From: an uncultured Gammaproteobacteria bacterium
GTDB taxonomy: Bacteria; Patescibacteriota; Patescibacteriia; UBA11705; JABHMO01
Direction of reading: 5' to 3'
Assembly: GCA_964590105.1 (NCBI GenBank)
Contig: CAZPYM010000001.1
Span: 302,172-366,171, forward strand
DNA length: 64,000 bases
Shown here: positions 1 to 64,000 of the stretch, in pieces
How positions within the stretch are numbered: the stretch's first letter is position 1
How the letters are laid out: each line of letters opens with the position of its first letter
The notes under the pieces: model-generated
What the model was told of the DNA's origin: nothing
Databases searched by the model: none
The model's input: only the letters and a program-made list of their open reading frames with translations
Made by a program: the position numbers and the translations under genes

Positions 1-378
1 CTTCTGCTCGGACAAGCATGAGCCATCTGCGCACACGGCCACTGCGCAGACATTGCTGTCGTCGCAGTCAACGTCTTCCGAACATTCAGGAAGATTCACC
101 TCTTCCTCAGTCAAAGAATCAGCAACCACGTCATCTTCGACCTCTTCGGTCGTATCCGCAGTCACATCCTCGAACCGGTAAGGAGGCTCACCATTGCAAA
201 ACCCTTCATTACAAAAAGAATGTCCGAGTTGAAAACAGTCCGAATTAACTGAGCACTCCGGCTCAGACACCTCTGAGGAAACATCTTCCTCAGCTTTCTG
301 GACTGCGTCCTTGTTGTCACACCCAGTAAACATAAAAACCACCAGTGATACCAAAGACACAAGAATCAATTTCTTCAT
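1..378 (-). CDS. Cys-rich secreted lipoprotein; 5' portion only, since the start is at 378 and the ORF runs off the window edge
   Basis: My own translation of the minus strand from the ATG at 376-378 gives MKKLILVSLVSLVVFMFTGCDNKD..., a signal peptide plus lipobox (FTGC). It is followed by acidic Cys-rich repeats (ECSVNSDC..., ECSEDVDCDD...) and stays open to position 1. GC is ~50%, above the local background. It is absent from the ORF track only because it is incomplete. Confidence 0.5.
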   Translation of the reverse strand, partial: MKKLILVSLVSLVVFMFTGCDNKDAVQKAEEDVSSEVSEPECSVNSDCFQLGHSFCNEGFCNGEPPYRFEDVTADTTEEVEDDVVADSLTEEEVNLPECSEDVDCDDSNVCAVAVCADGSCLSEQK

Positions 379-1222
379 TTCGCTTCCCCTTTGTAGTTAA
401 GACACCTTGTCAAACAACATTCAAAAACCACAACTACACAAACATCAATAATTTCGTGCAATTGTTGTTTTTGAATTATTAGTTTTAATATATAATTAAA
501 GCTAATTTTTAATATTTAGTCAAGAGGAAAATGACTGTATGTCAGCGGGTGTATGAAAAAAAAAGGAATTTATGGTAAAATTAGCTTAGGGCACAAGCTA
601 AAACATAAACCGCTTCTTTATGCTTTATGGTATAGCACATTTTTAAAAATTCAAAGTTATGTTTTTTACTCTAAGAGCATGAATGCTGCGAACAAACCAA
701 TTATTTGTGTTGAACAGCCTTAGAATGGTGATATTTATCCTTACTGTGTCAATAAAAAGTACCACTTTCCTGCAAAGGGTAAATAGAAAATCAACAGGCG
801 CTAGTTGAATTTGTCAAAGTTTACAAGAGATTGCCTGATTTCAAGAATATTAATGACGAATGGGCTGTGTAATACATTGCCTATAATGTCAGAAATGTTG
901 TCAGAAATTTGAACAGTGAAAGGGCTGCAATCGGTACATTCAAAAGTGTTTACGGATATGTGCCTAGCACCTCGCACCAGTGGTCAATCATGAGAGCAAT
1001 TGGGTACACCGGAGCAAAAAGATAGTACATTTAGAAACGTTAGTATAGAGAGGGGACGGCTTAGGCTGTCTCCTTTTGTTTTCAGGAAAATATGCTATAA
1101 TAAAAAAACTGTTATAGCGAGCAAACAATATCGAAGTTCACGCTTGTTCAACAATTTATTTTAATTTTGTTGATTATAATTTGCTTGTTCTTTGTATTTT
1201 GTTTGTTATTTGTAATTTTGTT

Positions 1223-1375
1223 ATGAAATCATGCATTGTCTGCGAGAAAAAAATTGACGACAACAAGGCCATTGCCAAGCACGAGGTATATTTTTGTTCT
1301 GAAAAATGCCTTAAGGAATATGAAGAAAAACTGGAAAAACTCAAACAAGTTGTTGACTGGGACAATTGTTGTTAA
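1223..1375 (+). CDS. small TRASH/YHS-type zinc-ribbon protein (~50 aa)
   Basis: CIVCEKK...(x19)...YFCSEKC matches the TRASH/YHS metal-binding C-x2-C...YFCSxxC pattern. I chose the ATG at 1223 (MKSC...) inside the listed 1181..1375 ORF, because the upstream part looks like leader motif rather than coding. Confidence 0.4.
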   Translation: MKSCIVCEKKIDDNKAIAKHEVYFCSEKCLKEYEEKLEKLKQVVDWDNCC

Positions 1376-1833
1376 ATATGAAAAATTTTATCCTGCAAAA
1401 AAATGACGGCTCGAAATTTGACCTAGCGAAATATCAAGGCAATGATTATCTTATCTTGATTTTTTTTCGCGGCGCCTGGTGCAATCATTGCAAAAAACAA
1501 TTGCTTGACATTAATAATCATTATGCGGAATTTTCAGAACTTCAGATCAAACCTCTGGCCATTTCATGCGATTCAAAGCTCAAATCAAACCTTCTAAAAA
1601 ACTTTCTTAAACTGAAGTTTTCGGTATTATCAGATTCTGAATTTGCGGTTATTGATTATTTCAATCTAAAAACTGAGTACAAAGGCCAAATTGTCTCCAA
1701 GCCAGCAACAATTTTGATTGAACCGCAAAAACATAAGGTGATTTATGAATATGTCGGCGTTGATTATGACGACCGCCTTTCAGCGAAAACAATCCTAAAT
1801 AATATTAAACAACCAGTAAGATCAAACCTATGA
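1366..1833 (+). CDS. thiol-disulfide oxidoreductase, redoxin/AhpC-TSA (thioredoxin-fold) family
   Basis: A 155-aa ORF with FFRGAWCNHCKKQ (CxxC in a thioredoxin-fold context). Confidence 0.7.
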   Translation: MLLNMKNFILQKNDGSKFDLAKYQGNDYLILIFFRGAWCNHCKKQLLDINNHYAEFSELQIKPLAISCDSKLKSNLLKNFLKLKFSVLSDSEFAVIDYFNLKTEYKGQIVSKPATILIEPQKHKVIYEYVGVDYDDRLSAKTILNNIKQPVRSNL

Positions 1834-3176
1834 AAAGAATTTTTTTTAGCCTTGTCTTGTGCTTTTTGGTTCTATCGCCAGTCATGGCTATGGCCGCTGA
1901 CAACGCCATTTCTAACGAAGGAGGAATTATTTTTTCCGAGCCGATCGATAATTCAGCCGCCCAGCTTTTTCTCGGGCAACAACACAATTATACAGTCACT
2001 ATGCGCGGCAATGGAGAATCGGTTGTTTACGCCAAAATATCTTTTACCAATTTTACTGAAACTGATTTAAATTCACTTAAATTCAAAACCGAAGCAAAAT
2101 TGAATGAACTGGTGGCTTTCCAGCAAATTTTACCTGACGTATGCAAAGAGAAAAAATACAACCAAGAAACAAGAACTTATGATTGTCTGCAATATGGCCC
2201 GCCCGCATATTATAATCAAAACTCATATTATTATTATAATAACTCAAACTTGAACGCCAAATATTCCAAGAGCAACTTTTCAATAACAGGGGATCAATAC
2301 GAATTTTCTTTGCCAACGGCGGTAAAACCAAATGAGCAAGGCGCAATTTTACTTGCGTACCGATCAAAAGATTATGTGGATAAAAAAGCTTTGGGCCTTT
2401 TCAAGTTTCATTTCACCACGCTGACTGCACCGGTAAAGGTCAACGACGTCAATGTCGCAATAAAATTAGACTCCGAACTTTACATGAAAGGCCAAAAATC
2501 AGAAGTAAATTATAAATCAATGGATATAGGACTGTCTGCCGGACTGAGCGAAACCGCAAGTTTTCAAAATCCAACTCTTGACACCCTTTCTTCAGAGCTC
2601 GGCTATTCCGGCCAATTGAAAAAAACTGCCAAGGATCTGGCGCCGGACGAATCATTCACAGTCAATGGAAAATACGCGACTACAAAATTCAGACTCTATC
2701 TGCCAAATGTCATTATCGGCGCGCTTGCACTTGCTCTGCTGATTATAATTCTTTATTTTCTCAATAAACATTTCACCAAAAAAAATGATAGTCCAACCGG
2801 ACTTCTAGCAAATGGCCCTTCTCTGGCTGAAAACCAAAAACAGAGCTCATTCAAAGACGAACAAATCACATTATTTAACGGTCAATATCTTGTTTGGTCA
2901 TTTATTTCTTCATTAATTTTATTTTTTCTTAGTTACTCAATGAAATGGATTAGCGATGTTCGTTGGAGTAGCATATTTCCGGACGGAACTGAATTCATTA
3001 TTGTTGTCGGAGTAATTATTCTCATCTTGGTATACATCTTTTTAATTTTTGGCGTTCCAATTATTTTTGCCAGCAAACACGGCTGGCGGGCATTTGTTTC
3101 CGTACTACTCGACATTATTGTTATTTCTTCAATTTTGTTTTTTATTTTAATTGGAATCTTCACGTTAATCAAATAA
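1830..3176 (+). CDS. membrane protein: signal peptide, ~280-aa extracytoplasmic domain and C-terminal multi-TM region; function unknown
   Basis: N-terminal MKRIFFSLVLCFLVLSPVMAMA signal. The middle is N/Y/S-rich. The C-terminus has several hydrophobic helices (IIGALALALLIIILYF, IIVVGVIILILVYIFLIFGVPIIF, VLLDIIVISSILFFILIGIF). Confidence 0.55.
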   Translation: MKRIFFSLVLCFLVLSPVMAMAADNAISNEGGIIFSEPIDNSAAQLFLGQQHNYTVTMRGNGESVVYAKISFTNFTETDLNSLKFKTEAKLNELVAFQQILPDVCKEKKYNQETRTYDCLQYGPPAYYNQNSYYYYNNSNLNAKYSKSNFSITGDQYEFSLPTAVKPNEQGAILLAYRSKDYVDKKALGLFKFHFTTLTAPVKVNDVNVAIKLDSELYMKGQKSEVNYKSMDIGLSAGLSETASFQNPTLDTLSSELGYSGQLKKTAKDLAPDESFTVNGKYATTKFRLYLPNVIIGALALALLIIILYFLNKHFTKKNDSPTGLLANGPSLAENQKQSSFKDEQITLFNGQYLVWSFISSLILFFLSYSMKWISDVRWSSIFPDGTEFIIVVGVIILILVYIFLIFGVPIIFASKHGWRAFVSVLLDIIVISSILFFILIGIFTLIK

Positions 3177-3197
3177 AATAGAACAATAAAGCTAAAA

Positions 3198-3228
3198 GAA
3201 GGCGCTTTGGAGCGCTTTCTTTTTTTTT
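3198..3228 (+). terminator. rho-independent terminator after the 1830..3176 gene
   Basis: gaaggcgc-tttgga-gcgctttc hairpin followed by T9. Confidence 0.55.
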
Positions 3229-3246
3229 CAGGCAGAATATACTATA

Positions 3247-4365
3247 ATGCGGTCATATCCTAGATATTATTATATGAAGCTGAGTTTATTTGATTACAAA
3301 CTACCTGAAAGGCTCATAGCCCAGGAGCCGGCCTCACCGCGAGACCATTCACGGTTATTGGTTTACAACAAAAAAACCGGTGATATAGTCCACGACAGAT
3401 TTTTTAATTTGCCAAAATACTTAAATCCCGGCGATGTTATGGTTTTTAATAACTCAAAAGTCTTTCCCGCGAGACTACTCGGAAACAAGGAAACCGGAGG
3501 CAAAGCCGAGGCCCTTCTCTTAAGAAAGCTAAAGAGCGGGCAATGGGAAGCTCTCCTCGGCACCAGGCACCCAAAAGTCGGCCTAAAACTGAGCTTTAAC
3601 AAGGGTTTAACCGCCAAAGTAATTGGTACGCCGACTGCCAAAACATGGCTCTTACAATTCAATTTCTCCGGTCCGGCTTTTTATGAAATTTTAGACAAGA
3701 TTGGTCAAGTGCCAACCCCTCCTTATATAGACGTAAAAAATCAACTCTTCCACTCGCATTCACTCGCTAAGAGTGACAAAAAGATAAGAAATCAGTATCA
3801 AACAATTTACGCAAAAAAACTTGGATCTGCCGCCGCACCGACTGCGGGCCTGCACTTCACAAATCGATTGTTAAAAAAGATTCGAGACAGGGGAGTGCAG
3901 ACAGAGTTTGTAACCCTTCACGTTGGACTCGGGACATTTGATCCGGTTAATACAGAAAATATTGAAGAATACAAAATTCATCAGGAATGGGTGAGTGTTG
4001 ATAAGCAGACAATTAAACGCCTGATCAAAGCAAAGCAAGTCGGAAAAAGAATTATCGCCGTCGGAACAACTTCAGTGCGAACGCTTGAAACTTTATTTTC
4101 AACTTCGCCTATTTGCGATATTCGCGATTCGCGTCAATCGCATATAAATTCGTGTCATTCGTATTATACTGACATTTTCATCCACCCTGGCTATAAATTT
4201 AAATTTATCAATGCCATAATCACTAATTTTCATTTGCCAAAATCAAGTTTAATAATGCTTGTTTCAGCTTTTATCGGACGCAAGAAAACGCTCGAATTAT
4301 ATAACAAGTGCATTAAATTAAAATATAGATTTTTCAGTTTTGGCGACGCTATGTTTTTGCAATAA
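3247..4365 (+). CDS. queA: S-adenosylmethionine:tRNA ribosyltransferase-isomerase
   Basis: The N-terminus MKLSLFDYKLPERLIAQEPASPRDHSRLLV is the canonical QueA start, and the length (372 aa) is typical. Confidence 0.9.
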   Translation: MRSYPRYYYMKLSLFDYKLPERLIAQEPASPRDHSRLLVYNKKTGDIVHDRFFNLPKYLNPGDVMVFNNSKVFPARLLGNKETGGKAEALLLRKLKSGQWEALLGTRHPKVGLKLSFNKGLTAKVIGTPTAKTWLLQFNFSGPAFYEILDKIGQVPTPPYIDVKNQLFHSHSLAKSDKKIRNQYQTIYAKKLGSAAAPTAGLHFTNRLLKKIRDRGVQTEFVTLHVGLGTFDPVNTENIEEYKIHQEWVSVDKQTIKRLIKAKQVGKRIIAVGTTSVRTLETLFSTSPICDIRDSRQSHINSCHSYYTDIFIHPGYKFKFINAIITNFHLPKSSLIMLVSAFIGRKKTLELYNKCIKLKYRFFSFGDAMFLQ

Positions 4366-4447
4366 TTAAAACAAAGGAAACATCGCAAACGTTGATATAT
4401 ATTACTAAAATGCTATAATCTAAGCAGAAATACATTAGCCACTGCTT

Positions 4448-4984
4448 ATGAACTTTTCTGAAGAACAAAAAAAAGAGCTCCTGGAATATGCGCGGCTGGT
4501 GCTGATTGCTATAATTAAGGACGGTACAAAATTTGAAGAAGATTGCCCGGACACAAACTATCTGGAATCAGCCGGCGTTTTTGTTTCACTGCACAAAGAC
4601 AAAGAGCTTCGCGGCTGTATCGGCTACATTGAGCCGGTTGAATCAATTTGGGGCGCGATTGCGAATAACACGATTTCAGCGGCAACCAGGGACATCAGAT
4701 TTTCAAACGTGAGTCCGGAAGAACTCGAACAAATCACTATTGAAATTTCAATTCTAACTAGAGCAAAAGAATGCCGACTTGATGAAATCGAGCCAGGCAA
4801 GCACGGCGTTATTATTAAACAGGGACATCACCAGGCAACTTATCTGCCTCAAGTCTGGGAAGACCTGTCGGACAAAGAACAATTTTTCGGAACTCTCTGC
4901 CAAAAGGCCGGACTTGGTTCAGATTGCTGGACCAATGAAGCAACTAAATTTTATAAGTACGAAGCAATGGTTTTTAGTGAATAA
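4448..4984 (+). CDS. AMMECR1 domain protein (AmmeMemoRadiSam system protein A-like)
   Basis: 178 aa with the LRGCIGYIEP motif characteristic of AMMECR1. Confidence 0.8.
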   Translation: MNFSEEQKKELLEYARLVLIAIIKDGTKFEEDCPDTNYLESAGVFVSLHKDKELRGCIGYIEPVESIWGAIANNTISAATRDIRFSNVSPEELEQITIEISILTRAKECRLDEIEPGKHGVIIKQGHHQATYLPQVWEDLSDKEQFFGTLCQKAGLGSDCWTNEATKFYKYEAMVFSE

Positions 4985-5033
4985 GTATATAAGTGCGTAA
5001 GGACGAAAGCACATCATTAGCAAGCCACATAAT

Positions 5034-5393
5034 ATGCCACTAGTAAAAACATTTGATGAAATCTTGGCGTGGCAAAAAGGTCATGCTTTAGCGTTGGAAA
5101 TTTATAGTATAACAAAAACTTTTCCACCCGAAGAAAAATTCCGCTTAGTTGATCAAATGTGTCGCGCTGTTATTTCTTTTCCATCAAATATCGCTGAAGG
5201 ATTTAAAAGAAAAGGAAAAAATGATTCTCTCCGTTTTTATAACATTGCGCAAGCATCTTTAGAAGAATTAAAATACCAGCTTTTACTTGCAAAGGATTTA
5301 AAATATATAACAAACGAAAAATATAAAAATTTACTGTTGTTATCTGAAGAATGCGGCAAACTTCTAAATGGCTGGGCCAAATCACAAAAATAG
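5034..5393 (+). CDS. four-helix-bundle protein (family often encoded in 23S rRNA intervening sequences, TIGR02436-like)
   Basis: 119 aa. KGHALALEIYSITKTFPPEEKFRLVDQMCRAVISFPSNIAEGFKRKGKND matches this family's signature. Confidence 0.65.
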   Translation: MPLVKTFDEILAWQKGHALALEIYSITKTFPPEEKFRLVDQMCRAVISFPSNIAEGFKRKGKNDSLRFYNIAQASLEELKYQLLLAKDLKYITNEKYKNLLLLSEECGKLLNGWAKSQK

Positions 5394-5441
5394 CCACATT
5401 TCACTTACCACTTACACACTTATTCACTTATCACTCCCACT

Positions 5442-6383
5442 ATGAAATCGAATTACATCAAAAAACTCCAAACAGGGGACCAGCTAGTTAACGAACAATT
5501 CGCAATAAAAAATGTTCGCTATGGCAGAACACAGGCGGGAAAAGATTATATTGATTTATCATTAAGTGACAGAACAGGTGAAATTGATGGAAAAATCTGG
5601 GAAACAAATATTCAAAACTGCGCTGAAATTCAAACTGGCGACGTGGTCGAGCTTTCCGGAAAAGTTGAAGAATTTCGGGATAAGCAACAAATCAATATTG
5701 GATTTCTGCAAAAAGCCGTCAACTTTGACCTGAGTGACCTCCTGCCAAAAAGTGACAAAGATCAAAACGCGCTCTGGCAAACTGTGCAAGCAAACGTTGA
5801 TCAGATTGAAAACAAATATCTAAAAAAACTTTTGCTGAAATTTTTTGGCACTGAGGATTTTACTGAAAAATTCAAAGTTTCGCCCGGCGCCGAAAGGATT
5901 CATCACGCTTATCTTGGCGGACTAATGGAACATACCGCGGAGATGCTTGATCTGGCGAACACTCTTCTGAATAATTATCCTGAACTTGACCGGGATTTAC
6001 TAATCTGCGGCGTGTTATTGCATGATTGCGGCAAAACGCAGGAATTAGCTGTCAATCATGCGATTTATCGGACGACCGAAGGATCATTGATCGGCCATAT
6101 TTCTCTTGGCTCTTTCATGGTCGCAAAAGCGATTGACTCAATAAAAGACTTTCCGGTCGAACTTCGCGCAAAAGTTATAAACATGATCCTCGGTCATCAT
6201 GAAAAACTGGAATTCGGCTCGCCGATCAAACCCATGACCCGCGAAGCTTTTGCTCTGGCCCATATTGATAATTTATCTGCCAAAGTCAACACTGCCAATA
6301 AAGTTGTAAAAGATTTGGAAAACACTGAACAGGAATTCAGCGACAAAAACTATGCCCTCGACACAAAATTATATTTAAATTAA
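5442..6383 (+). CDS. OB-fold plus HD-domain phosphohydrolase, YhaM-like 3'-5' exonuclease
   Basis: N-terminal OB-fold-like region (GEIDGKIWE...VVELSGKVEEFRDKQQINI) followed by the HD motif (HHAYLGGLMEHTAEM...LLHDCGK). There is no SD sequence; the leader is a CACTTA repeat. Confidence 0.7.
   Translation: MKSNYIKKLQTGDQLVNEQFAIKNVRYGRTQAGKDYIDLSLSDRTGEIDGKIWETNIQNCAEIQTGDVVELSGKVEEFRDKQQINIGFLQKAVNFDLSDLLPKSDKDQNALWQTVQANVDQIENKYLKKLLLKFFGTEDFTEKFKVSPGAERIHHAYLGGLMEHTAEMLDLANTLLNNYPELDRDLLICGVLLHDCGKTQELAVNHAIYRTTEGSLIGHISLGSFMVAKAIDSIKDFPVELRAKVINMILGHHEKLEFGSPIKPMTREAFALAHIDNLSAKVNTANKVVKDLENTEQEFSDKNYALDTKLYLN
6318..6383 (+). repeat. left copy of a ~66-bp imperfect direct repeat (3' end of the YhaM-like gene)
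   Basis: aaaacactgaacaggaattcagcgacaaaaactatgccctcgacacaaaattatatttaaattaa, compared with the copy at 6746-6810 (~5 mismatches out of 66). Confidence 0.7.
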
Positions 6384-6388
6384 ACAAC

Positions 6389-6706
6389 ATGAAAAAAGTA
6401 TTTTTTATTGTTACTGGAATCGCAAGTCTGTCGGTCATACCAAACCTTTATGTTTTTCTCTCAACTTTATTTTTCATATTTCCTAAAGTTGGAAGGCCTA
6501 ATGACTTTTCTGACGGCTTATTCATTGCCTTAGAAATACTTTTTTCTTTGGTTCCGATATTGTTTTTACTTATTGGCCTGCTAAAAAACAAAAACAACAC
6601 ACTCTCAGGTCTGTTCATGACTGTTGCAATTCTAATAAACATACCAATTTTACTAATTTCACTATATATAGCCGCTGCTCTAATTTTTGGCGCCGGCCCC
6701 CAATAA
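6389..6706 (+). CDS. small hydrophobic membrane protein (105 aa), bracketed by the 66-bp direct repeats
   Basis: Three predicted TM helices (FFIVTGIASLSVIPNLYVFLSTLFFIF, LFIALEILFSLVPILFLLIGLL, LFMTVAILINIPILLISLYIAAALIFGAG). Confidence 0.45.
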   Translation: MKKVFFIVTGIASLSVIPNLYVFLSTLFFIFPKVGRPNDFSDGLFIALEILFSLVPILFLLIGLLKNKNNTLSGLFMTVAILINIPILLISLYIAAALIFGAGPQ

Positions 6707-6745
6707 TTAGCATCCAGTAACTAAAACGGTTAATTTTAATCGCAC

Positions 6746-6810
6746 AAAACACTGAGCAGGAATATAGCGACAAAAACTTTGCTCTCGACACAAAATTATA
6801 TTTAAATTAA
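6746..6810 (+). repeat. right copy of the ~66-bp imperfect direct repeat
   Basis: aaaacactgagcaggaatatagcgacaaaaactttgctctcgacacaaaattatatttaaattaa. Confidence 0.7.
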
Positions 6811-6903
6811 TTGAATAGACATTATTCATAAAACATAAAGCATAGAACATCCGTTAGTCATTTGTAATTTCGGTAACTATTATTTGTAATTTTCAAATAT
6901 TTT

Positions 6904-8112
6904 ATGCCCGCTGTGAACAACAACAATAAAATCAACATCGTCATGTTCAACATGGGTACTTTTTTTGATTGGGATCACGGCATTGTCAATCGCAACTGGA
7001 ACATTATGAATGCGCTGGCAAAAGAAGATCGAATTGACAAAATTGTCGGCGTTGATTTTCTGCCCATTGGCTGGAAAAAAGCAGCTGCTCATTATCTAAA
7101 AAACATTTTATTTGAAATCAAAAGCGCAAAAATTATTTACGGCGACCTGATGAGCGCCTGCTATCAGAGAACGGATAAAATTTTTGCCTATACAACCGTT
7201 GAATCTGTATATTCAATGAAAAAAGTCGCCAAGGAATTAAGGCGCGTGGAAAAAATTCTTAATCTGAAAAATATTGTTTTCTGGTCCTACAATCCGATGT
7301 TTGTTGAATTTATCGACAAACTCAATGAAAAAATTTTTGTTTTTGACACAGTTGACAATTGGGCCGAGCATCCTGGATACACAAAGATGATGAGAAAAAG
7401 TCGATTACTGAAAAATTATCAGACAATCGCGGAAAAAGCTGATTTAATTTTCACGGTTTCAGAAGAACTCAAGGATTTTTACAAGCAAATGAACAGAACA
7501 AAAGACGTGCACTGGATTCCAAACGGAGTCGACTATGATCATTTTAATGATCCTGAAAAAATTAATCGTGACAATGAACTAAGTGAATTTGATAAACCAA
7601 TTATCGGCTATCTTGGCACGATTGAAGACCGGATTGACTTTGATCTGCTGACAAAGATTGCCCGCGCGCACCGCGGCAAAGAACTGGTTTTGTGCGGACC
7701 GGTCTGGCCGGTCGTGGAAAAAGAATTAAATAAAAAAATAAAAGATTTAAAAAACGTACATCTTCTTGGACGAATCAAATTCGATGACGCACCGAGCTAT
7801 GTAAATAAATTTGACGTAGCCATTATCCCTCACAAAACAAATGCCTTTGTTAATACCATGAACCCGATGAAAATGTATGACTATCTGGCCTGTGGGAAAC
7901 CGATTGTCGCAACCAAAGGCGCCGGCATTGAAATGTTCAAGGATCATATTTATATAACGAATGACAGTGATAAATTTGTTGATCATATCGACCAAGCGCT
8001 CAAAGAAGACTCGCCGGAAAAACAAACCGCGCGTCGAAATGCAGTACGAGAACATTCCTGGAAAGCTCGAGCAGACAAAATGACCGAACTTCTGTTCGAA
8101 AAACTAAAATAA
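6904..8112 (+). CDS. glycosyltransferase family 1 (GT4-type)
   Basis: 402 aa. The C-terminal region (GRIKFDDAPSYVNKFDVAIIPHK...MKMYDYLACGKPIVATKGAG) is typical of the group-1 glycosyltransferase domain. Confidence 0.75.
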   Translation: MPAVNNNNKINIVMFNMGTFFDWDHGIVNRNWNIMNALAKEDRIDKIVGVDFLPIGWKKAAAHYLKNILFEIKSAKIIYGDLMSACYQRTDKIFAYTTVESVYSMKKVAKELRRVEKILNLKNIVFWSYNPMFVEFIDKLNEKIFVFDTVDNWAEHPGYTKMMRKSRLLKNYQTIAEKADLIFTVSEELKDFYKQMNRTKDVHWIPNGVDYDHFNDPEKINRDNELSEFDKPIIGYLGTIEDRIDFDLLTKIARAHRGKELVLCGPVWPVVEKELNKKIKDLKNVHLLGRIKFDDAPSYVNKFDVAIIPHKTNAFVNTMNPMKMYDYLACGKPIVATKGAGIEMFKDHIYITNDSDKFVDHIDQALKEDSPEKQTARRNAVREHSWKARADKMTELLFEKLK

Positions 8113-8155
8113 AATATTAAATTTTGAATTTTATATTTCCTTTGTGTTTTAGATT

Positions 8156-9070
8156 TTGAGTTTTGAATTTAATATCTATATGGATTTATCTATTGTAACA
8201 GTCAGCTGGAATGTCAAGGAACTCCTCAACCGAATGATCGACTCGGTTTTTCATTATACGGACGGATTGGATTATGAAGTAATAGTAGTTGACAATGATT
8301 CAAAGGACGGTTCAATTCCGTATTTGCGCCAGCACTACCAGGAATGGATTCAAAATAAAAAACTAAAAATCATTGATAACAAATTTAACGCCGGGTTTGC
8401 CAAAGCAAATAATCAAGGCCTAAAAATAGCTATCGGAAAATATAATTGTTTTATGAATCCGGACATGGAACTGGTGGAAAACAGTTTTTTGAAATTACAT
8501 CAGTTCATGGAACAAACACCAAGCGCCGGTATTTGCACCTGCCGGCTTTTGTACGGCGACAAAACAATTCAGGCCAATGTCAAATCAAATCCAGGTTTTT
8601 GCGATCAATTACTAGTTTTATTAAAATTACACCATTTTCTTTCCTGGCTGCCTTGCCTAAAAAAATATTTGCGCAAAGGGTTTGACTTCACGCAAAAACA
8701 ATATATTGAACAAGCCATGGGCGCTTTCATCTTTACAAGAAAAAAATTAATGGATAAAATAAACGGGTGGGATGAAGACTACTGGCTCTGGTGGGAAGAT
8801 GTAGAGCTCTGCAAAACCGTACAGGAGCAAGGACAGGATATTATTTATCTGCCGATCACTGAAGTGATTCATTATGAAGGAAAAAGTTTTGCCCAAACTC
8901 ATGGACTCAATAAACAAAAAAGGTTTAATAAAGGGATGTTGCTTTATTTCAAAAAACACCATTCCAAGCTTGCCTATATCGCGCTTTGTTTTTTCCAACC
9001 AATAAGTTGGTTTCTGACATTATTAACTCAAACATTAAAAATCAAATCACGCACTCAATCAAAAATATAA
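8156..9070 (+). CDS. glycosyltransferase family 2
   Basis: LSIVTVSWN...EVIVVDNDSKDGS...FAKANNQG is the GT2 signature, including DxD-type motifs. Confidence 0.8.
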   Translation: MSFEFNIYMDLSIVTVSWNVKELLNRMIDSVFHYTDGLDYEVIVVDNDSKDGSIPYLRQHYQEWIQNKKLKIIDNKFNAGFAKANNQGLKIAIGKYNCFMNPDMELVENSFLKLHQFMEQTPSAGICTCRLLYGDKTIQANVKSNPGFCDQLLVLLKLHHFLSWLPCLKKYLRKGFDFTQKQYIEQAMGAFIFTRKKLMDKINGWDEDYWLWWEDVELCKTVQEQGQDIIYLPITEVIHYEGKSFAQTHGLNKQKRFNKGMLLYFKKHHSKLAYIALCFFQPISWFLTLLTQTLKIKSRTQSKI

Positions 9071-9080
9071 ATTTTGCAAT

Positions 9081-9527
9081 ATGATTATTATTGAAAGAAA
9101 CAAAATTCAACATCAACCAATGATCGACGTTATCAATGATTATCATTTTTTAAATGATTTAAGTGCTGCCATTGATGAATACATGCTGGCCAATCAACAA
9201 AAAACATTTGTTGACGGAAAACCAATGCAGGTTTTTTATGTGAGCGGCATGGCCGAGCGGCACCACGAACGGCTGGTTGATTATCTGAATTCCAGGATTC
9301 TAAGAGAAGCGCCCGAAAAAGCAATATTAACCAAAGGTCATTTTGCCAAGTTCCCAACCACTCACTATTGGTTACAAATAGACGATTTAATTGTAGACAT
9401 TACCATAAAACAATTTTGCGACAAAAGTCTTGATATATATGACAGCTTGAAACAATTGCTTGACTATCAATATTTAGTCAGCGACAATCCGCAAAATTCA
9501 ATTTACAACATGTATACTGCCGCTTAA
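9081..9527 (+). CDS. hypothetical protein inside the glycosylation cluster
   Basis: A 148-aa ORF with compact spacing; no recognisable motif. Confidence 0.4.
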   Translation: MIIIERNKIQHQPMIDVINDYHFLNDLSAAIDEYMLANQQKTFVDGKPMQVFYVSGMAERHHERLVDYLNSRILREAPEKAILTKGHFAKFPTTHYWLQIDDLIVDITIKQFCDKSLDIYDSLKQLLDYQYLVSDNPQNSIYNMYTAA

Positions 9528-9530
9528 ATT

Positions 9531-11057
9531 ATGGCTGATATTAAATTTTTCGGCCAAACATTTCGCACTACATTTCTTTTCATCCTGCTGGCGGAGCTGG
9601 TCGTTTTTTTTATTCAATGGATGAAAATCGCCGTAGACCTTGGCGCTTATGCTTATTTTATAATTGTCGGTCTGGTTTTTATTGTCAGCTTATACAGGCT
9701 TGAATATGGCGTTTTTGCGGCGTTGGTTGAGCTTTTCATCGGATCGCAAGGCCACTTGCTGTCAATAAACATTGGTCAATTTGCCGTTTCTATCAGAATC
9801 GGAATTTTTATCGCCGTAATGCTGGTCTGGCTCATCTGGATAGCCCGGAAAAAATTATTTTCGCAAACATTTAAATATTTACGTGAAAACAATAAAATAA
9901 TATTGCTGGCTCTTGTCTGTTTCTGGGGATTGGTTTTCGCTTTGATTCGAGGCAATTCGCCAATTAATATTTTTCTTGATTTTAATGCCTGGCTGTATTT
10001 TTTGTATTTTTTCCCGCTGGTAACCATTTCACAGCAATCCGGACAAATCAATAGGCTTTTACAAATTTTCACGGCCAGCATCACCGCCACGGCAATAAAA
10101 GCCTTAATTTTTCTGTATGTTTTTTCTCACCACTTTGCCAGCATGCGCGACTTTTACAAATGGGGGAGGGACACGCGTTGGGGAGAATTTACTTTGATCC
10201 AGGGAAATTTATATAGAATTTTTTCACAATCGCAAATATTTATTCTGATCGGTTTTTTTATTATAATCGGGTTTCTCATTTTTAAAGGAAAATCAAATTA
10301 CCGCGTGACCAAAAATCAATACCTGGCAATTATTCTTTTTCTTTTACTGACCACAACCATTATCAGTTTATCCAGAAGTTTCTGGGTAGCGCTTATTTTA
10401 ACAGCAATTGTGATTTTGTACATTGCTTTTCGTTATTACAAGTTTAACTGGAAAGATGTCGGCCTTATCACCATTCGATTATTATTTTTAACTGTCTTGT
10501 CATACGGTTTAATCAATGCCATTGTTAGCTTTCCCTATCCAAAAACAGATGCAGATGCTTCGGCCGGCGCGCTCATCAGCCAACGCTTCAGCATCGATGA
10601 CAATGCCCTGTCTAGTCGCTGGAGCCAGCTGCCCGCCTTAACAAAAGAAATAACCAAACACCCGATCATCGGCTCCGGCTGGGGGTCAACTGTGACATAT
10701 TTAAGTCAGGATCCTCGGATTCTAAACGAAAACAACCCTTCCGGACAATACACGACCTTTGCTTTTGAATGGGGCTATTTGGATCTTATTTTGAAAATTG
10801 GACTAATAGGACTCATAATTTATCTGGTATTGCTCTGGTCAATTTTCAAAAACTATTTGGCTCTTTGGAAAAAAAATTCAGACCGCTATTTTCGCGCTCT
10901 GATTATCGGTTTTTTGCTCGGCTTATTTGCTCTGATTATTACTCACGGCTTCAGCCCATATCTGAACCATCCGCTAGGCATTGGCTATATTATCATCCTC
11001 CTAGCCATGCAAGAACCGCTTTCAAAATTAAAATTTGAACCGGAAACACTTCAATAA
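9531..11057 (+). CDS. polytopic membrane protein, O-antigen ligase/polymerase (Wzy_C)-like
   Basis: 508 aa with more than 10 TM helices and a central periplasmic loop, in a GT4-GT2 context. Confidence 0.55.
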   Translation: MADIKFFGQTFRTTFLFILLAELVVFFIQWMKIAVDLGAYAYFIIVGLVFIVSLYRLEYGVFAALVELFIGSQGHLLSINIGQFAVSIRIGIFIAVMLVWLIWIARKKLFSQTFKYLRENNKIILLALVCFWGLVFALIRGNSPINIFLDFNAWLYFLYFFPLVTISQQSGQINRLLQIFTASITATAIKALIFLYVFSHHFASMRDFYKWGRDTRWGEFTLIQGNLYRIFSQSQIFILIGFFIIIGFLIFKGKSNYRVTKNQYLAIILFLLLTTTIISLSRSFWVALILTAIVILYIAFRYYKFNWKDVGLITIRLLFLTVLSYGLINAIVSFPYPKTDADASAGALISQRFSIDDNALSSRWSQLPALTKEITKHPIIGSGWGSTVTYLSQDPRILNENNPSGQYTTFAFEWGYLDLILKIGLIGLIIYLVLLWSIFKNYLALWKKNSDRYFRALIIGFLLGLFALIITHGFSPYLNHPLGIGYIIILLAMQEPLSKLKFEPETLQ

Positions 11058-11062
11058 CAGCA

Positions 11063-12013
11063 TTAACCCAAAACAGCGCTGACAAAAACTGAATGACCAT
11101 TCACAAAGTCATTAATGCCGATCTGCCTTTTGCCCTCGAGCTTTACTTCCAGTAAACGCAGAAATCCCTGGCCGCAGGCAACATAATAGCCCCCTTCGAA
11201 CAGAAAAACTTCGCCTATTTTATGGTTTCGCTTCACCTCAATCTGCGCTGGATAACATTTAGTGATGTCCAGTTTTTTTTCATTAAAAAAAGTGTAACTG
11301 CCGGGCCACTCATTGAACGCCCGAGATTGGTTGGCGATTTCGCGCGCTCCCGCCTGCCAATTTATTTTTCCGTCTTCTTTGTAAACTTTGCCAGAGTAGG
11401 TCACTTGATCATCGTCTTGCACCACCAAAGTGATTTTGCCGTTAATATAATCGGGGATAATGTTAATCAACAGGTCAGCGCTAAGCAAGGATAACTTTTG
11501 GGCCAATTCAGTGTAAGAATCGTCATCAAAAATTTCCACAGACTCCTGCGCTACAATGTCGCCGGTATCCATGCCCGGATCCATCAAAATTACAGTTGTG
11601 CCGGTGACTTCATCGCCATGTAATAACGCCGCCTGAATTGGCGAAGCGCCGCGATATTTTGGCAATAATGACGGATGGACGTTCAAACATCCGTGCGTTG
11701 GCAGATCCAAAAACTCCTGCGGAATAATTTTTCCATACGCCGCCACAACGAAAAGTTCCGGCTTTAGCGCTGCCAATTGATCCGCGAATCTTGGATTTTT
11801 TTTCAGTGACAACGGCTGGTGGCAAGGCAATTGATATTGTGTGGCAAAAACTTTTACCGGAGGAGAAACAATTTCGCGATTGCGGCCAGCCGGTTTATCA
11901 ATTTCAGTCACAACTGCCAGAACGTCGAAATGTTTTACCAGTTCAATCAAAATCGGCAAAGAAAATTCCGCCGAACCGAAAAAAACAATTTTTATTTTTG
12001 AGTTATCTTGCAT
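11063..12013 (-). CDS. fmt: methionyl-tRNA formyltransferase
   Basis: KIVFFGSAEFSLPIL...DKPAGRNREIVSPPVK...HGCLNVHPSLLPKYRGASPIQ; it is adjacent to def. Confidence 0.9.
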   Translation of the reverse strand: MQDNSKIKIVFFGSAEFSLPILIELVKHFDVLAVVTEIDKPAGRNREIVSPPVKVFATQYQLPCHQPLSLKKNPRFADQLAALKPELFVVAAYGKIIPQEFLDLPTHGCLNVHPSLLPKYRGASPIQAALLHGDEVTGTTVILMDPGMDTGDIVAQESVEIFDDDSYTELAQKLSLLSADLLINIIPDYINGKITLVVQDDDQVTYSGKVYKEDGKINWQAGAREIANQSRAFNEWPGSYTFFNEKKLDITKCYPAQIEVKRNHKIGEVFLFEGGYYVACGQGFLRLLEVKLEGKRQIGINDFVNGHSVFVSAVLG

Positions 12014-12033
12014 CTTATTTTATTTATAAAAAA

Positions 12034-12516
12034 TCAAAGCTCTTTTTTTTGATTTTCAGCGCTTTTAATATTTTTTGCCTTATCTATAAAAAGCACGCCA
12101 TTCAGATGATCAACCTCATGATCAATTACTCTGGCAAAAAGTCCGCGCGCTCTAAATTCTATCCTCGCGCCGTCAGCTGAAATGGCTTTTACTTTTAGAC
12201 TTGTATTTCGTTTCACGTCACCATATATTCCCGGCACGCTAAGGCAACCTTCCTCATCAACACACTTGCGCCATGATCGGACTGAAATAACCGGATTAAC
12301 CAGCGCCAAGGGTCCGCTTTTTGTACTAATAATAACTATTCTTACTAATTTTCCTACCTGAGGCGCGGCAAGGCCAATGCCGTCGTTGGCTTTCATTGTT
12401 TCAATCAAATCACAAATGAACCGCTTGTATTTACCGGTTTTTACTTCGTTTATCGCAACGGCTAAGGATTTTTTTCGCAGTTGCGGATCTGGCAGATGTA
12501 ATACCTTTCTAATCAT
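12034..12516 (-). CDS. def: peptide deformylase
   Basis: GIGLAAPQVG, EGCLSVPG and HEVDHLNG motifs. Confidence 0.92.
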   Translation of the reverse strand: MIRKVLHLPDPQLRKKSLAVAINEVKTGKYKRFICDLIETMKANDGIGLAAPQVGKLVRIVIISTKSGPLALVNPVISVRSWRKCVDEEGCLSVPGIYGDVKRNTSLKVKAISADGARIEFRARGLFARVIDHEVDHLNGVLFIDKAKNIKSAENQKKEL

Positions 12517-12565
12517 AACTATTTCGAATTTTATGGAAACTTAAATTAAGGCAATCTTTAGAAAA

Positions 12566-14440
12566 TTATAGCAAATTAACAGGATTTTTGTCAATGGTCC
12601 AGTATTCCGGAACATCGGATATAAAGCGTTTCTCCAATTCTATATTGGACAGGGGAAGGAATACGGCTATCTGGCAGCGATAGCGCTTTCTGACCTTTTG
12701 CAAATAATGCAAATACGGCTCGGTGATTTTGATGTTTTTATCTGAACCCTTGATAAGTTTATCATATAATTCCTGCGCTTCTTTCTGACAAACACCCAGA
12801 TCCTGATGCTGAAAAAATAATTTTATAAGAGTGCAAAATGGGGGATAGCTAAATTGTTTTCTGTCGGCAATTTCTTTTTTGTAAAAATATTCATAGCCCA
12901 AATTTAAACTTTCAAAGGCCAGATTGTCAGCAAAACTGGTTTGGACGATTACTCCCGCGCCACCCGCTCGCCCGATCAATTCTTTTTGGAAGCAATAAAG
13001 ACGAAAATTGGAATTAAAGTCAGCTAGATAAACAAGACTATCCAGGTAAACAAATCCCAGTAAACCAATATTTTCAAAATTTTCTTTTTTTAATGTTTGC
13101 CCGGTGCTAAGTAAGATCCGGCCAGCGTCAGTAAATCTCTTTTTAACCTCGTTACTAATTTGTTCAATGCCGATTCCCATTTTTTTCAGATTGACGCCCC
13201 GACAATTAGGACAGGTTAGAAGCAAATCTTGTTTTTGCCCGCAACGATAACACACTAGATTTTGCCCCTCAATTGTAAATGGCAATTTGCAACTGGGACA
13301 ATTGGCTTCAAATCCGCAATCATCGCAAAAAAGATAGCTGTATTCACCCTTTTTATTGACTATCAGTAAAACTTTATTGTCTTTTTTCTGTTTCAGGGTG
13401 ATATCGATTTCCCGCAATAATTTTTCACTCAAATATGTAAATCCTTTTTTTCGCTCTTCCCGAAGATCAACCAGCTGAACTTGGTTTTTGATCCCCGCGC
13501 CGAGCGTTATCATTTGATATTGATTTTTTTTAGCATTGCAAGCGTCCTCAATCCTGGGGGTTAAAGATGATAAAATTAAATTGCAATTTGTCAACTGCTG
13601 GATTTTTTGCGCCACGTTTACAGCTTCGTAACGGGGAGTCATGTCCCACTGTTTGAAATCTTCTGAATGAGCAGCATCAATAACTATGGTTTGCAAATTT
13701 GATAATGGAGAAAAAACAGCTGATCGCGTGCCAATAATTATAAATTTTTCATTTTTCCTAATCTGGCCCCAGAGTTGAAATGTTTTGTTTTTTCCGTAAT
13801 GAGCGTCAGTGGTTAATGAGGCTGTTTTAACTTGAAGATTTTTAGGCAAAAGCTGGAAAAATTCGTTCACTTTTTGCACTTGGGGAAATAAAATCAATAT
13901 TTGCTTTCTGTCCTTTACTGCATTTGAGCACAATCCCAAATAAAACAATTCTTTGAGCTTGGCATCATGGGGAAACAATAAAGCTTTTTGCCCATTTGAA
14001 CAAAAAAATTGTTCAATGAGAGGCAAAATTTTCGGGTTCTTTACCAACTCAATTCGATTGTCTGAAATCTGTGTTTCTCTCGCAAGAGCGTTCCGCTTTG
14101 GCACGTCCGGAAACAGCATCCTGGCCGTTGCCGCCAGTGAATAGTGATAATATCCGGCAAACCAATTTATCAGCTCCATTTGATAGGGAAGCAATCCGCC
14201 AAGATCGCTGTCGAGACTATCAATCTGTTTGGCCTGCTCAAAATCAGTTTTATTTTTTATTGAATGAACAATTCCCTTAAGCATCTGCTTTTTCCTAAAA
14301 GGAATATTAACAATCGCGCCTGGCATGATTTTTTTTTGCCAGCTATCCGAAGCGTCATCCTCTTTAGGAATATAGTAATCAAAATAATCCATGCCTCTCG
14401 GCAACTTTATCAAAGGAATTATCTGAGCCACTTTCAGCAT
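12566..14440 (-). CDS. priA: primosomal protein N' (PriA)-like, with degenerate ATPase motifs
   Basis: Overall PriA architecture, including the Cys-rich zinc-binding insert (CDDCGFEANCPSCKLPFT...CYRCGQ...CPNCRG). At the Walker A position the sequence is FPHDAKLK instead of GxxGSGKT. The DEEH box reads IVIDAAHSEDFKQ, so DEEH has become DAAH. Confidence 0.75.
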   Translation of the reverse strand: MLKVAQIIPLIKLPRGMDYFDYYIPKEDDASDSWQKKIMPGAIVNIPFRKKQMLKGIVHSIKNKTDFEQAKQIDSLDSDLGGLLPYQMELINWFAGYYHYSLAATARMLFPDVPKRNALARETQISDNRIELVKNPKILPLIEQFFCSNGQKALLFPHDAKLKELFYLGLCSNAVKDRKQILILFPQVQKVNEFFQLLPKNLQVKTASLTTDAHYGKNKTFQLWGQIRKNEKFIIIGTRSAVFSPLSNLQTIVIDAAHSEDFKQWDMTPRYEAVNVAQKIQQLTNCNLILSSLTPRIEDACNAKKNQYQMITLGAGIKNQVQLVDLREERKKGFTYLSEKLLREIDITLKQKKDNKVLLIVNKKGEYSYLFCDDCGFEANCPSCKLPFTIEGQNLVCYRCGQKQDLLLTCPNCRGVNLKKMGIGIEQISNEVKKRFTDAGRILLSTGQTLKKENFENIGLLGFVYLDSLVYLADFNSNFRLYCFQKELIGRAGGAGVIVQTSFADNLAFESLNLGYEYFYKKEIADRKQFSYPPFCTLIKLFFQHQDLGVCQKEAQELYDKLIKGSDKNIKITEPYLHYLQKVRKRYRCQIAVFLPLSNIELEKRFISDVPEYWTIDKNPVNLL

Positions 14441-14525
14441 ATTGCAGATTTATTATATCATCAAAAATCAGAAAACCGAAGCTCTCACTTCGGGTTTTCC
14501 CTGGTAACAACGCCTCGCCTATTCC

Positions 14526-15314
14526 TCAAGCAAATTTCATTTCACCGACCAAGTATCCAACGCCAAACGGGGACTCATAGCTTAGCACTTCAAATTCATA
14601 ACTCATATTTTTCACTGCCCCGAGAAGAATTAAAAATGAACGCAGGCCGCACTCTCCCGCATCCTCAATCACTGCCGGATCCAAATCCAAAATGCCCTGA
14701 ACGCTTTTCTTTTTTAGAAACTGAATCAACTTTTTATCAAAATCCTTGGCGCTCGGAGAAAATCCCGACGGCGCCTGCAGACTTAATCGATGCGAAAGAT
14801 CACCGGAAGCAATAATCGCATATTTTTTGTCTGTTGAAAATATTGCTTCTTTGATCAACTCACCAAATTCCAGGTGTTTAGCATAGCTCAGAAAACTATA
14901 ATTAATCGGAACAATGCGCTGATCCTGCACCTTGCGGGTTAAATAATACAGCGGTACTGCCGCGCCGTGATCTAAATTTTCCTGTAAAATCAATTGCAAG
15001 GGCAATTTTGTTTCATTTTTTCCTTTTAAATGATTAATAAAGCCAAGATCTGACTTAAATGAAAGTTTAGTTTGAAAATCGCCAAAGTCTTCAAAGTTTG
15101 CTGAGTAAATCTGATTAGTATTAATCGTAAAAGCGTTAAAATTAATTTCCCCGTGCGGCGAAATAACTATCAAAGTATCCGGATTTGCCTGGTTTAAATC
15201 TTCCTCCAAAATATCAAAAGCCTGGACTGTTTTTTTCAGTTTTTGTAAATTGTTTTTGCCGATCCGCGGAATGAGAATCGGCGGATGGGGGACAATAGCG
15301 GCGAACGTTAGCAT
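14526..15314 (-). CDS. Memo-like protein (AmmeMemoRadiSam system protein B-like, distant LigB-type fold)
   Basis: Motifs IVPHPPIL, ISPHGE, DHGAAVPLYYL and ASGDLSHRLS line up with the Memo-family PHAGY / EHSxExxLP / SSDLSH motifs. Confidence 0.6.
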   Translation of the reverse strand: MLTFAAIVPHPPILIPRIGKNNLQKLKKTVQAFDILEEDLNQANPDTLIVISPHGEINFNAFTINTNQIYSANFEDFGDFQTKLSFKSDLGFINHLKGKNETKLPLQLILQENLDHGAAVPLYYLTRKVQDQRIVPINYSFLSYAKHLEFGELIKEAIFSTDKKYAIIASGDLSHRLSLQAPSGFSPSAKDFDKKLIQFLKKKSVQGILDLDPAVIEDAGECGLRSFLILLGAVKNMSYEFEVLSYESPFGVGYLVGEMKFA

Positions 15315-15340
15315 ATAAAAAACGTGATTTACATGATTTG

Positions 15341-16711
15341 TTATTTCTTAAAATCTAAGTCAACAAAACCGCCGAGCGGTAAATTTGACAAGCTTTTTTC
15401 TGAAACGATTTTAACGTTTCCCCATTTATAGCCAAGCCTTTCAAAAACATCGCCGGAAACTATCGGCCTTTTTTTGCCGTCTGAAATAACATAGACAGTC
15501 GGCTGTGTTGATGTTCTTACTAAAATGCCATCATATATTTTGACAGGATCAAACCTGGCGAACTTATCAAGTTCCTCGGGCATTACAGATGTTATATGAT
15601 ATTCGGGGTAATTGATCAACAAAATATCCTTGGTAATAATCGGGTATTTTTTCCCGTCCTGGACAAAGAAAACGCCGCCAGTTGTTTTGTCTTGAAGCAA
15701 AGCGCCCATAGGATATGCGCTCTCCATGGTAATTGGTTCGCCAAGTTCATAATCGCCGAAATCATCCAGACTTAATTCCTGAAATTCTTCCGGATTATAA
15801 CCAATAGTGCGGATCACTTCCTGCGATTCAAATTTTCTGAGTTGATCATCTATCAGCAGATAAACATTTCCCATCGGCGTAATCAGCAACGAATAATTGG
15901 AAAATTTGATCGGCCGGCCGATTTCATATTTTTCAAGTTCAATCTTGCTAACAGTGATTATATTTTTCAAGTTGTAACGCGACACAAGCGCGCTTTTGGA
16001 AAAAAACGGCCTCCTTGATCCATTCTGAATCAGCCAAACACCGGATTCACCCTGCGCTTGAAGCAGTGACCCGTCTGGGTATTTTTGGGAGAACCATTCA
16101 TTCCAAATCTTCCAAAAATTATAATTGCCATGAATATGAGGAGTAAAATTATAAAGATTTGCCGTGGCTTGATTCACAATATAAATATCATAGCCGTCAA
16201 TTTTGTAAATATTGCCTGGACGTTTTAACCAACCTTCATTAGTTTCAATATACCAGCGATTACGCCAAGCAGTACGATCAACTTGAGTGGCGAAGCCTTT
16301 AAATAAAAGCAACCCAGGATCACCCATCTCACAACTGTCGCAAACTCCATAGCCCATTGCCCAGTCATATTGCTTTTGAGTAGGGGATGAATCTTCCACC
16401 AGACTTTGTTCTTTTTGCAACATTACCAATAAGAATTTTGGGTTGATCTGGTACTTCTGCGCCGCATCCCAAATAATTTCGGCGGCGGTCTTTTTCTGGC
16501 CATCAGTGTCAATTGCCTGATATGCGCCAAGCGTGCCGTTTCTTCGCTGAAGAAAATTTTGAATTTCATTCAGTGTCATGGAATTATTGTCAGTCAAATC
16601 AGAATCAGAAATAATATAGCCATTGTCAAAATTAACAGCCAAAACATAACGTCCGGGTAGCAGAACCCCAATCATCAGACACAAGAGAGCGATTATTGCG
16701 ACTTTTTTCAT
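15341..16711 (-). CDS. secreted hypothetical protein with three C-terminal ~40-aa repeats
   Basis: Signal peptide MKKVAIIALLCLMIGVLLPG, followed by the repeats GVWLIQNGSRRPF / GVFFVQDGKKYPI / TVYVISDGKKRPI. Confidence 0.5.
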   Translation of the reverse strand: MKKVAIIALLCLMIGVLLPGRYVLAVNFDNGYIISDSDLTDNNSMTLNEIQNFLQRRNGTLGAYQAIDTDGQKKTAAEIIWDAAQKYQINPKFLLVMLQKEQSLVEDSSPTQKQYDWAMGYGVCDSCEMGDPGLLLFKGFATQVDRTAWRNRWYIETNEGWLKRPGNIYKIDGYDIYIVNQATANLYNFTPHIHGNYNFWKIWNEWFSQKYPDGSLLQAQGESGVWLIQNGSRRPFFSKSALVSRYNLKNIITVSKIELEKYEIGRPIKFSNYSLLITPMGNVYLLIDDQLRKFESQEVIRTIGYNPEEFQELSLDDFGDYELGEPITMESAYPMGALLQDKTTGGVFFVQDGKKYPIITKDILLINYPEYHITSVMPEELDKFARFDPVKIYDGILVRTSTQPTVYVISDGKKRPIVSGDVFERLGYKWGNVKIVSEKSLSNLPLGGFVDLDFKK

Positions 16712-16750
16712 ACAGCAATATTATAATAAAAATAGCATCTTTTAGCAAGC

Positions 16751-16782
16751 AAAAACCAGCGCTGTCAAAACGCTGGTTTTTT
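16751..16782 (-). terminator. rho-independent terminator downstream of clpB (palindromic, usable on either strand)
   Basis: aaaaaaccagcg-ctgtcaaaa-cgctggtttttt. Confidence 0.55.
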
Positions 16783-16809
16783 ATAATTCAATCGATCTCA
16801 AAAATTAAG

Positions 16810-19431
16810 CTATTTAAATACCACCTTCCCCTTGACTAATTCAACGGAAAGTTTACCCTTGACTTTGCCCTCAATCATTTGCAAAGCTAATTCGTCAAGT
16901 AATTTACTTTGAATCAATCTTTTCAGCGGCCGGGCGCCAAATTGAGGATCATAGCCCTGCTTGGCCAGCATATCTTTCACTTCATCGCTAAAAGTAATTT
17001 TAATTTCCTTATCTTTTAATCGGCGCTCTACTATTGCCAGCTGAAGATCAACAATCCAACGAATATCTGCTTCTGTCAAAGCGTCAAAAATAATTATTTC
17101 ATCAATGCGATTCAAAAATTCAGGCCGGAAATGATCTTTTAGTTTTCCCAGTATTTTGCTATCAGCATCTTGTCTTGATTTTGTTTCTTTATTACCAAAA
17201 CCCAAATCAGACTTTGTTAAAGATTCGAGTATTGTGTCCGAACCAATATTTGACGTCATAATGATAATTGTGTTTTTGAAGTTAACAGTACGGCCCTTGG
17301 CGTCAGTCAATCTGCCGTCGTCTAAAATTTGAAGCAATGTATTGAAGACTTCAGGATGCGCCTTTTCAATTTCATCAAATAATACAACTGAATATGGTCG
17401 GCGTCTGACTTTTTCAGTCAGTTGGCCGCCCTCATCATAACCAATATATCCCGGAGGTGAGCCGATTAATTTTGAAACCGCGTGTTTTTCCATAAATTCA
17501 GACATATCCACTCGCACAATCGCGTCTTCGCTATTGAACATAAATTCAGCCAGTGATTTAGCCAGCTCGGTTTTGCCGACACCGGTCGGGCCGAGAAATA
17601 AAAATGATCCAATAGGCCGATTTTCTTCAGACAAGCCGGCTCTTGATCGGCGGAGTGCATTTGACACAGCGGCAATTGCTTTTTTTTGTCCAATAACTCG
17701 TTTTGATAATTCTTCTTCAGCATGAGCCAGTTTTTCTATTTCACTTTGTAGCATTTTTGAAACCGGAATACCTGTCCACTTGGACACAACCTCGGCAATA
17801 TCTTCTTCATCAACTTCTTCTTTTAATATCTGCCGTCCGCCGGGGCCTGACTGCACTTTTCGAAGGCGGGTTTGCAAATCTTTGATGGCTTTTTCATGTT
17901 CAGGGATTTTGCCATAGCGAATTTCCGCCACTTTGTCGTATTCTGCTTTTCTTTCAAGTATTTCTGCTTCTTGTTTTAATTTATCAATTTCCTTTTTCGC
18001 TTCTTGAATTTGATTGATCAATTCTTTTTCCTTTTTCCAATGCAACTCAAGCCGATTGGATTTTTCTTTTAATTCTTCCAGCTCTTTTTCAATCTCTTTT
18101 AATTTTTTCTTGGTGGTTTGGGTTTTCTCTCTAGCAATGGCCTGCTTTTCAATTTCCAGTTGCATGATTTTACGTTTAAATTGATCCAGTTCGATCGGCA
18201 TGCTATTTAACTCAATGCGCAATGACGAAGTAGCTTCGTCCACGAGGTCAATAGCTTTGTCCGGCAAAAATCTGTCAGTAATATATTTTTGTGAAAGCTT
18301 GGCGGCCGCCACAATCGCATCGTCAGTAATTCGAACGCCATGGTGAACTTCATATTTTTCCTTGATACCTCGTAAAATTGAAATAGTGTCTTCAAGCGTC
18401 GGCTCGAGCACCATGACTGGCTGAAATCTTCTTTCCAGAGCTGCATCTTTTTCAATATATTTTTGATATTCTTTTAGCGTTGTAGCGCCAACACAATGCA
18501 ATTCACCGCGAGCCAGGGCGGGCTTTAGCATATTTGAAGCGTCAAGACTGCCTTCAATAGCGCCTGCACCGACAATTGTATGAAGCTCATCAATAAAAAT
18601 AATATATTTATCTTTATTCTTTTTTATTTCTTGAAGGATTGCTTTCATTCGCTCCTCAAATTCACCGCGAAATTTTGCGCCAGCGACAATTGAACCAATA
18701 TCCAGGCTTAAAACTTCTTTGTTTTTTAAATTTTCAGGCACATCGCCGGCCACAATCCTTTGTGCCAAACCTTCTGCCACAGCTGTTTTACCAACACCGG
18801 GCTCGCCAATTAAAACAGGGTTGTTTTTCGTGCGACGAGATAAAACTTGCAATAGTCTTCTGATTTCTTCGTCTCGCCCAATTATCGGATCAAGTTTTTC
18901 TTGTCGCGCCTCTTCAGTAAGATTGACTGTGAATTTTGCCAATACATCCCGCTTGTTTTCCGGATCAGGAGAATCAACCTTTTGATCACCCCTAACCTCG
19001 CTTAGAATTTTCATTACAGCGTCATAATTCACACCAAATGCTTGCAATATTTTACTGGCCGTTGAGTCAACTTTCAAAAGTGAAAGTAGCAAATGTTCAG
19101 TGCTGACAAATTCATCGCCCAGAGTTTTGGCTTCTTTTTCTGAATTAACCAAGCAATAATTCATCTGCGGAGTAACCGCCACCTGACCGTTCGGCCCTCC
19201 GGACAATGGTCCTTTTGGCAATCGGGTTAAGGTAGCTCTAGCTTGTTGGATCATTTGTTCAATAGGAATTTCCATTTTCTTTAGCACTGTCAAAACAATG
19301 CTCTCGTCTTGTTGCAGCAAAGCAAAAAGCAGATGAAGGGTATCAATCTGCGAATGTTTGAATTCAAATGCCAGCGCCTGCGCTTCTTGCAGGGCTTGCT
19401 GTGAATTGGTAGTGAATTTGCGGATGTCCAT
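16810..19431 (-). CDS. clpB: ATP-dependent chaperone ClpB
   Basis: N-domain [18 protein letters not shown], two AAA+ modules (GEPGVGKT and GPTGVGKT) and a long middle coiled coil; 873 aa. Confidence 0.95.
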
Positions 19432-19654
19432 ATTTCAATAAAAATATTATACCAATATCACACTAATATTGCACAAATATTATTACAACAGCAGTTTTAA
19501 TATTTGTTTAATATTCGTTCAATATCTAATTAATATTTGTTTTAAATAATTAGCAGTCACAAGTAAGGAGTGCTAATTCATTATACAATTCAATAAAATA
19601 TTGTCAAGCGAATAACATTCGCACACTAGACTGCGAAAACAACTTACTGCCTGG

Positions 19655-20635
19655 TCAAACATTGCCAATATAAACATTTTTCAAGCCGGTTGCCAGACCG
19701 ATTTTTTTTGCTCGATTAAGGGTGCTGATTGAAGTAGGGGAGACATCTTTCATTTTATTTGCCGGGTGAAAAGCGCTGACATGCCAGACAAGCGACAAAT
19801 CAATGTCCGCCAAAAAATTAGCAATTTGCTGCAATTCTCCGTTGCTGTCATTCAGGCCCGGAATAATCAAAGTCGTTACTTCAATATGTACCTTGTTTTC
19901 ATGGCAAAGTTTGATATTCCGCAAAACCGGATCAAGCCTCGCCCCGCAAACTTGCTTATAAGTCAAATCACTAAAAAACTTCAAATCAATATTTATAGCA
20001 TCCAAGTACGGTTGAATTGCTCTGAATGTTTCCAGCGAAAAATAACCGTTTGAAACCCAAATATTTTTTAGCTTTGCTTGTTTGGCCAATTTCATTACAT
20101 CAAGAGCAAATTCCACAAAAATAGTCGGCTCGGTATAAGTATAGGCAATGCTCTCGCAATTATTTTCTATTGCCAAATAGACAACGTCTTCCGGATTAGT
20201 TTTGGAACCAGAAATCCACTCCTCTTCTAGAATATGTTCGCTAAACTGGGCGATGTCCGCATTCTGACAATGAGCGCATTTAAAATTACAACCGACCGTG
20301 GCGATTGAATAGGTAAGTGTACCCGGCAAGAAATGATAAAGAGGTTTTTTTTCAATCGGATCAATGTTCTGAGCAATTAATTTTCCGTAAACCAAACTGT
20401 AAAGCTTGCCACCTTTATTTTTTCTGACATTGCAAACTCCCACGCCGCCATTTTGAATAACGCATTTATGTTCACAAGCCAGACATTGAACCAGCTTGTT
20501 TTTTTCCTGCTTGTAAAACAAGGCTTCTTTCATATAATCTCCTACTTTTATTTTAGCAAATTTCATGATATAGTTCAAAACATAGAGCACGTCACCCGCA
20601 GTATTAGAAAAATTTTTAATCCGGATTTTATTCAA
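19655..20635 (-). CDS. radical SAM protein, AmmeMemoRadiSam-system radical SAM enzyme-like
   Basis: CNFKCAHCQN (CxxxCxxC) radical SAM cluster plus additional Cys clusters; 326 aa. Confidence 0.75.
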   Translation of the reverse strand: MNKIRIKNFSNTAGDVLYVLNYIMKFAKIKVGDYMKEALFYKQEKNKLVQCLACEHKCVIQNGGVGVCNVRKNKGGKLYSLVYGKLIAQNIDPIEKKPLYHFLPGTLTYSIATVGCNFKCAHCQNADIAQFSEHILEEEWISGSKTNPEDVVYLAIENNCESIAYTYTEPTIFVEFALDVMKLAKQAKLKNIWVSNGYFSLETFRAIQPYLDAINIDLKFFSDLTYKQVCGARLDPVLRNIKLCHENKVHIEVTTLIIPGLNDSNGELQQIANFLADIDLSLVWHVSAFHPANKMKDVSPTSISTLNRAKKIGLATGLKNVYIGNV

Positions 20636-20676
20636 CCCAACTTTTTTTATTTATAATTTGTTTGTGATTTGTTACT

Positions 20677-20691
20677 TCCGCCATAGGCGGA
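20677..20691. promoter_or_regulatory. CCGCC-ata-GGCGG mini-hairpin embedded in the TTTGTAATTT-type leader 40 bp upstream of the LigT gene
   Basis: cttccgccataggcggacgag. The surrounding motif tttgtttgtgatttgtta...taatttgtaattt matches the gltX leader, into which this hairpin looks like an insertion. Confidence 0.4.
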
Positions 20692-20719
20692 CGAGTGTAA
20701 TTTGTAATTTATCATCATT

Positions 20720-21262
20720 ATGCGATGTTTTCTAGCCATAAACCTATCAGACGAGATAAAGGATTACCTGGAAGACCTTATTCTTAAAATTGGCAAATCA
20801 ACGCCTTACTTGCGCGTAAAATGGGTAGAAAGAGAAAATCTACATTTAACACTTGGTTTTATTGAAAATATTGACGAGAGTACGCTAAAAAAACTTTCAA
20901 CAGACCTGGACGACCTTTCATTGCCGGAAAACCTTATCCTATGTTTAGGTGAGCTAGGACTATTTCCAAATGACATCAAACCTCGGATTGTAAAAATTAG
21001 TTTGCACGACACTGAAAAAAAGCTGGGATTAATCAATGACCAAATAAAACAAATTTTCAAGCAAAACAACCTTCCGATTGACGAAAAACCATTTTCTCCA
21101 CACATTACGCTCGGACGGATCAAGACCGCGAGCGCCTGGGTCCGATTAGAAAAAACAGAACCACGGTGCTTCAATGTCGTCTCCATTGACTTGATGAAAA
21201 GCAAACTAACACCGTCTGGACCGACTTACAGTTGCCTGAAACGCGTAGCGCTTAACGCGTAG
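20720..21262 (+). CDS. thpR: RNA 2',3'-cyclic phosphodiesterase (2H phosphoesterase, LigT/ThpR)
   Basis: Two H-x-T-x motifs (HLTLGF and HITLGR) within 180 aa. Confidence 0.8.
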   Translation: MRCFLAINLSDEIKDYLEDLILKIGKSTPYLRVKWVERENLHLTLGFIENIDESTLKKLSTDLDDLSLPENLILCLGELGLFPNDIKPRIVKISLHDTEKKLGLINDQIKQIFKQNNLPIDEKPFSPHITLGRIKTASAWVRLEKTEPRCFNVVSIDLMKSKLTPSGPTYSCLKRVALNA

Positions 21263-21395
21263 CGCGGAACGTATAACTTGAGTAAACCCAGTTAATTAGG
21301 TTAATTGGTTAATTAAGTTAATTGGGTAATGAGTAAGCTGACTTTCGATTTTAACTTTTCCCTCTTAACTTTTAACTTTTTGCGTCATACTTGTC

Positions 21396-21429
21396 TGCCT
21401 TTGGCAGAGGCGCATCCGCCTTTGGCGGA
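21396..21429. promoter_or_regulatory. two adjacent mini-hairpins (ctgcc-ttt-ggcag and tccgcc-ttt-ggcgga) in the leader of the WecB/NUDIX gene
   Basis: tctgcctttggcagaggcgcatccgcctttggcggaaac, preceded by gttaatt(a/g)g and ttaactttt tandem repeats at 21300-21380. Confidence 0.4.
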
Positions 21430-21462
21430 AACTTTTCCCTTTTGCCTTTCAACTTTTATCTT

Positions 21463-22662
21463 ATGCCATTTCCACCGGAATTTCAAAACAAAGCAATAAT
21501 CCTCGGCGTTACAATTGATGATCGTCCAATGGATTTTGTATTAAATAAAATTGAACAATTTTTGTGTTCAAATGCTCAGCACTCAATTTTCACGCCAAAT
21601 CCTGAAATTTGCCTGCGAGCAGAAAAAGACGAGGACTATCGCTACACTCTGAACACCGCATCAATCAAGATTCCAGACGGATTTGGTTTGAAGCTCGGCG
21701 CTAAAATCCTCGGTCAAAAACTGGAGAATCGAGTTGCCGGCTCTGATCTGACAAAAAAACTTTTGCACAAATATTCAAATGCAAAAACAGAACTTAAACT
21801 TTTTATTGTCCTTAGAACCGACTCGCTATCAAAGGAAAAAGATATAAAACAAATATTTAGTGCAGATTATCCCAATATCAAATTTAAACTTGGAAATATT
21901 GATATAAAAAAACCTGATGATTGCGACAAATTATTAAACGATATTAATTTATTTGAACCACAAATGCTTTTTGTCTGCCTCGGAGCGCCGACCCAGGAAA
22001 ACTGGATTTATAAATATTTAAAACTAATGCCCAGTGTCAGAGTGGCGCTCGGACTTGGCGGCAGTATTGACTTCCTGACCAACAAAATCAAACGCGCACC
22101 AAAAATAATGCGCGACCTCGGAGTGGAATGGTTTTACCGCCTGTATCAGGAACCGAGCAGATTGAAACGGATAAAGAACGCTACCGCTGATTTTCTGCTT
22201 GCTTGCCACAAATGGAAAAAACGTATTACCAATGAATATCGCCTCAATGTGGTTGCCGTAATAAAAAACCGCCAGGGAAAATTTCTGGTGCAAAAAAATC
22301 CGCGATTCAAAGACCACTGGCAATTTCCGCAGGGCGGATTAAATATTGGCGAAGATCCTGATGCTGCCGTGGTGAGGGAAGCCAGTGAAGAAATCGGCGC
22401 GCCTGAACATTTTTTAAAAGTCATAAAAAAAATCCCAGAATCTCATAATTACGATTGGCCGGAATATGGAAAACTTATAAAAGGCTATAAAGGACAACAA
22501 CAAACAGCGTATTTGCTGGAATATTCAGGCAATGAAACTGACATTGACCTATCAGCCAGCCATGAAGCCGAGGAGATCCGCTGGCTTGATAAACAGGATT
22601 TACTCAAAACAATTCACCGTCATCGTCATGAATTTGCCAAAAAAATCATCAAGCACCTCTAA
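21463..22662 (+). CDS. WecB/TagA/CpsF-family glycosyltransferase fused to a C-terminal NUDIX hydrolase
   Basis: The N-terminal part (ILGVTID...IFTPNPEI...DGFGL...CLGAPTQENWI...GGSIDF) matches the WecB/TagA family. The C-terminus carries the Nudix box GGLNIGEDPDAAVVREASEEIG. I used the ATG at 21463, since the ORF upstream of it covers the hairpin region. Confidence 0.75.
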   Translation: MPFPPEFQNKAIILGVTIDDRPMDFVLNKIEQFLCSNAQHSIFTPNPEICLRAEKDEDYRYTLNTASIKIPDGFGLKLGAKILGQKLENRVAGSDLTKKLLHKYSNAKTELKLFIVLRTDSLSKEKDIKQIFSADYPNIKFKLGNIDIKKPDDCDKLLNDINLFEPQMLFVCLGAPTQENWIYKYLKLMPSVRVALGLGGSIDFLTNKIKRAPKIMRDLGVEWFYRLYQEPSRLKRIKNATADFLLACHKWKKRITNEYRLNVVAVIKNRQGKFLVQKNPRFKDHWQFPQGGLNIGEDPDAAVVREASEEIGAPEHFLKVIKKIPESHNYDWPEYGKLIKGYKGQQQTAYLLEYSGNETDIDLSASHEAEEIRWLDKQDLLKTIHRHRHEFAKKIIKHL

Positions 22663-22855
22663 AAACAAAAACAATGAAACAAAAAAACAAGAAAGCGACG
22701 AAACAATAAGACAAAAAACAAGTAATTGGAAAAATTTATAATATTTGTAAATTTGTTTTCTCTCGCTATTTGTAGCATTTGTAAAAACTTGTCAATTCGT
22801 CTTTTGTAAAAAAACAGCGAACACCGAGATTCAAGTGTTCGCTTTTGCGTTCCTG

Positions 22856-23503
22856 CTAGTTTAACGCGCGTGCGCGCGGAGATTGTTTTCTTTGACTTTC
22901 GTACAGCGACAATTCTTCGCCTCCAATAGAGGCCAGTACCGAGATGCGCGGAGTGAAATTAATCTCCACACCGCTGCGCACTAGTGCGATCACATTGTAC
23001 GCCTTGAAATATGAAAATTGCTCCACAGCGATGATGCAGTACCCATCCTCCTGCGCCTGAGGCCAGCTGATATCTTCCTCTGCTTCATCCAGCCTGATCT
23101 GAAAACTGACCAAGACGGAATCGGCAAAATGCGTTTGTTCGATCGGTTCATTATTGGCGTAAAGAATGATCATCTCGCCGCCATCTTCGATGGCATGGTA
23201 AAGATTGACGCCGGTAATGGACGTCAGTCGATGCAGGGCTACGGGGAGTTCGCGTAGCTCCAGAAATGGTTGACCGACTTTTCTCGACTTGAATACTCTC
23301 GCCAGATCACGGATATTCGGAATGCTGGTCGCGCCTTCGGTCGGCAGAACAAAAATCACTTGCTGGCTGGATTCGGCGTCATTCAGACAAAAACACCACG
23401 AGTGCATCACTGCCTTAACCACCAGCCTGCTTGTCAAGAAAATCGGCCAAAAAGACTCATTGACCGGGATTACCAGATCCTTGCCATCTTTGTTTTGGAT
23501 CAT
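22856..23503 (-). CDS. hypothetical protein (215 aa) in a compositionally atypical island
   Basis: Strong RBS (aagggaggtgaaat-ATG); GC ~50% against a ~35% background; no recognisable motif. Confidence 0.5.
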   Translation of the reverse strand: MIQNKDGKDLVIPVNESFWPIFLTSRLVVKAVMHSWCFCLNDAESSQQVIFVLPTEGATSIPNIRDLARVFKSRKVGQPFLELRELPVALHRLTSITGVNLYHAIEDGGEMIILYANNEPIEQTHFADSVLVSFQIRLDEAEEDISWPQAQEDGYCIIAVEQFSYFKAYNVIALVRSGVEINFTPRISVLASIGGEELSLYESQRKQSPRARALN

Positions 23504-23627
23504 ATTTCACCTCCCTTTGTTTTGGGGTGAATTAATAATGAACAAGCTTATATATTCAGCATAGCTTTCAGACATCAGATAGTCAAGCAAAACATTCACA
23601 GTTTCGGCTAAACAGCTCCTATATTTT

Positions 23628-23669
23628 TTTAAAAGAAAAGAGCTGTATGTTAGATGCAACATACAGCTC
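23628..23669 (-). terminator. rho-independent terminator downstream of the high-GC 317-aa gene
   Basis: A perfect 12-bp inverted repeat gagctgtatgtt-agatgc-aacatacagctc, followed on the minus strand by ttttctttt. Confidence 0.6.
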
Positions 23670-23734
23670 AATTTGCTTGGAATTTTTTGGGACTGAAACG
23701 TCCCTGGTGGGAGAGAAAGGAAGGAGGGGTGAGG

Positions 23735-24685
23735 CTAGCGGTCGCGGCGGGCGTTCTTGCCGTCGCGCTTCCAGCCCTTCTTGTCGCGCTGACCGATCCG
23801 CTTCTGAAGCTCGTCAACCTTGGCCTGGCCGAGATACTCAGCCAGGGTGCAGGTCGCGGCCTGGCGCTTCTGCTGTCCCTCGCGCTCCTTCTCAGCGAGA
23901 TACTCGGCCTCCTTCGGACCGAAGAACATCTTGTAGCGCAGGAGCCCGAGGTAGGCGTCGCTCGAGTTGAGCGAGACCTCGTACTCCTCGCCACGCGCGT
24001 TGCGGTTCTTGCTCGCGATCGACGTGAAGATGTCGACATCCGACTCGAGCACATACGCCCCGTACGATCCGAACTTGCCGAAACGCCGCGTGACGAGGCG
24101 AAGCCCCTTCACGTGGGGCACGCCGCCGTTGCCGTTCGTGCTCTGCTCGCGGCAGAATCCACGCTCCCACTCGAAGAATTCCGAGGGGTTGGAGGGCGCC
24201 GTATCCTTCAGGCCGGCGGCATACGCCACCTCGAAGGCCTCGGTCCGCTCGGAGCACCGCTCGATGTTCTCGATGGGCGCCGTACCGACGATCGGCTTCA
24301 TCAGCCCGAAACCGGCCCGAACGAGCTTCGGCATCGGGGTCCAGACGGATCCCTCACCGAACCGGTCGGTGACCAGCTTGGCGTACTGTTCCTTCTTCTC
24401 CGCATCCTTGTCCGCCGCCGCCTGATAGGCGACAATCGCATCACAGAGCTCCATCTTCTGGAAGCGCCCTCCGGCGACCCGCAGAGACTCCATGACCTTC
24501 TGCGCCGCTTCCGGCGTCAGGAGCAGATAGTCGTCGTCCACTCGGATAACGACCGCCTTGGAAATCGGCCTCACCTCGAGACCGCCCTCGCGCTCCAGGA
24601 CGGTGATGTCCTTGGGAACACCGGGAGTGGGGATCGAGCCGCCAAACTCCGCCACGAATGCCTTGAAACCAACGATCGTTTTCAT
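23735..24685 (-). CDS. hypothetical protein (317 aa) with foreign codon usage (GC ~65%, GC3 near 100%) and a C-terminal Lys/Arg-rich tail
   Basis: RBS ggagga 6 nt upstream of the ATG at 24685 (MKTIVGFKAFVAEFGG...). Amino-acid composition is balanced, and the protein ends ...QRDKKGWKRDGKNARRDR. The long plus-strand ORF over the same region is L/R/A-rich antisense junk. Confidence 0.6.
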   Translation of the reverse strand: MKTIVGFKAFVAEFGGSIPTPGVPKDITVLEREGGLEVRPISKAVVIRVDDDYLLLTPEAAQKVMESLRVAGGRFQKMELCDAIVAYQAAADKDAEKKEQYAKLVTDRFGEGSVWTPMPKLVRAGFGLMKPIVGTAPIENIERCSERTEAFEVAYAAGLKDTAPSNPSEFFEWERGFCREQSTNGNGGVPHVKGLRLVTRRFGKFGSYGAYVLESDVDIFTSIASKNRNARGEEYEVSLNSSDAYLGLLRYKMFFGPKEAEYLAEKEREGQQKRQAATCTLAEYLGQAKVDELQKRIGQRDKKGWKRDGKNARRDR

Positions 24686-25041
24686 CACTTTCCTCCAGTT
24701 AGTTGTAAAAGATACTTCCTCATCCAACAGCACAATTCTTATCTCAAGTCCTTGTTGCGATAAAAACTGTGCTGTCAAATAATAACAAATTTTACACGAT
24801 ATATAACAGGGAAGTATAGCATACATCAAATATTTTGTCAAGAGGTGTTATTTGAAGTTTTATTATTACACTAAAATTAGACAAACAAACAAGTTACACC
24901 TAAGTAACATTTCAGAGGTTATTAACTGTTTACAATACGCATAATTTGAGCTATAATTTTGGGGAAGCTGAAAAAGAAGCACTTTGTTATTTCCGCTTTA
25001 TTGTTTGTGATTTGTTATTTGTAATTTATTATTATCCATTT

Positions 25042-26568
25042 ATGCTCCCAACCAACAATATCCGCGTGCGAATCGCGCCAAGCCCGACCGGCTTTGTGCA
25101 TGTGGGCAACCTAAGAACCATATTGTACAACTTTTTATTTGCCCGGCACAACAAAGGTAAATTTATAATTAGAATTGAAGATACTGATCAGTCTAGATTA
25201 GTGGCCGGTGCAGTGGAAAACCTGTTGCAAGTTTTGCAGTGGGCGGGGATTGAAGCGGATGAGGGCCCGTACCTAACAAAAGACAACAAAGTCAAAGAGC
25301 GCGGCGATTTTGGACCTTATACGCAGTCTGAGAGATTGGATATATACAAACAGCAAATCCAAGTGCTATTGGACAAAAATAAAGCCTATCATTGTTTTTG
25401 CGATAAACAAAGGCTAGACGATCTAAGGGAAGATCAAAAGAAAAATAAACAAGCGCCGAAATATGATAATTTCTGCCGCAAGCTGTCGCAAAAAGAAGCT
25501 CAATCCATGCTCGATTCCGGAGCCTCGTCTGTAATCAGATTCAAAATGCCGGAAAACAGGCAAGTGGTATGCGATGATCTGATTCGAGGCAAAATCATTG
25601 TCAATACCAAGGATATGGACGATTATGTACTGATTAAATCCGACGGTTTTCCGACTTATCATTTTGCTAATATTGTAGACGATCATTTCATGAAAATAAC
25701 GCATATAATGAGAGGGGACGAGTGGATCGCCTCCACGCCAAAACATGTTTTACTTTATGAAGCGTTTGAATGGCAGCCGCCGATTTTCGCCCATCTGCCG
25801 ACTTTACTGAACAAGCAAAAGAAAAAATTAAGTAAACGCGACGGCGACACTTCAGTTCAATCGTTTATTGACCAAGGATATTTGCGCGACGCTTTTATCA
25901 ATTTTATTGCGCTACTCGGGTGGAATGCGGGCACTGAACAAGAAGTTTACACGCCCAATGAACTGATTCGGCAATTCAGTCTGGATAATGTTCACAAGTC
26001 AGGCGCAGTCTTTGATCTTGACAAACTTGACTGGATAAACGGATTATATATTCGAAAATTATCCGAAGACGAATTATATGAAAAATGCCTGCCTTATCTG
26101 GTGGAGGCGAATATTATTACTGTCGGAAAAAATATTGTCATCAATGAAACCAATGAAAAAGTAAAACCGTCTTATATCAAAAACATATTGCAGTTAGAGC
26201 AATCAAGGATAAAAAAACTCAATGAAATTCCGGAGGCTGTAAAATTTTTCTTTGTCAAAGAGCTGACATATGACGCAGACGGCTTGGTTTGGAAAAAATC
26301 AAACAAAAAAGACACGTATGACCATCTGCAATCTCTGCTCGAAATTTTGCAGGGAATCTTAGAGAGCTCTTTCACACCGGAAAAATTAAAAAAGACCATT
26401 ACCGAGCATATTGAGAAAAATAACATCGACACCGGCACTCTACTCTGGCCAATGCGCTTTGCGCTCTCCGGCCAGCAAAAATCACCCGATCCCTTTGAAA
26501 TCGCATCTGCGCTTGGGAAGGACAAGAGCCTGGACAGAATAAAAAAGGCGGTTGAAAAACTTAAATAA
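25042..26568 (+). CDS. gltX: glutamyl-tRNA synthetase
   Basis: RIAPSPTGFVHVGNLRT (HIGH-type) and KLSKRDGD (KMSKS-type). I chose the start at the ATG at 25042 (MLPTNN...), because the upstream part of the listed ORF is leader motif. Confidence 0.9.
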   Translation: MLPTNNIRVRIAPSPTGFVHVGNLRTILYNFLFARHNKGKFIIRIEDTDQSRLVAGAVENLLQVLQWAGIEADEGPYLTKDNKVKERGDFGPYTQSERLDIYKQQIQVLLDKNKAYHCFCDKQRLDDLREDQKKNKQAPKYDNFCRKLSQKEAQSMLDSGASSVIRFKMPENRQVVCDDLIRGKIIVNTKDMDDYVLIKSDGFPTYHFANIVDDHFMKITHIMRGDEWIASTPKHVLLYEAFEWQPPIFAHLPTLLNKQKKKLSKRDGDTSVQSFIDQGYLRDAFINFIALLGWNAGTEQEVYTPNELIRQFSLDNVHKSGAVFDLDKLDWINGLYIRKLSEDELYEKCLPYLVEANIITVGKNIVINETNEKVKPSYIKNILQLEQSRIKKLNEIPEAVKFFFVKELTYDADGLVWKKSNKKDTYDHLQSLLEILQGILESSFTPEKLKKTITEHIEKNNIDTGTLLWPMRFALSGQQKSPDPFEIASALGKDKSLDRIKKAVEKLK

Positions 26569-26581
26569 CAACCATATTCAG

Positions 26582-26607
26582 AAGCCCGATTAAATACGGG
26601 CTTTTTG
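26582..26607 (+). terminator. rho-independent terminator after gltX
   Basis: aagcccg-attaaata-cgggctttttg. Confidence 0.55.
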
Positions 26608-26644
26608 AGTAATTTTTTTTATAATGCTATAATATTCCTGCACT

Positions 26645-27838
26645 ATGAAACATCGCGGAAAAATATTTTTGCTGGCAATATGCATTTTAATGATGCCTAG
26701 TTTGATATTTGCCCAAACGCTGGACGAACTTAATACTGAAATAAAAAACAAACAAGAAGAAATCACTCAGATAAAAAAAGAAGCTGCCATTTATCAAAAA
26801 AATATCCGGGTCAAGCAGGAGGAGGCTGCTTCGCTCAAAAATCAGCTTTCAATACTGGAAAACAAAATCGCCAAAACAAACCTGGACGTAAAGTCGACAA
26901 AAAAAGAAATCGAGCAAGGTCAACTCGAAACCAGAAACATTGAACTTCAAATCCTGTCGAAACAAGACGCTATTGATAATCAAAAACTGGCACTAACAAA
27001 TATCCTGCAAGAAATCCGTCAAAACGATCAAGAAAATACCTTAAAAATATTTCTAATGAATGATTCTTTGTCGGATTTTTTTAATGAAACCGAATACACA
27101 AAAGATCTGCAACAAGGCCTCCAGGAAACATTGGGCAATTTAAAATCCGAAAAAAAGCTTTTACTGGCGAAAAAAAACGAACTGGAAAACAAGCAAAAAG
27201 AATTACTTGCTTTAAATGATCAACTTGAGCTCGAAAAAATAGAATTAATCGGACAAACAGATTATAAAGAAAATTTATTAGTTTCCACAAAAAATTCCGA
27301 ACAAAAGTTTACCGAATTATTTTGGCAGGCCAAGGAGGAGCAAGAATCTATTAGCTCGTCCATAACAGTTTTAGAAAAGCAAGCCAGACAAAAACTGGAC
27401 CAGTTAAAAACCGAACAACCAAAACTCACTGATAGCCAACTTTCTTGGCCAGTACCGAAAAATAAGATTACCGCTTATTTTCACGATCCTGATTATCCTT
27501 TCAGATATTTATTCGAGCATCCAGCAATTGATATTCGCGCCAAGCAAGGCACGCCAATAGCTGCGCCGGCCGAAGGCTATGTTTTAACGGCAAAAGACGC
27601 GGGGATGGGCTACAGCTACATCGCGCTGATTCATGCCAATGGAATTTCAACAGTCTATGGCCATGTCAGTAAAATATTTGTCAGGGAAGACGAATATGTG
27701 GCCAAAGGAGAAATCATCGGCCTTAGCGGCGCCATGCCGGGTACACCGGGCGCCGGCCGCCTGACTACCGGACCGCATTTGCACTTTGAAGTCAGAGTCA
27801 ACGGCATTCCGGTAAATCCTCTGGATTATTTGCCATAA
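26645..27838 (+). CDS. M23 family metallopeptidase with an N-terminal coiled-coil (EnvC-like)
   Basis: Signal peptide, a long coiled-coil (QEEITQIKKEAAIYQKN...) and a C-terminal M23 domain (GMGYSYIALIHANGISTVYGH...GPHLHFEVRVNG). Confidence 0.85.
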   Translation: MKHRGKIFLLAICILMMPSLIFAQTLDELNTEIKNKQEEITQIKKEAAIYQKNIRVKQEEAASLKNQLSILENKIAKTNLDVKSTKKEIEQGQLETRNIELQILSKQDAIDNQKLALTNILQEIRQNDQENTLKIFLMNDSLSDFFNETEYTKDLQQGLQETLGNLKSEKKLLLAKKNELENKQKELLALNDQLELEKIELIGQTDYKENLLVSTKNSEQKFTELFWQAKEEQESISSSITVLEKQARQKLDQLKTEQPKLTDSQLSWPVPKNKITAYFHDPDYPFRYLFEHPAIDIRAKQGTPIAAPAEGYVLTAKDAGMGYSYIALIHANGISTVYGHVSKIFVREDEYVAKGEIIGLSGAMPGTPGAGRLTTGPHLHFEVRVNGIPVNPLDYLP

Positions 27839-27864
27839 ATGCAACCATTAAGTTAAATAAAATA

Positions 27865-27890
27865 AAAGCCTGTCAAAACAGGCTTTTATT
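27865..27890 (+). terminator. rho-independent terminator after the M23 peptidase gene
   Basis: aaagcctgt-caaa-acaggcttttatt. Confidence 0.55.
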
Positions 27891-27949
27891 GAGCAACAGA
27901 GTAACATCAAAATCATCTGCCAATAAATCAACACGAACAACTGGCCTTC

Positions 27950-28306
27950 ATGCTATTCGCAAAAATTTGCGATATTCTTCAGGTTAAAGGCTTGAGATTT
28001 AAAATCATGCAGAGAAAAACCAGCAAAAGTAATAAAAGCTATACGCTCGGGTATATTAATTTGCAAACCAAAACAATTGTGCTGGATATTTATTCACCGA
28101 AAACCCTGAAGCCAAAGAGCCTGAATGGGCTTATCCGCACGCTGGCGCATGAAATCGCTCATCTACAAAAACCGCCATACCGCCAGAGATACAAGGGAAG
28201 ATGGATCGCCCGCCAGCATTATCCTGAATTTTATAAACAAACTGAAAAAAATATAAATAAAATCAAAGCTGATCCGATCTTGGGAATGCATTTTCGAAAA
28301 GATTAA
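27950..28306 (+). CDS. SprT-like zinc metalloprotease domain protein
   Basis: YTLGYINLQTKTIVLD...LIRTLAHEIAHL (HExxH); the true start may be the internal ATG near 28007. Confidence 0.5.
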   Translation: MLFAKICDILQVKGLRFKIMQRKTSKSNKSYTLGYINLQTKTIVLDIYSPKTLKPKSLNGLIRTLAHEIAHLQKPPYRQRYKGRWIARQHYPEFYKQTEKNINKIKADPILGMHFRKD

Positions 28307-28337
28307 TTATTTTTCGTTATTATTATTTTCGTCAACC

Positions 28338-28366
28338 AAAAGACCCCGCCAAGCGGGGTCTTTCTT
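28338..28366. terminator. bidirectional terminator between the convergent SprT-like and giant-protein genes
   Basis: aaagaccccgc-caag-gcggggtctttctt. Confidence 0.6.
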
Positions 28367-28383
28367 ATCTGAAGTTATTTAAC

Positions 28384-31300
28384 TTATTTTACCACTGCCA
28401 TCCAGTCAGCTTCGGTTGAAGGAAACTTGCCGTTCGCAGTTTTGAAATCCTTGACTGCTTGCAATCTTTCAACCGATGTTTTGGCCTTGCTGGCCGCTGT
28501 ACTGCCGTATGAGATGAAAGTTACAACATTCCAGCCCTCTGCATCCGGAGATTGGCCGGCGAGAGCGATATAATCATTTACAGCTGTGATTTCATTTTTC
28601 AGGTCTCTGTCAGCACTCACTGGCAAAGCTGGCACTGCGTTATCTTTTGGCGCTTCTACAACTGGCGCTGCTGGTACTGTCTCAACTGGCGCTGGTGCCG
28701 GAGCTGTCATAGAAACACCTGCATAAGCAATTCCGCGCAATACAGACCACATGAAACCGGTATTTGGCATTTGCTTGAATGATTTAGAGAAGGTTGCTAA
28801 AGCAGTCTTTTCCTTAGCCAATTCACGCGCTTCAGGTCGCAGATAGTAGGCGACAGAGTGGATAAACTTTTCTTCAGCCGGTTTGCTAAAATCAACCAAT
28901 CGGCCGAACACCTTTACAAAAGCTTTCAAAGCTTCTGCCTCGCGTCCGATTATTCTAGCGGGAGTTGTTCCTTCAGCCATCTTGGCCACGCTCTCCCAAT
29001 CAGAATCAGTACTGGGGATATGATTGTAAACAGCTTTATAATCTTCAAGCAATCCCACTCTTTCACGTTCCGCCATTTTCTTGACTTTATCAGTTGTTCC
29101 ATAAGTCAGGAAATCTACAACTCGCCATTCATTGGCCGTAGCCGGACTCTTGCCGACAAGTTTAGCATAATCTTTTACGCCTTGAATTTCCTTCTTAAGT
29201 TCTCTTGCCGCCGGTTTTACCGGCACCACATTTGTCAGGGTAACGACTTCTGAAGCAACTTCCTTGGAAACTTCTTTAACTTCTGTTTTGACAACCGTAG
29301 TTATTTCTTCCACTGTTGTCGTGACTGCTTCATCCGTGGTCGTTGTGGTAGTTGTTGTCGGTTCTATTATCGTCGTTGTAGTGGTTGTCGCGGCCGCTCC
29401 GCCGGTGGTATCAACCGCGCGCCGTGTTGTTGTAGCGGATGCCGCGACTAGAGGCGGATGAGTGATTGAAACCGAGGTCAAGTGAGTAATCTTTCCCATG
29501 CAATAATTTTCAGTCGTGTTGCAGGTTTGATTATCAAGCGGCATAAACGAGTCAGTCGTATCATCGTAATATGACAATGTGAGCAAAGATTCATCGGTTA
29601 CGCCCGCGCTTGTTAATTCAGCGGCCGTATAGTGGAGAATAATCTCAGCGCCTTCTCCGTTCAATTGGTTCACATCCTCACCTCCGGCTTTGGCTGTAAT
29701 TTCAACTTCAGTCCCGACTAAAGGCAACGTTGTATCGAGCGCCGGCAAGTCCACCTGCTGAAAGGTCAACGTGCCGCTAGAATTCTGCCCACCGATAACT
29801 CCGGTGCCGGCGCTAATTTCAAGACCGGTGTTATTTGCGTCGTTTACTACTACACCGCTCGTTGGAACAATCGTTCTGCTATCAACGCTTTTTATATCTG
29901 TCGGATCAGATGTCAACGTGATGTCCTTGTTGCTGAGCGAACTACCACTAACCGCGACAGTGGCCGATCGCGTTGTTTCAGCGTGCAATGGGCCATCCGC
30001 AATCACTGACCATGTGCCATCTGTTACTGATAACTGGTAGCTACCATCTTGCTGAATTGATCCCTTGGCTTTTGCTCCAGTAGTCGCCTCGGTGGCGTAG
30101 ACAAATCCGCCAAGATTCATAGGCGTTGATCCGTCAGATTCGTAAATCGTGCCTGAAATTGAATTGCCTTTTTCAACCAAATCATTGTCAATCTGAATAT
30201 CTTCGTCTGTGGTATTGCCATCAAAATCAAAATTTACATTTCCCGTAACCTCCAAGTTTGAATATTTTGCCGGCGTGCCGTAATCCTTGTGTTCGGCTTT
30301 AATGCTGTATGTGCCTTCTTTGACACTCATTGAATAGTCGCCGCTGGCGTCCGTGGTTGTTTGCTTTACCAATCCCGTTGTTTCATTAATAAGCAAAACC
30401 GCGGCATTGGCTATGGGATTATTGGAATTGTCAAGAACTGTGCCTAAAACCGTGCGCATTGTCTGCGCCGAAAGATCAACAGTGGTACTTTGATTTGAAG
30501 TTGACAAATCAATTGTTGAAGACGGCGAAAAATCTCCCATGCCGTCAACAAACACCATCAATCTATATGTTCCGGCAGGAACGCTGATAGTCTGGCTCTG
30601 GCTCAAATCGGGAAGCGGCATGCCTCGGCGCACAGCTCCACGGCTGTTGGTCGTGGCTGACCCGGCTATTTCCTTTACTTCTATAAACCCGCGCATATTT
30701 GAAGTTCCGCCGGTAAAAGCGACTGTCAATGTTTTCAAACTTGCCAAATCATAACTGATATTCACGGTTTGATTGCCTCCGTTTACAGTAACATTTTGTC
30801 CTAGTTCTCCGTAATCAGGCGACCACATTGACACTCTGTATGTACCGTTGCCGGCTTTGATTGAATAAGAACCGTCATTGGCCGTTGATTCATTGCGATG
30901 GTATCCTCCGCTCGGCCAGTCATTAACCGTATCCCAGGCTTCTACCATTATCGGAACACTACCCTGTGCTGTACCGCCGATTGAAACGGAGCCGGAAATG
31001 GTGTAGCAGGTGGAAGATGTCGGCTGAAGATTTTCAGTCGGCTTATTCGCGCCCGAAACTGTAATAGCCTTGGTAATTGTGCCACAAGTATCAGTTCCCG
31101 ATGGCATTTGCGCCGTCACTGTCCAAGTGCCGTCGCCAACATTCAGCATATAGTCGCCGTCCGAATCCGACATTGTTTGCGCAGACTGGTGCGTCGTTGT
31201 TTCGTTTGCCATTACGCTGGTGTAGTTGAGAGGATTGCCGCTCAAATCCATTACTTTTCCTGAAATCATGTAGTCGGCTTTATACATTTTGATTAAGAAC

Positions 31301-34300
31301 GGAGCGGCGGTAGTAACATAATCGCCTTCAAGATTAACATCGCAAGTGGTATTGCCGTCGGAAACCCCAACCGTATTATCCTTTACTGCTACCGACCTAA
31401 ACGGAGCCTCACCGATTCCGGGTTTATGAGCTCCGATTTCATAATTTCCATTGGCCGCGACTTTGAGAACAAAACTGCCGTCCGCGAGGGATTGCGTATG
31501 AGAGCCCATGCCACCGAAACCCATTGGCTGGCTGGCCCAAATTTCAACATTTTGCATTACATTATACACTTTCGCGCCAGAAGAAAAAGCTTGATTCATG
31601 CCGTTTACCAATTGAACTGTCGCGCCGCTGATTGACAATATTTTATCATTTTTTGTGTTCGTGCCGTCAGTCACAACTATTGAATCATTGGCATTAAATC
31701 CCGTGCCACTCGCCAAAGTCAGGCTGGTCGCGCTCGAAGTGTAATTCGCGCCGAGCGTAGTTTCCTTTGACACAACGCATCCGAGTATTTCTTTACTAGC
31801 GCTATTGATGTTAAAACTTAATTCAGTAATTGTTGCATTCGTATCATTGCGCTTAATAATTGGAGTTCCGCCAATACCGCTGACTTCAACCTGAACATTT
31901 GTCGGCGGCATCCAATCAGGCATCGGAGGCGGTCCCATCATCGGCCCCTTTGGCATAGCCGGCCCAATGCCAACCATATATATGCCGTTGGAAGGGAAGT
32001 ATAGAGTGGAACTGTTATTAGTGACTGCGCCGGTCAAAGTAGTGGTATTTACCGCGAACGAATTAGGCCCGCCCGCGAAAATATCAAGATCTTCTCCGTC
32101 AGCGCTGAATGTCCCGGACACCTTGACTGTCAATGATGCTGAATTGGACGCTGAAAATTTAGCGAAGGTTAGCGCTCTCGTCAAAGTCTTTGTTCCCGAA
32201 TTCCAGTTTTCGCCCGAACCGGGCACACAAATTGGTTCCGGATTCATCTGTCCGCTGTATTTATTTGCGCCAAGAGTAACCGTCGGCTCGCTAAAAATAT
32301 TATAACAGCCATCCGGCAAATTTGACCAAGTCTGCGTTCCCGTGCCATTGGCAATGTTAACTGTCGCGTCCAAAGGACCGGTCATGGGAGATCCCATCAT
32401 CAATTGAAAAGTGCCGGTGCCGCTTTCAGCCGCGATTGTCGCCGTGATATTATTTGCTCCGGCCGCGTTGATAAAGAAAGGCATTGAAGTCATGCTGGAC
32501 ACGTTCGTGCCGTCCGCTTTGTACGCTTTCATGTCAACGGTGTAGCCATTGGAATTGAAATCCTGAACTTTTGTCGGATTGACGATGTTTTTCACTTCAA
32601 AATGAAAGTAATCAGGATCGCCGGTTTGTCCGCCGTTCGTATTCAGCCACAGAGTCATTGTCTGACCTGAAACCGTCACGCCGTCGCTCGCCGCGCCGCC
32701 CTTTGTCGCGGCGCCCGCGCCGTCGTCAGCAACTCCCGAAGTCTTGAATTTGACTATTGACGGACCGCTCATATTCAGATCATTTTTATTGGGATTATAC
32801 GGATCCGGAATCGCCGAAACAATGTTAACGCCTTTTGGAAATGTCAATTTAATATATGCTCCGTCGTCAAGCGCATTGGCTGATTTGCCCGATGGCGGAA
32901 TAGGGAAGTCAATCATGTATGTGGTCGTAGCGCCGGCCATCATATTCATGGGCATGGCTCCGACTCCTCCCATCATCATGGCGTCTTTTTCTGAAAAACC
33001 TCCAAATCCTGTAGGCGCGCCCGTCATCATGGCGCCGCCCATGGCCGAAGGACCGGAAAGTCCGCCGCAAGCGGGTCCGATCATACCGCCTGTTTTCGCC
33101 TCATCGCGCAAAACTCCCTTGGCGGAATTAGCCGTAGCGTCAATTGGATTATTCGACAGATCCATAACATTTGAAACAGTAATAATAAATTGATCTGTTT
33201 CTTTTGTCGCACCGGTGAAGGATAGACCCTTAATTTTGACGGTGTTTGTTTCATAATCATAATCAAACGACACGCCGGCCGCTCCAAGATTTTCAGTACT
33301 ACCGGTGCCGTCGGCGCCAAAAGTCAATGCGTAGTTGCCCGACTTCAGTACGCTCCCTGTCCAAAGCGAAGCATTGGACGAGGCGTCACTTTGCTTCAAC
33401 GCGCTCATTGGTCTTGAGAATGTCACCGCGCACTGGTATCCGTCGCAATTCGCGACTTCAACTCTGGGCTTGGTTGTGTCAAATGTAGACGTCATGGTAA
33501 ACGAGCGCGTCAAAGTGGTTGCTCCGCTCGGATTACCATACAAGTCTTTTATTCCACTTGTGCCGCCAAGAGTAATAGTCAAGGTATATTTCATACCCGG
33601 CGTCAAGCCGGTTGTCGGGATTACCTTGATACTCTGGCTCATTGAATCATATTTTACTACGGCCGGAATTGTTGACGTTCCGGTTTTCAATGTAACGGTG
33701 GCCGTGTTAACATTACCCGGTTCCAGCGATTCATTGAAACCAATATCCACGAAGCCGAAATCCAATGGCACTCCCGTGGCATTATTGTCCGGCCAACTGC
33801 CATTAATGCCGGGAGCAGTTGAATCAGTAACGTCCGCGACTGTAAAATTGACCATAAATTGATTGGCTCCGGGATCGTTTGGATTGCCAAGCGTTACACC
33901 CGAAGACGCTCGGATTCCCGCCTTTACCCTTATTTCATACTCGCCGGCCATTAAATTTGAAGACAAATTCATTATGGCGAAAAGCTTATCGTTCGAGGTT
34001 GTCACTGAACTTATATAAGTACTGGTAACATCTGTAAAAGAATTACCGCTTTTTTGAAATAACTTGAATGTGCCCGTGTTAACGCTACTTGAATCAAGCG
34101 ATTCGCTGAATTCAAACATCATTTTTGACAAATTTTTTGATACACTCCACGCGCCCGACGACGGCTGCGCGCCTTTCACAAAGAAAGGAGAATAGTCTCC
34201 GCCGCTCCATTGGCCTGTAGTCGTGTTAAAATTATCCGCCATTGTCATATAATCAGCATTATCGGTCATAGATCCAAAATTACCGGCATCATAATATGCG

Positions 34301-37056
34301 GCATCTTCCGTAAAGCCAAATCCGCTGGAGCCGCTAAAATTCATATCGGTTGACTGCGTAGTGAAAGTGAACGAATGTCCTCCTCCCGGCCTGCCGCCCT
34401 GAACTGAATTGCCGGCCATATCTATAACAGCAGGAAGGATTTCCACAATATATTGCGTGTTCTTAACCAAAGGCTCCACCATATCAATTACCGCCACCGG
34501 GGTACTGACAGATGCACCAGGCGCGTAGAAAGTGGCGCCGCGATTGCTGGCTCCGAGACCGGTGTCAATTGTTACGGCGTAATTAGTAACGGGTTCAACT
34601 TGTCCCGTAAAGTTATTCATTTTTTTCAACAATATATTTGACGTAGTCAGTTTTCCCACGTTCATTGGTTTATTAAATCTAATAAATATAGGTGCTCTGT
34701 CAATCACTATGTCGATCGGCGCGCTGTTCATGCCGTCCGATGGAGTAGTTTCTATAACCATAGGCGCGCTGGAATCTCCGCCATGAGCCCCTACGCCGCT
34801 ATCTAGACAAAACTGCCAGCCGGTTGACTGCGGATTATTACTGCTGACGCCAACTCCCCAAATTGTACTTTCATGATAACCTCCCGCATTCGCGCTCAAA
34901 TTCCAAACGCCGTCAAACACGCCGTTTAGCGTGAATGTTCCGGCTTGATCGCTGACAATGGAGGTAACGGCGCTAATGCCAGTACCTTCAATTCTAACGG
35001 TTGCGCCGTCAATGCCAGTCACGCAATCGCTTTGGTATACGCGGCCGGAAATTTTTCTAGCTCCGCTGGTCGTTGAGACATTAATATGATATGGCATGGC
35101 TTGGGCCAGCACTTCCGTATTTGCCACGGGATCCGCGGCCGAATATCCTTCTTCGCTCATGCCGTCAACCGCCTTAATATAATAATCTATTCCTGCCGCG
35201 GTTACCGCTGACGCAGGTATTGTGAATATTGTACTTGAACCTGAAGAACTTCCGGAAACACAGCTTCCCGGCCAACCGGCTGTGCCGGCCTTGTAGCATA
35301 GTGTAGTAGTAATCTGTTGCGAAGTGCTTTCAACATCATATATTTCAGCCAGAAGTTTAATTTCAGTTGAAACCACAGCCGTGGAAATCGGGCTGTGCAT
35401 AACATGAGGTGGAGTGTTTAAGTGCGTTTCGCCGCCCAGTTGAAAAACCTCTACGCCGCTAGTTGATTTTTGAGGATCTGACAAAGTGCGCGAAACAAAA
35501 TCATACATATTATCATTGCTATTATAACCATTTCCGATTGCCACGTCTGAAGTAACCATAGTCGCACTTGTTGATGAATATACCGCTTTTCGTTCAATAC
35601 TGCCGTTTGCCAAGGGCGCAGGGTTGAACGGACTGGTTTGATAAACCCTGACCCCATGTCCGACGCCCACGATATCCCTTACCGTATTATTTTCATCAAT
35701 TAAAAATATTGTATTACCGGAATCCAAATCTACTCCTGTAAACGCAGCGTCAGCACTCAGGCCTTGCCCATCAACGCTCTGGTCAAAACTATTAGCGTCA
35801 TTAGCCAATAAATAATATCCGCCTTGCGCCATAGTAGTCCCGCCTGCGATCGTAGCCAAAACAGTGTATGTATTGTCAACTCCTTCTATACCAGGCAGAT
35901 CTGTCAAGACGGCAACTTTCCAGCCGGCGATGGATTGCGGGCTCAATCCAATATTGTAAAGCTCAATGAATTCATCCGTTGCAGCGGCGCCGGCCAATTG
36001 AATTTCAGAAATCAGAATGCTGGTGTTCGGCCACATCCAAAACAAAGGAGCCGGATCGCTATACGGCATGCCGTTGGCAACGCTTTTTGGCGCAATCGAG
36101 GGATTGGTGCTTATTTGCAGGCTATCGGTCATAGTCATTGAAATCCTGGCGCCGGCATGCGCGACCACGGAAACTCTGCTAGGATCACTGCCATCGCGAG
36201 TCGCCCTGATTATTGACTGATTATCGTTTGCACCTGTCATTAAAGTATACCGAGCGCAACTTCCGGGGGTGACTTCTTCGTCGCATTCCACCGAATCCGC
36301 GGTTACTGGCATATTAAAATCAATTATTAAATCTCTATATGACCCATAATACAAGCCATCCACTCTAGGCGGCGACATATAAGTGTCTCCGTCTCCGCCG
36401 CCGCCGGCGCTATTTATCGTATCCGTGCTAACCTGCGTGATCGTCGGGGAAGTGCCGCTGGTAACAACCGTGCCGCTCGCGCCGCCTAAGAAAGTAAATC
36501 GAAATGATTTTCCGGAGGGCGGAGTGTCGTGCATTTTCATGTGAAGAAAATAATTGCCGCTACCCGCTGAATATGAAGTTGGCAATGTGTCATCAACAAC
36601 GTCAAGAGTAACATCATAAGTGCCGTCGCCATTGTTTGTCCATGAAGGCTTTGTTTCCCAAACAAGAACGCTGTCTCCGGAGCCGGGATCCATCCAGCCA
36701 TTACCATTACCGTCTTTATAAATGCATAGTCCCTGATCATCACTGCCGGCCGCCGCCGCTTCATTAAACGGCGCCAATACCAAAGCCGGATCAGGAGTGC
36801 CATAGAGACCGTCAAAACGAACTTTAATTGATTTTAGCTGCTCGCCGGCAGTACCGGTAATCTTCAACGCGGCAACACTGCTCATGAAACCGCCATATGC
36901 ATTCATGTTTGGCGGAATCATAAACTCCGAAGTTACTGTTACACCAGCTTGAGCCGGAAATAGGGGAGTGAGCACGCCGGCCAATCCCATGGCCCAGACT
37001 ATGGTGGTCATGGCGATAAAGCCAGTAAATAATTTATTTTTTGCGATTTTCATCAT
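28384..37056 (-). CDS. giant secreted surface protein (2890 aa) with Ig-like/carboxypeptidase-regulatory-like beta domains, Met/Gly/Pro-rich low-complexity segments, a poly-Thr linker and two C-terminal ~75-aa tandem repeats
   Basis: A single uninterrupted ORF. Signal peptide MMKIAKNKLFTGFIAMTTIVWAMGLAGVL. Many G/T/S/N-rich beta-type repeats (e.g. GRVYQSDCVTGIDGATVRIEGTG). Low-complexity segments GPACGGLSGPSAMGGAMMTGAPTGFGG...MMMGGVGAMPMNMMAGA and MPKGPMMGPPPMPDWMPP, and a TTTTTTIIEPTTTTTTTT linker. The C-terminal repeats are (V/N)KDYAKLVGKSPATANEWRVVDFLTYG and VNDYIALAGQSPDAEGWNVVTFISYG. Confidence 0.85.
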   Translation of the reverse strand: MMKIAKNKLFTGFIAMTTIVWAMGLAGVLTPLFPAQAGVTVTSEFMIPPNMNAYGGFMSSVAALKITGTAGEQLKSIKVRFDGLYGTPDPALVLAPFNEAAAAGSDDQGLCIYKDGNGNGWMDPGSGDSVLVWETKPSWTNNGDGTYDVTLDVVDDTLPTSYSAGSGNYFLHMKMHDTPPSGKSFRFTFLGGASGTVVTSGTSPTITQVSTDTINSAGGGGDGDTYMSPPRVDGLYYGSYRDLIIDFNMPVTADSVECDEEVTPGSCARYTLMTGANDNQSIIRATRDGSDPSRVSVVAHAGARISMTMTDSLQISTNPSIAPKSVANGMPYSDPAPLFWMWPNTSILISEIQLAGAAATDEFIELYNIGLSPQSIAGWKVAVLTDLPGIEGVDNTYTVLATIAGGTTMAQGGYYLLANDANSFDQSVDGQGLSADAAFTGVDLDSGNTIFLIDENNTVRDIVGVGHGVRVYQTSPFNPAPLANGSIERKAVYSSTSATMVTSDVAIGNGYNSNDNMYDFVSRTLSDPQKSTSGVEVFQLGGETHLNTPPHVMHSPISTAVVSTEIKLLAEIYDVESTSQQITTTLCYKAGTAGWPGSCVSGSSSGSSTIFTIPASAVTAAGIDYYIKAVDGMSEEGYSAADPVANTEVLAQAMPYHINVSTTSGARKISGRVYQSDCVTGIDGATVRIEGTGISAVTSIVSDQAGTFTLNGVFDGVWNLSANAGGYHESTIWGVGVSSNNPQSTGWQFCLDSGVGAHGGDSSAPMVIETTPSDGMNSAPIDIVIDRAPIFIRFNKPMNVGKLTTSNILLKKMNNFTGQVEPVTNYAVTIDTGLGASNRGATFYAPGASVSTPVAVIDMVEPLVKNTQYIVEILPAVIDMAGNSVQGGRPGGGHSFTFTTQSTDMNFSGSSGFGFTEDAAYYDAGNFGSMTDNADYMTMADNFNTTTGQWSGGDYSPFFVKGAQPSSGAWSVSKNLSKMMFEFSESLDSSSVNTGTFKLFQKSGNSFTDVTSTYISSVTTSNDKLFAIMNLSSNLMAGEYEIRVKAGIRASSGVTLGNPNDPGANQFMVNFTVADVTDSTAPGINGSWPDNNATGVPLDFGFVDIGFNESLEPGNVNTATVTLKTGTSTIPAVVKYDSMSQSIKVIPTTGLTPGMKYTLTITLGGTSGIKDLYGNPSGATTLTRSFTMTSTFDTTKPRVEVANCDGYQCAVTFSRPMSALKQSDASSNASLWTGSVLKSGNYALTFGADGTGSTENLGAAGVSFDYDYETNTVKIKGLSFTGATKETDQFIITVSNVMDLSNNPIDATANSAKGVLRDEAKTGGMIGPACGGLSGPSAMGGAMMTGAPTGFGGFSEKDAMMMGGVGAMPMNMMAGATTTYMIDFPIPPSGKSANALDDGAYIKLTFPKGVNIVSAIPDPYNPNKNDLNMSGPSIVKFKTSGVADDGAGAATKGGAASDGVTVSGQTMTLWLNTNGGQTGDPDYFHFEVKNIVNPTKVQDFNSNGYTVDMKAYKADGTNVSSMTSMPFFINAAGANNITATIAAESGTGTFQLMMGSPMTGPLDATVNIANGTGTQTWSNLPDGCYNIFSEPTVTLGANKYSGQMNPEPICVPGSGENWNSGTKTLTRALTFAKFSASNSASLTVKVSGTFSADGEDLDIFAGGPNSFAVNTTTLTGAVTNNSSTLYFPSNGIYMVGIGPAMPKGPMMGPPPMPDWMPPTNVQVEVSGIGGTPIIKRNDTNATITELSFNINSASKEILGCVVSKETTLGANYTSSATSLTLASGTGFNANDSIVVTDGTNTKNDKILSISGATVQLVNGMNQAFSSGAKVYNVMQNVEIWASQPMGFGGMGSHTQSLADGSFVLKVAANGNYEIGAHKPGIGEAPFRSVAVKDNTVGVSDGNTTCDVNLEGDYVTTAAPFLIKMYKADYMISGKVMDLSGNPLNYTSVMANETTTHQSAQTMSDSDGDYMLNVGDGTWTVTAQMPSGTDTCGTITKAITVSGANKPTENLQPTSSTCYTISGSVSIGGTAQGSVPIMVEAWDTVNDWPSGGYHRNESTANDGSYSIKAGNGTYRVSMWSPDYGELGQNVTVNGGNQTVNISYDLASLKTLTVAFTGGTSNMRGFIEVKEIAGSATTNSRGAVRRGMPLPDLSQSQTISVPAGTYRLMVFVDGMGDFSPSSTIDLSTSNQSTTVDLSAQTMRTVLGTVLDNSNNPIANAAVLLINETTGLVKQTTTDASGDYSMSVKEGTYSIKAEHKDYGTPAKYSNLEVTGNVNFDFDGNTTDEDIQIDNDLVEKGNSISGTIYESDGSTPMNLGGFVYATEATTGAKAKGSIQQDGSYQLSVTDGTWSVIADGPLHAETTRSATVAVSGSSLSNKDITLTSDPTDIKSVDSRTIVPTSGVVVNDANNTGLEISAGTGVIGGQNSSGTLTFQQVDLPALDTTLPLVGTEVEITAKAGGEDVNQLNGEGAEIILHYTAAELTSAGVTDESLLTLSYYDDTTDSFMPLDNQTCNTTENYCMGKITHLTSVSITHPPLVAASATTTRRAVDTTGGAAATTTTTTIIEPTTTTTTTTDEAVTTTVEEITTVVKTEVKEVSKEVASEVVTLTNVVPVKPAARELKKEIQGVKDYAKLVGKSPATANEWRVVDFLTYGTTDKVKKMAERERVGLLEDYKAVYNHIPSTDSDWESVAKMAEGTTPARIIGREAEALKAFVKVFGRLVDFSKPAEEKFIHSVAYYLRPEARELAKEKTALATFSKSFKQMPNTGFMWSVLRGIAYAGVSMTAPAPAPVETVPAAPVVEAPKDNAVPALPVSADRDLKNEITAVNDYIALAGQSPDAEGWNVVTFISYGSTAASKAKTSVERLQAVKDFKTANGKFPSTEADWMAVVK

Positions 37057-37177
37057 ACTAAATTTCTTAATTTTAATTTTTAGTTTTACTTTCTATATAT
37101 GTTAATTGATTGTTTTTTGCAAGAAAGACAAATTTACAAATATTACAAATTCTTCAGCTACTTAATTTTCTAATTGC

Positions 37178-37192
37178 TTCCGCCAGAGGCGG
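37178..37192. promoter_or_regulatory. CCGCC-aga-GGCGG mini-hairpin ~120 bp upstream of the giant-protein gene start
   Basis: cttccgccagaggcggacagg, near-identical over 21 bp to cttccgccataggcggacgag at 20675. Confidence 0.4.
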
Positions 37193-37204
37193 ACAGGTAT
37201 TTAC

Positions 37205-37456
37205 TCATTTTTTCTCAAGAATCTGATTCATTCTCGTATTCATCAAAAACACTTGGCTGTAAATTTGATTAAGCCGCATGGAAAGAGAATCGCGCGTTTC
37301 CGCGTAACTTTTTTCAAGCCGTGCCATGTGTACGACCAAACAGACTATAATTGCAAACTGCGCGATAATTAAAATGGCGGCCAATAAATAGACCGGCCAT
37401 TTTTTGTGGCAAAAAAACACATACCCCCCTCCGACAAGCTGCCAAAATTTTTTCAT
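37205..37456 (-). CDS. small membrane protein (83 aa)
   Basis: One TM helix (VYLLAAILIIAQFAIIVCLVV) followed by a short coiled-coil-like tail. Confidence 0.4.
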   Translation of the reverse strand: MKKFWQLVGGGYVFFCHKKWPVYLLAAILIIAQFAIIVCLVVHMARLEKSYAETRDSLSMRLNQIYSQVFLMNTRMNQILEKK

Positions 37457-37613
37457 AACTTAATTTGCATATAAAACTAAATTTATATGCTTTTAATTAG
37501 CATTAATTTTACTACAATAATATTGCATCTATAGAACGCTAAAACATCACACTATTATTATACAATTTTTTTTATCACAAAACAAACAACTGTGGATAAA
37601 TTAGATGAATTTT

Positions 37614-38591
37614 CTAATCATTGTCGCTATGACATTTTTCATAAACATCGCGCAATTTTTTATTGGTCACATGCGTGTAAATTTGGGTAGTGGAAATATC
37701 TTCATGGCCCAGAAATTCCTGCACCAGGCGTAAATCAACGCCCTTGTTCAGCAAATCCGTGGCAAATGAATGGCGCAGGGTATGCGGCGTTGTATTAAGG
37801 GGCAATCCGGCAAGCTTGACATACTTTTTTACGATTCTTTCAACTGAACGAGAAGTTAGTCTGCGCGAACCGATTTCTGACGCAGTAGGGGAGTAATTTA
37901 TGAATAAGGCTTTATCAACATCATTTCGATTATCTAGATAATTCCTAATTGCCGAAAGCGCCCGCAAAGAAAAATATATTGTTCTGGTTTTGCTTCCCTT
38001 GCCCACGATATTTAATTCCAAAACTTGTCTAAAATTTCTAATATTAAAGTCATCGCGATTTAATTTCACAACTTCTGAGACACGGAGTCCTGTTGAAAAT
38101 AATGTTTCAAGAATCGCTTTATTGCGAAGCGAATTTAAATCTAATTTTACTGCGCAATCAAGTAATTTTTTTACTTTTTCAAGAGTAAGAAAATGCACGG
38201 ACGGTTTTTTTGTTTGTTTTGCAAGCTGGATCTTGCTGGCGGGCAGGGCCGTGATATCGCGCACCGCAAAATATTCCAATAGCCCGCGCAGAGCGATTAA
38301 ATAAATATTTTGCGTTCTTTTTGTCAAACTTTGTTTTGTTTTTGCTGATAAAGTTTTGCGCGACAAAAAAATTCTGTATTTCCAGATTATTTCGCTGGTG
38401 AGCTGATGGGGGAGCAAATCTTGCATTTTATTTTGGATAAGCCAACGCTTGAAGCGATCTAAACATCGGGAATAATTTTCCTGCGTTTGTTTTGCCAAGC
38501 CTTTTTCTACGTCAACATAATCAAGAAAATCATTGATTTGTTTGAGAATGGGAAGTTGAGAGTTGGTGAGCATAAATACAAGAAATAACAA
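37614..38591 (-). CDS. tyrosine recombinase, XerC/XerD family
   Basis: N-terminal SAM-like domain, and the C-terminal catalytic region HTLRHSFATDLLNKGVDLRLVQEFLGHEDISTTQIYTHV (R..H..R..Y). Confidence 0.85.
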   Translation of the reverse strand: MLFLVFMLTNSQLPILKQINDFLDYVDVEKGLAKQTQENYSRCLDRFKRWLIQNKMQDLLPHQLTSEIIWKYRIFLSRKTLSAKTKQSLTKRTQNIYLIALRGLLEYFAVRDITALPASKIQLAKQTKKPSVHFLTLEKVKKLLDCAVKLDLNSLRNKAILETLFSTGLRVSEVVKLNRDDFNIRNFRQVLELNIVGKGSKTRTIYFSLRALSAIRNYLDNRNDVDKALFINYSPTASEIGSRRLTSRSVERIVKKYVKLAGLPLNTTPHTLRHSFATDLLNKGVDLRLVQEFLGHEDISTTQIYTHVTNKKLRDVYEKCHSDND

Positions 38592-39231
38592 ATTACAATT
38601 AACAAACTACAAACAATGCATTTAGCCGCTAAGTGGCGTGTCGCACAATACTAATAAATACGCACGGGGCACAATTTTATTATACATAATTCAACACACT
38701 TATTAAAATCTATAATCAATACTGTCTGTGGACAAGTCAGCATTTCTTGTTCCTTGGACTGCACACTATCCGTTTTTTATGCTAAACTTAGGAAAAAGAC
38801 AAAGGAATCAGGTGCTCTGCTATTCAAACAAAATTTAAGACGCTTAGATCACAATTTTAGGCCTTGTTTTTTGTGTAAATTTAGCCAAGGCGTAACCATA
38901 TAATAAATCATTAAAGTAGGGCCATCCTGCATCAATTGATAGTGCTATATCACGTAAATTTACAATTATTAAACCTTGAGGAAAGATCCTCTAAGGCGAT
39001 GTCATCAAAATATATCTGCGCGCTAATTTATTATTTTAAAAACTTTAATTATTATTATACAATTTATGAAAATTTTTAAATGAAATTTAACTGCCCTATT
39101 TAATACCACATTAATGCAACGTAAATTATTTTACACCACTCTGCCCCAATATTTCCTTAACTCTTTGTGTCGTAAAATATTTCAAGATGTTCAAAAAGAG
39201 GGGCCTGCATAAATCCGGATTTAACTTAAAA

Positions 39232-39261
39232 TAAAAAAACGCTGCAGATTTCTGCAACGTT
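39232..39261 (-). terminator. rho-independent terminator after ftsA/pilM-like
   Basis: On the minus strand: aacgttgcagaaatctgcagcgttttttt. Confidence 0.55.
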
Positions 39262-39283
39262 GTGTATGTTGTCCTTCGATTCC

Positions 39284-40582
39284 CTATCCTTTCTGTAGCG
39301 CCAGCCCCACTGCCACTGCAAACCTGGGCATCCTACCATAAGGCATCTCAATTCCGGTAATCGTTCCGTCAGCGTTTCTCAGCTTGGCGAAACAATCTCC
39401 AGTCAAGAGCTTGGATTCTGGAAATCTTTCTTCCAATGCCGGCCTGATTCCAAGCATGTTTGATCCGCCACCAAACAAGTAGATTGAATCAATCTCTTCA
39501 CCGGCTGAAACAGCTTTGAAAAATTCAATTGATCGTTGGATTTCAGTGACCAGCATCTTGGCCGCGTTCATGGTCAACTCTTCCACCTTGCGCGCCGTAA
39601 TATTGGAATCAATACCTGTGGGATTACTCTGCAATTGCTCGGCTTCGCTATAACTGACAGCAAACTGACGCTGGATGTCTTCCGTAAGAAAACCGCTCCC
39701 CATCGAAATATCTCTGATGAAAACAAGCTTTCCCCGAGTCGCAATCGCAATATTGATCATGCAAGCGCCAATATCAACAACTGCAACAGTTTTGTCAGAG
39801 GGCAAACCATACAGGGAATCAACCATGTTCAGCACAGCGTAGGATTCCACATTGGCCAAACGTGGCCTGAGTCCGGCATCAACCAAACATTGAATATAGT
39901 CATTAACAAGGTCTTTTTTGGCCGCCGTGAGCAGCACGTCCATCTGGCCGCTTCCCGCGTTCGGATCAATAACCTCGGAGTCAATATATACTTCCCTGAT
40001 ATCAAAAGGGATATACTGCTCCGCTTCCCAAGAAATCGAGTCAGCGAGTTCCCCTGCGCTCATTTGCGGCAAGCTGATGATTTTTGAAATTACACTGTGA
40101 CCGGAAACGCCAAAGGCAACTTTTCTGCCTTTGATCCCAGACCGCTCGACCAAGCGAACCAAAGCTTCGCCCAAAGCATCCATATTCATAATTGCGCCAT
40201 CAACAATCACCTCCGGCGCGAGTTCTTCAAAATCAGTTTTTTTCAAAACCAATTTACCGGCAACTTCTGCCAGCTGAACAAGTTTGATGCCAGATGTGCC
40301 GAAATCGATTGCCACTAGCAGCTGCCGACTTTTGCCAAATAGCCCAAAAAGCCAGACCAGCGGCAGGAGCAAAAGCCACAATATTAGTTTGAATGGCTTG
40401 GACAAATCCCGCGTTTGAATAATAATTGACGGCCGCCATCGGCCGATCACAAGTCCGATTTCAAATCCCCGGCAATGGTCACTACGGCTGTAATTTTGTT
40501 TTTTTCTTTTTTTTGTCTGCGTTTCCCGCAGAAGATTGCATCCCAACATGTGCCACCTCCATATGGCTTTGTGAACGAACAC
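39284..40582 (-). CDS. ftsA: actin-like ATPase of the FtsA/PilM family (placed after ftsQ, but with a PilM-like C-terminus and an N-terminal hydrophobic segment)
   Basis: LLVAIDFGTSGIKLVQLA phosphate-1 motif. The C-terminus FAVAVGLALQKG resembles PilM. The N-terminal ~90 aa include a hydrophobic stretch PFKLILWLLLLPLVWLFGLFG, and the start codon is uncertain. Confidence 0.6.
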   Translation of the reverse strand: MFVHKAIWRWHMLGCNLLRETQTKKRKKQNYSRSDHCRGFEIGLVIGRWRPSIIIQTRDLSKPFKLILWLLLLPLVWLFGLFGKSRQLLVAIDFGTSGIKLVQLAEVAGKLVLKKTDFEELAPEVIVDGAIMNMDALGEALVRLVERSGIKGRKVAFGVSGHSVISKIISLPQMSAGELADSISWEAEQYIPFDIREVYIDSEVIDPNAGSGQMDVLLTAAKKDLVNDYIQCLVDAGLRPRLANVESYAVLNMVDSLYGLPSDKTVAVVDIGACMINIAIATRGKLVFIRDISMGSGFLTEDIQRQFAVSYSEAEQLQSNPTGIDSNITARKVEELTMNAAKMLVTEIQRSIEFFKAVSAGEEIDSIYLFGGGSNMLGIRPALEERFPESKLLTGDCFAKLRNADGTITGIEMPYGRMPRFAVAVGLALQKG

Positions 40583-40675
40583 TCGATATTAGATATTATA
40601 TGTTTTTATTAAAAATGTCAACAATGCTTAATCTATTAATAAAAACAGCTGCGCGTGTCACAGCTGTCTTATTAT

Positions 40676-41050
40676 TTATGCTTTTACCGATTGATCAACG
40701 ACTGGTGATTGCTTTGCCTTATCCCAGCGAATTTTCAATGTGGTTGCGACAAAACTTCGCATTTCTTCAACCACTAGCTCTTCACAAGCCAATATTTCCG
40801 CAAACACGAAAACTTCGCTCAACGTCATTCCCAATAAATCCGCCAATTGAGTACAGAATCGAATACTTGACTGGCTCTTGCCTTTTTCCAGCTTGCATAA
40901 AAAGCTAGCGCCATAACTCTCCGATCCCTGCAACGACAAAGCAAGGGCCAATTCTGTCTGAGTTAGGTCAAGGGAATCTCTCAATAGACGTATAAACCGT
41001 CCCAATCCCAGAGGGAATCGCCTGTTAACTTCTGGTGCCACAATAATCAT
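40676..41050 (-). CDS. XRE-family helix-turn-helix transcriptional regulator
   Basis: LTQTELALALSLQ...SFLCKLEKGKSQSSIRFCTQLADLLGMTLSEVF is a Cro/C1-type HTH; it lies between ftsQ and ftsA. Confidence 0.55.
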   Translation of the reverse strand: MIIVAPEVNRRFPLGLGRFIRLLRDSLDLTQTELALALSLQGSESYGASFLCKLEKGKSQSSIRFCTQLADLLGMTLSEVFVFAEILACEELVVEEMRSFVATTLKIRWDKAKQSPVVDQSVKA

Positions 41051-41214
41051 TTTGCCCTCCTAATTTTCGTCCTCCGCTCAGAAATTACTGTCAAATCACA
41101 AAAATCAAAATCAATGTCATCTTGAAATGTTATATGTTTTCATTGAAAATGTCAATGGAAGACGGAAAGGGGCTGAGTAGTGAGGAAAGGGTCTGTGTCC
41201 GCACATTGGCTCCC

Positions 41215-42060
41215 CTATTTATAATAAACCTTTTCCCCGAACCGCAGATCAATATATTTCATTTGCTCAAGATTGTTTTTTATTTCTTCCTGGTTCAAGA
41301 GCGTGTCCAGCCTGGCAACTTGCTCAGACACCGCCAGAGTGGAATTAAAACGCAGGAGTATCCCCTGTTTGGTGATGAGATCCAAAACATTTTCCGTTTT
41401 TTCAATTTGAATAAGATCCAATTTTCTCTCGGTTATTTTTTTTGTCTGCGAATATAAACCCACAATATATTGTAACTCCTTATTTTCAATAGCGCTCTCC
41501 CCTATTTTAATTTCTTGGTTTTGCAAATCATTGATCGTTAAATATCCGTTATTCTCTTCGCAGTATTCAATCGCAAGGCCGGTCAAGTCCAAATGATAAC
41601 AAAGATTATTCGCCAGCCAATTGATGGCGGATTCTTTTTCTTTAAGCGTGATTAAAATTATATTCGGCAATTTTTTCTTAATTGTAAATTCTTCAAAATA
41701 ATAGTGTTCGAAAATTATTGTTTTCAGTTTATTCTTATTAAACAACCAAAAATTATTACGATTAAAAACATAATAATCGCGGCCAAATCGGTAGTCGTCA
41801 ATAAAACGATTAATATTTTCTGATTTTACTTTTTCCAATCCCGACACTTCAACACGCTCAATCCAAAACAATGGCGAATAGAGGAAAAAATATATAAGGC
41901 CACCGACAACAATTAAAATAATTGCAATCAAGAAATTTTTTATTCTTTTTTTGCGATTTTCTTTGTCGCGAATCAAACGCGGATTTTGGTAATCCATGTT
42001 TTTGTAATCGCGCTGATATTTGGGGCTAATTTTTGGCATAAGAGAAGAAGCATGAATCAT
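41215..42060 (-). CDS. ftsQ: cell division protein FtsQ/DivIB (POTRA domain)
   Basis: Cytoplasmic basic tail, one TM helix (FLIAIILIVVGGLIYFFLY), a POTRA-like region (IERVEVSGLEKV) and a C-terminus (YIDLRFGEKVYYK) typical of FtsQ. Confidence 0.65.
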   Translation of the reverse strand: MIHASSLMPKISPKYQRDYKNMDYQNPRLIRDKENRKKRIKNFLIAIILIVVGGLIYFFLYSPLFWIERVEVSGLEKVKSENINRFIDDYRFGRDYYVFNRNNFWLFNKNKLKTIIFEHYYFEEFTIKKKLPNIILITLKEKESAINWLANNLCYHLDLTGLAIEYCEENNGYLTINDLQNQEIKIGESAIENKELQYIVGLYSQTKKITERKLDLIQIEKTENVLDLITKQGILLRFNSTLAVSEQVARLDTLLNQEEIKNNLEQMKYIDLRFGEKVYYK

Positions 42061-42064
42061 TAAA

Positions 42065-43210
42065 CTATAACGATTTCACAATGCGTTTGAGAAGCGGGTT
42101 TATTCTCGTTACTATTTCATAGTTAATCGTCCCAATCTTTCTGGCGATTTCTTCAGCAGTAATTTGTTCTTGCCCTTGTTTGCCAATTAGTACAACCTCG
42201 TCTTCCAGTTTAATTTCCAAAATATGATTAATTTCAACGATAATCATATTCATACACACGCGACCGAGTACGCGGCAACGCTCGCCGGCGATTAAAACAT
42301 TTCCAACGCAGGACAATCCCCTATCAAGACCGTCCCAGTAGCCGACTGGCAAAATGGCGACTTTTGTTTGTAAATTTACTTTTTCCGTACAGCCATAACT
42401 GATCGGAGTTCCCGCCGGCAAAGTTTTCAAATGCGCCACTCTGGTTTTCCAGGTCAAAGCCGGCCGCAAATCCAGCTCAATCCCCTTTTGTTTGGAGCTG
42501 ATCAAGGTTTCGGGCGACGACCACAGTCCATACAAGCTGATGCCGATACGAACAAGATCAAAATATGTTTCCGGAAATAAAATTGCCGCCGCGCTGCAGG
42601 CTGTGTGTTTAATAAAATACTTAAATCCGTTTCGCTCAATAAATTCAACAGCCGCTTTGAAACTTTCCAACTGTTTTATTGCGTACGAATGATCAGTCGT
42701 GTCTTCAATATTAGCAAAATGAGTTGAAGCTCCAGCCAGCTTGAGCCAGGTATTTGCTTTGATGTAATCAAGATATTTCGGCAAATCGGCCGGCCAGATT
42801 CCCTGGCGCGATGTTCCGGTTTCTATTTTCAAATGAATAAATACCGGCGTTTGCTTTTGCTCGCAAATTGTTTTTAATTTTTCCAGGGTTTCAAAGTTTG
42901 CAATAACCTGATGGAATCCGTTTTCCACAACTTCCAAGAGCCTGTCAAACAATGTATAACCCAAAATCAAAATCAGTTTTCCCTCTGTCCCCAATATTTC
43001 CCTTGCCGACAATGCTTCATCAACCGAATCCACCGCCAGCCAATCAACATGGTCCTTGATCACGCCAACAACCTCCTTGAGTCCATGCCCATATGCGTTT
43101 GACTTTACCACCCCGCAAAGCGCTACGCGCTCCCCTATCCGCTGGCGAAACTGCGCAATATTGTATAATAAATTAGCTCTGGAAATTTCAACCCAAGTTC
43201 GATACTTCAT
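42065..43210 (-). CDS. alr: alanine racemase
   Basis: The PLP-binding motif VVKSNAYGHG near the N-terminus; 381 aa. Confidence 0.9.
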   Translation of the reverse strand: MKYRTWVEISRANLLYNIAQFRQRIGERVALCGVVKSNAYGHGLKEVVGVIKDHVDWLAVDSVDEALSAREILGTEGKLILILGYTLFDRLLEVVENGFHQVIANFETLEKLKTICEQKQTPVFIHLKIETGTSRQGIWPADLPKYLDYIKANTWLKLAGASTHFANIEDTTDHSYAIKQLESFKAAVEFIERNGFKYFIKHTACSAAAILFPETYFDLVRIGISLYGLWSSPETLISSKQKGIELDLRPALTWKTRVAHLKTLPAGTPISYGCTEKVNLQTKVAILPVGYWDGLDRGLSCVGNVLIAGERCRVLGRVCMNMIIVEINHILEIKLEDEVVLIGKQGQEQITAEEIARKIGTINYEIVTRINPLLKRIVKSL

Positions 43211-43278
43211 ATAAACACATTTTACTATAAAACAGGCTAAATATCAAAAAGCGCTGAACAATGTCAGCGCCATATAAT

Positions 43279-43500
43279 TCAATGTTCGTCCGTAACAACC
43301 TCAAACCACTTTCTAAATAACAACCATCGCCGAAGATGAAACCTTTTCCCGCATTTCTTGCACACAGGGTCTGTCCACATCGGCATGCATCCGCCGTAGC
43401 ATCTTCTCACAACTTCGCCACCACAAAAGGGACAGTTACGAAGATTTCCATCCTTCCCAACCAGCCTTTTGAACGAAACCCATACTTGTCCTTTCGACAT
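43279..43500 (-). CDS. small zinc-ribbon protein
   Basis: CPFCGG...CYGGC...CKKCGK gives two CxxC pairs in 73 aa. Confidence 0.4.
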   Translation of the reverse strand: MSKGQVWVSFKRLVGKDGNLRNCPFCGGEVVRRCYGGCMPMWTDPVCKKCGKRFHLRRWLLFRKWFEVVTDEH

Positions 43501-43662
43501 TCAGCACCTCCTATGTGACAATGAACTATCATAATTTTTTATCATAAATATTCACATCTGTCAAGTACGACTAAATTCAAATAACAAAACAGGAATTCAA
43601 ATACTGAATCCCTGTTTAATCGCTTAGTTTTAATTTTTCTACTTTACCGCAGATTCACTTTT

Positions 43663-44946
43663 TCACGCCTCTTCACGCTTTTGCTCAATAACCTGCTGAT
43701 TGTCCATATACGGCTGAAGTATTTCCGGAATCTTGATTGAGCCATCCGCCTGCTGATTTATTTCCAACAATGGAATCAAAATTCTTGGCGTGGCCACCAC
43801 AGTATTATTCAAGGTATGGCAAAATTGAATCTTTCCGTCGTGGTCTTTGTAACGAAGATTTAACCGGCGCGCCTGAAAATCAAGCAAAGCTGAAGCGCTG
43901 TGAGTCTCGCCGTAGTTTTCACGACTAGGCATCCAGGTTTCAAGATCATTCATATAATATTTTCCCTGCCCCATATCGCCGGTGCAGATATTTAAAACTC
44001 GGAAAGGAAGTTGTAGACTGCGCAAAAATTCTTTTGAATTGCCAAGCAGTTCCTCGTGCATATTCATACTTTCTTCAATGCTATTTTTGCAAATTATAAA
44101 TTGTTCAATCTTTAAAAACTGATGGACGCGATACAGGCCGCGCGTGTCTTTGCCATAAGCGCCGGCTTCGCGGCGAAAGCAGACAGAAAACCCGGCCATG
44201 CGAATCGGCAAATCTTTTTCATCCAGAATTTCATCGGCATGATACGCGCCGAGCGCTACTTCAGAAGTACCAACCAGATATTTATTATCTTTTTCCAAAT
44301 GATACGTTTCTTCTTCCGCGCCAGGGAAAAATCCTGTGCCAAATAGCGCGAACTCATTGACAATTACAGGGACACTCATTAGCGTATATCCTTTGCGACA
44401 AATGAAATCTTCAGCGTATTTAATAACTGCCGCTTCCAGTCTGGCGCCATCGCCTTTTAAAAGATATGACCTGGTGCCGCCAATCTTGGCCGCTCGCTCC
44501 AAATCAATAATATCGAGCTCATTGCCAAGCTGAATATGATCTTTCGGCGGGAACTTGAATCTTGGCGGCTCGCCCACTCGCTCAATTTCAAGATTACCGC
44601 TCTCATCCGCGCCGACAGGCGTGCTTTCATGCACGTACATTGGCACTTTTAACATTAGGGTTTGCAATTCTTCCATCAAAGGTTTTAACTTTTCTTCCAG
44701 TTCATTTTGCAGACCGTCAACTTCTTTCATTTCCCGTAGCGCCGCAGATTTTTCAGACTCCATCATTTCCGGAATCTGTTTGCTGACCTGATTTTTTTTG
44801 CCGCGAAGGTCTTCTACCTTTTGATTTAACTTCCGGCGATCATCATCAAGTTTTATCAATTTACTAATATCAACATCAAGGTTTTTGTGCCGCGCCACCG
44901 TTTTGAGCGTTTCCGCATTTTCACGGATAAATTTTATATCAAGCAT
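43663..44946 (-). CDS. serS: seryl-tRNA synthetase
   Basis: MLDIKFIRENAETLK and an N-terminal coiled-coil, followed by a class II core (FRREAGAYGKDTRGLYRVHQF). Confidence 0.95.
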   Translation of the reverse strand: MLDIKFIRENAETLKTVARHKNLDVDISKLIKLDDDRRKLNQKVEDLRGKKNQVSKQIPEMMESEKSAALREMKEVDGLQNELEEKLKPLMEELQTLMLKVPMYVHESTPVGADESGNLEIERVGEPPRFKFPPKDHIQLGNELDIIDLERAAKIGGTRSYLLKGDGARLEAAVIKYAEDFICRKGYTLMSVPVIVNEFALFGTGFFPGAEEETYHLEKDNKYLVGTSEVALGAYHADEILDEKDLPIRMAGFSVCFRREAGAYGKDTRGLYRVHQFLKIEQFIICKNSIEESMNMHEELLGNSKEFLRSLQLPFRVLNICTGDMGQGKYYMNDLETWMPSRENYGETHSASALLDFQARRLNLRYKDHDGKIQFCHTLNNTVVATPRILIPLLEINQQADGSIKIPEILQPYMDNQQVIEQKREEA

Positions 44947-45086
44947 ATTGTTGTAGGTTGAAAGATAAAAAGTTTATAAAGTTATAAAACGAAAAAAATT
45001 ATTCAAACAAAAAGTAATCCCCGAGGGGAAATATTCCAATTTGTTTTTCTCAGTTCTTTTTTCATAACTTTATTTTAACATCTCGA

Positions 45087-46559
45087 TTACTTTTGCTGAG
45101 ATTTCATCAGCGGAAAAAATACTACGTCCCGTAAGTTTTCCTGCTCAGTCAAAATCGTCAGGATCCGGTCAATACCCATGCCCCAACCGGAAATCGGCGG
45201 CATGCCGTATTTCATAGATTCGACAAACTCCGGATCACCTTCCATTGCCTCCTCATCGCCGGCCTTTTTCAACTTAGCCTGCTGTGAAAATCTTTTTTCC
45301 TGGTCAAGCGGGTCAACCAGCTCTGAATAAGCTTTGACAATTTCCCAGCCATTGACAACCAGCTGAAACTGATCAACAATTTCCGGATCCTTGTTGTTAC
45401 GACGCGCCAGCGGCTGAAGGTCGATCGGATAATGATACAAAAACACAGGATCAATAATTTTTGGGCGCGAGACTTTTTTATATAAATTATCAATCAGAGT
45501 CGCAAGTCCCATATTCTCCATGTCTTCAATTTGAATTTTTTTCTTTTTTAAATCTTTAACCAAGTCCTTTGGGTTGTTGTATTTTGAAACATCAAGTCCG
45601 CAATCTTTTTCAAGAAGCTGAATGTAGTCAATCCTTTTCCATGGTGTTTTGAAATTTACTTCACGAACTTTTCCGTCTTTACCGGTAACTTTTAATTCTT
45701 TGGGGATATTTAACTTATCAAAAACAAAATCAAACATTTTTTCTGTGAAAGCGATATTGTCTTCAAAATTCCAATACGCGCAGTAATGTTCCAAATGCGT
45801 ATGCTCCGGTAAATGAGACGGATCAATGCCTTCGTTACGAAAAGCTTTACCAATTTCAAAAATCTTATCAAAACCGCCGATGATTAATTGTTTCAAAGGA
45901 AGCTCATGCGAAATCCGCAGATAAACATCAATATCAAGTCCATTATTGTGCGTAATATACGGCTTGGCATGGGCGCCAGTGGCGCTGTGCAACAATGTCG
46001 GAGTTTCCACCTCAATAAATTCTTCTTGCCAATAAAATTCCCGCAAGGCTTTTATAAATTCACTGCGCAATTTAAAACGCTCCATTGTTTCAGGATTGGA
46101 AATTAAATCCAGATAGCGCTGACGATATTTTGCTTCCGTGTCTTTTAGCCCATGCCATTTTTCCGGCAGAGGTTTCAAAGCTTTGCCAAGAAAAGTCCAT
46201 TTGTTAACTAAGATTGTAATTTCGCCTTTGTGGGTCTGAAAAATTTCTCCCTCTACTCCCAAAAAATCACCAAGATCAATGATTTTTTGTAGCTGCTGAT
46301 AATTTTCTTTGCCCAGATCATCTTGCTTGAAAGCGATCTGCATCCGGCCGGAAAAATCCTGCAAGTGCGCAAAGGTCAGTTTGCCCATATCGCGGAACAT
46401 AACTAAACGGCCGGCGGTTTTTACTTTTTTGCCGACTTTTGAATTAAAACATTCGGTCAATGTTTGTTTCTTATCAAACTTTTCCGGATATGGCTCAAGT
46501 CCCATTGAGCTTATTTTTTCTAATTTTTGAAGTCGCACTTGTTCTTCGTTTTGTTCCAT
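45087..46559 (-). CDS. lysS: lysyl-tRNA synthetase, class II
   Basis: OB-fold anticodon-binding N-domain (GRLVMFRDMGKLTFAHLQD) and class II motifs (FRNEGID, GWGMGIDRL). Confidence 0.95.
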   Translation of the reverse strand: MEQNEEQVRLQKLEKISSMGLEPYPEKFDKKQTLTECFNSKVGKKVKTAGRLVMFRDMGKLTFAHLQDFSGRMQIAFKQDDLGKENYQQLQKIIDLGDFLGVEGEIFQTHKGEITILVNKWTFLGKALKPLPEKWHGLKDTEAKYRQRYLDLISNPETMERFKLRSEFIKALREFYWQEEFIEVETPTLLHSATGAHAKPYITHNNGLDIDVYLRISHELPLKQLIIGGFDKIFEIGKAFRNEGIDPSHLPEHTHLEHYCAYWNFEDNIAFTEKMFDFVFDKLNIPKELKVTGKDGKVREVNFKTPWKRIDYIQLLEKDCGLDVSKYNNPKDLVKDLKKKKIQIEDMENMGLATLIDNLYKKVSRPKIIDPVFLYHYPIDLQPLARRNNKDPEIVDQFQLVVNGWEIVKAYSELVDPLDQEKRFSQQAKLKKAGDEEAMEGDPEFVESMKYGMPPISGWGMGIDRILTILTEQENLRDVVFFPLMKSQQK

Positions 46560-46639
46560 ATGAATATTTTCTACTCCGCTTCCAGTGGGCTCACCTTCCT
46601 ATACGGTTGAGCTGACTTGAAGTCAGGCGGAAATTTTAT

Positions 46640-47218
46640 TTATAAACCAATTTCTTCTGAAATCTCTTTCATCGCATTCAGTGATGTTTCTATAAATTCA
46701 TCTAAACTTAATCCCAGCTTTTCACATTCCATTATAACATCCCGATTAACTTTCGCCGCAAATGACTTATCTTTCATTTTCTTTTTTATTGAACTAACCT
46801 TGACTTCTGTAAGTTTCTTGTCCGGACGAACCAAGGCGCTGGCATAGATTAAACCAGTAATAGTTTCCGCTGAAGCAAGCGCATGCTCAAATCTAGTAGC
46901 TCGTTTATTTTCCGGTAAATGTCTGGTAAAACCGCCAACATGAGAGACAATAACTCTGATTAATTCGTCAGAAACCCCTTCATTCTTCAAAACTTCCTGC
47001 ATTTTTATTCCATGCTGTTCAACATCATCAAGCACTAATTCCCAGTCAATATCATGAAGCAAGCCGGCAATCGCCCAGAGTTCTTCGTTTTCACCCAAAT
47101 GCCTGGCCAAAGCTCGCATGATAACCTCAGATTCCCGGCAATGATTTACATTAGCAGGGTCTTTGATATATTTGTGAAGAATTTCACGAGCTTGGTCAAT
47201 TGTTATATCTGCGTTCAT
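46640..47218 (-). CDS. HD-domain phosphohydrolase
   Basis: ALARHLGENEELWAIAGLLHDIDW (HD motif). I chose the start at the ATG at 47218 (MNADITIDQ...). Confidence 0.6.
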   Translation of the reverse strand: MNADITIDQAREILHKYIKDPANVNHCRESEVIMRALARHLGENEELWAIAGLLHDIDWELVLDDVEQHGIKMQEVLKNEGVSDELIRVIVSHVGGFTRHLPENKRATRFEHALASAETITGLIYASALVRPDKKLTEVKVSSIKKKMKDKSFAAKVNRDVIMECEKLGLSLDEFIETSLNAMKEISEEIGL

Positions 47219-47437
47219 ATAGGGGAAGTATATCTTAAATAACAAAATTTTGCAAAAATTAAAAAATTGCATTTCTAAATCGGAGATAGCTTCATCCCAC
47301 AAATCAAAAGCCGGCGACCTGTAGCTCAAATAAAAAATTCCCACTATCGTGACGGATGGCATGTAGTGTTTATTTATGAATAATTTTCTTTCGCAACAAA
47401 AAAATGATCCGGCAGACCATCTCTTTGTAAAACTTAA

Positions 47438-47901
47438 TTATTTGATTTCCAAAACCTTAAAAACAATAGTGCCACGCGGAGCTTCGACCGCTACTGTGTC
47501 GCCTTTTCTTTTGCCGAGAAAAGCTTGCCCCATCGGCGACTCATTTGAGATCTTACCGGCCAAAGGATCTGCTTCATTAAAACCGACCAGCTCTAATTCT
47601 TTTTTTTCATTGGCCTGATTTTCCACAGTGAATTTAGCGCCGATTGAAATTGACTCATTTGATCCCGCTCCACAGCTGATAACCGCCTTTTTTAAAACTT
47701 CCTCAATCTCATTTACCCGAGCTTCCATTAGTCCTTGCTGATCCTTGGCGTCATGATATTCAGCATTTTCCGACAAATCCCCCATTTCCTTGGCTTGTTC
47801 GATTTTTGAAATAATATCAGGACGACGCACTTCTTTTAATTCTTTCAGCTCTGCTTCCAGTTTTCTTTTTCCTTCTTCGGTGAGAATAATTTGATTAGAC
47901 A
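47438..47901 (-). CDS. greA: transcription elongation factor GreA
   Basis: MSNQIILTEEGKRKLEAELKELK...DLSENAEYHDAKDQQ. I chose the start at the ATG at 47901. The leader is a ACTCACT repeat with no SD sequence. Confidence 0.9.
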
Positions 47902-48102
47902 TAAAGATTAGTAAGTAGTGAGTAGTGAGTAGTGAGTAATAACCGCGCACCCACTCTTTCTAAATAAATACAGGTCATTTGGACCTGATAAAAATTTGCA
48001 GTTAATTATATTAAAGTTATAATACTTTTTTATTAGAATGTCAACTTATCCACAAGCCGCTGTGCGGAAAAACAAGGATCAAAAATAAAACAACAGCCCC
48101 TC

Positions 48103-50127
48103 CTACTTTTTATATTCCCGAAAATACCAATTCATAAATTCATAAGCAATCGGCGCGGAGACCGCGCTGCCTTCGCCCGCCTCTTCCACCAAAACCATGA
48201 TTACCATCTCCGCGTTATTATATGGCGCGAAAGCGGCAAACCAGGCATGCGGATTTTTGTCAGTGGACCATTGGGCTGTTCCAGTCTTAGCGGCTGACGT
48301 TACTGGCAAAGAATTTAATATTTTCGCACTGCCGCTCGTTACCGCCTGCCTCATTCCCTGACAAACAATATTAAGAGTTTGATCGCTGATAAAGTCCTGC
48401 CGAATAATTTCTGAATCAATAGCCACATTGTTTTTGGTTTCCTGATCAAAATAATGATCAATAATTTGCGGCTTATATAAAATGCCATTATTGGCAAAAA
48501 CAGAAATATAATTCGCCACTTGCAAAGGCGTAACAAGCAAATCACCCTGCCCAATTGCCAGATGATAACTGTCGCCAATGTACCATTGTTCTTTTTTTGT
48601 TTGCAATTTCCACTCGGGCGTCGGCAAAAATCCTGCTTTCTCATTGGGCAAATCAATTCCCGTGAGCGCATTTAATCCAAAAAGTTCTGCATATTCTTTG
48701 ATCTTTCGGACACCAAGCCCCTCGAAATCGCCATAACCGCCGCCGATAATGTAAAAAAATGTATTGACCGATTCTGCCAAAGCTTTGCGAACATTGGTAA
48801 TACCGTGTCCGCCGGCTTTCCAGTCAGGAAAAAACCATTCGCCAATCCTGATACCGCCAACGCTAAGAAAAGAACTGTTTTCATTAATTATGCCCTGTTC
48901 AAGAGCCGCCGCGGCAATCACTGGCTTGATTGTGGAACCAGACGGGTACTCGCCGCTGACTGCTCTATTAAATAACGGCTTATCCTCATCTGTGATTAAT
49001 TTATCAAAATCAACGCTGGAAATTCCCCTGGAAAACAAATTATTATCATAACTCGGCAAATTCACCAGACTGCGGATCTTGCCATTCCGCGGATCCATAA
49101 CAATGGCTACGGCTTTTTTCTTGTTCAATTTTGCCAAACTATTTTTAATAATTGACTCCAGCTTGGCTTGCATATTTAAATCAATACTCAAAAACAAATT
49201 GTCCCCCTTTTGCATTTCTTCGCGGGCAATGATTTTTACAGCTTTGCCGGAGGAATCAACTTCAATTTGCTCTTTGCCATATTTTCCGCGCAATTGTTCT
49301 TCGAATATCGCTTCAACGCCAGTTTTGCCGACGAAATCATTCAAAAGGTAGCCGCGCGACACTAGTTTGTTATATTCTTCAGAATTTATTTTTCCTTCAT
49401 ACCCGAGAGTGTGCGCCAAGGATGAAACCTTTTGGCTTTGAAAACTATTTAAATAATTTCGGCGCGCCGTTACTTCAATATCAACGCCTTCGTAATTAAC
49501 GCTTTCAATCCTCATCGCCATGGCTTTTTCATATTCCAATCCTTCAATCAACAACACTGGCTCAAAATATTCTTTGGCCTTTGGTGTAATTAATAACAAT
49601 TTTTCCAATGATTCTTCAAATGTTTCCTGTTCAGCCAGATTTTGCCTTAGCCAGGCGATTGTTTTTTCTTTTTCCGCATCAGCCTGCAGGTCAAACATAG
49701 TGACAAAAACAGCAAAACTCGGGACATTCTCCACCAAAGCGATCCCATTGGTATCATAAATAATTCCGCGCGGCGAAACTAGATTAATCAAGCGAATTCG
49801 ATTTTTTTCAGCCAAATTAAAATAATAATCACCGTGCCAGACCTGGATAAACGCGGTCTGACACAGCAATACAAACAAGACAAAATATATAAACAACAAA
49901 AAGCCAACCAGTTTTTTATTTCCCAGGCTGAGCCCCAAATAGTTTTTTCCGGTTTGCGATAATTCCTTGTCGGACAGATTAAGAAAAGCAGCCTCCACCC
50001 ATTCATGGCGATTGCGACTGAGCATAGGACTTTCCTTTAAACGCGAATTGCCGCCCAAAAACAAAAATTCCTCCGCGGAATTATTTTTTTCTTTCATTAA
50101 TATTTTATTGACAATTTTTCTCAACAT
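48103..50127 (-). CDS. mrdA: penicillin-binding protein 2 (elongasome transpeptidase)
   Basis: N-terminal TM helix, the SxxK (GSTIKP) and KTGTA motifs, and a position directly downstream of mreBCD. Confidence 0.85.
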   Translation of the reverse strand: MLRKIVNKILMKEKNNSAEEFLFLGGNSRLKESPMLSRNRHEWVEAAFLNLSDKELSQTGKNYLGLSLGNKKLVGFLLFIYFVLFVLLCQTAFIQVWHGDYYFNLAEKNRIRLINLVSPRGIIYDTNGIALVENVPSFAVFVTMFDLQADAEKEKTIAWLRQNLAEQETFEESLEKLLLITPKAKEYFEPVLLIEGLEYEKAMAMRIESVNYEGVDIEVTARRNYLNSFQSQKVSSLAHTLGYEGKINSEEYNKLVSRGYLLNDFVGKTGVEAIFEEQLRGKYGKEQIEVDSSGKAVKIIAREEMQKGDNLFLSIDLNMQAKLESIIKNSLAKLNKKKAVAIVMDPRNGKIRSLVNLPSYDNNLFSRGISSVDFDKLITDEDKPLFNRAVSGEYPSGSTIKPVIAAAALEQGIINENSSFLSVGGIRIGEWFFPDWKAGGHGITNVRKALAESVNTFFYIIGGGYGDFEGLGVRKIKEYAELFGLNALTGIDLPNEKAGFLPTPEWKLQTKKEQWYIGDSYHLAIGQGDLLVTPLQVANYISVFANNGILYKPQIIDHYFDQETKNNVAIDSEIIRQDFISDQTLNIVCQGMRQAVTSGSAKILNSLPVTSAAKTGTAQWSTDKNPHAWFAAFAPYNNAEMVIMVLVEEAGEGSAVSAPIAYEFMNWYFREYKK

Positions 50128-50206
50128 GTGTTAGTTGCTTTTCGTTTATCATAGAACCCGGGACCTGGCAGATAATTTGTTATTTGTATTTTATAATTTC
50201 CTAATA

Positions 50207-50746
50207 CTATCCCTTGACCGTATCCACAAAAACAGCCTTAAAGCGCCGGCTCGAGGCATGAAATATTATAAACATAACTATTGTTAAAACCACATTAAAC
50301 AACAGTTGCCACAAAAGGTCATTGACATAAAAAGCGCCAAAATTCTGCACACTTCCCAAATCCTTGGTCATGGAAAAATAAACAGCGGCGCGAAATCCGA
50401 ATAATATAAAACTATATAAGAGGGTGGCCAGGATACTCAGCCCAATCAAAGTGTAAAACGATTTATTGGTCAACAGATGCTCAAATATTTTATAAACAAT
50501 AAACAAAGTAATCATTAAACTAATAATGATAACGCCAAACGGTAAGACTGAGTAAAGATCCAGCACAAAACCAACAAACAAACCATAGACAACACCCAAA
50601 TAAAAACGATACACCACACAGGTAAAAACCAAAACAACAACAACAATATTTAAATTTTTGTAAACTCCAGGCAAAGTGGGCAACAATGAAATCTGCGTTG
50701 ACAACAACAGCGTTACCACTGCCAAATGCTTAAAAAATTTAATCAT
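50207..50746 (-). CDS. mreD: rod shape-determining protein MreD
   Basis: 179-aa polytopic membrane protein located between mreC and PBP2. Confidence 0.65.
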   Translation of the reverse strand: MIKFFKHLAVVTLLLSTQISLLPTLPGVYKNLNIVVVVLVFTCVVYRFYLGVVYGLFVGFVLDLYSVLPFGVIIISLMITLFIVYKIFEHLLTNKSFYTLIGLSILATLLYSFILFGFRAAVYFSMTKDLGSVQNFGAFYVNDLLWQLLFNVVLTIVMFIIFHASSRRFKAVFVDTVKG

Positions 50747-51556
50747 TTATTTTATCTCTTTAATAATATTAACCAAAATCACCTTATTAAAATCAACCAT
50801 CGTTTCAATTGAAGCCTCCTGAAAAAGTTCCTCGGGCTCACTTTTGACGCTTTTGACCAAGCCAATCACCAGGCCTTTTGGCACCTTGGGTTCCAAACCG
50901 GAGGTAACGACCACGTCCCCTTCCTTGATTTTTTCGGCCTGCGGCACGAGACGCATGCGCATCCCCAGCCCGTATTCTCCCTCCACCACGCCAATGGTTT
51001 TGCCTTGGTTCTGAACTTTGGCCGCCAGCTTTGACAAATCGTCATTCAATAATAAAACCAATGAGCTGCTGCTACTGACCCGAATCAGCTTGCCAATAAT
51101 TATTCCTTGTTCCGCCAAAACAGGCTGACCGTCAGACAATCCGCTATCTGAACCCTTATCTATTATAATAGCGTTCTCCGCGCTATCCAGATTGCGACCG
51201 ATTACCCTGGCGACTTCAAAATCATAATCATGCTCTTGAATAAATTTCAACTGGGATTTTAGAAATTCATTTTCCTCGGCCTCGACTAAGTATTTGCTTT
51301 TTTCATTTATTAAGGCAATTATCTGATCTTTTAATTCCTTGTTTTCTTCCTCCAATTGCTGCTTTGTCTCATGATTCAGATATTTATCGCCTATCCACGT
51401 TGATGATTTATAAACAAAACTAAAAATAGGTTTAGTTAAATAAACTGTTAATCTTTCCACCGGCCCCAAAACTCCCATGTAGTGCAAAAAAAATAGCAAT
51501 AATATCAATACTACCACTATCAAACTTAATTTTGAACTTTTATTTATTACGAGCAT
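50747..51556 (-). CDS. mreC: rod shape-determining protein MreC
   Basis: N-terminal TM helix, a coiled-coil (EENKELKDQIIALINEKSKYL) and a beta-rich C-terminus (GIIIGKLIRVS...VVTSGLE). Confidence 0.8.
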   Translation of the reverse strand: MLVINKSSKLSLIVVVLILLLFFLHYMGVLGPVERLTVYLTKPIFSFVYKSSTWIGDKYLNHETKQQLEEENKELKDQIIALINEKSKYLVEAEENEFLKSQLKFIQEHDYDFEVARVIGRNLDSAENAIIIDKGSDSGLSDGQPVLAEQGIIIGKLIRVSSSSSLVLLLNDDLSKLAAKVQNQGKTIGVVEGEYGLGMRMRLVPQAEKIKEGDVVVTSGLEPKVPKGLVIGLVKSVKSEPEELFQEASIETMVDFNKVILVNIIKEIK

Positions 51557-51641
51557 ACTTCAAATGGGCTGTTACCGAATAGGTGAAGAGAAAAATGGTG
51601 AAGCCAGATCCGATTATGCACCGCTTACCCGAAAGTTATTT

Positions 51642-52697
51642 TTACCTGACCATTTTTTCGTCATTAGCTGACGGCAATAAAACTTGCTTCAGCAATTTAT
51701 CATCATCGAGCAATAAATTAATTCCACGGATCGTACAGGTAGTCGGGTCATCAGCAATTCTAACTGGGATTTCTGTTTCCTTAGCAATTGTTTTTTCAAT
51801 TCCTCGCAATTGAGCCCCGCCGCCACAAAGCACTATACCGCGTTCATATATATCCGCTACCAGCTCCGGTGGCGTTATTTCCAGCACACTCTTGATGGCG
51901 TCTACTATACTAGCGATTGTTCCGGCCATTGCTTCTCTCACTTGATAATCGCTGATAATAATTTCCCGCGGCAGTCCGGAAATAAGGTCGCGACCGCGCA
52001 TTTCCACCGTCATGGCTTCCGGCAATTCACAGGAAGACCCAATTTTGTTTTTTATTGACTCAGCGATCTTCTCGCCGATAAGCAAATTAAAGTGATCGCG
52101 GGCATATTGAATAACATTTTTTGTTAATTCGTCGCCGGCTATCTTCAATGATTTCCAAATTACCACGCCATGCAGTGAAATAACGGCAATCTCTGTTTTG
52201 CCTCCGCCAAGATTAATAATCATGCTGCCGGAAGCGTCATGCACAGGCAGTCTGGCGCCAATGGCCGCGGCCATAATTTCTTCGACTAAATAAATCTGCC
52301 CGGCGCCGGCGCCGAGCGCCGCGTCCTCCACCGCCTTTTTTTCCACCTCGGTCACGTCAAGCGGAATACCGATGATTACACTCGGCCTAGCAGTGAAATT
52401 AAAATTTTCCTGGAATATTTTGTCAAAAAAATACTTAAGCATTTTTTCCGTAACTTCAAAATCTGAAATCACTCCCTTGACCAAAGGATTTGTCAGGGTG
52501 ATGTATGCCGGATTTTTTCCAACCATTTTTCTGGCATCTTCGCCGACCGCGATAATCTGATCAAGTTTATTATTAACCGCGACAATGGAAGGCTCGCTAA
52601 TAATTATCCCTTTGTCCTGTAAACAAACAATGGTATTGGTCGTGCCAAGATCAATGCCTATTTTTTTGGAAAATCGATTTAGAAATCTTCGGAACAT
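51642..52697 (-). CDS. mreB: rod shape-determining protein MreB
   Basis: KKIGIDLGTTNTIV...INLGGGKTEIAVISL actin-fold motifs. Confidence 0.95.
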   Translation of the reverse strand: MFRRFLNRFSKKIGIDLGTTNTIVCLQDKGIIISEPSIVAVNNKLDQIIAVGEDARKMVGKNPAYITLTNPLVKGVISDFEVTEKMLKYFFDKIFQENFNFTARPSVIIGIPLDVTEVEKKAVEDAALGAGAGQIYLVEEIMAAAIGARLPVHDASGSMIINLGGGKTEIAVISLHGVVIWKSLKIAGDELTKNVIQYARDHFNLLIGEKIAESIKNKIGSSCELPEAMTVEMRGRDLISGLPREIIISDYQVREAMAGTIASIVDAIKSVLEITPPELVADIYERGIVLCGGGAQLRGIEKTIAKETEIPVRIADDPTTCTIRGINLLLDDDKLLKQVLLPSANDEKMVR

Positions 52698-52765
52698 TTT
52701 ATTATAAATATAAAAAAAATTAAACTGAAAAGCGCAGCTTTATTTTTTTTATTTTGTTTTTATTT

Positions 52766-54007
52766 TTATTGCAGAATTGAAATAACCTTTTCAATCTTGA
52801 TCAGGCTGGTCTCGCTTTCATTTCTTTTTTTCAGCTCCACGCTATTTTTCGCCAGAGTTTTTTCGCTGACTACCAGACGAAAAGGAATCCCCAAAAGATC
52901 GCTGCCATTTAGCTTGATGCCGGCTGACTCTTCTCTGTCATCGAAAAGCACTTCAATGCCCGAGGCGCAAAGTTCAGCATACAGCTTTTCTGCGGCAGAG
53001 AGTATTTTATCGTCTTTTCCGAGAAAAAGCAAATGGACCCGGAACGGCGCAATCTGCTCCGGCCAAATCATCCCGGCCTCATCATGATGCACTTCGACCA
53101 CTGATCCCATCACTCTCGAAGGTCCGATTCCATAGCAGCCCATCACCACGTCCTGGCTTTTGCCTTTTTCATCATTGTATTTAAAATTAAAAGCTGTAGA
53201 ATACTTGGTTTTCAACGGAAAAATATTGCCAACTTCAATAGCTTTTGCCTCCAATATTGGCTCGCCGCATTTCGGACACTTATCCCCTATTTGCAATTCG
53301 CAGATCTCGCTGTTCTGCGCAAAGTCGCATTTGGGACAATACCTCACCGTATCTTCGCCATATTCCGTAAAAACCTGAAACTCGTGCGAATATTTGGAAA
53401 AATCGCCACCGCTGGCCTCAACTATTTTCGCGTCCAAGCCGCACCGACGAAAAACATTTAAATAAGCTTGTTTTGAAGCTTCATAATATTTCCACATATC
53501 CTCTTCATCTCGGTGAAAACTATACAAATCCTTCATGGAAAATTCTATGCCGCGCAAAAGGCCCGACTTGGCTCTCGGTTCATTGCGAAACTTGTCCTGA
53601 ATCTGATAAACCGCGACTGGCAAATCTTTGTACGAATTAACAAACTTTTGAACAAGCGGCGTGACGATTTCTTCGTGCGTCCAGCCCAGACCAAAATCTT
53701 TGTCTCCTCGACTCTTGAATTGAAACATCACCTCCTTGCCCGGATTTTCCCAGCGACCGGTTTTTTGCCACGGTTCTTTTGGCAGTAGTGCCGGCATCAA
53801 AATTTCCTGTCCGCCGATTTTATTCATTTCCTCGCGCACTATATTTTTTATTTTATTCAATGTTCTTAATCCGAGCGGTAAATATGAATAAACTCCGGCC
53901 ATTAGCTTGTCAATAAACCCCGCCCGAATTAAAAGCTGGGAATTTACGCTGACTTCATCTTTTGGCGCTTGTTTGATTGACTTTCCGAGTAATTTTGATT
54001 GACGCAT
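52766..54007 (-). CDS. proS: prolyl-tRNA synthetase (short bacterial form without the editing insertion)
   Basis: AGFIDKLMAGVYSYLPLGLRTLNKIKNIVREEMNKIGGQEILMPALLPKEPWQKTGRW matches the ProRS N-terminus. It carries a Zn-ribbon (CPKCDF...CPKCG) and is 413 aa. Confidence 0.8.
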   Translation of the reverse strand: MRQSKLLGKSIKQAPKDEVSVNSQLLIRAGFIDKLMAGVYSYLPLGLRTLNKIKNIVREEMNKIGGQEILMPALLPKEPWQKTGRWENPGKEVMFQFKSRGDKDFGLGWTHEEIVTPLVQKFVNSYKDLPVAVYQIQDKFRNEPRAKSGLLRGIEFSMKDLYSFHRDEEDMWKYYEASKQAYLNVFRRCGLDAKIVEASGGDFSKYSHEFQVFTEYGEDTVRYCPKCDFAQNSEICELQIGDKCPKCGEPILEAKAIEVGNIFPLKTKYSTAFNFKYNDEKGKSQDVVMGCYGIGPSRVMGSVVEVHHDEAGMIWPEQIAPFRVHLLFLGKDDKILSAAEKLYAELCASGIEVLFDDREESAGIKLNGSDLLGIPFRLVVSEKTLAKNSVELKKRNESETSLIKIEKVISILQ

Positions 54008-54152
54008 AGTATTACGGATTTACAGATTTAGATTGTCCAGATTTTAAAGATTCGAGGAGCTGCAAGCATATAGCGCTTGTGCAAACCAGACAGTTTTGTT
54101 GCCGATGCAACAGCAATCCGTACTATCTGTATACAAATCCGTATATCTGAAA

Positions 54153-54551
54153 TTACTTATTAAATTTTTTATATGAAATAAAGAAAAGTTCCACAAACGA
54201 CAAAATAAAAATAATTATAATCAAGATCCACCAGGTCAGAAACTTTTGGCTTTGCAGAATCAACGAAGCGATTATTAAAACTGTAAATAAAATTGATTGC
54301 CGGGAAGCAATATTAATCCCGCGATTGGCGATTTCGTCTTTTTTTAATATAATCGTTCTGATTAAAAATCCTAAAATTGAAAAAGTCCCAATCAAGGAAA
54401 ACGACAAACTGGTATAAAACAAAATTAAAGCCAGCCAAATATTTTGCAGAGGGCTGATGAAAAATAAAACATAGAACCAGGCCGCCCAGCAAAGCAAAGT
54501 ACAGATTGCCAGAATTAATAAATATTTTGATAAACTCATATCATTAATCAT
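54153..54551 (-). CDS. membrane protein, function unknown
   Basis: Four predicted TM helices in 132 aa. Confidence 0.4.
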   Translation of the reverse strand: MINDMSLSKYLLILAICTLLCWAAWFYVLFFISPLQNIWLALILFYTSLSFSLIGTFSILGFLIRTIILKKDEIANRGINIASRQSILFTVLIIASLILQSQKFLTWWILIIIIFILSFVELFFISYKKFNK

Positions 54552-54674
54552 TCTTCATGGATCATAGAACATTGTTCCTGCAGCAACTCTTCTCCTTTCG
54601 ATTGTTCTATTTTCCACGTTATGCGTTATGCGATACGCAATCCTATTATATTCTAGCATTATATCACCTGTTTT

Positions 54675-54977
54675 TCAATGCCTTTTTTGCACAATATTTA
54701 TCTTTTTCACCGTGCCTTGTGTAAACTTTTGATTGACCGCTTCAATTATAGTATTTTTCTTAAAACTAATTTCCTGAGCAATGATAGCATTCTGACAGAT
54801 AATTTTTAATATCTGCTTTTTTAATGAAACCGCTCTTGCCATTTCAGCACCTTTTTTGCCCCAAAGTTCACTGATCTTTTTATTGGCAAATTCAATAATC
54901 AAGCTGGCTGTAATCTGCTTGGCCATGGGTGACTTTTGAAATTTATTCGCCATGATATTTTTCAGTGAATCCGGCAT
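54675..54977 (-). CDS. DUF721/DciA-like small protein
   Basis: 100 aa, basic, and resembling the DciA/DUF721 family (KQITASLIIEFANKKISELWGKKGAEMARAVSLKKQIL). Confidence 0.4.
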   Translation of the reverse strand: MPDSLKNIMANKFQKSPMAKQITASLIIEFANKKISELWGKKGAEMARAVSLKKQILKIICQNAIIAQEISFKKNTIIEAVNQKFTQGTVKKINIVQKRH

Positions 54978-55045
54978 ATTTTAGCTCTATTTTTTTGTCT
55001 AAATTAATTGTTAATTTCCTCGTTTTCTCAATCTCTATCCCTACG

Positions 55046-55306
55046 TTGACAAAAGATAACTAATGTGCCGTATTTTTATAATAACTGGCTCCTGCTTTCA
55101 GCCGGCTATCTGTATCAGTAGCCTGAAAACGATCACACAGAGCTCACCAAGCCACACTACACTAGCGGCTACGGAAACTGCAGGGAGTGCGGCTGCGACA
55201 ACATGCTGTATGTCAGCACCGCGGTCACACTTTAGGATGTTCCTCCCACATCCAACTCCAATCACAATTGGAAAAGACTCATTATCACGGTAGGTCTTTT
55301 CTTTTA
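55046..55306 (+). ncRNA. candidate small non-coding RNA (~230-250 nt) of unknown class
   Basis: TTGACA (55046-51), 19 nt, then TATTTT; next a GC-richer region with several local stems and no plausible protein in any frame; then an 8-bp stem terminator gaaaagac-N15-gtcttttc followed by T-rich sequence (55271-55306). Confidence 0.3.
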
Positions 55307-55359
55307 CATTTTTATTTTTCCAACTTACAACTTTTAACTTACGACTTACAACTTACAAC

Positions 55360-58332
55360 TTACTTCCTAAACTCGCATATCCCACGGTACTCGCAAAAAC
55401 CGCAAACATGTTGGCTCGGACTAGGCTCAAAATTTTGATTTTCAATTTGTCTGGCATTTTCAATAAAACGTTCTGTTAGTTTTTGTTTGGCTTTTTCATT
55501 ACCAAGGAAAGGAATGGTTTCATTTTCCTCCAAATAATGATATACCAAGCTGTCAACTTTTAGATTCAATGATTGTTCCGCCGCCAGCTGGTACAAAAGC
55601 AACTGATTTTTTTCATCTGCTGAAAGTTTTTGTTTGGCTGCGCCGGTTTTGTAATCAATGATTTTAACTTTACCGTCCAGAGCTTCATCAATCCGGTCAA
55701 TTCGGCCGCTAAAATCATAGCCGCCAAGTTTTAATTTAAAAATCTGTTCCAAAAATTTTACTTTGGGTTTTTTAATTTGAAAATCATTCCAAAAATTCTT
55801 TAATAATTCTTTGCCCTTTTTATAATACTCTTGCTTTTGTTTTTCATCCTGATACCAGTCGTCAAGCCAGCAGTCATCATAAATTTCATATAATGTTTCA
55901 AGACCTATTCCACTTAATGCCTCTGCCTTGCCGGAGTCAAACAAATTCTGCTGATTGGTATTTTGAAATTGAAAATTTCGCTCTAAAAACTTTTGCAGAG
56001 TGTTGTGAATTGCCGAACCAAAAGAAAAATAATGAGTGCCGAATGTTGGTATTTTCAAAATATTAGCAAACTTGTATTTAAGCGGGCAGGTTTCATAGGC
56101 CTGCATTTGCGAAAAGCTAAATCTTTTTGGAATTTCATAAATAATTTTTTTATCCTGCTCCATTTGTTCAACCTGCTTGCCCTGAACCGACTGAGCTTCT
56201 CGAAGACTGGCTTGGGGTTCCAATCGCGTCACTTGCTCCCCCATTTCCAGCAAAAAACGCGATAATTTTTTCTTTCTAGCACCGCCGTAATCTTCCGCTG
56301 AAGTGAAATACAGGCCCTTTTTCGCGCGGGTCATGGCCACATAAAATAATCTGCGCTCTTCTTCCAAATGAAAATCGCCTTGCGGAATTTTTTCCCGAAT
56401 CAAGGCGTCGGGAATTTGAATGGTTTCCCTTCTCTCGTCAGTAGGAAACTTGCGGTCAACCAAATTAACAATAAACACGTAATCAAATTCCAATCCCTTG
56501 GCACCATGTATAGTCATCACCCGGACCATATCAGGTCCAGCCTCCACGTCAAAAGACAACTTGCCACTTTCTCCGGCCTGCATTTCCATTTCCACCATTT
56601 CCATAAAATCTTTTAATCGCGGCGCTTCCGAGTCTGTTTCAAAATTTTGAATTTTTTTATAAAATTGCTGAACATAACTAAGATTTTCTCTGGCCAGACG
56701 CTCATCCTGAGATTCTAAATATTTCAGATAACCGGAATCATACATAAAACCAAGCAGGATTTCAGATGGTTTCTTGTTTTTTGCGAGCACGCTGTGCTTT
56801 TCAACCTGGCAAATCAATTTATTAACGATTGATAATGCTTCCGCAGTTATACCAGGCACACCGGCTGCCAGCTTCAAAGATTCGTAAAGTGAAATTGATT
56901 TTCGTTTTGAAAAATGCGCCAGCAAAACAATCTGCCCCGGCGTCAAATTCAGGAAAGGAATATTCAAAACTCTGAATACTGCCGCGCTCTCATGATAATT
57001 GTCCAATAATTTCAGGTAACTGATAATATCCACAATAACCGGTTTATCATAAAGTCCGCGCATGGCCAGAAACTGATACGGAATTCCGGAACTTTCAAGC
57101 GCGTTTGTAAATGCCTTGGCGCTGTCATTGGCTCTGACCAAAATAGCAAAATCAGACCATGTGGCTTCGGCATCTGAATTTTTTATTTGAATAATCTTTT
57201 GAACTGCGGCCGCTGATTCATCTTCAACTGTTTGTTCATGAATATGCTCAATCTGACATTCAACTTGCTTGTGCGATTTTAGTTTTTTGTCAATGCCCAG
57301 CTTTTCTTCCAGACGACACGGATTATTTTGTTTAATAAATTCATAGGACAAATCAAGAATCGGCTGGCAGGATCGATAGTTGTCAGTCAACACAACTTCG
57401 CAGGCATCCGGAAAATCATCTTTAAACTGCAATATATTGGTGATCGAACTACCACGAAATCTGTAAATACTCTGATCATCATCGCCCACAACCGTAATAT
57501 TGTTTTTTGGAAAGGCCAGCAGCTTGATCAATTCATATTGCACAAAATTTGTATCCTGAAATTCATCAACCAAAATATATTTAAATTGCTGGCGATATTT
57601 TTGCAAAATGAGCGGCCTGTCTTTGAAAAGTTTGATGGTCCAAGCAATCATGTCAGCGAAATCAAGACTGTTGTTTGCCAACAATATTTGCTGATACGTG
57701 TGGTAAGCGCCCGCAATTTCTTCGATCCGCAAAATTTCTTGCTTTTGCATTTGTTCTTTTTCTTTTTCCGACAAATCATCTAGATCTAACTGCTTAATAA
57801 ATTCAGCCGCGTCAGTATTCATTTTTATTTCTTCGGCGTATTTCAAATATTGTTCCGGATAAATGCCTTCGTCTTTGCACCTGGAAAAATGTTTGATCAA
57901 GGCATGAATAAATTTCGCCGGATTACCAAGCGGACGATAATAATCCAAATTGAATTTGTCTAAATTTTTTCGCACCAATAGCCAAGTTTCAGTTTCATCG
58001 AGCAATTTATAATTGTCCGCTAGACCGATATCAAGCGCATGGCGTTTCAAAACCTTGTCGCAAAATGCGTGAAAAGTGTCAATCCACAAATCCACATAAC
58101 CGTAAGGTAGCATTTTATCTACTCGCTCTTCCATTTCCTCCGCCGCTTTTTCTGTGAAAGTTAGGGCTAGAATTTCATCAACTTTTAACCCTTTTTCAAT
58201 AATAAGCCAGGCTATCCTGGCGGTAATAACACGGGTTTTGCCTGTGCCTGCGCCGGCCACGATCAACTGCGGTCCGTCGCCATGCATAATGGCCTTTTGC
58301 TGCGCTTGATTTGATTCGGAAATAATGCTCAT
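55360..58332 (-). CDS. UvrD/PcrA/AddA-type superfamily 1 helicase fused to a C-terminal PD-(D/E)XK nuclease domain with a Cys cluster
   Basis: GPQLIVAGAGTGKTRVIT Walker A and the UvrD-like motifs (TFTEKAAEEM, LVDEFQDTN, VVGDDDQSIYRFRG). The C-terminal RecB-type nuclease region (IDRIDE...IIDYKTG) ends in CGFCEYRGIC. 990 aa. Confidence 0.85.
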   Translation of the reverse strand: MSIISESNQAQQKAIMHGDGPQLIVAGAGTGKTRVITARIAWLIIEKGLKVDEILALTFTEKAAEEMEERVDKMLPYGYVDLWIDTFHAFCDKVLKRHALDIGLADNYKLLDETETWLLVRKNLDKFNLDYYRPLGNPAKFIHALIKHFSRCKDEGIYPEQYLKYAEEIKMNTDAAEFIKQLDLDDLSEKEKEQMQKQEILRIEEIAGAYHTYQQILLANNSLDFADMIAWTIKLFKDRPLILQKYRQQFKYILVDEFQDTNFVQYELIKLLAFPKNNITVVGDDDQSIYRFRGSSITNILQFKDDFPDACEVVLTDNYRSCQPILDLSYEFIKQNNPCRLEEKLGIDKKLKSHKQVECQIEHIHEQTVEDESAAAVQKIIQIKNSDAEATWSDFAILVRANDSAKAFTNALESSGIPYQFLAMRGLYDKPVIVDIISYLKLLDNYHESAAVFRVLNIPFLNLTPGQIVLLAHFSKRKSISLYESLKLAAGVPGITAEALSIVNKLICQVEKHSVLAKNKKPSEILLGFMYDSGYLKYLESQDERLARENLSYVQQFYKKIQNFETDSEAPRLKDFMEMVEMEMQAGESGKLSFDVEAGPDMVRVMTIHGAKGLEFDYVFIVNLVDRKFPTDERRETIQIPDALIREKIPQGDFHLEEERRLFYVAMTRAKKGLYFTSAEDYGGARKKKLSRFLLEMGEQVTRLEPQASLREAQSVQGKQVEQMEQDKKIIYEIPKRFSFSQMQAYETCPLKYKFANILKIPTFGTHYFSFGSAIHNTLQKFLERNFQFQNTNQQNLFDSGKAEALSGIGLETLYEIYDDCWLDDWYQDEKQKQEYYKKGKELLKNFWNDFQIKKPKVKFLEQIFKLKLGGYDFSGRIDRIDEALDGKVKIIDYKTGAAKQKLSADEKNQLLLYQLAAEQSLNLKVDSLVYHYLEENETIPFLGNEKAKQKLTERFIENARQIENQNFEPSPSQHVCGFCEYRGICEFRK

Positions 58333-58422
58333 ATGTGATCATATTATCACGGAAGCTGAAAATTTGAAAGCGCGATCAGGCACGATTTCATCAGCGCAAA
58401 TCTTTACTAAATTGTAATTAAA

Positions 58423-58453
58423 CAAAAAACTCTGCGCAACTTTCTACGCAGAG
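58423..58453 (-). terminator. rho-independent terminator after the 58456..58767 gene
   Basis: On the minus strand: ctctgcg-tagaaagttg-cgcagag followed by ttttttg. Confidence 0.5.
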
Positions 58454-58455
58454 AA

Positions 58456-58767
58456 TTATACCTTAATCCACCCTTTTTCTTCTGAATAATAGAACACGGC
58501 CTGAAAAGCAATTGTCGGCCTCCCGCCTTCATTAATGATTTCACCATTCAGATAGGCATCGCCGGCTGTAAAAAAAACTTTTATTGGCTTCACATAAATC
58601 TCTCCTTCGGTCTGAAGAGTCAAACGAAGGCAGAGCTTCTTTGCCAAGGCAAGGGAAACATTTCTTTTGCTGGGCAATCGCTCAAGCAATATCTCTTGAC
58701 CAGCATTAAGCAAGAACATCTGTCCTCGCTGTTGAAAAGCTACTTTTCGGCTTGTTTTTTTGGACAT
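58456..58767 (-). CDS. hypothetical protein (103 aa)
   Basis: ORF with a divergent promoter region; no recognisable motif. Confidence 0.4.
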   Translation of the reverse strand: MSKKTSRKVAFQQRGQMFLLNAGQEILLERLPSKRNVSLALAKKLCLRLTLQTEGEIYVKPIKVFFTAGDAYLNGEIINEGGRPTIAFQAVFYYSEEKGWIKV

Positions 58768-58841
58768 TTCACCTCCTCAATTTGAACATTTCAATTTATC
58801 AACAATTACCATTTTTGTCAACATCAACCACGCAATTTATC

Positions 58842-58870
58842 TTGACCAATGAATTTTTATGTGTTATTCT
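58842..58870 (+). promoter_or_regulatory. sigma70-like promoter for the 58915..59193 gene
   Basis: TTGACC (58842-47), 17 nt, then TATTCT (58865-70). The RBS aaggagg lies 5 nt before the ATG at 58915. Confidence 0.45.
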
Positions 58871-58914
58871 AAAATTACGTTTTTTAGCAGAACTGTTAAC
58901 AGCAAGGAGGAACC

Positions 58915-59193
58915 ATGACGGGATTAAGCACACAAGGAAGATTTTGCGATGGAGTTGATGAGGACGGTGTGATCTGCAACGCGCTCATGGTAGAAAAATC
59001 TGTCTTCTACCACTGCCCTGCCTGTGGCCACATTCACATGCTGCCCGAAGCCGAGGTACAGCAAAAATTGGAAGAAGCGCAAAAAAGAAATAATCGTCAC
59101 GCCTACATGCGGGTCGGCGCTGCTAATCCGGCAATTGACAACGACGACGTTTTTTCGACCCCCCATAGCCGAAGTCGAGGCCGCATCCGTTAA
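58915..59193 (+). CDS. small zinc-ribbon protein, function unknown
   Basis: CDGVDEDGVIC...HCPACGH Cys/His pairs; strong SD sequence; 92 aa. Confidence 0.45.
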   Translation: MTGLSTQGRFCDGVDEDGVICNALMVEKSVFYHCPACGHIHMLPEAEVQQKLEEAQKRNNRHAYMRVGAANPAIDNDDVFSTPHSRSRGRIR

Positions 59194-59215
59194 AAATAAA
59201 TTTAAAAAACATCAA

Positions 59216-59242
59216 AACGTGATCCCGCTAGGTCACGTTTTT
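59216..59242 (+). terminator. rho-independent terminator after the 58915..59193 gene
   Basis: aacgtgatc-ccgcta-ggtcacgttttt. Confidence 0.55.
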
Positions 59243-59345
59243 AAAATTCAAAACACAAAATTCAAAATCAAAAGAAAATTTCAAGCCCAAAATAAAAAAT
59301 CCAAAGGCGCACCTTTAAATTTTAAGTTTTGGATTTTGGGCTTTA

Positions 59346-59843
59346 TCACATAAATGACTTCACCGCTTTCAAAGCCTCCGGAAACAGCGGCACAAACACA
59401 CTGCCAATCGTAAGCAAAGTTTTGCCGACAACAGAAACTGACATCTGCCACATCAGCCAGTCATTCAAAGGATATTTCAAAATAAAATTTAGAATTATAG
59501 CCAAAATAAAAATTCCCTCTACAAAACCAAGAATAAATCCGAGCAAACGATCAAAAGTAGAAATAAATGGCAGAATTGTAATAATACGAAAAATTTTACC
59601 AAAAACCCAAAACAACAGGCTGACGATTTTTATTGCCAAGCCAAATATTATTACAAAAGCGATAATATTGGAAAAGTTTGAACCGCCAAACCAGGAAGCT
59701 ACGATTGGAAAAAATCTGCTGGCAATGATAGCCGCCACAATAATCCCGACGATTGATCCGAGCGATTCCAGAAAACCTTTTTTTAATCCAAGCAATGCTA
59801 GAATTAGTATTATACCAAGCAAAATGTAATCAAGTATCATCAT
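59346..59843 (-). CDS. cvpA: CvpA-family membrane protein
   Basis: MMILDYILLGIILILALLGLKKGFLESLGSIVGIIVAAIIASRF matches the CvpA N-terminal signature; four TM helices. Confidence 0.65.
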   Translation of the reverse strand: MMILDYILLGIILILALLGLKKGFLESLGSIVGIIVAAIIASRFFPIVASWFGGSNFSNIIAFVIIFGLAIKIVSLLFWVFGKIFRIITILPFISTFDRLLGFILGFVEGIFILAIILNFILKYPLNDWLMWQMSVSVVGKTLLTIGSVFVPLFPEALKAVKSFM

Positions 59844-59881
59844 ATTTTTATTGCAAATGTATTATAACATTTTTTAAAAAA

Positions 59882-59911
59882 CAAAAAAACCCTGGATTAG
59901 CGAATCCAGGA
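59882..59911 (-). terminator. rho-independent terminator after the high-GC beta-CA-like gene
   Basis: On the minus strand: cctggattcgctaatccaggg followed by tttttttgtttttt. Confidence 0.55.
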
Positions 59912-59920
59912 TTTGTATCT

Positions 59921-60343
59921 TTACGCTGAGTCGGGCAACGGTCCGACACGCCAGCTGCTACCGTGCGATTGGCGGGCGAACAGCACCGCCACGCTCACGC
60001 ACGGAAACTCACGGGCAATAATTCTTTTGGCCGCATCCAAATCGCGCCGATAGGCGTCAAGTTCTGCTTGCGGGCTCGGGAATTTTGCACTACCGCCATA
60101 AGCGCCGCAGTCCTCATGTCCGATCAAGATGATTTCCATCACTCCGTGCGCCTCGACGGCGAGCTTCATGTCCTTCAACAGACCGGATCGACGCAAAACT
60201 TCAACCACTGCTTTCTGGGCGCCGGCTACGGCCAGCAGATCGTATGAACCGGTGAGGCCCTGTTCCGCGGCAAAATTCACAATCGCTTGCTGAATTCGGA
60301 AATCCATACAAGTCAGAATCAAAGCGTTGCATTGATGTCCCAT
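59921..60343 (-). CDS. minimal beta-carbonic-anhydrase-like protein (140 aa), the GC-rich paralog
   Basis: CMDFR (C-x-D-x-R) and HEDCGAYGG (H-x-x-C-G) lie ~64 aa apart, as in beta-CA zinc-ligand motifs. GC is ~55-57%, against ~33% in the adjacent paralog. Confidence 0.55.
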   Translation of the reverse strand: MGHQCNALILTCMDFRIQQAIVNFAAEQGLTGSYDLLAVAGAQKAVVEVLRRSGLLKDMKLAVEAHGVMEIILIGHEDCGAYGGSAKFPSPQAELDAYRRDLDAAKRIIAREFPCVSVAVLFARQSHGSSWRVGPLPDSA

Positions 60344-60475
60344 CTCGTCCCTCCTCTTTTCAGGGCCAGCAATAACTGCCTGATGTTACAGACTACCAAA
60401 CCAATAATAAAATGTCAATGCTTATAAAAAAAGACCTGCTTTAGCCGGCCTTTTTATTAAATATTATACAATTTC

Positions 60476-60886
60476 TTAAACTTCAATTATTTCAATCTTA
60501 TTTTCAGAATCAAAAGTTAAAACCATTTTCCTTACATTCAAGTTAGAAAATTTTTGGTAGATCAATTCTTCCGCTTTGTTTAAGTCCTCAATATACTTTG
60601 CTTTTTCTTCGTCCCATGAAGCAAAGGTCACGCTACCGCCGTAAGCGCCGCAATCCTGATGAGCGATCAAAATTACCGTATGGCTTTTGTGAAGACGGAC
60701 TGAAATATCAAGCTGTTTTAAAACAGCTGCTCTGGTATCCTCGTCAATAATTGACTTTTGGACTCCGGCCATTGAAACCAAGTCAAAATCATTTTGCAAT
60801 CCTTTGTCTTTTGCCCATTGATAAATAGCCTCATGAAAACGAAAATCAATACAGGTCATTAAAAAATTATTACATTCATGTGACAT
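60476..60886 (-). CDS. minimal beta-carbonic-anhydrase-like protein (136 aa), the AT-rich paralog
   Basis: CIDFR and HQDCGAYGGS motifs; ~40% identical to the 59921..60343 product. Confidence 0.55.
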   Translation of the reverse strand: MSHECNNFLMTCIDFRFHEAIYQWAKDKGLQNDFDLVSMAGVQKSIIDEDTRAAVLKQLDISVRLHKSHTVILIAHQDCGAYGGSVTFASWDEEKAKYIEDLNKAEELIYQKFSNLNVRKMVLTFDSENKIEIIEV

Positions 60887-60981
60887 ACTGGTTTAACTGA
60901 TTAATTTATAAAATAGCAAAGAGGAAAAAGTGACAATTGAAATTTGCAGTTTCAATGTCACGTCTCCCCTCTCACTGTTTT

Positions 60982-61422
60982 CTATTTTTTTTGACTAAAA
61001 CCCCTCTGCTCAATCCTTCGCTGATGTTTTCTGCCGACTTTGACCCGCGCCAATTCTTTTTCAATCATGGCGGAAAGCCTGGCGAATTCTACAGCATCAG
61101 TTGCTTTGGTTTCTTTTAATTCTTTTGCCCGCTGAAGCGCAGCCTCGGCTCTTGCCAAATCAATTTCCTCTGAACGTTCTGCCTTGTCAGCCAAGATCAC
61201 CACTTTTGTTGAGAGCACTCCCAGAAATCCGCCGGCCACGGCCATCAGAACTTTTTTCTCACCAGTTCTAACCACCATTTCACCGGCAGCCAAAACTGAA
61301 ATCAATGGAATATGATTTGGCAAAATAGTAATCTCGCCCTCCCTGGTCGGGACAGTTATAGAATCCACTTCTTCCTTGAACACTACACGTTCAGGCGTGG
61401 CAATTTTAAAATTTATTTTCAT
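60982..61422 (-). CDS. atpC: F0F1 ATP synthase subunit epsilon
   Basis: MKINFKIATPERVVFKEEVDSITVPTREGEITILPNHIPLIS; it directly follows atpD. Confidence 0.9.
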   Translation of the reverse strand: MKINFKIATPERVVFKEEVDSITVPTREGEITILPNHIPLISVLAAGEMVVRTGEKKVLMAVAGGFLGVLSTKVVILADKAERSEEIDLARAEAALQRAKELKETKATDAVEFARLSAMIEKELARVKVGRKHQRRIEQRGFSQKK

Positions 61423-61476
61423 AATCTAAATTAGCAAATTGTTTTCTTTGCGATATTTACGCTTTTCTCCTACTCC

Positions 61477-62868
<1,392 letters not shown>

Positions 62869-62874
62869 TTAGAA

Positions 62875-63831
62875 TTATTTTCTCATTAATGCGGCCGCGC
62901 CGGAACTGATTTCAGCAATTTCCTGAGTAATACTCGCTTGCCGCGCGCGATTGTAGGACAAAGTTAAGTCGTCAATCATGTCCCCTGCCGCGTCGCTGGC
63001 ATTTTTCATTGCCACCATGCGCGCGCTGTGTTCAGAAGCTTCTGACTCCAGTACCGTCTGATAAATCTGCATTTCAATCAGCCGAGGAAGCATTTCCCGC
63101 AAAACAACCTTTGCCGAAGGCTCAAAAATATATTCATATTTATACTCGCCTTTGCGCAAATATTTTTCTTTTTTGTCATGAATAAATTCTTTGCGTGTAC
63201 TGACCCCCTCGCTCATTCCAACAACACCCAAATATTCGTCCGGTTCAGTTTGAATAGGCAAGAGTTGTTTGACTCGCGTCACTTGATTCATTGAAGTCAC
63301 AAAATCCGTAAATACTATAAAAACTTTGTCATATTTCCGCTGTGTAAAATCACTGATTACCATTTTTGAAAGCGCCGAGATATCTGTTATTGACAATGTT
63401 AAATCCTGTTTAACAAAATCAGCCACAATATTAAAATTCATCGCCCGCACAATATCACGAGACTTGGTGCCAAGAGAGATAATTTCAGTGGCTTTTACTG
63501 ATTTTTCGTATTTTTTTATTGAGGCAGCCGCCTTTTGCGCAATCTTCAAATTAAAACCTCCGCAAAGTCCGCGATTTGAACCGACCAGTATCAAACCGAC
63601 TGATTCCACTTGCTTTGGCTGGCGCAACAAAACATGCAAATCCGGATTAGTTTTTTCCGCCAAATTCAAAATCGTCGCCCAGGCCAAGTTGGCATAATCA
63701 CGAGTAGCCAAAACTGAGGCAACTGCTTTACGCATTTTTGCCGCCGCTACCATTTCCATCGCCTTGGTTATTTTTTTCGTATTGGAAATGGATTTCATCC
63801 TGCGTTTTAATTCTCTAGTTCCCGATGCCAT
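62875..63831 (-). CDS. atpG: F0F1 ATP synthase subunit gamma
   Basis: MASGTRELKRRMKSISNTKKITKAMEMVAAAKMRKA and the C-terminus ...ITQEIAEISSGAAAL. Confidence 0.92.
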   Translation of the reverse strand: MASGTRELKRRMKSISNTKKITKAMEMVAAAKMRKAVASVLATRDYANLAWATILNLAEKTNPDLHVLLRQPKQVESVGLILVGSNRGLCGGFNLKIAQKAAASIKKYEKSVKATEIISLGTKSRDIVRAMNFNIVADFVKQDLTLSITDISALSKMVISDFTQRKYDKVFIVFTDFVTSMNQVTRVKQLLPIQTEPDEYLGVVGMSEGVSTRKEFIHDKKEKYLRKGEYKYEYIFEPSAKVVLREMLPRLIEMQIYQTVLESEASEHSARMVAMKNASDAAGDMIDDLTLSYNRARQASITQEIAEISSGAAALMRK

Positions 63832-63836
63832 AAAAT

Positions 63837-64000
63837 TTATTCTACCCCTTCAACTTCGACCATCATTTCTTCGGCTGTTGAAGCATACTCATTAACTAGT
63901 CTTTTTATCTCCTCTTCCAGCTTTTCATCTAGGTCTCCCTTGTCAACAATCTCTTTCAATGTGACTTTAGCGCTATTATCCAAATATTTATACAAACCTT
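63837..64000 (-). CDS. atpA: F0F1 ATP synthase subunit alpha, C-terminal end only (gene continues beyond the window)
   Basis: My own translation gives ...LYKYLDNSAKVTLKEIVDKGDLDEKLEEEIKRLVNEYASTAEEMMVEVEGVE*. It sits directly upstream of atpG. Confidence 0.7.
   Translation of the reverse strand, partial: GLYKYLDNSAKVTLKEIVDKGDLDEKLEEEIKRLVNEYASTAEEMMVEVEGVE

Follow-up and report, generated by a model that had tools for sequence, protein, structure and literature searches.

The question raised by this locus is why the 3' end of one gene occurs twice within a few hundred nucleotides, with a small gene lying between the two copies. The stretch of DNA analyzed here is 64,000 nucleotides long (hereafter the window), has a low GC content (41%), and has Candidatus Kuenenbacteria and Falkowbacteria as its nearest named relatives. 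An earlier note on the same DNA had read the geometry as an insertion that duplicated its target or as a small cassette captured by site-specific recombination, and had suggested that it may mark a mobile or recombination-prone small-gene cassette. Here, the evidence favored a recombination scar at a variable junction over both a target-site duplication and a mobile cassette.

The repeat and the gene between its copies

The gene at 5442..6383 (forward strand) encodes a 313-aa protein with OB-fold and HD domains (Pfam HD, E 5e-13). Along its entire length, the protein matched the NCBIfam YhaM model, with an E value of 3.4e-59 that falls under the equivalog cut-off, and it was matched end to end with the solved YhaM structures 9h3f and 9o7t. 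Thus, it is fair to call the gene a YhaM-like 3'-5' exoribonuclease gene. The gene is intact. Both the length of its product and the conserved C-terminal tail are as in the closest homologs, in which the tail follows the pattern [EDK][FY][ST]x[KR]x[FY]AL[DE]TKLYL[NK]. Homologs with this conserved tail are mostly from Patescibacteria.

The first copy of the repeat, R1 (6319..6383, forward strand), consists of the last 21 codons and the TAA stop codon of the YhaM-like gene and encodes ...NTEQEFSDKNYALDTKLYLN*. It is the working tail of the gene. The second copy, R2 (6746..6810), is oriented alike and starts 427 nt downstream of the start of R1, which leaves 362 nt in between. In a repeat search, the copies aligned over 65 nt without gaps, with 60/65 positions identical and five mismatches, and the last 27 nt were identical. 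Both edges are sharp: to the left of 6319/6746, the in-register identity drops abruptly to background, and the right limit of similarity is exactly the stop codon (6383/6810). The earlier description of a ~66-bp imperfect direct repeat, placing a copy of the gene's 3' end ~360 bp downstream, was therefore accurate.

An identity below ~75% had been named beforehand as the sign of a chance similarity of AT-rich sequence, and the value found was 92%. In addition, when a 44-nt degenerate core pattern was searched with up to 3 mismatches, R1 and R2 were the sole sites in the window, and 0 matches were obtained in 100 dinucleotide-preserving shuffles. R1/R2 was also the sole repeat with >72% identity in the whole 64 kb (minimum length, 32 nt). 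Chance similarity was rejected on these grounds. An assembly artifact was rejected as well. Another 22 loci of the same population, taken from ENA, JGI, and Logan and representing 13 sample accessions or more, all matched the window at 100% where they overlapped it. Both R1 and R2 were present in all of the loci that span 6319-6810, and the pair is thus no product of assembly.

ORF105 (6389..6706, forward strand) lies between the copies and starts 5 nt past the stop codon of the YhaM-like gene. As described in the earlier note, it encodes a hydrophobic product of 105 aa, in which three hydrophobic segments were found. A comparison with a 90%-identical protein from a sister contig (L014, described below) gave a dN/dS of 0.22 at a dS of 0.24, which establishes this small membrane-protein gene as a real one. 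The gene is lineage restricted, with only 4 matches to its family among 1.84 billion representative proteins and no Pfam or NCBIfam family passing the cut-off. A homolog from Candidatus Kuenenbacteria, ORF98 (L016/L018), is 33% identical by tblastn and 35% identical by phmmer. ORF98 starts 7 nt past the stop codon of the YhaM-like gene there, a position like that of ORF105, and no second tail is present. A third homolog (L031; 99 aa, 40% identical) lies between a gene for an L28-like ribosomal protein and an ABC-transporter operon, and no YhaM-tail sequence was found near it. With a homolog at the matching spot of L018 and no repeat around it, ORF105 is not a recent cassette. Some pipelines missed ORF105, and on two contigs (L012 and L013), a 64-aa ORF on the opposite strand was called instead.

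ORF105 is followed by a junction spacer (6707..6745), whose first 8 nt are common to L014. The other 31 nt (6715-6745) gave no significant match to the relatives or to other parts of the window and may be filler or sequence from an unknown donor. Downstream of R2, a second spacer (6811..6903) leads to GT1 (6904..8112), which Pfam and NCBIfam matches identified as the gene for a TuaH-like group-1 glycosyltransferase. The GT1-proximal part of this spacer (~6858-6892) is probably common to L014; no further similarity was detected for the spacer. R2, both spacers, and GT1 are all on the forward strand. The sequence immediately past R2 shares 9 nt (GAATAGACA) with the 5' end of GT1 in a relative (L015). 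That this might be left over from a GT1 start was considered, and the idea was dropped because the N terminus in L015 is atypical for the family.

Divergence of the two gene ends

In the frame of the gene, R2 reads (Q)NTEQEYSDKNFALDTKLYLN*. It lacks a start codon, and the frame is closed by a stop codon 9 codons upstream (6718-6720). Thus, R2 is a fragment and not a gene. We propose that this displaced copy is not expressed as a protein and is without function, which would hold for either version of the recombination event described below. A functional RNA or terminator in the region 6700-6905, which includes R2, was rejected. The region gave no Rfam match, its RNA structure was no better than that of shuffled controls (z = +0.92), and no terminator-like site was found in it.

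From R1 to R2, the differences are GAA to GAG (synonymous), TTC to TAT (F to Y, two bases), TAT to TTT (Y to F), and GCC to GCT (synonymous). Family members have either F or Y at each of the changed aromatic positions, and R2 therefore encodes a fully acceptable family tail. Nei-Gojobori counting gave 3 synonymous differences over ~10 sites and 2 nonsynonymous differences over ~50 sites, corresponding to a pS of 0.30 and a pN of 0.04 (Fisher p = 0.029, from five differences only). This divergence is like that of real genes compared between the window and L014 (pS, 0.21; dN/dS, 0.04 to 0.22). In a simulation of random mutation, the probability that all 4 to 5 changes would be synonymous or accepted by the family was 0.013 to 0.047. 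With only five differences available, the p-values of these statistics lie at ~0.01 to 0.05. Because the five differences respect the reading frame, the comparison suggests that R1 and R2 were working gene ends of different lineages while they diverged and that they came together later.

The distribution of the individual states bears on the timing. The R1 of the window and the tail in L014 differ at 1/65 nt, a synonymous GCC/GCT difference. The derived TAT (Y) is common to both, and GCC is specific to the window. R2 has the outgroup states TTT (F) and GCT. It would therefore have branched off before the window and L014 separated. If R2 had been in its present place since that separation, ~8 neutral substitutions would be expected, more than R2 shows, and the probability of finding 3 or fewer is ~0.05.

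A paralog in the same genome was rejected as the source of R2, as a protein search that included the 564-kb NCBI contig left the range from 72% to 100% identity empty. In no genome searched did an intact YhaM-like gene end in R2-type sequence. We thus infer the second allele rather than observe it.

The junction with GT1 in relatives

The backbone QueA-AMMECR1-YhaM-GT1-GT2-p147-Wzy is conserved in the clade, and GT1 is the conserved downstream neighbor of the YhaM-like gene. The comparison of orthologous loci that the earlier note had advised was made, and the YhaM-like gene was indeed followed directly by GT1 in two relatives. In L015, whose YhaM-like protein is 72% identical to that of the window, the junction is empty (3 nt). 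It is also empty (10 nt) in L033/L034 (62% identity), with GT1 directly next in L033. Other relatives carry various genes at the junction: ORF98 and a 97-aa gene on the opposite strand in L016/L018 (Candidatus Kuenenbacteria bin.190; 67% identity), genes of 152 and 354 aa in L017 (64%), and a 182-aa gene with an MgtE domain in L035/L036 (62%). Judged from these contigs, genes have been gained and lost repeatedly at this junction within the clade. No second tail copy or tail relic was found in L015, L016, L017, L018, L033, or L035. No relative was found in which both copies lie inside conserved coding sequence, an arrangement that would have spoken against the earlier reading.

A close relative, L014, is the sister contig k141_783147 (ENA ERZ27247124; 511 bp), which is 92.6% identical to the window over 475 nt. 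Its junction of YhaM tail, ACAAC, and ORF105 is exactly as in the window. L014 parts from the window after 6714, 8 nt past the ORF105 stop codon, and ~24 nt beyond this point it reaches a motif that is found 174 nt past the ORF105 stop codon in the window. In L014, bases 491-503 match 6880-6892 of the window (13/13) or 6860-6870. L014 therefore seems to be without ~140 to 150 nt, including R2, as read from the last 36 nt of the 511-bp contig and a 13-nt match.

Further copies and variants of the junction were sought in sequence collections. Two scans of metagenome_contigs, one with a degenerate 45-mer and one with an exact 27-mer, gave no match, the window's own sequence included. That collection is therefore without this lineage. 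The scan of genome_contigs returned one relative only, Candidatus Kuenenbacteria bin.190. A protein search with GT1 was run at an E-value limit of 1e-60, which probably hid short fragments of the L014 lineage. Excision variants, that is, a chimeric R1/R2 YhaM tail or a GT1 without ORF105 upstream, were not found in the collections searched, and exact look-ups of both possible chimeric R1/R2 proteins were negative. The gene context was unchanged on all contigs that encode the YhaM-like or the GT1 protein in exact form.

Origin of the second copy

A Pfam scan was made of 33 ORFs in the window, which include every clear ORF of 130 aa or more in 1 to 20 kb and nearly every one of 180 aa or more in 20 to 64 kb. 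Within 5 kb upstream of the repeat and 13 kb downstream of it, no integrase, transposase, or reverse transcriptase was found, and the neighboring genes encode QueA, AMMECR1, IVP, two glycosyltransferases, Wzy, Fmt, Def, PriA, and ClpB. A single tyrosine recombinase is encoded in the window; it is Xer-like (37614..38591) and lies 31 kb from the repeat. The segment between the copies contains ORF105 only, which is without a transposase domain. A search for terminal inverted repeats gave a single pair (6394-6418 and 6713-6737), with 72% complementarity, like 8 other chance-level pairs in 3.5 kb. Neither the region nor the repeat unit had a match in viral, phage, or plasmid collections, and the further copies of the unit that the earlier note had suggested looking for were also absent from the window. 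Of the proposed mobile or recombination-prone cassette, then, the variability of the junction among relatives stands, and nothing supports mobility.

We think that R2 is probably a dead 3' end, orphaned from another and slightly diverged YhaM-like allele, and that it was left by a single recombination event between related lineages of Patescibacteria. The lineages involved would differ by ~5 to 10% in DNA sequence. The mechanism would be homology-facilitated illegitimate recombination, in which an incoming linear DNA paired at one of its ends with homologous sequence and underwent illegitimate joining at the other, so that the two tail contexts came to lie next to each other. In one version (a), the donor DNA would have carried the 3' part of YhaM together with ORF105 and would have been anchored in the YhaM-like gene; the join would have occurred 65 nt before the resident stop codon, and the resident tail, now R2, would have been pushed downstream. 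In the other version (b), the donor would have carried a YhaM tail with the region upstream of GT1 and would have been anchored in or near GT1, with the join just past a resident ORF105. These versions are mirror images and fit the data equally well, and in both the working gene would retain its intact tail R1. A left edge inside the coding sequence and a right edge at the stop codon are expected if two genomic contexts share only the gene. Other features found here are also those of such a scar. A displaced 3' fragment without a start codon lies downstream of the intact copy in like orientation, and the copies have diverged as working alleles do, although by five differences only.

A duplication in place is a rival explanation: a local replication or repair error would have put a second copy of the gene's last 65 nt 427 nt farther downstream, where R2 drifted neutrally, or, in a variant, ORF105 would have been inserted with a long duplication. 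The closeness and like orientation of the copies agree with this, as does the failure to find a donor allele, and with five differences only, a selection-like pattern would arise by chance at a level of a few percent. However, all of the differences are synonymous or exchange F and Y at positions where both residues occur naturally, and R2 has outgroup-like states that were lost from the R1 of the window and from L014. A tandem event would also have copied ORF105, of which one is present, and tandem duplication was rejected for this reason. Target duplications made by transposition are direct repeats of 2 to 14 bp, identical at insertion. The 65 nt of R1/R2 are far beyond that size, and their five differences respect codons and do not look like random decay. 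Accordingly, a transposon target-site duplication was rejected, and with it the insertion that duplicated its target, as the earlier note had put it. In all, an origin in place seems unlikely to us.

Site-specific integration of ORF105, or of a larger island that has since been reduced to it, at the 3' end of the YhaM-like gene would bring a replacement tail, as in tRNA-targeting islands, and make R1 and R2 an attL/attR pair. An identical core and a restored target gene were in fact found, namely, the 27-nt identical 3' block in direct repeats and an intact YhaM-like gene with a family-typical tail. The sites in L015 and L033 would be empty ones, and ORF105 has few homologs, which are found in differing contexts. 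Yet no integrase lies in or next to the element or anywhere within 5 kb on its upstream side and 13 kb on its downstream side, the sole candidate being the distant Xer-like gene. The unit is single copy and without viral, phage, or plasmid matches, and the element with its repeats was not seen to recur elsewhere: the L018 small gene is at the matching spot without an attR-like copy, the L031 homolog has no adjoining YhaM tail, and L014 has the exact left junction but seems to be without R2. We give such an integration little chance, and on the same observations, the cassette captured by site-specific recombination did not hold up. An integron gene cassette was rejected, with no attC-like structure (z = +0.92), no Rfam match, and no integrase nearby. 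It is, to our minds, slightly more doubtful still that ORF105 and ORF98 are cargo of an integrase-less mini-cassette with a replacement tail, repeatedly targeting the YhaM-like 3' end and moved in trans by a putative recombinase, with R1/R2 as attL/attR. If that were true, recombination between R1 and R2 would switch ORF105 on or off in the population and leave the RNase gene undamaged.

A diversity-generating retroelement, with R1 as the variable repeat and R2 as the template repeat, came to mind because of a bAvd-like gene (5034..5393) directly upstream of the YhaM-like gene. Its product passes the Pfam cut-offs (23S_rRNA_IVP, E 5e-37; bAvd, 52 bits, cut-off 40), and a 3'-end repeat with a nearby noncoding copy resembles such a pair. 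However, 23S_rRNA_IVP is a stand-alone family. At the five mismatch sites, R2 has G, A, T, T, and T where R1 has A, T, C, A, and C, so that only 1/5 mismatches falls on an A with R2 as the template and 2/5 with R1 as the template. In addition, all population contigs are identical, with no variability at R1, and no reverse transcriptase was present among the 33 window ORFs scanned against Pfam. Since the mismatches are not at adenines and a reverse transcriptase is lacking, this explanation was ruled out, and we leave it almost no probability.

If R2 is the scar of a recombination event, as we prefer, it would be a sign of DNA exchange and illegitimate joining between related lineages of an uncultured, small-genome, Kuenenbacteria-like Patescibacteria population. 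A crossover between R1 and R2, at any position, would delete ORF105 with the YhaM-like gene still intact. For annotation, R2 should be treated as a pseudogene fragment, and ORF105 should be called as a real gene. The practical value of the finding is modest, and it reveals no new mobile element or mechanism.

Known systems provide useful comparisons. Integrative islands target the 3' ends of tRNA, tmRNA, or protein genes and bring a replacement end (attL/attR). As at this locus, direct repeats of the target gene's 3' end then bracket DNA while the target gene stays intact. In contrast to such islands, there is no integrase here, the bracketed segment is 362 nt, the unit is single copy, and a relative has a homologous small gene at the matching site without repeats.

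Another parallel is found in natural transformation. Homology-facilitated illegitimate recombination was documented experimentally in Acinetobacter, Streptococcus pneumoniae, and Pseudomonas stutzeri, according to the account in PMC3240628 (citing PMC122324 and PMC122325). In the cases described there, likewise, one homologous anchor is combined with one sharp illegitimate junction, and a short foreign stretch is integrated with a small insertion or deletion. The present case differs in that we infer it from a scar in the genome of an uncultured member of the Patescibacteria.

The geometry itself corresponds to that of the orphan C-terminal ends displaced in rhs, CDI, and T6SS loci, as these are presented in PMC5361080 (citing Jackson et al. 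2009, PMC2935791). There, too, an intact gene is followed by a small gene and by a displaced, promoter-less 3' fragment in like orientation. The origin proposed in that source is also alike, with a homology anchor in the conserved part and an illegitimate join at the far end, and the same mechanism is invoked for orphan 3' ends in T6SS/rhs loci. Unlike those loci, the gene here encodes a housekeeping YhaM-like RNase and no polymorphic toxin, and ORF105 is not known as an immunity protein. The two tails encode nearly one peptide, so there is no functional swap, and a single relic is present rather than an array. The R1/R2 scar is thus a new instance of a known, ordinary kind of event.

Variable cargo beside the YhaM-like gene

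Between the YhaM-like gene (window 5442..6383, +) and GT1, the TuaH-like glycosyltransferase gene, the cargo differs from relative to relative. In the relative's locus L017, the junction (5992..7538) carries two unknown genes, 152 and 354 aa long. In L018, from Ca. Kuenenbacteria bin.190, it (4950..5640) holds ORF98, a homologue of the window's small membrane-protein gene ORF105, and a 97-aa membrane protein, the latter on the opposite strand. In L035, an MgtE-domain protein occupies the junction (4734..5282), and a GIY-YIG gene (7166..7462) lies between GT1 and GT2.

On the other side of the YhaM-like gene, a 119-aa gene of the 23S-rRNA-intervening-sequence-protein/bAvd-like family (window 5034..5393, +) follows AMMECR1. 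It is a second lineage-specific insertion adjoining the YhaM-like gene. The bAvd-like gene was absent from the AMMECR1/YhaM-like interval in all five relatives' loci compared (L015, L017, L018, L033, and L035). Among the loci compared, its presence at this interval was seen in the window lineage only.

Elsewhere in the window, an Xer-like tyrosine recombinase (37614..38591, -) adjoins a giant ORF of 2,890 aa (28384..37056, -).

ORF105 and its homologue on L031

ORF105 (window 6389..6706, +) was passed over by two source pipelines on contigs of the window's own population; they predicted an opposite-strand ORF of 64 aa in its place, at 2527..2721 (-) of L012 and 1261..1455 (-) of L013. This ORF corresponds to window 6448..6642 (-), and the underlying DNA is identical to the window. 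ORF105, a real small gene, is thus inconsistently annotated.

On L031, a contig with an ORF105 homologue in an unrelated context, three copies of a TGATTTACSTGATTTWTACRTGATATACTGAA-like motif of roughly 31 nt were found at 3387..4000. The copies are intergenic, around a small L28-like gene and upstream of the homologue, and could represent a promoter or regulatory repeat.

GT1 similarity to Ca. Kuenenbacteria bin.190

The window GT1 (6904..8112, +) shared 82% protein identity with its counterpart in Ca. Kuenenbacteria bin.190 (L018 5780..6991), compared with only 63-73% for QueA, AMMECR1, the YhaM-like protein, and GT2 of this pair of genomes. The surplus similarity was distributed along the entire gene, with a third-codon-position identity of 0.56 versus 0.48. 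An ancient exchange of the gene could account for the raised identity, as could a rate effect.

Follow-up and report, generated by a model that had tools for sequence, protein, structure and literature searches.

A PriA orthologue of the CPR/Patescibacteria that lacks the ATPase motifs and probably acts as an ATP-independent platform for primosome assembly

The gene at 12566..14440 on the minus strand quite probably encodes the bona fide PriA orthologue of its genome, in the form of a pseudohelicase that would be unable to bind and hydrolyse ATP. It lies in a 64-kb window, by which we mean the whole stretch of DNA analysed, and forms a single uninterrupted reading frame of 624 amino acids in the list of open reading frames (the end coordinate includes the stop codon). 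The degenerate, Walker-A-less state is ancient, common to a very large clade of CPR/Patescibacteria PriA proteins, and under purifying selection. The best reading, drawn by analogy, is that the protein would be an independent and more extreme CPR counterpart of the Deinococcus PriA and of the E. coli variant PriA K230R. It probably serves as an ATP-independent assembly platform that recognises forks and nucleates primosomes. We found no publication on CPR/Patescibacteria PriA in the open-access literature searched.

The profile for PriA (primosomal protein N', TIGR00595) matched the query with 254.5 bits, above its cutoff of 230.35, and the first profile position matched is 13, directly after the missing P-loop. 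Pfam matches were obtained to the 3' DNA-binding domain (PriA_3primeBD, PF17764, E 4.8e-13) and to the C-terminal domain (PriA_C, PF18074, 33 bits for a cutoff of 26.9); the DEAD match falls under its cutoff, and the query gave no Pfam match to Helicase_C or PriA_CRR. The AF2 model has a pLDDT of 87.9 and a pTM of 0.88, and its Foldseek ranks 1–9 are taken by PriA structures only (8fak_H, TM 0.79, E 1e-42), the next family being Mfd (E 7e-9, TM 0.36). The structure 6dcr is both the top sequence match (phmmer, E 1.3e-44) and the second-best fold match. The predicted fold is PriA-like, with both RecA-like lobes, the zinc-binding Cys-rich region, the 3'-end-binding domain and the C-terminal domain in the model. 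A misalignment or gene-calling artefact was considered and dropped, as the N-terminus of the query agrees with those of its homologues and an independent public fragment (P0160) is 100% identical to it.

The surroundings of the gene are those of other CPR priA loci. Directly downstream lies def, for peptide deformylase (12034..12516, minus strand; Pfam Pep_deformylase, E 1.2e-42), followed by fmt, for methionyl-tRNA formyltransferase (11063..12013, minus strand; Pfam Formyl_trans_N and Formyl_trans_C). The upstream neighbour is a LigB/Memo-like gene (14526..15314, minus strand; Pfam), which is conserved in the lineage and was also found at loci L001, L003, L084 and L085 and at most of the GTDB loci. 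Those four named loci and the window have the same gene order, ClpB, a 456-aa gene, LigB/Memo, priA, def, fmt and Wzy_C, and the short contig L086 carries the priA-def-fmt...Wzy_C portion of it. Among the GTDB loci there are 34 degenerate and 22 canonical CPR PriAs that are each followed immediately by def-fmt, an order that is also seen in Firmicutes. A Walker-A-less subclass of the HNLQSEKHDLY type does not adjoin def-fmt (11 loci with enough downstream sequence). An Rfam scan of the window gave zero matches.

The sequence-only reading from which this work started had suggested looking for the same substitutions in relatives, and the Walker-A-less form proved to be common to 164 of 218 of them. 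Relatives whose gene is intact were found at 51 of the 80 loci from GTDB species and in 113 of the 138 full-length clusters (50% identity) that lie nearest to the query. In a neighbour-joining tree built without the ATPase-motif columns, 158 of 170 degenerate sequences fell into one clade with a Fitch minimum of 4 changes, a rough estimate, as long-branch attraction among these fast-evolving sequences could merge independent losses. The loss in CPR is most likely independent of that in Deinococcus, because canonical PriAs occur inside CPR and because the type of lesion differs (K to R in Deinococcus).

We regard it as improbable that the protein is instead a diverged PriA paralogue with a new job, either as a factor that binds forks or DNA ends and has no part in DnaB reloading, or as the partner of a canonical PriA encoded elsewhere. 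One clade of degenerate sequences would also fit an old paralogue, the HNLQSEKHDLY subclass implies that the priA slot is not universal for degenerate forms, and the search for a second PriA covered the 64-kb window. However, the clade of the query fills the priA slot upstream of def-fmt just as canonical CPR PriAs do elsewhere, and the query was the only PriA-like ORF that hmmsearch detected among the ORFs of the window. Among the 80 GTDB loci no assembly combined a canonical and a degenerate locus, and in the only assembly with two loci both were canonical. Every PriA-specific DNA-recognition element is kept, and CPR genomes are in general small and poor in paralogues.

The case for a pseudohelicase rests on the ATPase motifs, all of which lie on the minus strand. 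At the former Walker A (motif I, 13949..13972) the translation and the alignments give PHDAKLKE in place of GxxGxGKT. Residues 156–163 read FPHDAKLK, and K163, the equivalent of E. coli K230, is the sole conserved residue of the site (84% K and 8% R in the clade); the mean majority-residue frequency over the site is 0.42 in the clade, as low as in the linker (0.39). In the AF2 model, where a P-loop would be expected, a turn of 2 residues joins a strand (152–157) to a helix starting at 160. At the former Walker B (motif II, 13667..13678) DAAH replaces DEEH, residues 252–264 reading IVIDAAHSEDFKQ; the clade consensus is DDAH, with D255 at 92%, D at 64% for position 256, A at 80% for 257 and H258 at 72%. 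A phmmer comparison with E. coli PriA (6dcr/8fak) paired LLAGVTGSGKTEVYL with LLFPHDAKLKELFYL and VIDEEH with VIDAAH, and the MAFFT alignments concur.

The changes extend through the rest of the helicase core. The motif III equivalent is LSSLTPR (13553..13573 by alignment; canonical GSATP, with SAT changed to SLT), and the former motif V is ILLSTGQTL (13091..13117; canonical ILxGTQMxxKG, with GTQM changed to STGQ; conservation 0.59). The former motif VI is KELIGRAGGA (12956..12985; canonical QxxGRxGR), in which the arginine motif G[RK]xxR is lost; with a conservation of 0.41 it is, like the former motif I, among the least conserved stretches of the clade. Relative to canonical PriA, lobe 2 has also lost some 25–30 residues at the junction D438/A439 (13124..13129; alignment columns 700–730), between the zinc insert and motif V, where the phmmer alignment passes from E. 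coli residue 502 to 531 while the query passes from 436 to 438. Motif VI in the form G[RK]xxR was present in 54 of 54 Walker-A-positive relatives as against 0 of 164 Walker-A-less ones, so that the losses of motifs I and VI are perfectly coupled over the 218 relatives.

The sequence-only reading had reported FPHDAKLK at the GxxGSGKT site and DAAH for DEEH, and phmmer, MAFFT and the translation all bear this out. Intact GKT or DExH motifs elsewhere in the protein, which it had named as the evidence that would count against it, are not seen: a regular-expression search of the whole query found no GK[ST], no [AG]xxxxGK and no DExH/D/Q, and a similar search found no P-loop string elsewhere in any degenerate relative. 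Its description of an ATPase-dead PriA likewise fits the alignments, from which the P-loop, the motif II glutamate and the motif VI arginines are gone. The loss of motif VI, the alterations in motifs III and V, the deletion of about 25 residues in lobe 2 and the missing winged-helix domain come in addition to what it described. From these motifs and the predicted model we infer that ATPase activity has been lost.

Of 182 degenerate sequences, 134 still have a basic residue (K or R) in the Walker-lysine column and 142 the first aspartate of motif II, so that residual nucleotide binding is formally possible. Extending this, the query might still be an NTPase or helicase that remodels forks through a non-canonical site, made up of K163, D255 and H258 or located at the second, weak and unmapped nucleotide site that has been proposed for E. 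coli PriA (PMC5778457). The conservation of these three residues in the clade and the strong constraint on the dead lobes (dN/dS 0.06–0.09) would agree with this, but we consider it very unlikely. The query has no glycine-rich loop anywhere, the catalytic glutamate is Ala here and Asp in the clade consensus, the motif VI arginines are missing in all 164 degenerate sequences, and motif III and lobe 2 are altered as described. Conservation is lowest in the former motif I and VI stretches, the reverse of what an active site would show. Moreover, K230R alone abolishes the activity of E. coli PriA (PMC5778457), and the far milder changes in Deinococcus already give zero ATPase (PMC4504706).

A different picture emerges for the parts of PriA that contact DNA, again all encoded on the minus strand. 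The 3' DNA-binding domain (residues 1–111; 14108..14440; PF17764) retains the 3'-end pocket, as defined for PriA in PMC5778457: D21, Y22 and K71 align with E. coli D17, Y18 and K61 and are invariant in the clade, and Y22, G41 and K71 are invariant even when canonical PriAs are included. One pocket residue, E. coli G37, is not kept and is R49 in the query. The motif Ia equivalent is LILFPQV (13877..13897; canonical LVPEI by alignment) and the retained, DNA-contacting motif Ib equivalent is IIIGTRSAVF (13712..13741), in which G237 and R239 are invariant, R239 also against canonical PriAs. The equivalent of the aromatic-rich loop (ARL), SEDFKQWDMTPRY (13628..13666 by alignment and translation), contains K263, R270 and Y271, which correspond to E. 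coli K328, R334 and Y335, and D266, P269 and Y271 are invariant; this loop acts at the fork junction (PMC5175346). The motif IV equivalent VLLIVNKKGE (13343..13372; canonical LFLNRRG) is retained too, with V361, N362 and G365 invariant. These elements are the most conserved in the clade, at 0.78 for Ia, 0.84 for Ib, 0.84 for the ARL and 0.82 for IV.

The sequence-only reading had held that the PriA architecture was kept, including the Cys4-Cys4 insert and the C-terminal domain, and both were found. The cysteine-rich region (CRR; 13202..13327, from the translation and alignments) has four CxxC pairs and two predicted Zn sites, and its eight cysteines (C372, C375, C381, C384, C397, C400, C410 and C413) are all invariant in both alignments. 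The C-terminal domain (residues 516–624; 12569..12895; PF18074), of the S10-like type, is a part in which the model is confident, and across the clade R527, P533, P534, R584, R588, Q590, W614 and D617 do not vary. The CRR and the ARL have a link to helicase coupling in E. coli; it is plausible that they are retained here for binding DNA or a partner.

The gene shows every sign of being maintained. Unbroken frames of ∼600–700 amino acids were present at 83 of 83 fetched loci, and 25 clade members at 39–60% identity share 49 invariant positions. For the pair L085/L086, dN/dS (NG86 method) was 0.079 for priA, compared with 0.088 for def and 0.091 for fmt, and for the pair L012/L084 the values were 0.148, 0.194 and 0.130, respectively. 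By domain, the priA values for L085/L086 were 0.061 for lobe 1, 0.086 for lobe 2, 0.108 for the 3' DNA-binding domain and 0.073 for the C-terminal domain, all domains with a usable estimate being below 0.2; dS of the 47-codon CRR was saturated and could not be computed. The sequence-only reading had proposed dN/dS on the N-terminal half as a check, and the values for the 3' DNA-binding domain and lobe 1 reveal constraint there. Purifying selection on priA is as strong as on def and fmt, the dead lobes included. Ongoing pseudogenisation after loss of function, which had been offered as one option and to which the missing catalytic motifs and the missing piece of lobe 2 could point, can be rejected as having next to no probability, given the intact frames and invariant positions, a dN/dS indistinguishable from that of def and fmt when the same pairs of genomes are compared, the conserved priA-def-fmt slot and the confident model.

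The closest parallel is the PriA of Deinococcus radiodurans (Lopper, Boone & Morrow 2015, PMC4504706), which is likewise a retained PriA orthologue with non-consensus Walker A and B motifs and is the only natural ATPase-dead PriA described earlier. It shows neither ATPase nor helicase activity but binds ssDNA, forks and DnaB (PMC4504706), and a 2017 review of replication restart describes PriA helicase activity as conserved 'except in Deinococcus' (PMC5778457). In both systems fork binding and helicase reloading would be the presumed functions, and homologues of PriB and DnaT are not evident. The differences are of degree and of kind: the PriAs of Deinococcus-Thermus keep a recognisable P-loop in which the K of GKT has become R, whereas the query is without the whole glycine-rich loop and, unlike them, also lacks motif VI and the winged-helix domain, has altered motifs III and V and has lost the ∼25 residues of lobe 2. 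The Deinococcus protein, from another phylum, has been tested biochemically, whereas the CPR form is known from its sequence and a model.

A second parallel comes from laboratory mutants. The E. coli proteins K230R, K230A and K230D are dead as ATPases, helicases and translocases but still assemble primosomes via the PriA-PriB pathway, and K230R (priA300) supports restart both in vivo and in vitro (PMC5778457); they illustrate how a PriA that is only a scaffold could function. These are point mutants in which the helicase core is otherwise intact, and they need PriB and DnaT. Neither the PriA-PriC pathway nor Mu transposition works with them, a cost that the CPR lineage has to put up with or get around. 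Neither PriB nor DnaT is known from CPR. The structural or scaffolding role raised as an alternative by the sequence-only reading is the one that survives, with D. radiodurans PriA (PMC4504706) and priA300 K230R (PMC5778457) as direct experimental precedents. Set against canonical PriA (TIGR00595; 4NL4, 6DGD, 8FAK), the query has the same order of 3' DNA-binding domain, lobe 1, lobe 2 with the Cys8 zinc insert and C-terminal domain, the same pocket residues, motifs Ib and IV and ARL, and the priA-def-fmt order of canonical CPR PriAs; it differs in lacking motif I, the catalytic Glu of motif II, motif VI and the winged-helix domain, and in its shorter lobe 2.

How such a platform might work can be outlined from the retained elements. 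The 3'-OH pocket (D21, Y22, K71) would recognise abandoned forks or D-loops, and DNA would be engaged through motifs Ia, Ib and IV, the ARL at the fork junction, the CRR and the C-terminal domain. PriA would then nucleate the reloading of DnaB with neither translocation nor unwinding, directly or via a lineage-specific adaptor. This reloading step is pure inference, as the window contains none of the partner proteins (DnaB, any loader, SSB). The former Walker lysine, K163, and the former Walker B aspartate, D255, may form a pair and so lock the empty site, a suggestion that comes from their conservation and not from a distance in the model. Clearing of the lagging strand would have to fall to another helicase, unless it is unnecessary.

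On the widest reading, which we hold to be evenly balanced between true and false, a major part of the CPR runs replication restart with a long-standing, nucleotide-free PriA fork clamp, in which the dead lobes act as a scaffold and the K163–D255 pair as a lock. It would embrace 113 of the 138 full-length clusters at 50% identity that are nearest to the query, and the RecA lobes (dN/dS ∼0.06–0.09) would be kept purely for binding the DNA junction and partners. If this is true, the universal, selectable function of PriA is to recognise structures and nucleate primosomes, and the helicase is an accessory that a large share of bacterial diversity has given up, possibly together with every restart route that depends on it. 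The CPR data point to a second, apparently independent loss of the PriA helicase, much larger and more radical than that in Deinococcus and spread over dozens of CPR lineages. They lend natural-history support to the idea derived from priA300 that PriA is indispensable for recognising forks and nucleating primosomes, and not for unwinding.

There are practical consequences as well. Annotation pipelines will give these proteins the name "replication restart helicase PriA" although helicase activity is very unlikely, and degenerate PriAs should not count as an active helicase in metabolic and replisome reconstructions of CPR. The clade also offers a ready set of minimal PriAs of ∼620 amino acids, free of the winged helix and of ATP, in which the handover of a fork from PriA to DnaB could be studied structurally without PriB, DnaT or ATP.

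The circularly permuted winged-helix domain itself, which would lie between the 3' DNA-binding domain and the helicase core, is missing from the query over some 100–150 alignment columns. It is also missing in canonical CPR PriAs, for example P0033, so that this feature does not separate the two forms. The E. coli PriA construct in 6DCR, from which the winged-helix domain was deleted, resembles the query in this respect, and its helicase core is fully active.

The gene at 12566..14440 (−) is one uninterrupted ORF, translating to 624 aa. When its product was compared with solved structures by phmmer, E. coli PriA ranked top (6dcr, E 1.3e-44; 8fak, E 1.8e-44), and its score against the curated PriA equivalog TIGR00595 is 254.5 bits (cutoff 230.35), with the alignment starting at profile position 13, directly past the P-loop. 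Pfam places PriA_3primeBD (the 3′ DNA-binding domain, 3′BD) and PriA_C (the C-terminal domain, CTD) above threshold and DEAD only below it, and returns no Helicase_C match in the protein. An AlphaFold2 model, computed from a 25-sequence alignment, is confident (mean pLDDT 87.9, pTM 0.88). In a Foldseek search of the PDB with this model, ranks 1–9 are all PriA, the best being E. coli PriA bound to a fork (8fak_H, E 1e-42, TM 0.79); Mfd, the family ranked next, is much weaker (E 7e-9, TM 0.36).

The sequence-only reading held that Walker A and the DEEH motif had been replaced in this PriA, and translation, phmmer and alignments all bear this out. Residues 157–164, at motif I, read PHDAKLKE and residues 255–258, at motif II, read DAAH; in the phmmer pairing with E. 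coli PriA, LLAGVTGSGKTEVYL stands opposite LLFPHDAKLKELFYL and VIDEEH opposite VIDAAH. A pattern scan of the whole protein found no GK[ST], [AG]xxxxGK or DExH/D/Q string, so intact motifs are not to be found elsewhere in it. Alignment with close relatives and with canonical (Walker-A-positive) PriAs, both from the Candidate Phyla Radiation (CPR) and from outside it, showed that the losses extend further: motif Ia reads LFPQV for canonical LVPEI, motif III SLTP for SATP, motif V STGQ for GTQM, and motif VI IGRAGGAG, with the conserved GRxGR gone, whilst lobe 2 is shortened by ∼25–30 residues in the segment that links the zinc insert to motif V. The winged-helix domain is also missing, as it is in canonical CPR PriAs such as P0033. 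In the model, strand 152–157 is followed by a two-residue gap and a helix from 160, from which we infer that a tight turn substitutes for the 5–6 residue glycine-rich phosphate-binding loop of P-loop NTPases.

The losses recur in related genomes. The P-loop is missing in all 25 nearest database proteins (P0001–P0025; 600–650 aa, 39–59% identity, labelled Kuenenbacteria, Falkowbacteria or Parcubacteria), none of them with DEAD or Helicase_C among its precomputed domains; at motif II they have DAAH, DDSH, DDAH, DNAH, DSAE or similar. The public gene call for one of them, P0016 (548 aa), is N-terminally truncated: in-frame upstream DNA in its locus (L084, 2780–3000) encodes the missing 3′BD (MLKIAKIIPYKKLPRGMDYLDY...), making this homolog full length. 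Following a profile search over 1.84 billion cluster representatives and motif extraction, Walker A was absent in 113 and present in 25 of the 138 full-length representatives nearest to this clade. A GTDB scan, with one genome per species, found 227 loci; the 80 retained (51 Walker-A-less, 29 canonical) all either carry a CPR lineage label or come from plainly mislabelled MAGs. A neighbour-joining tree computed with the motif columns left out placed 158 of 170 degenerate sequences in a single clade, with a Fitch minimum of four state changes, which suggests one ancient loss and a few smaller ones, although the monophyly may be inflated by long-branch attraction.

The gene order in the window is ClpB (16810–19431), a 456-aa gene, a LigB/Memo-like gene (14526–15314), priA, def (12034–12516), fmt (11063–12013) and a convergent Wzy_C gene. 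The same order recurs around P0001, P0003, P0016 and P0023; the P0121 contig starts at priA, and priA-def-fmt and the Wzy_C gene are visible there. Among GTDB loci with sufficient downstream sequence, def and fmt lie directly downstream, on the same strand, of 34 degenerate and 22 canonical CPR PriAs. Degenerate and canonical forms occupying one chromosomal slot across genomes is the signature of orthologs rather than of a paralog pair. The 64-kb window holds only one PriA-like ORF, and no assembly among the 80 loci carries both forms; JAJYKZ01, the sole assembly represented twice, is canonical at both loci. That the degenerate protein is a neo-functionalised paralog acting alongside a canonical PriA is thus possible but disfavoured by positional orthology, and we give it only a small chance.

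One Walker-A-less subclass (L033, L038, L040, L042, L048, L049, L050, L054, L060, L062, L065 and L072) has xHNLQSEKHDLY at motif I and DDEH/DEEH at motif II, retains motif V GTQM and has lost motif VI. It has no def-fmt after it, which sets it apart from the clade studied here and from canonical CPR PriAs. Among its MAGs, some are labelled Moraniibacteriota, as are MAGs with canonical PriA beside def-fmt; the two never occur together in one assembly among the 80 loci.

A sigma-70 promoter that matches the consensus perfectly (TTGACA, 18 nt, TATAAT, with TG) is found at 12565–12594 (−), within the last priA codons and ∼49 nt ahead of the start codon of def, and suggests that def-fmt transcription is separable from that of priA. 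Downstream of the LigB/Memo-like gene is a terminator-like hairpin (14493..14476, −). Next comes an extended −10-like element, TGATATAAT, at 14460..14452 (−), just 11 nt before the priA ATG, ahead of which no Shine–Dalgarno sequence is visible; the priA mRNA may have almost no leader.

A cryptic NTPase using a non-canonical site would be a further explanation. The motif VI signature G[RK]xxR occurs in 54/54 Walker-A-positive and 0/164 Walker-A-less sequences, so that the losses of motifs I and VI coincide exactly, and none of the Walker-A-less sequences has a P-loop-like string elsewhere in the protein. Genuine loss of ATPase function predicts just such a joint disappearance of the phosphate loop and the arginine motif. 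By majority-residue frequency within the 25-member clade, the former motifs I (0.42) and VI (0.41) are the least conserved stretches, on a level with the inter-domain linker (0.39). The joint loss, the deletion in lobe 2 and the weak conservation where the active site used to be all argue against cryptic activity, which we consider unlikely.

A decaying gene, the other possibility raised by the sequence-only reading, is excluded: all 83 fetched loci have a PriA-length frame without interruption, and dN/dS is low. Even the closest full-length relative shares no more than 59% identity with the 624-aa protein, and a direct comparison would have saturated synonymous sites; pairs of other clade members were used instead. 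For L085/L086 (84% aa identity), priA dN/dS is 0.079 (dN 0.098, dS 1.23), against 0.088 for def and 0.091 for fmt; for L012/L084 (81%) the values are 0.148, 0.194 and 0.130. Within L085/L086, values are 0.108 for the 3′BD, 0.186 for the linker, 0.061 for lobe 1, 0.086 for lobe 2 and 0.073 for the CTD; the ex-helicase lobes are under constraint equal to any other part of PriA. The reading of a retained, ATPase-dead PriA stands: the gene is maintained by selection, its product is almost certainly ATPase-dead, and this is the usual form across a very large clade of CPR PriAs.

The most conserved stretches of the clade are the nucleic-acid-contacting elements: motif Ia (0.78), motif Ib (IIIGTRSAVF, 0.84), the equivalent of the aromatic-rich loop (ARL; SEDFKQWDMTPRY, 0.84), motif IV (VNKKG, 0.82) and a YxDSLxYLADFN block past motif V (0.82). 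The E. coli 3′-end pocket is formed by Asp17, Tyr18 and Lys61 (PMC5778457); the aligned D21, Y22 and K71 are invariant in the clade. E. coli ARL residues K328, R334 and Y335, located at the fork junction (PMC5175346), align with K263, R270 and Y271, and none of the eight zinc cysteines varies. Of the clade, 84% have K at the Walker-lysine equivalent K163 and 92% have D at the motif II aspartate D255; among degenerate relatives as a whole, the first column is K or R in 134/182 and the second D in 142/182. Judging from this conservation, a K163–D255 salt bridge possibly stabilises the empty site.

At the sequence level, then, the prerequisites for DNA binding are present. [quoted passage not shown] DnaB would then be recruited directly, as in Deinococcus, or via an adaptor; this second step is drawn from precedent. 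An ORF at 55360–58332 (−) encodes a 990-aa UvrD/Rep-type helicase fused to a PD-(D/E)XK nuclease (AddA-like), one candidate source of DNA unwinding where the genome's PriA cannot unwind.

D. radiodurans PriA has K→R in Walker A and a non-consensus Walker B; neither ATPase nor helicase activity is measurable, yet it binds ssDNA (Kd ∼215 nM) and forks (∼108 nM) and complexes with DnaB, and Lopper et al. coined the term 'pseudohelicase' (PMC4504706). E. coli PriA K230R (priA300) is ATPase-, helicase- and translocase-dead but nearly wild type in vivo and positive in restart assays, its failures being limited to the PriA–PriC route, Mu transposition and some other contexts (PMC5778457). The CPR protein is of the same kind, but it belongs to a different phylum and its lesion goes much deeper. 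We regard it as a new, probably independent and more extreme form of something already known, not as a new kind of system. We found no paper on PriA in Patescibacteria or the CPR in the open-access library searched, and as far as we know the degenerate CPR form has not been described before. It should be of moderate interest to replication-restart specialists and is directly testable by simple biochemistry.

Elsewhere in the window are several aminoacyl-tRNA synthetase and other housekeeping genes; an Rfam scan of 1–64000 gave no family at gathering score, and no tRNA, rRNA, riboswitch or leader. Two ∼369-aa ORFs, 23654..24763 (+) and 23735..24841 (−), lie on opposite strands of a GC-richer stretch and overlap along nearly their whole length; the (+) ORF, the one scanned, has no Pfam match. 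An ORF of 2890 aa at 28384..37056 (−), with Big_5, CarboxypepD_reg and lamin-tail domains, lies in a region of GC 0.46–0.49, against 0.37–0.40 over most of the window, and directly adjoins a tyrosine recombinase/integrase gene (37614..38591); it may encode a giant surface protein gained by horizontal transfer. A single ORF at 21391–22662 (+) combines a WecG/TagA-type glycosyltransferase domain with a NUDIX hydrolase domain.

Follow-up and report, generated by a model that had tools for sequence, protein, structure and literature searches.

Compositional islands in bacterial genomes are routinely taken as recent horizontal transfer, and under Lawrence and Ochman's amelioration model, transferred genes drift towards the composition of their host. 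In vertebrates, GC-biased gene conversion is credited for the composition of mouse Fxy, at the pseudoautosomal boundary, and of the 'hidden' GC-rich genes of birds. The long structured leaders of S-layer and ompA mRNAs serve stability, and we know of no GC enrichment of fliC, type IV pilin or S-layer genes relative to their own genomes. Here we analyze ORF-A, a GC-rich gene within an AT-rich stretch of 64 kb (the window), whose high GC content is very probably a maintained, vertically inherited property, judging from its orthologs.

Composition and borders of ORF-A

ORF-A (23735..24685, minus strand) encodes 316 aa, one residue fewer than first reported, with 63.7% GC and a GC3 of 0.85, in agreement with the compositional island of ~65% GC described in the earlier note. 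GC1/2/3 are 0.63/0.43/0.85, compared with ~0.48/0.30/0.40 in the neighboring genes. Against the other window ORFs of at least 120 aa (n=42, ORF-A excluded; GC3 mean 0.414, sd 0.055), ORF-A lies at z = +8.0 for GC3 and +5.0 for GC, and its composition is atypical for the host genome (GC3 0.85 vs 0.41). The earlier note had asked whether other genes share this GC3; the highest value among the 42 is 0.60, and elsewhere in the window, 951-nt stretches reach at most 51% GC. Both flanks are AT-rich, as had been observed (30.4% GC at 24686-24945 and 33.0% at 23504-23688), while the genome background is about 40-41% GC rather than ~35%.

The codon bias is a plain G/C preference, unlike the usual optimal-codon pattern. 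TTA and TTG are absent, Arg is coded by CGN, AAG outnumbers AAA by 25:1 (182:634 in the genome), and the favored codons (AAG, GAG, CAG, CTC, CGC, GCG) are the genome's minor ones, so that usage is the inverse of the genome's. The first 10 codons form a lower-GC ramp (GC3 0.6; 0.86 in the remainder). Arg is about as frequent as Lys, and Gly, Ala, Arg and Pro together make up 0.27-0.34 of ORF-A residues and 0.17-0.22 of those of gltX. No G-quadruplex motif was found. GATC is in two- to threefold excess in four of six ORF-A orthologs.

Upstream, a putative promoter (24813..24841, minus strand) combines TTGACA, a 17-nt spacer and the extended -10 element TG-n-TATACT; it scores 11/12, a level reached by eight sites in the 64-kb window, three of them with the TG. 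The orthologs in L010, L013 and L018 are preceded by the same TTGACA...TGCTATAAT site, and a near-consensus extended -10 promoter occurs in four of the five loci having enough upstream sequence. With the transcription start placed from the -10 box, the mRNA would carry a 5' leader of ~120 nt (24686..24806, minus strand), containing a predicted hairpin of 27 pairs (24720..24782, minus strand; MFE -34.8 kcal/mol, z = -4.7) that ranks second among the window's exceptional local folds after GC correction. Its 24 contiguous pairs comprise 5 G-C, 13 A-U and 6 G-U, and because of the G-U pairs, the hairpin is possible only in the sense-strand RNA. The leaders of L010, L013 and L016 contain similar-sized hairpins of unrelated sequence (z -4.4 to -5.8) and that of L018 a weak one; the structure is thus kept without sequence conservation in four of five loci, and the leader sequence is wholly divergent between lineages yet AT-rich throughout. 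A Shine-Dalgarno GGAGGA (24691..24696, minus strand) precedes the ATG, as previously noted, at a spacing of 5 nt instead of 6.

Immediately after the stop lies a C-rich, G-poor tract (23705..23734, minus strand), the first 40 nt being 50% C and 10% G. A pyrimidine- or C-rich tract follows the stop in most orthologs, and its pairing with the ribosome-binding site as an anti-Shine-Dalgarno is no better than in shuffles for any ortholog (z -0.9 to +1.25). It is followed by a short stem-loop, GGGAC-GUUUCA-GUCCC and then an A run (23689..23704, minus strand; the sole match in the window), also present in L010 and L013 and replaced in L016 by GGGGC...GCCCC, with both stem sides changed; in four lineages, such a stem-loop stands ahead of a terminator-like hairpin. 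The predicted intrinsic terminator of ORF-A (23631..23669, minus strand) consists of a 12-13 bp stem plus UUUUCUUUU, the hairpin at 23669..23640 being followed by TTTTCTTTT, consistent with the 12-bp hairpin and T-run seen before. The compositional jump had been placed exactly at the CDS boundaries. This holds for the sharp 5' drop (GC at most 0.40 within the 30 nt preceding the ATG, 6/6 orthologs), but not for the exactness, since the first 10 codons are less biased and a GC- and C-rich run, spanning the C-rich tract and the GGGAC/GUCCC stem-loop, extends ~45 nt past the stop; in the orthologs, a GC of 0.4-0.7 persists for 30-60 nt. ORF-A is a separate, apparently strongly promoted monocistronic unit, and its predicted transcript anatomy is partly conserved across lineages.

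Orthologs, protein family and the adjacent ORF-B

Syntenic orthologs of ORF-A occur in at least five lineages besides the window's, in Falkowbacteria- and Kuenenbacteria-like Patescibacteria. They occupy a fixed slot, gltX – A – B – wecG/nudix, in L010, L013, L016, L018 and L021/L017; the site therefore lacks the patchy occupancy of an island. For locus scans, alignment A1 was too divergent, and the narrower A2 gave one GTDB locus and two metagenome loci. A profile search of a 90%-clustered protein database returned nothing new beyond one source name, Ca. Kuenenbacteria. Among close strains, L011 and L019 differ from L018, and L014 and L015 from L013, by only 0-2 SNPs.

In every lineage, the ORF-A CDS has 60-65% GC, with GC3 values of 0.874, 0.805, 0.836, 0.848, 0.82, 0.845 and 0.80 against neighbor-gene backgrounds of 0.29-0.57, and amelioration towards host composition is seen in none of them. 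Between-lineage identity is 67-78% for gltX, 22-45% for A and 33-47% for B, the window and L010 forming the closest pair for all three; the ORF-A protein evolves far faster than those of its neighbors. Codon identity at conserved residues (0.45-0.60 vs 0.47-0.53 by chance) indicates saturated synonymous sites. GC1, GC2 and amino acid usage are shifted in the orthologs as well. Since the same GC3 is found in every lineage despite this saturation, it reflects a gene-specific equilibrium and not a donor signature. ORF-A is a real protein-coding gene, as its predicted fold and the usual 5' ramp of lower-GC codons support. It is vertically inherited in a fixed chromosomal slot, and its composition is held by a persistent AT-to-GC fixation bias. 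Of the three origins originally proposed, a gene under unusual constraint is the one that fits these data; a common housekeeping family with normal composition in relatives does not, as this is an orphan family whose syntenic orthologs all have a GC3 of 0.80-0.87.

Neither ORF-A nor ORF-B matches any entry in Pfam, PHROGs, PADLOC or NCBIfam, nor any PDB sequence by single-sequence or profile query, in keeping with the initial failure to assign ORF-A to a family. Among 1.84 billion representative proteins, ORF-A has only seven relatives, and each of those with readable context sits in an AT-rich CPR contig. AlphaFold2 gave an unusable model from the single sequence (pLDDT 38) and a confident one from an 8-sequence alignment (pLDDT 82, pTM 0.62), which had no significant structural match to known folds, including viral capsids and nucleocapsids. 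The product thus represents a clade-specific family whose fold, though confidently predicted, is unlike any known one. A search of the protein for a signal peptide or membrane segment was negative, and a literature search on GC-rich conserved CPR genes or abundant Patescibacteria proteins of unknown function returned nothing relevant. The C-terminal Lys/Arg tail noticed earlier is conserved in character: all orthologs carry a disordered Arg/Lys/Gly-rich tail, with a net charge of +5 to +9 over the last 35 residues of the protein, whereas the body is basic in only one of the six and otherwise neutral or acidic. That the tail may bind nucleic acid is a reasonable hypothesis. A fuller picture, in which the protein would be abundant in the cytoplasm, attach to nucleic acid via its tail and be under diversifying pressure, is possible but less likely than not.

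ORF-B (22856..23503, minus strand; 215 aa, 49.8% GC, GC3 0.58) is a second clade-restricted orphan, of the intermediate ~50% GC assigned to it earlier. It has its own RBS (AAGGGAGGTG), a weak promoter-like site (23558..23586, minus strand; TTGACT, 17-nt spacer, TATGCT; 9/12) whose surrounding sequence is conserved in L008, and a predicted intrinsic terminator (22816..22843, minus strand; 10-bp stem, then a T run). Its GC elevation is weak and inconsistent (-0.01 to +0.18, raised in three of five lineages), and it evolves about as fast as ORF-A. The two-gene module suggested at the outset is only partly borne out: A lies next to B in five lineages, but the two are separate transcription units, show no detectable sequence relationship (hhalign probability 0.1), and ORF-B is missing from the Falkowbacteria MAG locus.

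Explanations for the composition of ORF-A

As the best explanation overall, a vertically maintained GC content with a recombination-associated bias stands only a little short of an even chance; for the causal part taken by itself, that a recombination-associated AT-to-GC fixation bias produced the composition, our preference is tentative, and selection on the mRNA is its close rival. ORF-A would be a mosaic, recombining locus at which divergent copies recombine; in the resulting mismatch-rich heteroduplex, GC-biased repair or conversion would raise GC at all codon positions, and the same bias would shift the amino acid content in favor of Gly, Ala, Arg and Pro and make the protein change faster. 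Its main target would be the sites at which copies are divergent, hence the coding sequence. ORF-A does combine GC enrichment at all codon positions with fast, GC-directed amino acid change, and its bias is uniform over conserved, variable and lineage-specific codons. Moreover, the Falkowbacteria MAG GCA_016214755.1 contains two copies of the ORF-A 3' half (82.5% identical, dS 0.60, dN/dS 0.20) with a 209-nt flank that is 98.1% identical, and between the copies ~140 nt at 100% identity lie between blocks of 42-86%. In the first block, L021 is nearer to L009 (0.70) than to L017 (0.58), and relationships switch along the gene. These mosaic copies point to recombination at the locus in one population only, and the two could be tandem paralogs instead of alleles; the window's own population is clonal across all eight assemblies in which an ORF-A junction is spanned. 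Also against a recombination bias, a regional DNA-level process should enrich the leader too, whereas GC falls sharply upstream of the ATG in 6/6 orthologs and the leader stays AT-rich, with stems of A-U and G-U pairs; ORF-B, about as fast-evolving, is only weakly GC-raised. On whether the effect is regional the signs are mixed, since GC stays at 0.4-0.7 for 30-60 nt past the stop and ORF-B is raised in three of five lineages. We know of no demonstration in bacteria of GC-biased conversion this strong (GC3 0.85 in a genome at 0.29), nor of GC enrichment in classical hypervariable loci such as the variable region of fliC or the O-antigen genes.

Alternatively, GC-richness itself could be the selected trait of the coding region across the whole clade, which we consider possible, if less likely than not. 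The GC-rich, folded mRNA, with few A/U-rich single strands, could be stable, resistant to endoribonucleases or subject to special handling, for instance through binding of the basic-tailed protein that it encodes. Combined with a strong promoter and Shine-Dalgarno, the leader hairpin and the 3' stem-loops, such a transcript would persist and yield an abundant protein. Selection at this level would account for a bias that ends at the CDS borders, most sharply at the 5' end, next to a fast-diverging leader that remains AT-rich; the recurrence of the near-consensus promoter and of the leader hairpin as a structure, each in four of five loci, the two-sided change in one 3' stem, and the preference for G/C as such over optimal codons are also consistent with it. 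Summed local MFE is ~-48 kcal/mol per 120-nt window for ORF-A and ~-22 for gltX, and in 6/6 orthologs folding is stronger for the native sequence than for its synonymous shuffles (z -1.2 to -6.5, mean -3.4; neighbors ~-1.2). This excess is no more than suggestive, as the window gene itself, at z -2.05, overlaps the controls (M23 and WecG, -2.3). Moreover, the protein acceleration, mosaic copies and amino acid shift are left unexplained unless selection overrides protein constraints, and we know of no bacterial gene kept at such an extreme for mRNA stability. If GC itself is selected, ORF-A would be a natural bacterial case of strong, sustained selection on GC or mRNA structure over a whole CDS encoding an unseen fold.

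Two further readings lie at the level of translation. Minor codons might slow or gate translation and keep a harmful or regulatory protein low, a logic analogous to bldA/TTA control in Streptomyces, and the inverse codon usage of a fast-evolving, clade-specific protein would fit such throttling. We regard it as improbable: codon-level control needs no shift of GC1, GC2 or amino acid usage, the near-consensus promoter and strong Shine-Dalgarno point to high output, and the C-ending half of the bias would throttle nothing because, under the wobble rules, the same GNN tRNAs read C-ending and U-ending codons. Selection for translational accuracy finds no association in an Akashi-type test of the orthologs, GC3 being 0.82/0.84/0.81 at conserved/variable/lineage-specific codons (Fisher p = 0.47 for 0.82 conserved vs 0.84 variable). 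Nor is translational selection supported, as ORF-A uses the genome's minor G-ending codons and shows no stronger bias at conserved residues.

Recent transfer of a cassette from a high-GC donor into a local expression context, one of the readings first proposed, would account for the sharp contrast with the flanks and for an orphan gene with few relatives. It is very unlikely given the same slot and GC3 in at least five other lineages with saturated synonymous sites and backgrounds of 0.29-0.57. No homolog was found in high-GC genomes, phages, plasmids or viral contigs; no tRNA gene occurs in the window or the orthologous loci, and the borders of ORF-A, which is flanked by gltX and ORF-B, showed no obvious integrase or attC-like element. 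Equally remote is the idea that the composition exists for the sake of a structured non-coding RNA or of a gene overlapping in antisense. A 369-aa antisense ORF (23654..24763, plus strand) does span all of ORF-A, and local folding is strong. However, this codon-aligned frame stays open only in the absence of TTA, CTA and TCA from the sense strand, and the antisense gene was rejected on the 2-4 stops that break it in L013, L012 and L009. The GC1/2/3 pattern matches the minus-strand frame, Rfam gave only two chance-level matches in 20000..28000 (E 0.28 and 0.72), and protein-level conservation with a confident predicted fold favors the sense ORF.

An assembly chimera, a high-GC fragment joined into an AT-rich contig as the earlier note had listed among its readings, can practically be dismissed even though many short contigs stop inside the GC-rich ORF-A, because eight independent assemblies from ENA, Logan and JGI samples (ERZ27248939, ERZ27248895, ERZ27248920, ERZ27248953, SRR8437217, SRR8437287, JGI 3300028191 and JGI 3300028168) match the window at 100% identity over one or both junctions, one 9-kb contig covering 27520..18475 with two differences, both outside ORF-A, and orthologous loci in other lineages have the same architecture, each supported by several assemblies.

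Significance and comparison with known systems

Composition-based calls of horizontal transfer would misjudge ORF-A, whose foreign-looking GC3 has outlasted synonymous saturation in the same slot. The gene bears on what sets bacterial GC content (mutation, selection or biased gene conversion) and offers a natural experiment, with a within-genome contrast, sharp borders and at least six independent lineages. It also defines a new clade-specific, fast-evolving protein family in largely unexplored organisms, and as assemblies often break within it, the gene will be under-represented or split in MAGs.

ORF-A resembles un-ameliorated transferred genes and islands: it is a sharply bordered compositional island of ~1 kb, its product is an orphan, and its codon usage runs opposite to the host's. 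It differs in that its anomaly is common to syntenic orthologs with saturated synonymous sites on backgrounds of 0.29-0.57, and in lacking a donor as well as any visible mobility genes, tRNA or repeat borders. Like highly expressed genes, it has a strong promoter and Shine-Dalgarno, first positions rich in G, NNY codons that end in C and a relaxed ramp at the 5' end, but it takes G-ending Lys, Glu and Gln codons plus GCG, CGG and CTG, the genome's minor ones, and its GC3 shift of +0.44 is far above the usual expression-linked shifts. Like the slot-conserved hypervariable genes for abundant structural proteins (flagellin fliC, type IV pilin and S-layer genes), it sits in a fixed slot, evolves rapidly and as a mosaic, and has a strong promoter with a long, structured leader; however, its product has no sequence or fold similarity to theirs, and neither a signal peptide nor a membrane segment was found in it. 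Its disordered, basic tail recalls nucleic-acid-binding proteins with such tails, for example RNA binders of the RGG type and the capsid or nucleocapsid proteins of viruses. Mouse Fxy and the 'hidden' bird genes show the same extreme GC3 with raised GC1 and GC2, fast protein evolution and poor assembly, and the ORF-A locus adds direct evidence of recombination; unlike them, ORF-A is a single gene in a haploid bacterium, with a very sharp border at its start codon.

Composition, signals and assembly of the ORF-A locus

The minus-strand gene ORF-A (23735..24685, 316 aa) has a GC content of 63.7%, with values of 0.63, 0.43 and 0.85 at the first, second and third codon positions (GC1/2/3). Because the 42 other window ORFs of at least 120 aa average a GC3 of 0.414 (sd 0.055, maximum 0.60), ORF-A is an 8 sd outlier, and no 951-nt stretch elsewhere in the window is above 51% GC. 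GC falls to 30% in the upstream spacer and to 33% in the downstream spacer past its first 45 nt. These values confirm the compositional island that the earlier note had read from the sequence, as well as the intermediate composition (~50% GC) it gave for the neighboring minus-strand ORF-B (22856..23503, 215 aa; 49.8% GC, GC3 0.58). The background, put there at ~35% GC, is about 41%, the product has 316 rather than 317 residues, and 5 rather than 6 nt separate the Shine-Dalgarno sequence from the ATG. The proposed coincidence of the jump with the coding borders needs a small correction at the 3' end, where GC/C-rich sequence continues for ~45 nt beyond the stop. Codon choice is the inverse of that of the genome (AAG:AAA 25:1 versus 182:634; GAG:GAA 27:3 versus 148:511), with Leu TTA/TTG absent and Arg written as CGN. 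A second, milder CDS-bounded GC island is formed by one of two tandem Pro_CA_2 paralogs (PF20393, putative carbonic-anhydrase-like; 40% protein identity), the minus-strand gene at 59921..60343 (56% GC, GC3 0.60, flanks 27-32% GC); its paralog at 60476..60886 (minus) is 35% GC.

ORF-A is transcribed divergently from gltX (24946..26568, plus), on whose side an M23 peptidase gene and then a gene for a 2,890-aa surface-type protein follow. The latter (28384..37056, minus; LTD, Big_5 and CarboxypepD_reg domains) is syntenic in L010, L013 and L018, three loci with ORF-A relatives, and has 48% GC, spread unusually evenly over the codon positions (GC1/2/3 0.48/0.49/0.46). Beyond ORF-B lie, in order, a WecG-NUDIX fusion, LigT, a radical-SAM protein and ClpB; the fusion, a single ORF of 423 aa (21391..22662, plus) that unites a WecG/TagA-type glycosyltransferase with a NUDIX hydrolase domain, is kept in all related loci. 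A near-consensus promoter is predicted for ORF-A (24841..24813, minus; TTGACA, 17 nt, TG-n-TATACT); eight sites in the 64 kb score at least 11/12, and only three of these, this one included, carry the extended -10 TG. The leader of about 120 nt contains a predicted hairpin of 27 pairs (24782..24720, minus), six of them G-U, so that it would form only in the sense-strand RNA. Only one local fold of the window is more exceptional than this hairpin after GC correction, a 90-nt segment at 416..505 (minus; E -27.6 kcal/mol, 22% GC). The Shine-Dalgarno sequence GGAGGA (24696..24691, minus) follows the leader. A C-rich tract immediately 3' of the stop is succeeded by a GGGAC-N6-GUCCC stem-loop (23704..23689, minus), which occurs once in the window, and by a terminator with a 12-13 bp stem and U run. 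Since ORF-B has its own RBS, terminator and weaker promoter-like site, the two genes are separate transcription units.

The exact ORF-A protein, with its neighbor, occurs on contigs of eight separate assemblies (ENA ERZ27248939, ERZ27248895, ERZ27248920 and ERZ27248953; Logan SRR8437217 and SRR8437287; JGI 3300028191 and 3300028168). All eight are 100% identical to the window over the overlap and between them cross both junctions, so the island is not the assembly chimera considered in the earlier note. A 9,047-nt contig spans 27520..18475 with just two differences (21440 and 20584), both outside ORF-A. Many contigs stop within the gene (at 24445, 24162, 24018 twice, 23929 and about 24230), and another ends at 23698; such ends would be explained by poor coverage where the DNA is GC-rich or by hidden variation, not by a false join. 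In MAG GCA_016214755.1 the gene is divided between two scaffolds, and it is likely to be absent or fragmented in many MAGs.

Orthologs of ORF-A and the protein family

Relatives of ORF-A were found in related CPR genomes, where the earlier note had proposed to look, and all have high GC3. Wherever the contig is long enough they occupy the same slot, between gltX and ORF-B or wecG/nudix: L010 (418 aa), L013 (Ca. Kuenenbacteria, NCBI name), L016, L018 and L021/L017 (both from the Falkowbacteria MAG GCA_016214755.1). Their GC3 is 0.874 in L010, 0.805 in L013, 0.836 in L016 and 0.848 in L018, where neighboring genes have 0.51-0.56, 0.33-0.42, 0.58-0.60 and 0.29-0.30, respectively; the three Falkowbacteria ORF pieces have 0.77-0.80 (neighbors 0.37-0.50), and the relatives at L012 and L009 0.82 and 0.845. 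At every locus, the 150 nt upstream are 33-36% GC.

Among these genomes, gltX is 67-78%, the M23 peptidase 66-70% and ClpB 79-84% identical; ORF-A is 22-45% and ORF-B 33-47% identical. The window and L010 are the closest pair for gltX, ORF-A and ORF-B alike, as expected for co-divergence. At residues conserved among orthologs, codon identity in ORF-A (0.45-0.60) is at the level that codon usage alone would give by chance (0.47-0.53), as it is in gltX, indicating that synonymous sites are saturated. A foreign composition would have decayed over such divergence, yet each lineage has the same GC3 whatever its background; this excludes the recent transfer of a high-GC cassette that had been suggested. 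The comparison reveals an AT-to-GC fixation bias on ORF-A that is persistent and specific to this gene.

Several further features were observed at these loci. GATC is 2-3 times more frequent than expected from base composition in four of six ORF-A orthologs (window gene, L010, L013 and L018: 7 versus 3.1, 11 versus 3.8, 13 versus 5.8 and 11 versus 3.7), and the window's gene has three CGATCG sites. ORF-B is missing from the Falkowbacteria MAG, where ~390 nt of GC-elevated non-coding DNA (L017 556..950, 51-55% GC), in which GTCATTGCGAG-type hairpin elements recur, lie between ORF-A and wecG/nudix. The closest ORF-B relative (82% aa identity), on L008 (ENA ERZ27247124 k141_1044185), is preceded directly upstream of its promoter, at the place taken in the window by the ORF-A terminator, by four tandem units of ~62-68 nt (1..256), each with a 10-bp GGAGGCTCCA/TGGAGCCTCC hairpin; the contig begins inside this array. 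L013, L016 and L017 have similar GC-rich hairpin elements between ORF-A and either ORF-B or wecG.

As single sequences or profiles, ORF-A and ORF-B gave no match in Pfam, PHROGs, PADLOC, NCBIfam or PDB sequences, and when 5.8 billion protein clusters were searched by word index, only the ORF-A protein itself came back. Seven relatives (29-45% identity) emerged when 1.84 billion representatives were scanned exhaustively with HMMER; none were found in phage, plasmid and viral-contig collections. A confident AlphaFold2 model built on the resulting 8-sequence alignment (pLDDT 82, pTM 0.62) combines a small alpha/beta domain at the N terminus with a helical hairpin and a beta-rich core; a helix of ~60 residues and a disordered tail make up its C-terminal part. 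The L013 protein carries the core domain twice and is 569 aa long. ORF-A belongs to no known protein family or fold and is a new protein family. All orthologs end in an Arg/Lys/Gly-rich tail (last 35 residues net +5 to +9), five of six have a neutral or acidic body, and no hydrophobic segment was found in them. The conserved basic tail, cytoplasmic character, strong expression signals and diversifying evolution suggest, tentatively, an abundant protein that binds nucleic acid and takes part in some conflict or interaction.

Origin of the maintained GC bias

GC3 within ORF-A is the same in conserved columns (0.82), variable columns (0.84) and lineage-specific insertions (0.81; Fisher p = 0.47), so the bias is not tied to translational accuracy. 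It also touches synonymous first positions (Leu, Arg), and GC1 and GC2 are raised too; Gly, Ala, Arg and Pro together make up 0.27-0.34 of residues (0.17-0.22 in gltX), with Arg about as frequent as Lys. G-ending Lys, Glu and Gln codons are favored, unlike the usual optimal-codon pattern. Over the first ten codons the bias is relaxed (GC3 0.6-0.7), much as ordinary translated genes show.

In the Falkowbacteria MAG, the gene sits at two scaffold ends. Over the 3' half its two versions share 82.5% identity (82% in protein; dN 0.118, dS 0.60), and over the 209 nt past the stop 98.1%. Identity along the copies runs through 0.80, 0.42, 0.86, ~140 nt at 1.00 and 0.65-0.90 to 0.95-1.00 in the flank, and in the first block L021 is nearer to L009 (0.70) than to L017 (0.58). 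Such a mosaic, seen in one population, marks gene conversion between divergent copies, which are alleles from co-existing strains or else tandem paralogs. A ~70-nt direct duplication that disrupts the frame in L021 may be an assembly error (the isolate name suggests about 7x coverage). The remaining sampled populations are clonal.

We rank first, without regarding it as established, a recombination-associated GC bias, in which conversion or repair of mismatch-rich heteroduplex would push ORF-A towards GC. This would explain why GC is raised evenly and at all codon positions, why amino-acid usage has shifted, why the protein evolves fast, why the copies are mosaic and why the effect is confined to the variable segment. 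However, no bias of this magnitude is known from bacteria, the 5' border is very sharp, with an adjoining leader that diverges fast yet is AT-rich, and ORF-B is affected only weakly.

Selection on the transcript, for stability or RNase resistance, ranks second and is somewhat less probable; that GC-richness itself is the selected trait has about the same probability. Transcript selection would fit a pattern bounded by the coding sequence and the partial conservation of promoter, leader hairpin and 3' stem-loop, but leaves the fast, mosaic evolution unexplained. The coding RNA is about twice as stably folded per 120 nt as that of gltX, and in all six orthologs it folds better than synonymous shuffles (z -1.2 to -6.5); because neighboring genes also tend to be negative (mean z about -1.2, range +0.4 to -4.2), this excess is only suggestive. 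No RNA family was found in Rfam.

Throttling by rare codons is improbable. Transfer, a chimera and an antisense gene are each highly improbable as the cause; the 369-aa antisense ORF is interrupted in L013, L012 and L009 and is a by-product, since it needs only the absence of sense TTA, CTA and TCA.

In the literature, incompletely covered, we found no description of a bacterial gene held at such a compositional extreme clade-wide. With transferred islands ORF-A shares only atypical composition and differs in the other three of four defining features. It has features in common both with genes affected by GC-biased gene conversion and with hypervariable genes that keep a fixed slot and encode abundant proteins. 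A recombination-associated bias would match a precedent from vertebrates, in which genes are GC-rich, fast-evolving and hard to assemble. We regard the case as one of processes of known kinds in a protein family that is new.

Follow-up and report, generated by a model that had tools for sequence, protein, structure and literature searches.

The window analysed here is a 64,000-nucleotide stretch of DNA that contains a giant gene on the reverse strand (Table 1). As claimed in the original prediction, the ORF list and the translation agree on a complete reading frame of 2890 amino acids that begins with ATG. Nine colinear orthologues of 2758-3258 aa, which are 44-61% identical, occur in Candidatus Falkowbacteria assemblies, and because these full-length orthologues exist the ORF is considered a single gene, with a frameshifted fusion of several genes ruled out. 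The gene order Xer recombinase, small ORF, giant gene, M23 and GluRS is kept among orthologues at 48-61% identity. Additionally, an identical protein is found on four contigs, and the two of these that were listed come from two different samples. Horizontal transfer was considered as the gene has a raised GC content and was rejected, with GC3 near the local range; the excess lies at codon position 2 (0.49 versus about 0.31) and therefore reflects amino-acid composition and not horizontal transfer.

Table 1. Positions of the giant gene, the segments of its product and other genes discussed in the text (nucleotide positions within the window; aa, residues of the giant protein).
Feature	Position	Strand	Basis or remark
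Complete gene, surface protein	28384..37056	-	Stop codon 28384-28386; translation, protein P0001 identical
Signal peptide, aa 1-37	36946..37056	-	K-rich n-region, hydrophobic core, PAQA|G cleavage-type site
Lamin-tail domain (LTD), aa 344-466	35659..36027	-	Pfam PF00932, 41-47 bits (cut-off 34.3)
CarboxypepD_reg, aa 669-742, and Big_5 Ig-like, aa ~761-1187	33496..35052	-	Pfam PF13620, PF13205
Gly/Met-rich block, aa ~1325-1376	32929..33084	-	Predicted disordered linker; ends in conserved strand motif PMNxxAGATTxY
Conserved beta-sandwich core, adhesin/pilin-like fold, aa 1377-1765	31762..32928	-	AF2 mean pLDDT 75.9; Foldseek
Pro/Met loop GPAMPKGPMMGPPPMPDWMPP, aa ~1699-1719	31900..31962	-	Five conserved Met columns
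CarboxypepD_reg / transthyretin-like cluster, aa ~1931-2276	30229..31266	-	Pfam PF13620, six stretches (118 bits together)
Thr/Glu/Val-rich spacer, aa 2541-2606, including TTTTTTIIEPTTTTTTTT	29239..29436	-	Sequence
Full copy of unnamed C-terminal domain, aa 2607-2782	28711..29238	-	Profile match 228 bits; pI 9.5
Pro/Ala-rich linker, aa 2783-2806	28639..28710	-	Sequence
Half copy of domain (hairpins 1-2 only), aa 2807-2890	28387..28638	-	Profile positions 6-88, 57 bits; reaches C-terminus
Xer-type tyrosine recombinase gene	37614-38591	-	557 bp upstream of giant gene
GT4 gene	6904-8112		
GT2 gene	8156-9070		
Wzy_C ligase-like gene	9531-11057		

The product of this gene is a Sec-exported, fibre-like protein of roughly 300 kDa from a Falkowbacteria-type member of the Patescibacteria (CPR), a group of ultra-small bacteria, and is a real protein that is secreted to the cell surface. 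Its proposed surface location is borne out by the signal peptide, by the lack of any further hydrophobic segment (the only hydrophobic 19-mers in the whole protein fall within aa 9-33) and by modules that are solely of the extracellular beta-sandwich type. The motif at the putative signal-peptide cleavage site is kept in the orthologues, where it reads PAQAA, PARAA or PANAA. Ahead of the LTD lies an unannotated N-terminal region of about 300 aa, in which aa 38-343, a possible position for an adhesive tip, have no Pfam match. The long protein body is acidic and built as a chain of beta-sandwiches that includes LTD, Big_5 and CarboxypepD_reg modules, and tandem stalk-type domains of the kind that define fibrillar adhesins are represented by three Big_5 stretches, six CarboxypepD_reg stretches and one LTD. 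The best PDB matches that Foldseek returned for the model of the core are SdrD, BcpA, PitA and SpaC (E 6e-9 to 1e-5). These Gram-positive adhesin and pilin structures have their domains arranged differently, which keeps the TM-scores low (0.15-0.21). The motif LP.[TSA]G is absent anywhere in the protein and there is no C-terminal hydrophobic segment, which places the protein outside the sortase-anchored class and therefore excludes sortase-type covalent anchoring.

Between the body and the C-terminus is a low-complexity spacer that contains the predicted poly-Thr linker, with TTTTTTIIEPTTTTTTTT located at aa 2557-2574. This run is encoded by mixed codons without a DNA tandem repeat and is not conserved in the orthologues, where the spacers are also of low complexity and rich in E/V, T/V or P/A. 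Across the family of proteins described below, T, E and P are over-represented in the 60 aa upstream of the C-terminal domain. The GT4, GT2 and ligase-like (Wzy_C) genes had been described as adjacent to the giant gene, which does not hold as they are located 17-21 kb from its 3' end, beyond fmt, priA, clpB and other genes. With a Thr run that is not kept in orthologues and glycosyltransferase genes this far away, the O-glycosylation that had been suggested for the linker is no more than a weak possibility. Likewise, the gene that had been read as WecB actually encodes a WecG/TagA-NUDIX fusion (21391-22662).

The C-terminus had been described as two repeats of about 75 aa. Both cores are present (aa 2626-2653 and 2825-2851) and align locally over 77 aa with a BLOSUM62 score of 159, with the second copy matching aa ~2616-2692; however, the unit size was wrong as the repeats belong to a larger domain. 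The first repeat constitutes hairpins 1-2 of a full domain in which hairpins 3-4 had been overlooked. This full copy spans 175 aa, is all-alpha and is composed of four helix-loop-helix repeats of about 40 aa that provide eight main helices. The AF2 model of this copy is very confident (pLDDT 96.7, pTM 0.90), so this is a properly folded domain rather than low-complexity sequence. Four internal repeats are significant by hhalign (95-98.6% probability), an arrangement that resembles other multivalent wall-binding modules. The half copy that follows the full copy has a pI of 5.2, a point against the anchoring function discussed below.

The suggestion that these repeats form a novel module is supported by searches against known domains. 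A Pfam scan of the C-terminal 291 aa at E up to 10 gave no PG_binding_1, LysM, CWB2, SH3b, choline-binding or GW match, with the sole matches, DUF3853 (E 0.14) and T2SSG (E 0.11), at chance level. The SLH model (PF00395) did not match either the window C-terminus (E up to 10) or 30 members of the family (E up to 1). Searches with the domain against Pfam, NCBIfam and PDB sequences also gave no match, as single-sequence and profile searches of the PDB returned chance matches only, and Foldseek with the domain model retrieved no PDB chain below E = 1 and nothing from the PDB and BFVD below E = 0.27. Identity with PMBR was rejected since hhalign against the PeiP repeats of phage psiM2 gave a probability of 1.1%, and neither Pfam nor this comparison revealed homology to characterised wall-binding domains. 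Weak PMBR matches are seen in 9 of the 30 members (at most 20 bits versus a Pfam cut-off of 24.9) with none in the window copy, and they span 12-22 residues around an aromatic-x-x-x-G-basic-x-P turn. A search of the published literature found no description of the domain. Finally, a word-indexed search with the 291-aa C-terminus found no homologues, as its pre-screen missed them, possibly because they were displaced by candidates with a similar Pro/Ala linker; the family was recovered by a full HMMER scan followed by a profile search (179 positions built from 30 diverse members that include the window sequence, alignment A1).

These searches establish that the C-terminal domain belongs to a large, unannotated and Patescibacteria-centred family whose members form the C-terminal part of diverse secreted proteins. 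A phmmer query with only the sequence from the window retrieves at least 1090 clusters at 50% identity at E<=1e-3 and 792 at E<=1e-10. The records that carry the domain are nearly all Patescibacteria, including Falkow-, Jackson-, Uhr-, Kerfeld-, Buchanan- and Parcubacteria. A genome often encodes several such proteins, as even a restrictive degenerate DNA pattern scan revealed, among the matches listed, several MAGs with two or three domain loci. In 152 of 159 proteins no more than 5 aa lie between the end of the domain and the C-terminus, and in the remaining seven this distance is 13-120 aa. In an independent genome sample, 104 of 111 ORFs have the end of the domain at most 8 aa before the stop codon. 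Sorting signals, too, typically occupy such a near-obligate C-terminal position. Copy number is variable, as half copies occur and up to 5 matched stretches are present per protein. In the window protein and its orthologues P0002, P0003, P0004 and P0010, about 108 residues follow the full copy. The domains that accompany it are extracytoplasmic without exception (fn3, CARDB, cohesin, dockerin, TIG, CBM and Ig-like), and 112 of the 141 host proteins have a hydrophobic segment near the N-terminus. There is also a marked charge dichotomy, with a median pI of 9.3 for the domain versus 4.2 for the remainder of the host protein and the domain more basic in 96% of cases. Within the domain, positions Y46, R60, W81, R113, Y131, R134, R138, W164, R168 and Y172 (domain numbering) are invariant or nearly so. 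The window protein is a regular member of this family, with a profile match, an export signal and a module that ends at its last residue. When the comparison is extended to distant homologous giants, the equivalent C-terminal slot is occupied by PG_binding_1 (P0012, P0018 and P0019) or by two SH3b domains (P0016). In a few cases the domain occurs together with PG_binding_1 or SH3b in one protein, so its ligand may differ from theirs and may not be peptidoglycan.

The earlier proposal of an anchoring function is much better supported by the family-wide position of the domain, its partners, its charge and the PG_binding_1/SH3b swaps, and we conclude that this is probably a new domain for non-covalent anchoring to the cell envelope. 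Our reading of the protein as a whole, which we hold with moderate confidence, is that of a Sec-exported fibre-like surface protein whose C-terminal domain holds it on the envelope of the same cell by non-covalent binding. The domain would bind this envelope via four repeated basic/aromatic sites, with peptidoglycan or an anionic polymer of the wall or membrane as the likely ligand, such that the C-terminus would be the fixed end of the giant protein. The Thr-rich spacer would then span the wall and the chain of beta-sandwiches would push the N-terminal region outward, where it may act as an adhesin or as a surface-coat fibre.

Several alternatives to this reading must be weighed. CPR cells have been reported to possess surface layers and an episymbiotic lifestyle. 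It is conceivable, if improbable, that the domain mediates protein-protein contacts, such as oligomerisation or the formation of a surface-layer lattice, or that it attaches to the cell wall of the episymbiont's host and is not a self-anchor. Conservation of the giant gene and of its gene order in the lineage is consistent with such roles, and swaps with PG_binding_1 and SH3b fit binding of a host wall equally well. The combination of a passenger with a terminal module also resembles S-layer proteins, which have a bipartite layout (10.1101/2025.04.02.646754). However, hundreds of unrelated and mostly small passengers carry the domain, which is better explained by a general retention tag than by a lattice, and the contrast in charge points to an anionic polymer as ligand. 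A slightly less probable alternative is that a dedicated machinery recognises the domain as a signal for sorting or export, in functional analogy with sortase signals or the T9SS C-terminal domain; the domain would then not be a binding module and might be removed after export. This would account for a domain that ends a few residues from the C-terminus in about 95% of proteins and is carried by many unrelated secreted passengers. It is less easily reconciled with the residues that follow the full copy in the window protein and the four orthologues, with the seven proteins in which the domain lies off the end, or with a variable copy number and half copies that are typical of binding repeats. 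Furthermore, homologues have binding domains and not sorting signals in the equivalent slot, and no associated machinery was found in the conserved neighbourhood.

The two Met-rich motifs that had been pointed out in the protein body are present as quoted, one within the Gly/Met block (aa 1341-1376) and the other, MPKGPMMGPPPMPDWMPP, at aa 1701-1718. The former block contains 11 Met, 1 Cys and no His in 53 residues and has AF2 pLDDT values of 25-30 across aa 1320-1363; it is predicted to be a disordered linker in which Met-richness is conserved, as all 16 homologues have 4-15 Met per 30-53 residues even though some are only about 30-40% identical. The latter is an inter-strand loop (AF2 pLDDT 58-73) in which the five Met columns are kept in 7-15 of the 16 homologues. 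This conservation raises the doubtful possibility that the Met-rich blocks bind Cu(I) or another metal and that the protein is a metal-sequestering or redox-buffering surface component. However, the first block is predicted to be disordered (pLDDT below 30), is variable in length and keeps its individual Met positions only loosely (2-12 of 16), His is nearly absent and Cys rare, and there are no copper-handling genes nearby. A flexible Gly/Met hinge accounts for the same data.

The Xer-type recombinase gene and the gene-free region that were thought to promote recombination-based variation do exist, with the latter (38592-39283, 692 bp) having no ORF longer than 49 aa and no Rfam match; searches of the gene-free regions for RNA genes were negative. 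The neighbours of the recombinase and giant genes include cell-division genes, namely ftsQ and a gene that matches Pfam PilM_2 and FtsA; conservation of the Xer/giant arrangement beside such genes fits a housekeeping XerC/D. An invertible promoter was considered and rejected, as only weak AT-rich inverted repeats are present. Despite the proximity of the recombinase and the gene-free stretch beyond it, it is very improbable that the giant gene is a phase- or antigen-variable locus under control of this recombinase, as their arrangement is kept in orthologues, the best inverted repeat that flanks the promoter is an unconvincing 26 nt at 73% in AT-rich DNA, no DNA tandem repeats are found in the gene, and the identical protein recurs on contigs from different samples.

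Shared by more than a thousand protein clusters and located in the slot that holds peptidoglycan-binding modules in relatives, the domain offers a concrete handle on how Patescibacteria (CPR) build their envelope and retain proteins there. It is about as likely as not that, more broadly, the four-hairpin domain is the general surface-display anchor in a large part of the Patescibacteria, with a new wall-binding fold that recognises a lineage-specific envelope polymer. If this proves true, then the surface proteome of these uncultivated cells would follow from a list of domain carriers. The presence of the domain would predict which proteins are displayed on the cell, and the domain itself could be used as an affinity tag for labelling or capturing uncultivated Patescibacteria, as well as a probe toward the wall polymer that it may bind. 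The giant protein is in turn a candidate for the fibres or coat involved in host contact.

There are similarities as well as clear differences between this protein and known surface systems. Like the Gram-positive fibrillar adhesins and pilins (SdrD, Bap, BcpA and SpaC), the giant protein has a signal peptide, a chain of Ig-like beta-sandwiches, a low-complexity spacer suited to span a wall and a putative C-terminal anchor, but it has neither LPXTG nor a C-terminal membrane segment and instead ends in an unnamed helical domain. PG_binding_1 (PF01471) and SH3 (PF08239) domains occupy the same C-terminal slot in the distant giant homologues, although they are unrelated in sequence; SH3b is a beta barrel, and the PG_binding_1 Pfam model covers 57 positions versus the 175-aa helical bundle described here. 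Short tandem repeats are also a feature of the PMBR (PF09373) of PeiW/PeiP and MTH719, where PeiW and PeiP each contain four units of 30-35 aa and binding requires at least three (PMC2989375). The theoretical pI of the whole PeiW and PeiP enzymes, about 9.4, is near that of the domain, yet past the turn PMBR has a short conserved REPRVVF/REPRIVYV whereas the domain has a predicted second helix that contains Trp. The SLH domain is likewise a helical repeat module that is located at a protein terminus, is present in many secreted proteins per genome and holds on non-covalently to a wall polymer. It differs in having three repeats of about 55 aa, with no sequence or Foldseek match to the four hairpins of about 40 aa found here, and in contrast to SLH the new domain is mostly C-terminal and is found in records that are nearly all from Patescibacteria.

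We have identified a new domain family in Patescibacteria whose function we infer to be non-covalent surface display. The giant protein carries a full C-terminal copy and a half copy of this unnamed ~175-aa helical domain, at the place where two ~75-aa anchoring repeats had been proposed; the two repeat cores quoted in the original prediction lie at aa 2626-2653 and 2825-2851, and the repeats align with each other over 77 residues (BLOSUM62 local score 159). The anchoring idea gains strong comparative support and the module is novel, but the unit is larger than proposed, comprising four hairpins plus the half copy. Four units of ~40 aa, sharing the pattern E..A...[FY]..x[YF]G+.P....[DE]W..[VI]..IAYG, make up the full domain, and all six pairwise profile comparisons between them are significant (hhalign probability 95-98.6%, E 1e-15 to 4e-8). 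Domain annotation and structure prediction had been suggested as checks. AlphaFold2, given 30 diverse members, produced an all-alpha model of very high confidence in which eight main helices form four hairpins (pLDDT 96.7, pTM 0.90), and no match was found in Pfam or NCBIfam, in the PDB by sequence and profile, or by Foldseek with the model (best E 1.5 in the PDB and 0.27 in BFVD), nor did a literature search find a description of the domain, which is probably a new fold. Kinship with PMBR was rejected, as hhalign against four PeiP repeats gave 1% probability; sub-threshold Pfam PMBR matches in 9 of 30 members span 12-22 residues with at most 20 bits, and we take the resemblance to be convergent, involving a helix and the G-basic-x-P turn after it.

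A full HMMER scan over 1.84 billion cluster representatives returned 1090 proteins at E<=1e-3, of which 792 reach E<=1e-10 and 20 reach E<=1e-30, with host proteins of 107-3508 aa among the best 150 of the 1090. A profile search added 334 proteins from Falkowbacteria, Parcubacteria, Portnoybacteria and unclassified Patescibacteria; every name given is 'hypothetical protein', and in no case does Pfam annotate the domain region. Additionally, a degenerate DNA pattern for the last hairpin matched at least 120 loci, nearly all in Patescibacteria MAGs, and at least 12 MAGs have two or three separate loci among the matches listed for a restrictive pattern. Many of the records (TPA assemblies, including loci L009, L011, L013, L017 and L018) are titled 'uncultured Gammaproteobacteria bacterium', titles that are probably wrong because the other matches are Patescibacteria. 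In a major subfamily (homologues P0008 and P0013 and consensus-type members) a longer helix, KRNLxKEQ...NFITYGT, replaces the 'G+.P....W' turn of the first hairpin, and the ending RNLxSEKAAIxxFKxIYxxxPxxAxDWDxVRAIAYSGAxR is highly conserved, with Falkowbacteria giant-type copies forming a divergent branch of the family.

On balance we favor an envelope anchor as the function of the helical domain because of its position, passengers, copies per genome, charge, positional equivalence and repeat organisation. All companion Pfam domains in 98 representatives are extracytoplasmic (fn3, Pur_ac_phosph_N, CHB_HEX_C, CARDB, LTD, cohesin, dockerin, TIG, HYR, CBM_4_9 and Ig-like), and 112 of 141 proteins have a hydrophobic stretch at the N-terminus. 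Median pI is 9.3 for the domain and 4.2 for the remainder of the host protein, and in 96% of host proteins the domain is more basic than the rest (9.5 versus 4.4 in the window's giant protein). That the domain serves in protein-protein, lattice or host-wall binding is an alternative that we hold to be unlikely. Of 159 proteins, 152 have at most 5 residues after the domain, and in an independent genomic sample at most 8 residues separate it from the stop codon in 104 ORFs out of 111. This C-terminal bias would be accounted for by a sorting signal, a reading that we regard as quite improbable since it leaves unexplained why the full copy can be internal, why half copies occur and copy number varies, and why binding domains take the place of the domain in homologues. 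The C-terminal position is not obligatory, as the domain lies 13-120 aa from the end in 7 of the 159 proteins and is followed by 108 residues after the full copy in the window's giant protein. As for positional equivalence of the candidate anchor, more distant giant-family members share a common LTD/Big_5/Gly-Met/PMPDW/CarboxypepD_reg body with another C-terminal end: PG_binding_1 sits right at the C-terminus of P0012, P0018 and P0019 (two copies in P0019) and two SH3b domains at that of P0016, while P0013 and P0008 bear the helical domain. Swaps of anchoring domains between homologous surface proteins are documented for SLH/CWB2 systems (10.1101/2025.04.02.646754). In P0011 the C-terminal slot, its last ~55 aa, is occupied by a Trp-rich tandem repeat (NWWHNVIDNISSLKDDAGKWGSKLKDGIGNWWHDVIDNISRWKDDAGNWWDKVTEK) that lacks a Pfam match and may be another anchoring motif.

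Features of the giant protein, its gene and neighboring or orthologous loci
Feature	Position	Strand	Details
Giant-protein ORF, uninterrupted	28384..37056	-	ATG start, 2890 codons
Lamin-tail domain	aa 344-466		Pfam
CarboxypepD_reg	aa 669-742		Pfam
Big_5, three stretches	aa ~761-1187		Pfam
Met-rich block 1	aa ~1325-1376 (32929-33084)	-	pLDDT 25-30
CarboxypepD_reg/transthyretin-like module cluster	aa ~1931-2276		Pfam
Helical domain, full	aa 2607-2781		profile match 228 bits
Pro/Ala linker	between full domain and half copy		
Helical domain, half copy	aa 2807-2890		model positions 6-88, 57 bits
GT4, GT2, 148-aa ORF, Wzy_C membrane protein	6904-11057	+	not adjacent to giant gene
WecG/TagA-family glycosyltransferase fused to NUDIX hydrolase domain	21391-22662	+	
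Plus-strand ORF	23654-24763	+	GC 0.61, GC1 0.80, Leu/Arg/Gly-rich translation
368-aa ORF	23735-24841	-	
83-aa ORF	37205-37456	-	one hydrophobic segment; between Xer gene and giant gene
71-84-aa ORFs at equivalent site	L001 9637-9852; L003 9621-9869; L005 9699-9953		no Pfam matches
RuBisCO large-subunit homologue	L005 (Falkowbacteria, GCA_043798985.1) 5491-6837		~3 kb upstream of its giant gene

The giant ORF is neither an assembly or frameshift artefact nor a fusion of several genes, as an identical protein is recorded for four contigs (the two shown are from two different samples) and nine orthologues of 2758-3258 aa, two of them labeled Candidatus Falkowbacteria, align end to end at 44-61% identity. 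One orthologue is named by NCBI merely as 'carboxypeptidase regulatory-like domain-containing protein'. The GC content of the gene (0.48 versus about 0.40) is raised at codon position 2 because of its Gly/Ala/Thr/Ser-rich composition. The sole hydrophobic segment of the protein is N-terminal (aa 9-33), followed by a PAQA|G site kept in orthologues, and the body (aa 37-2540) is acidic (pI 4.4). The best-conserved part across the family is the unannotated middle region. Modelling of aa 1320-1765 by AlphaFold2 from 16 homologues gave an all-beta structure (mean pLDDT 75.9) whose top PDB matches are surface adhesins and pilins of Gram-positive bacteria (SdrD, BcpA, PitA, SpaC, T-antigen, Bap BSP domain; E 6e-9 to 1e-5) with low TM-scores of 0.15-0.21, as expected for multi-domain rods.

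The low-complexity motifs originally quoted are all present, with GAMMTGAPTGFGG and MMMGGVGAMPMNMMAGA at aa 1341-1376, MPKGPMMGPPPMPDWMPP at aa 1701-1718 and the poly-Thr linker TTTTTTIIEPTTTTTTTT at aa 2557-2574. Block 1 is predicted by AlphaFold2 to be disordered and stops where the conserved strand PMNxxAGATTxY starts. It is found in 16 of 16 homologues, some at about 30-40% identity, with 4-15 Met per 30-53 residues, so its Met-richness is a family trait; single Met positions are loosely conserved, and His and Cys are almost missing. Such retention of Met composition in a predicted disordered Gly-rich linker is unusual. Block 2 has the sequence GPAMPKGPMxGPPPMPDWMPP and forms a Pro/Met loop, flanked by two strands and conserved in position (pLDDT 58-73), with Met columns conserved in 7-15 of 16 sequences. 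Both blocks read as hinge or loop elements, and they may bind metal. The poly-Thr run uses a mixture of ACN codons, and a search of the gene for DNA tandem repeats found none worth the name. Orthologue spacers at this position are instead Gly/Pro/Ala/Val, Thr/Val/Asp or Glu/Val, and therefore the conserved feature is a flexible low-complexity spacer and not a Thr tract; across the domain family, Thr, Glu and Pro are over-represented in the 60 residues that precede the helical domain. The putative O-glycosylation of the spacer is without specific support, and the GT4, GT2 and ligase-like genes said to be adjacent are in fact 17-21 kb away behind housekeeping genes. Their cluster, in which the Wzy_C protein is O-antigen ligase / O-oligosaccharyltransferase-like, could function in protein glycosylation or surface-polymer synthesis.

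Xer-driven variation of the giant gene, also proposed originally, is highly improbable given that orthologous loci keep the arrangement Xer, small ORF, giant gene, M23 peptidase and GluRS (plus WecG), that the recombinase has cell-division genes as neighbors (ftsQ and one with Pfam matches to PilM_2 and FtsA), and that inverted repeats at the locus are weak. The 692-bp gap contains a terminator-like hairpin for the upstream gene, with no RNA-family match and no ORF >49 aa. The small 83-aa protein may be co-transcribed or functionally linked with the giant gene. WecG/TagA-type enzymes synthesize the ManNAc linkage unit found in wall teichoic-type polymers, which makes the WecG gene a candidate for producing the putative ligand of the predicted anchor; a WecG gene is near the giant gene in both orthologous loci that extend far enough, L003 (NUDIX domain present) and L005 (NUDIX domain absent). 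The plus-strand ORF of high GC appears to be the antisense shadow of the 368-aa ORF, whose translation resembles that of a genuine protein, and L003 has unannotated proteins at the equivalent place. The RuBisCO large-subunit homologue of L005 has no counterpart in the corresponding part of the window.

What these results chiefly offer is a way into the CPR cell surface that can be tested. The giant protein as such is a further example of a known protein type: as in Gram-positive fibrillar adhesins there is a signal peptide, an Ig-like stalk, a spacer and a C-terminal candidate anchor, but neither an LPXTG motif nor a C-terminal membrane segment was found. With its four repeated units, half copies and variable copy number, the helical domain also resembles multivalent wall-binding repeats; PMBR binding, for example, requires at least three repeats (PMC2989375). 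While every membership test run places the helical domain outside the SLH, CWB2 and PG_binding modules, as an anchor candidate it would work similarly to them.
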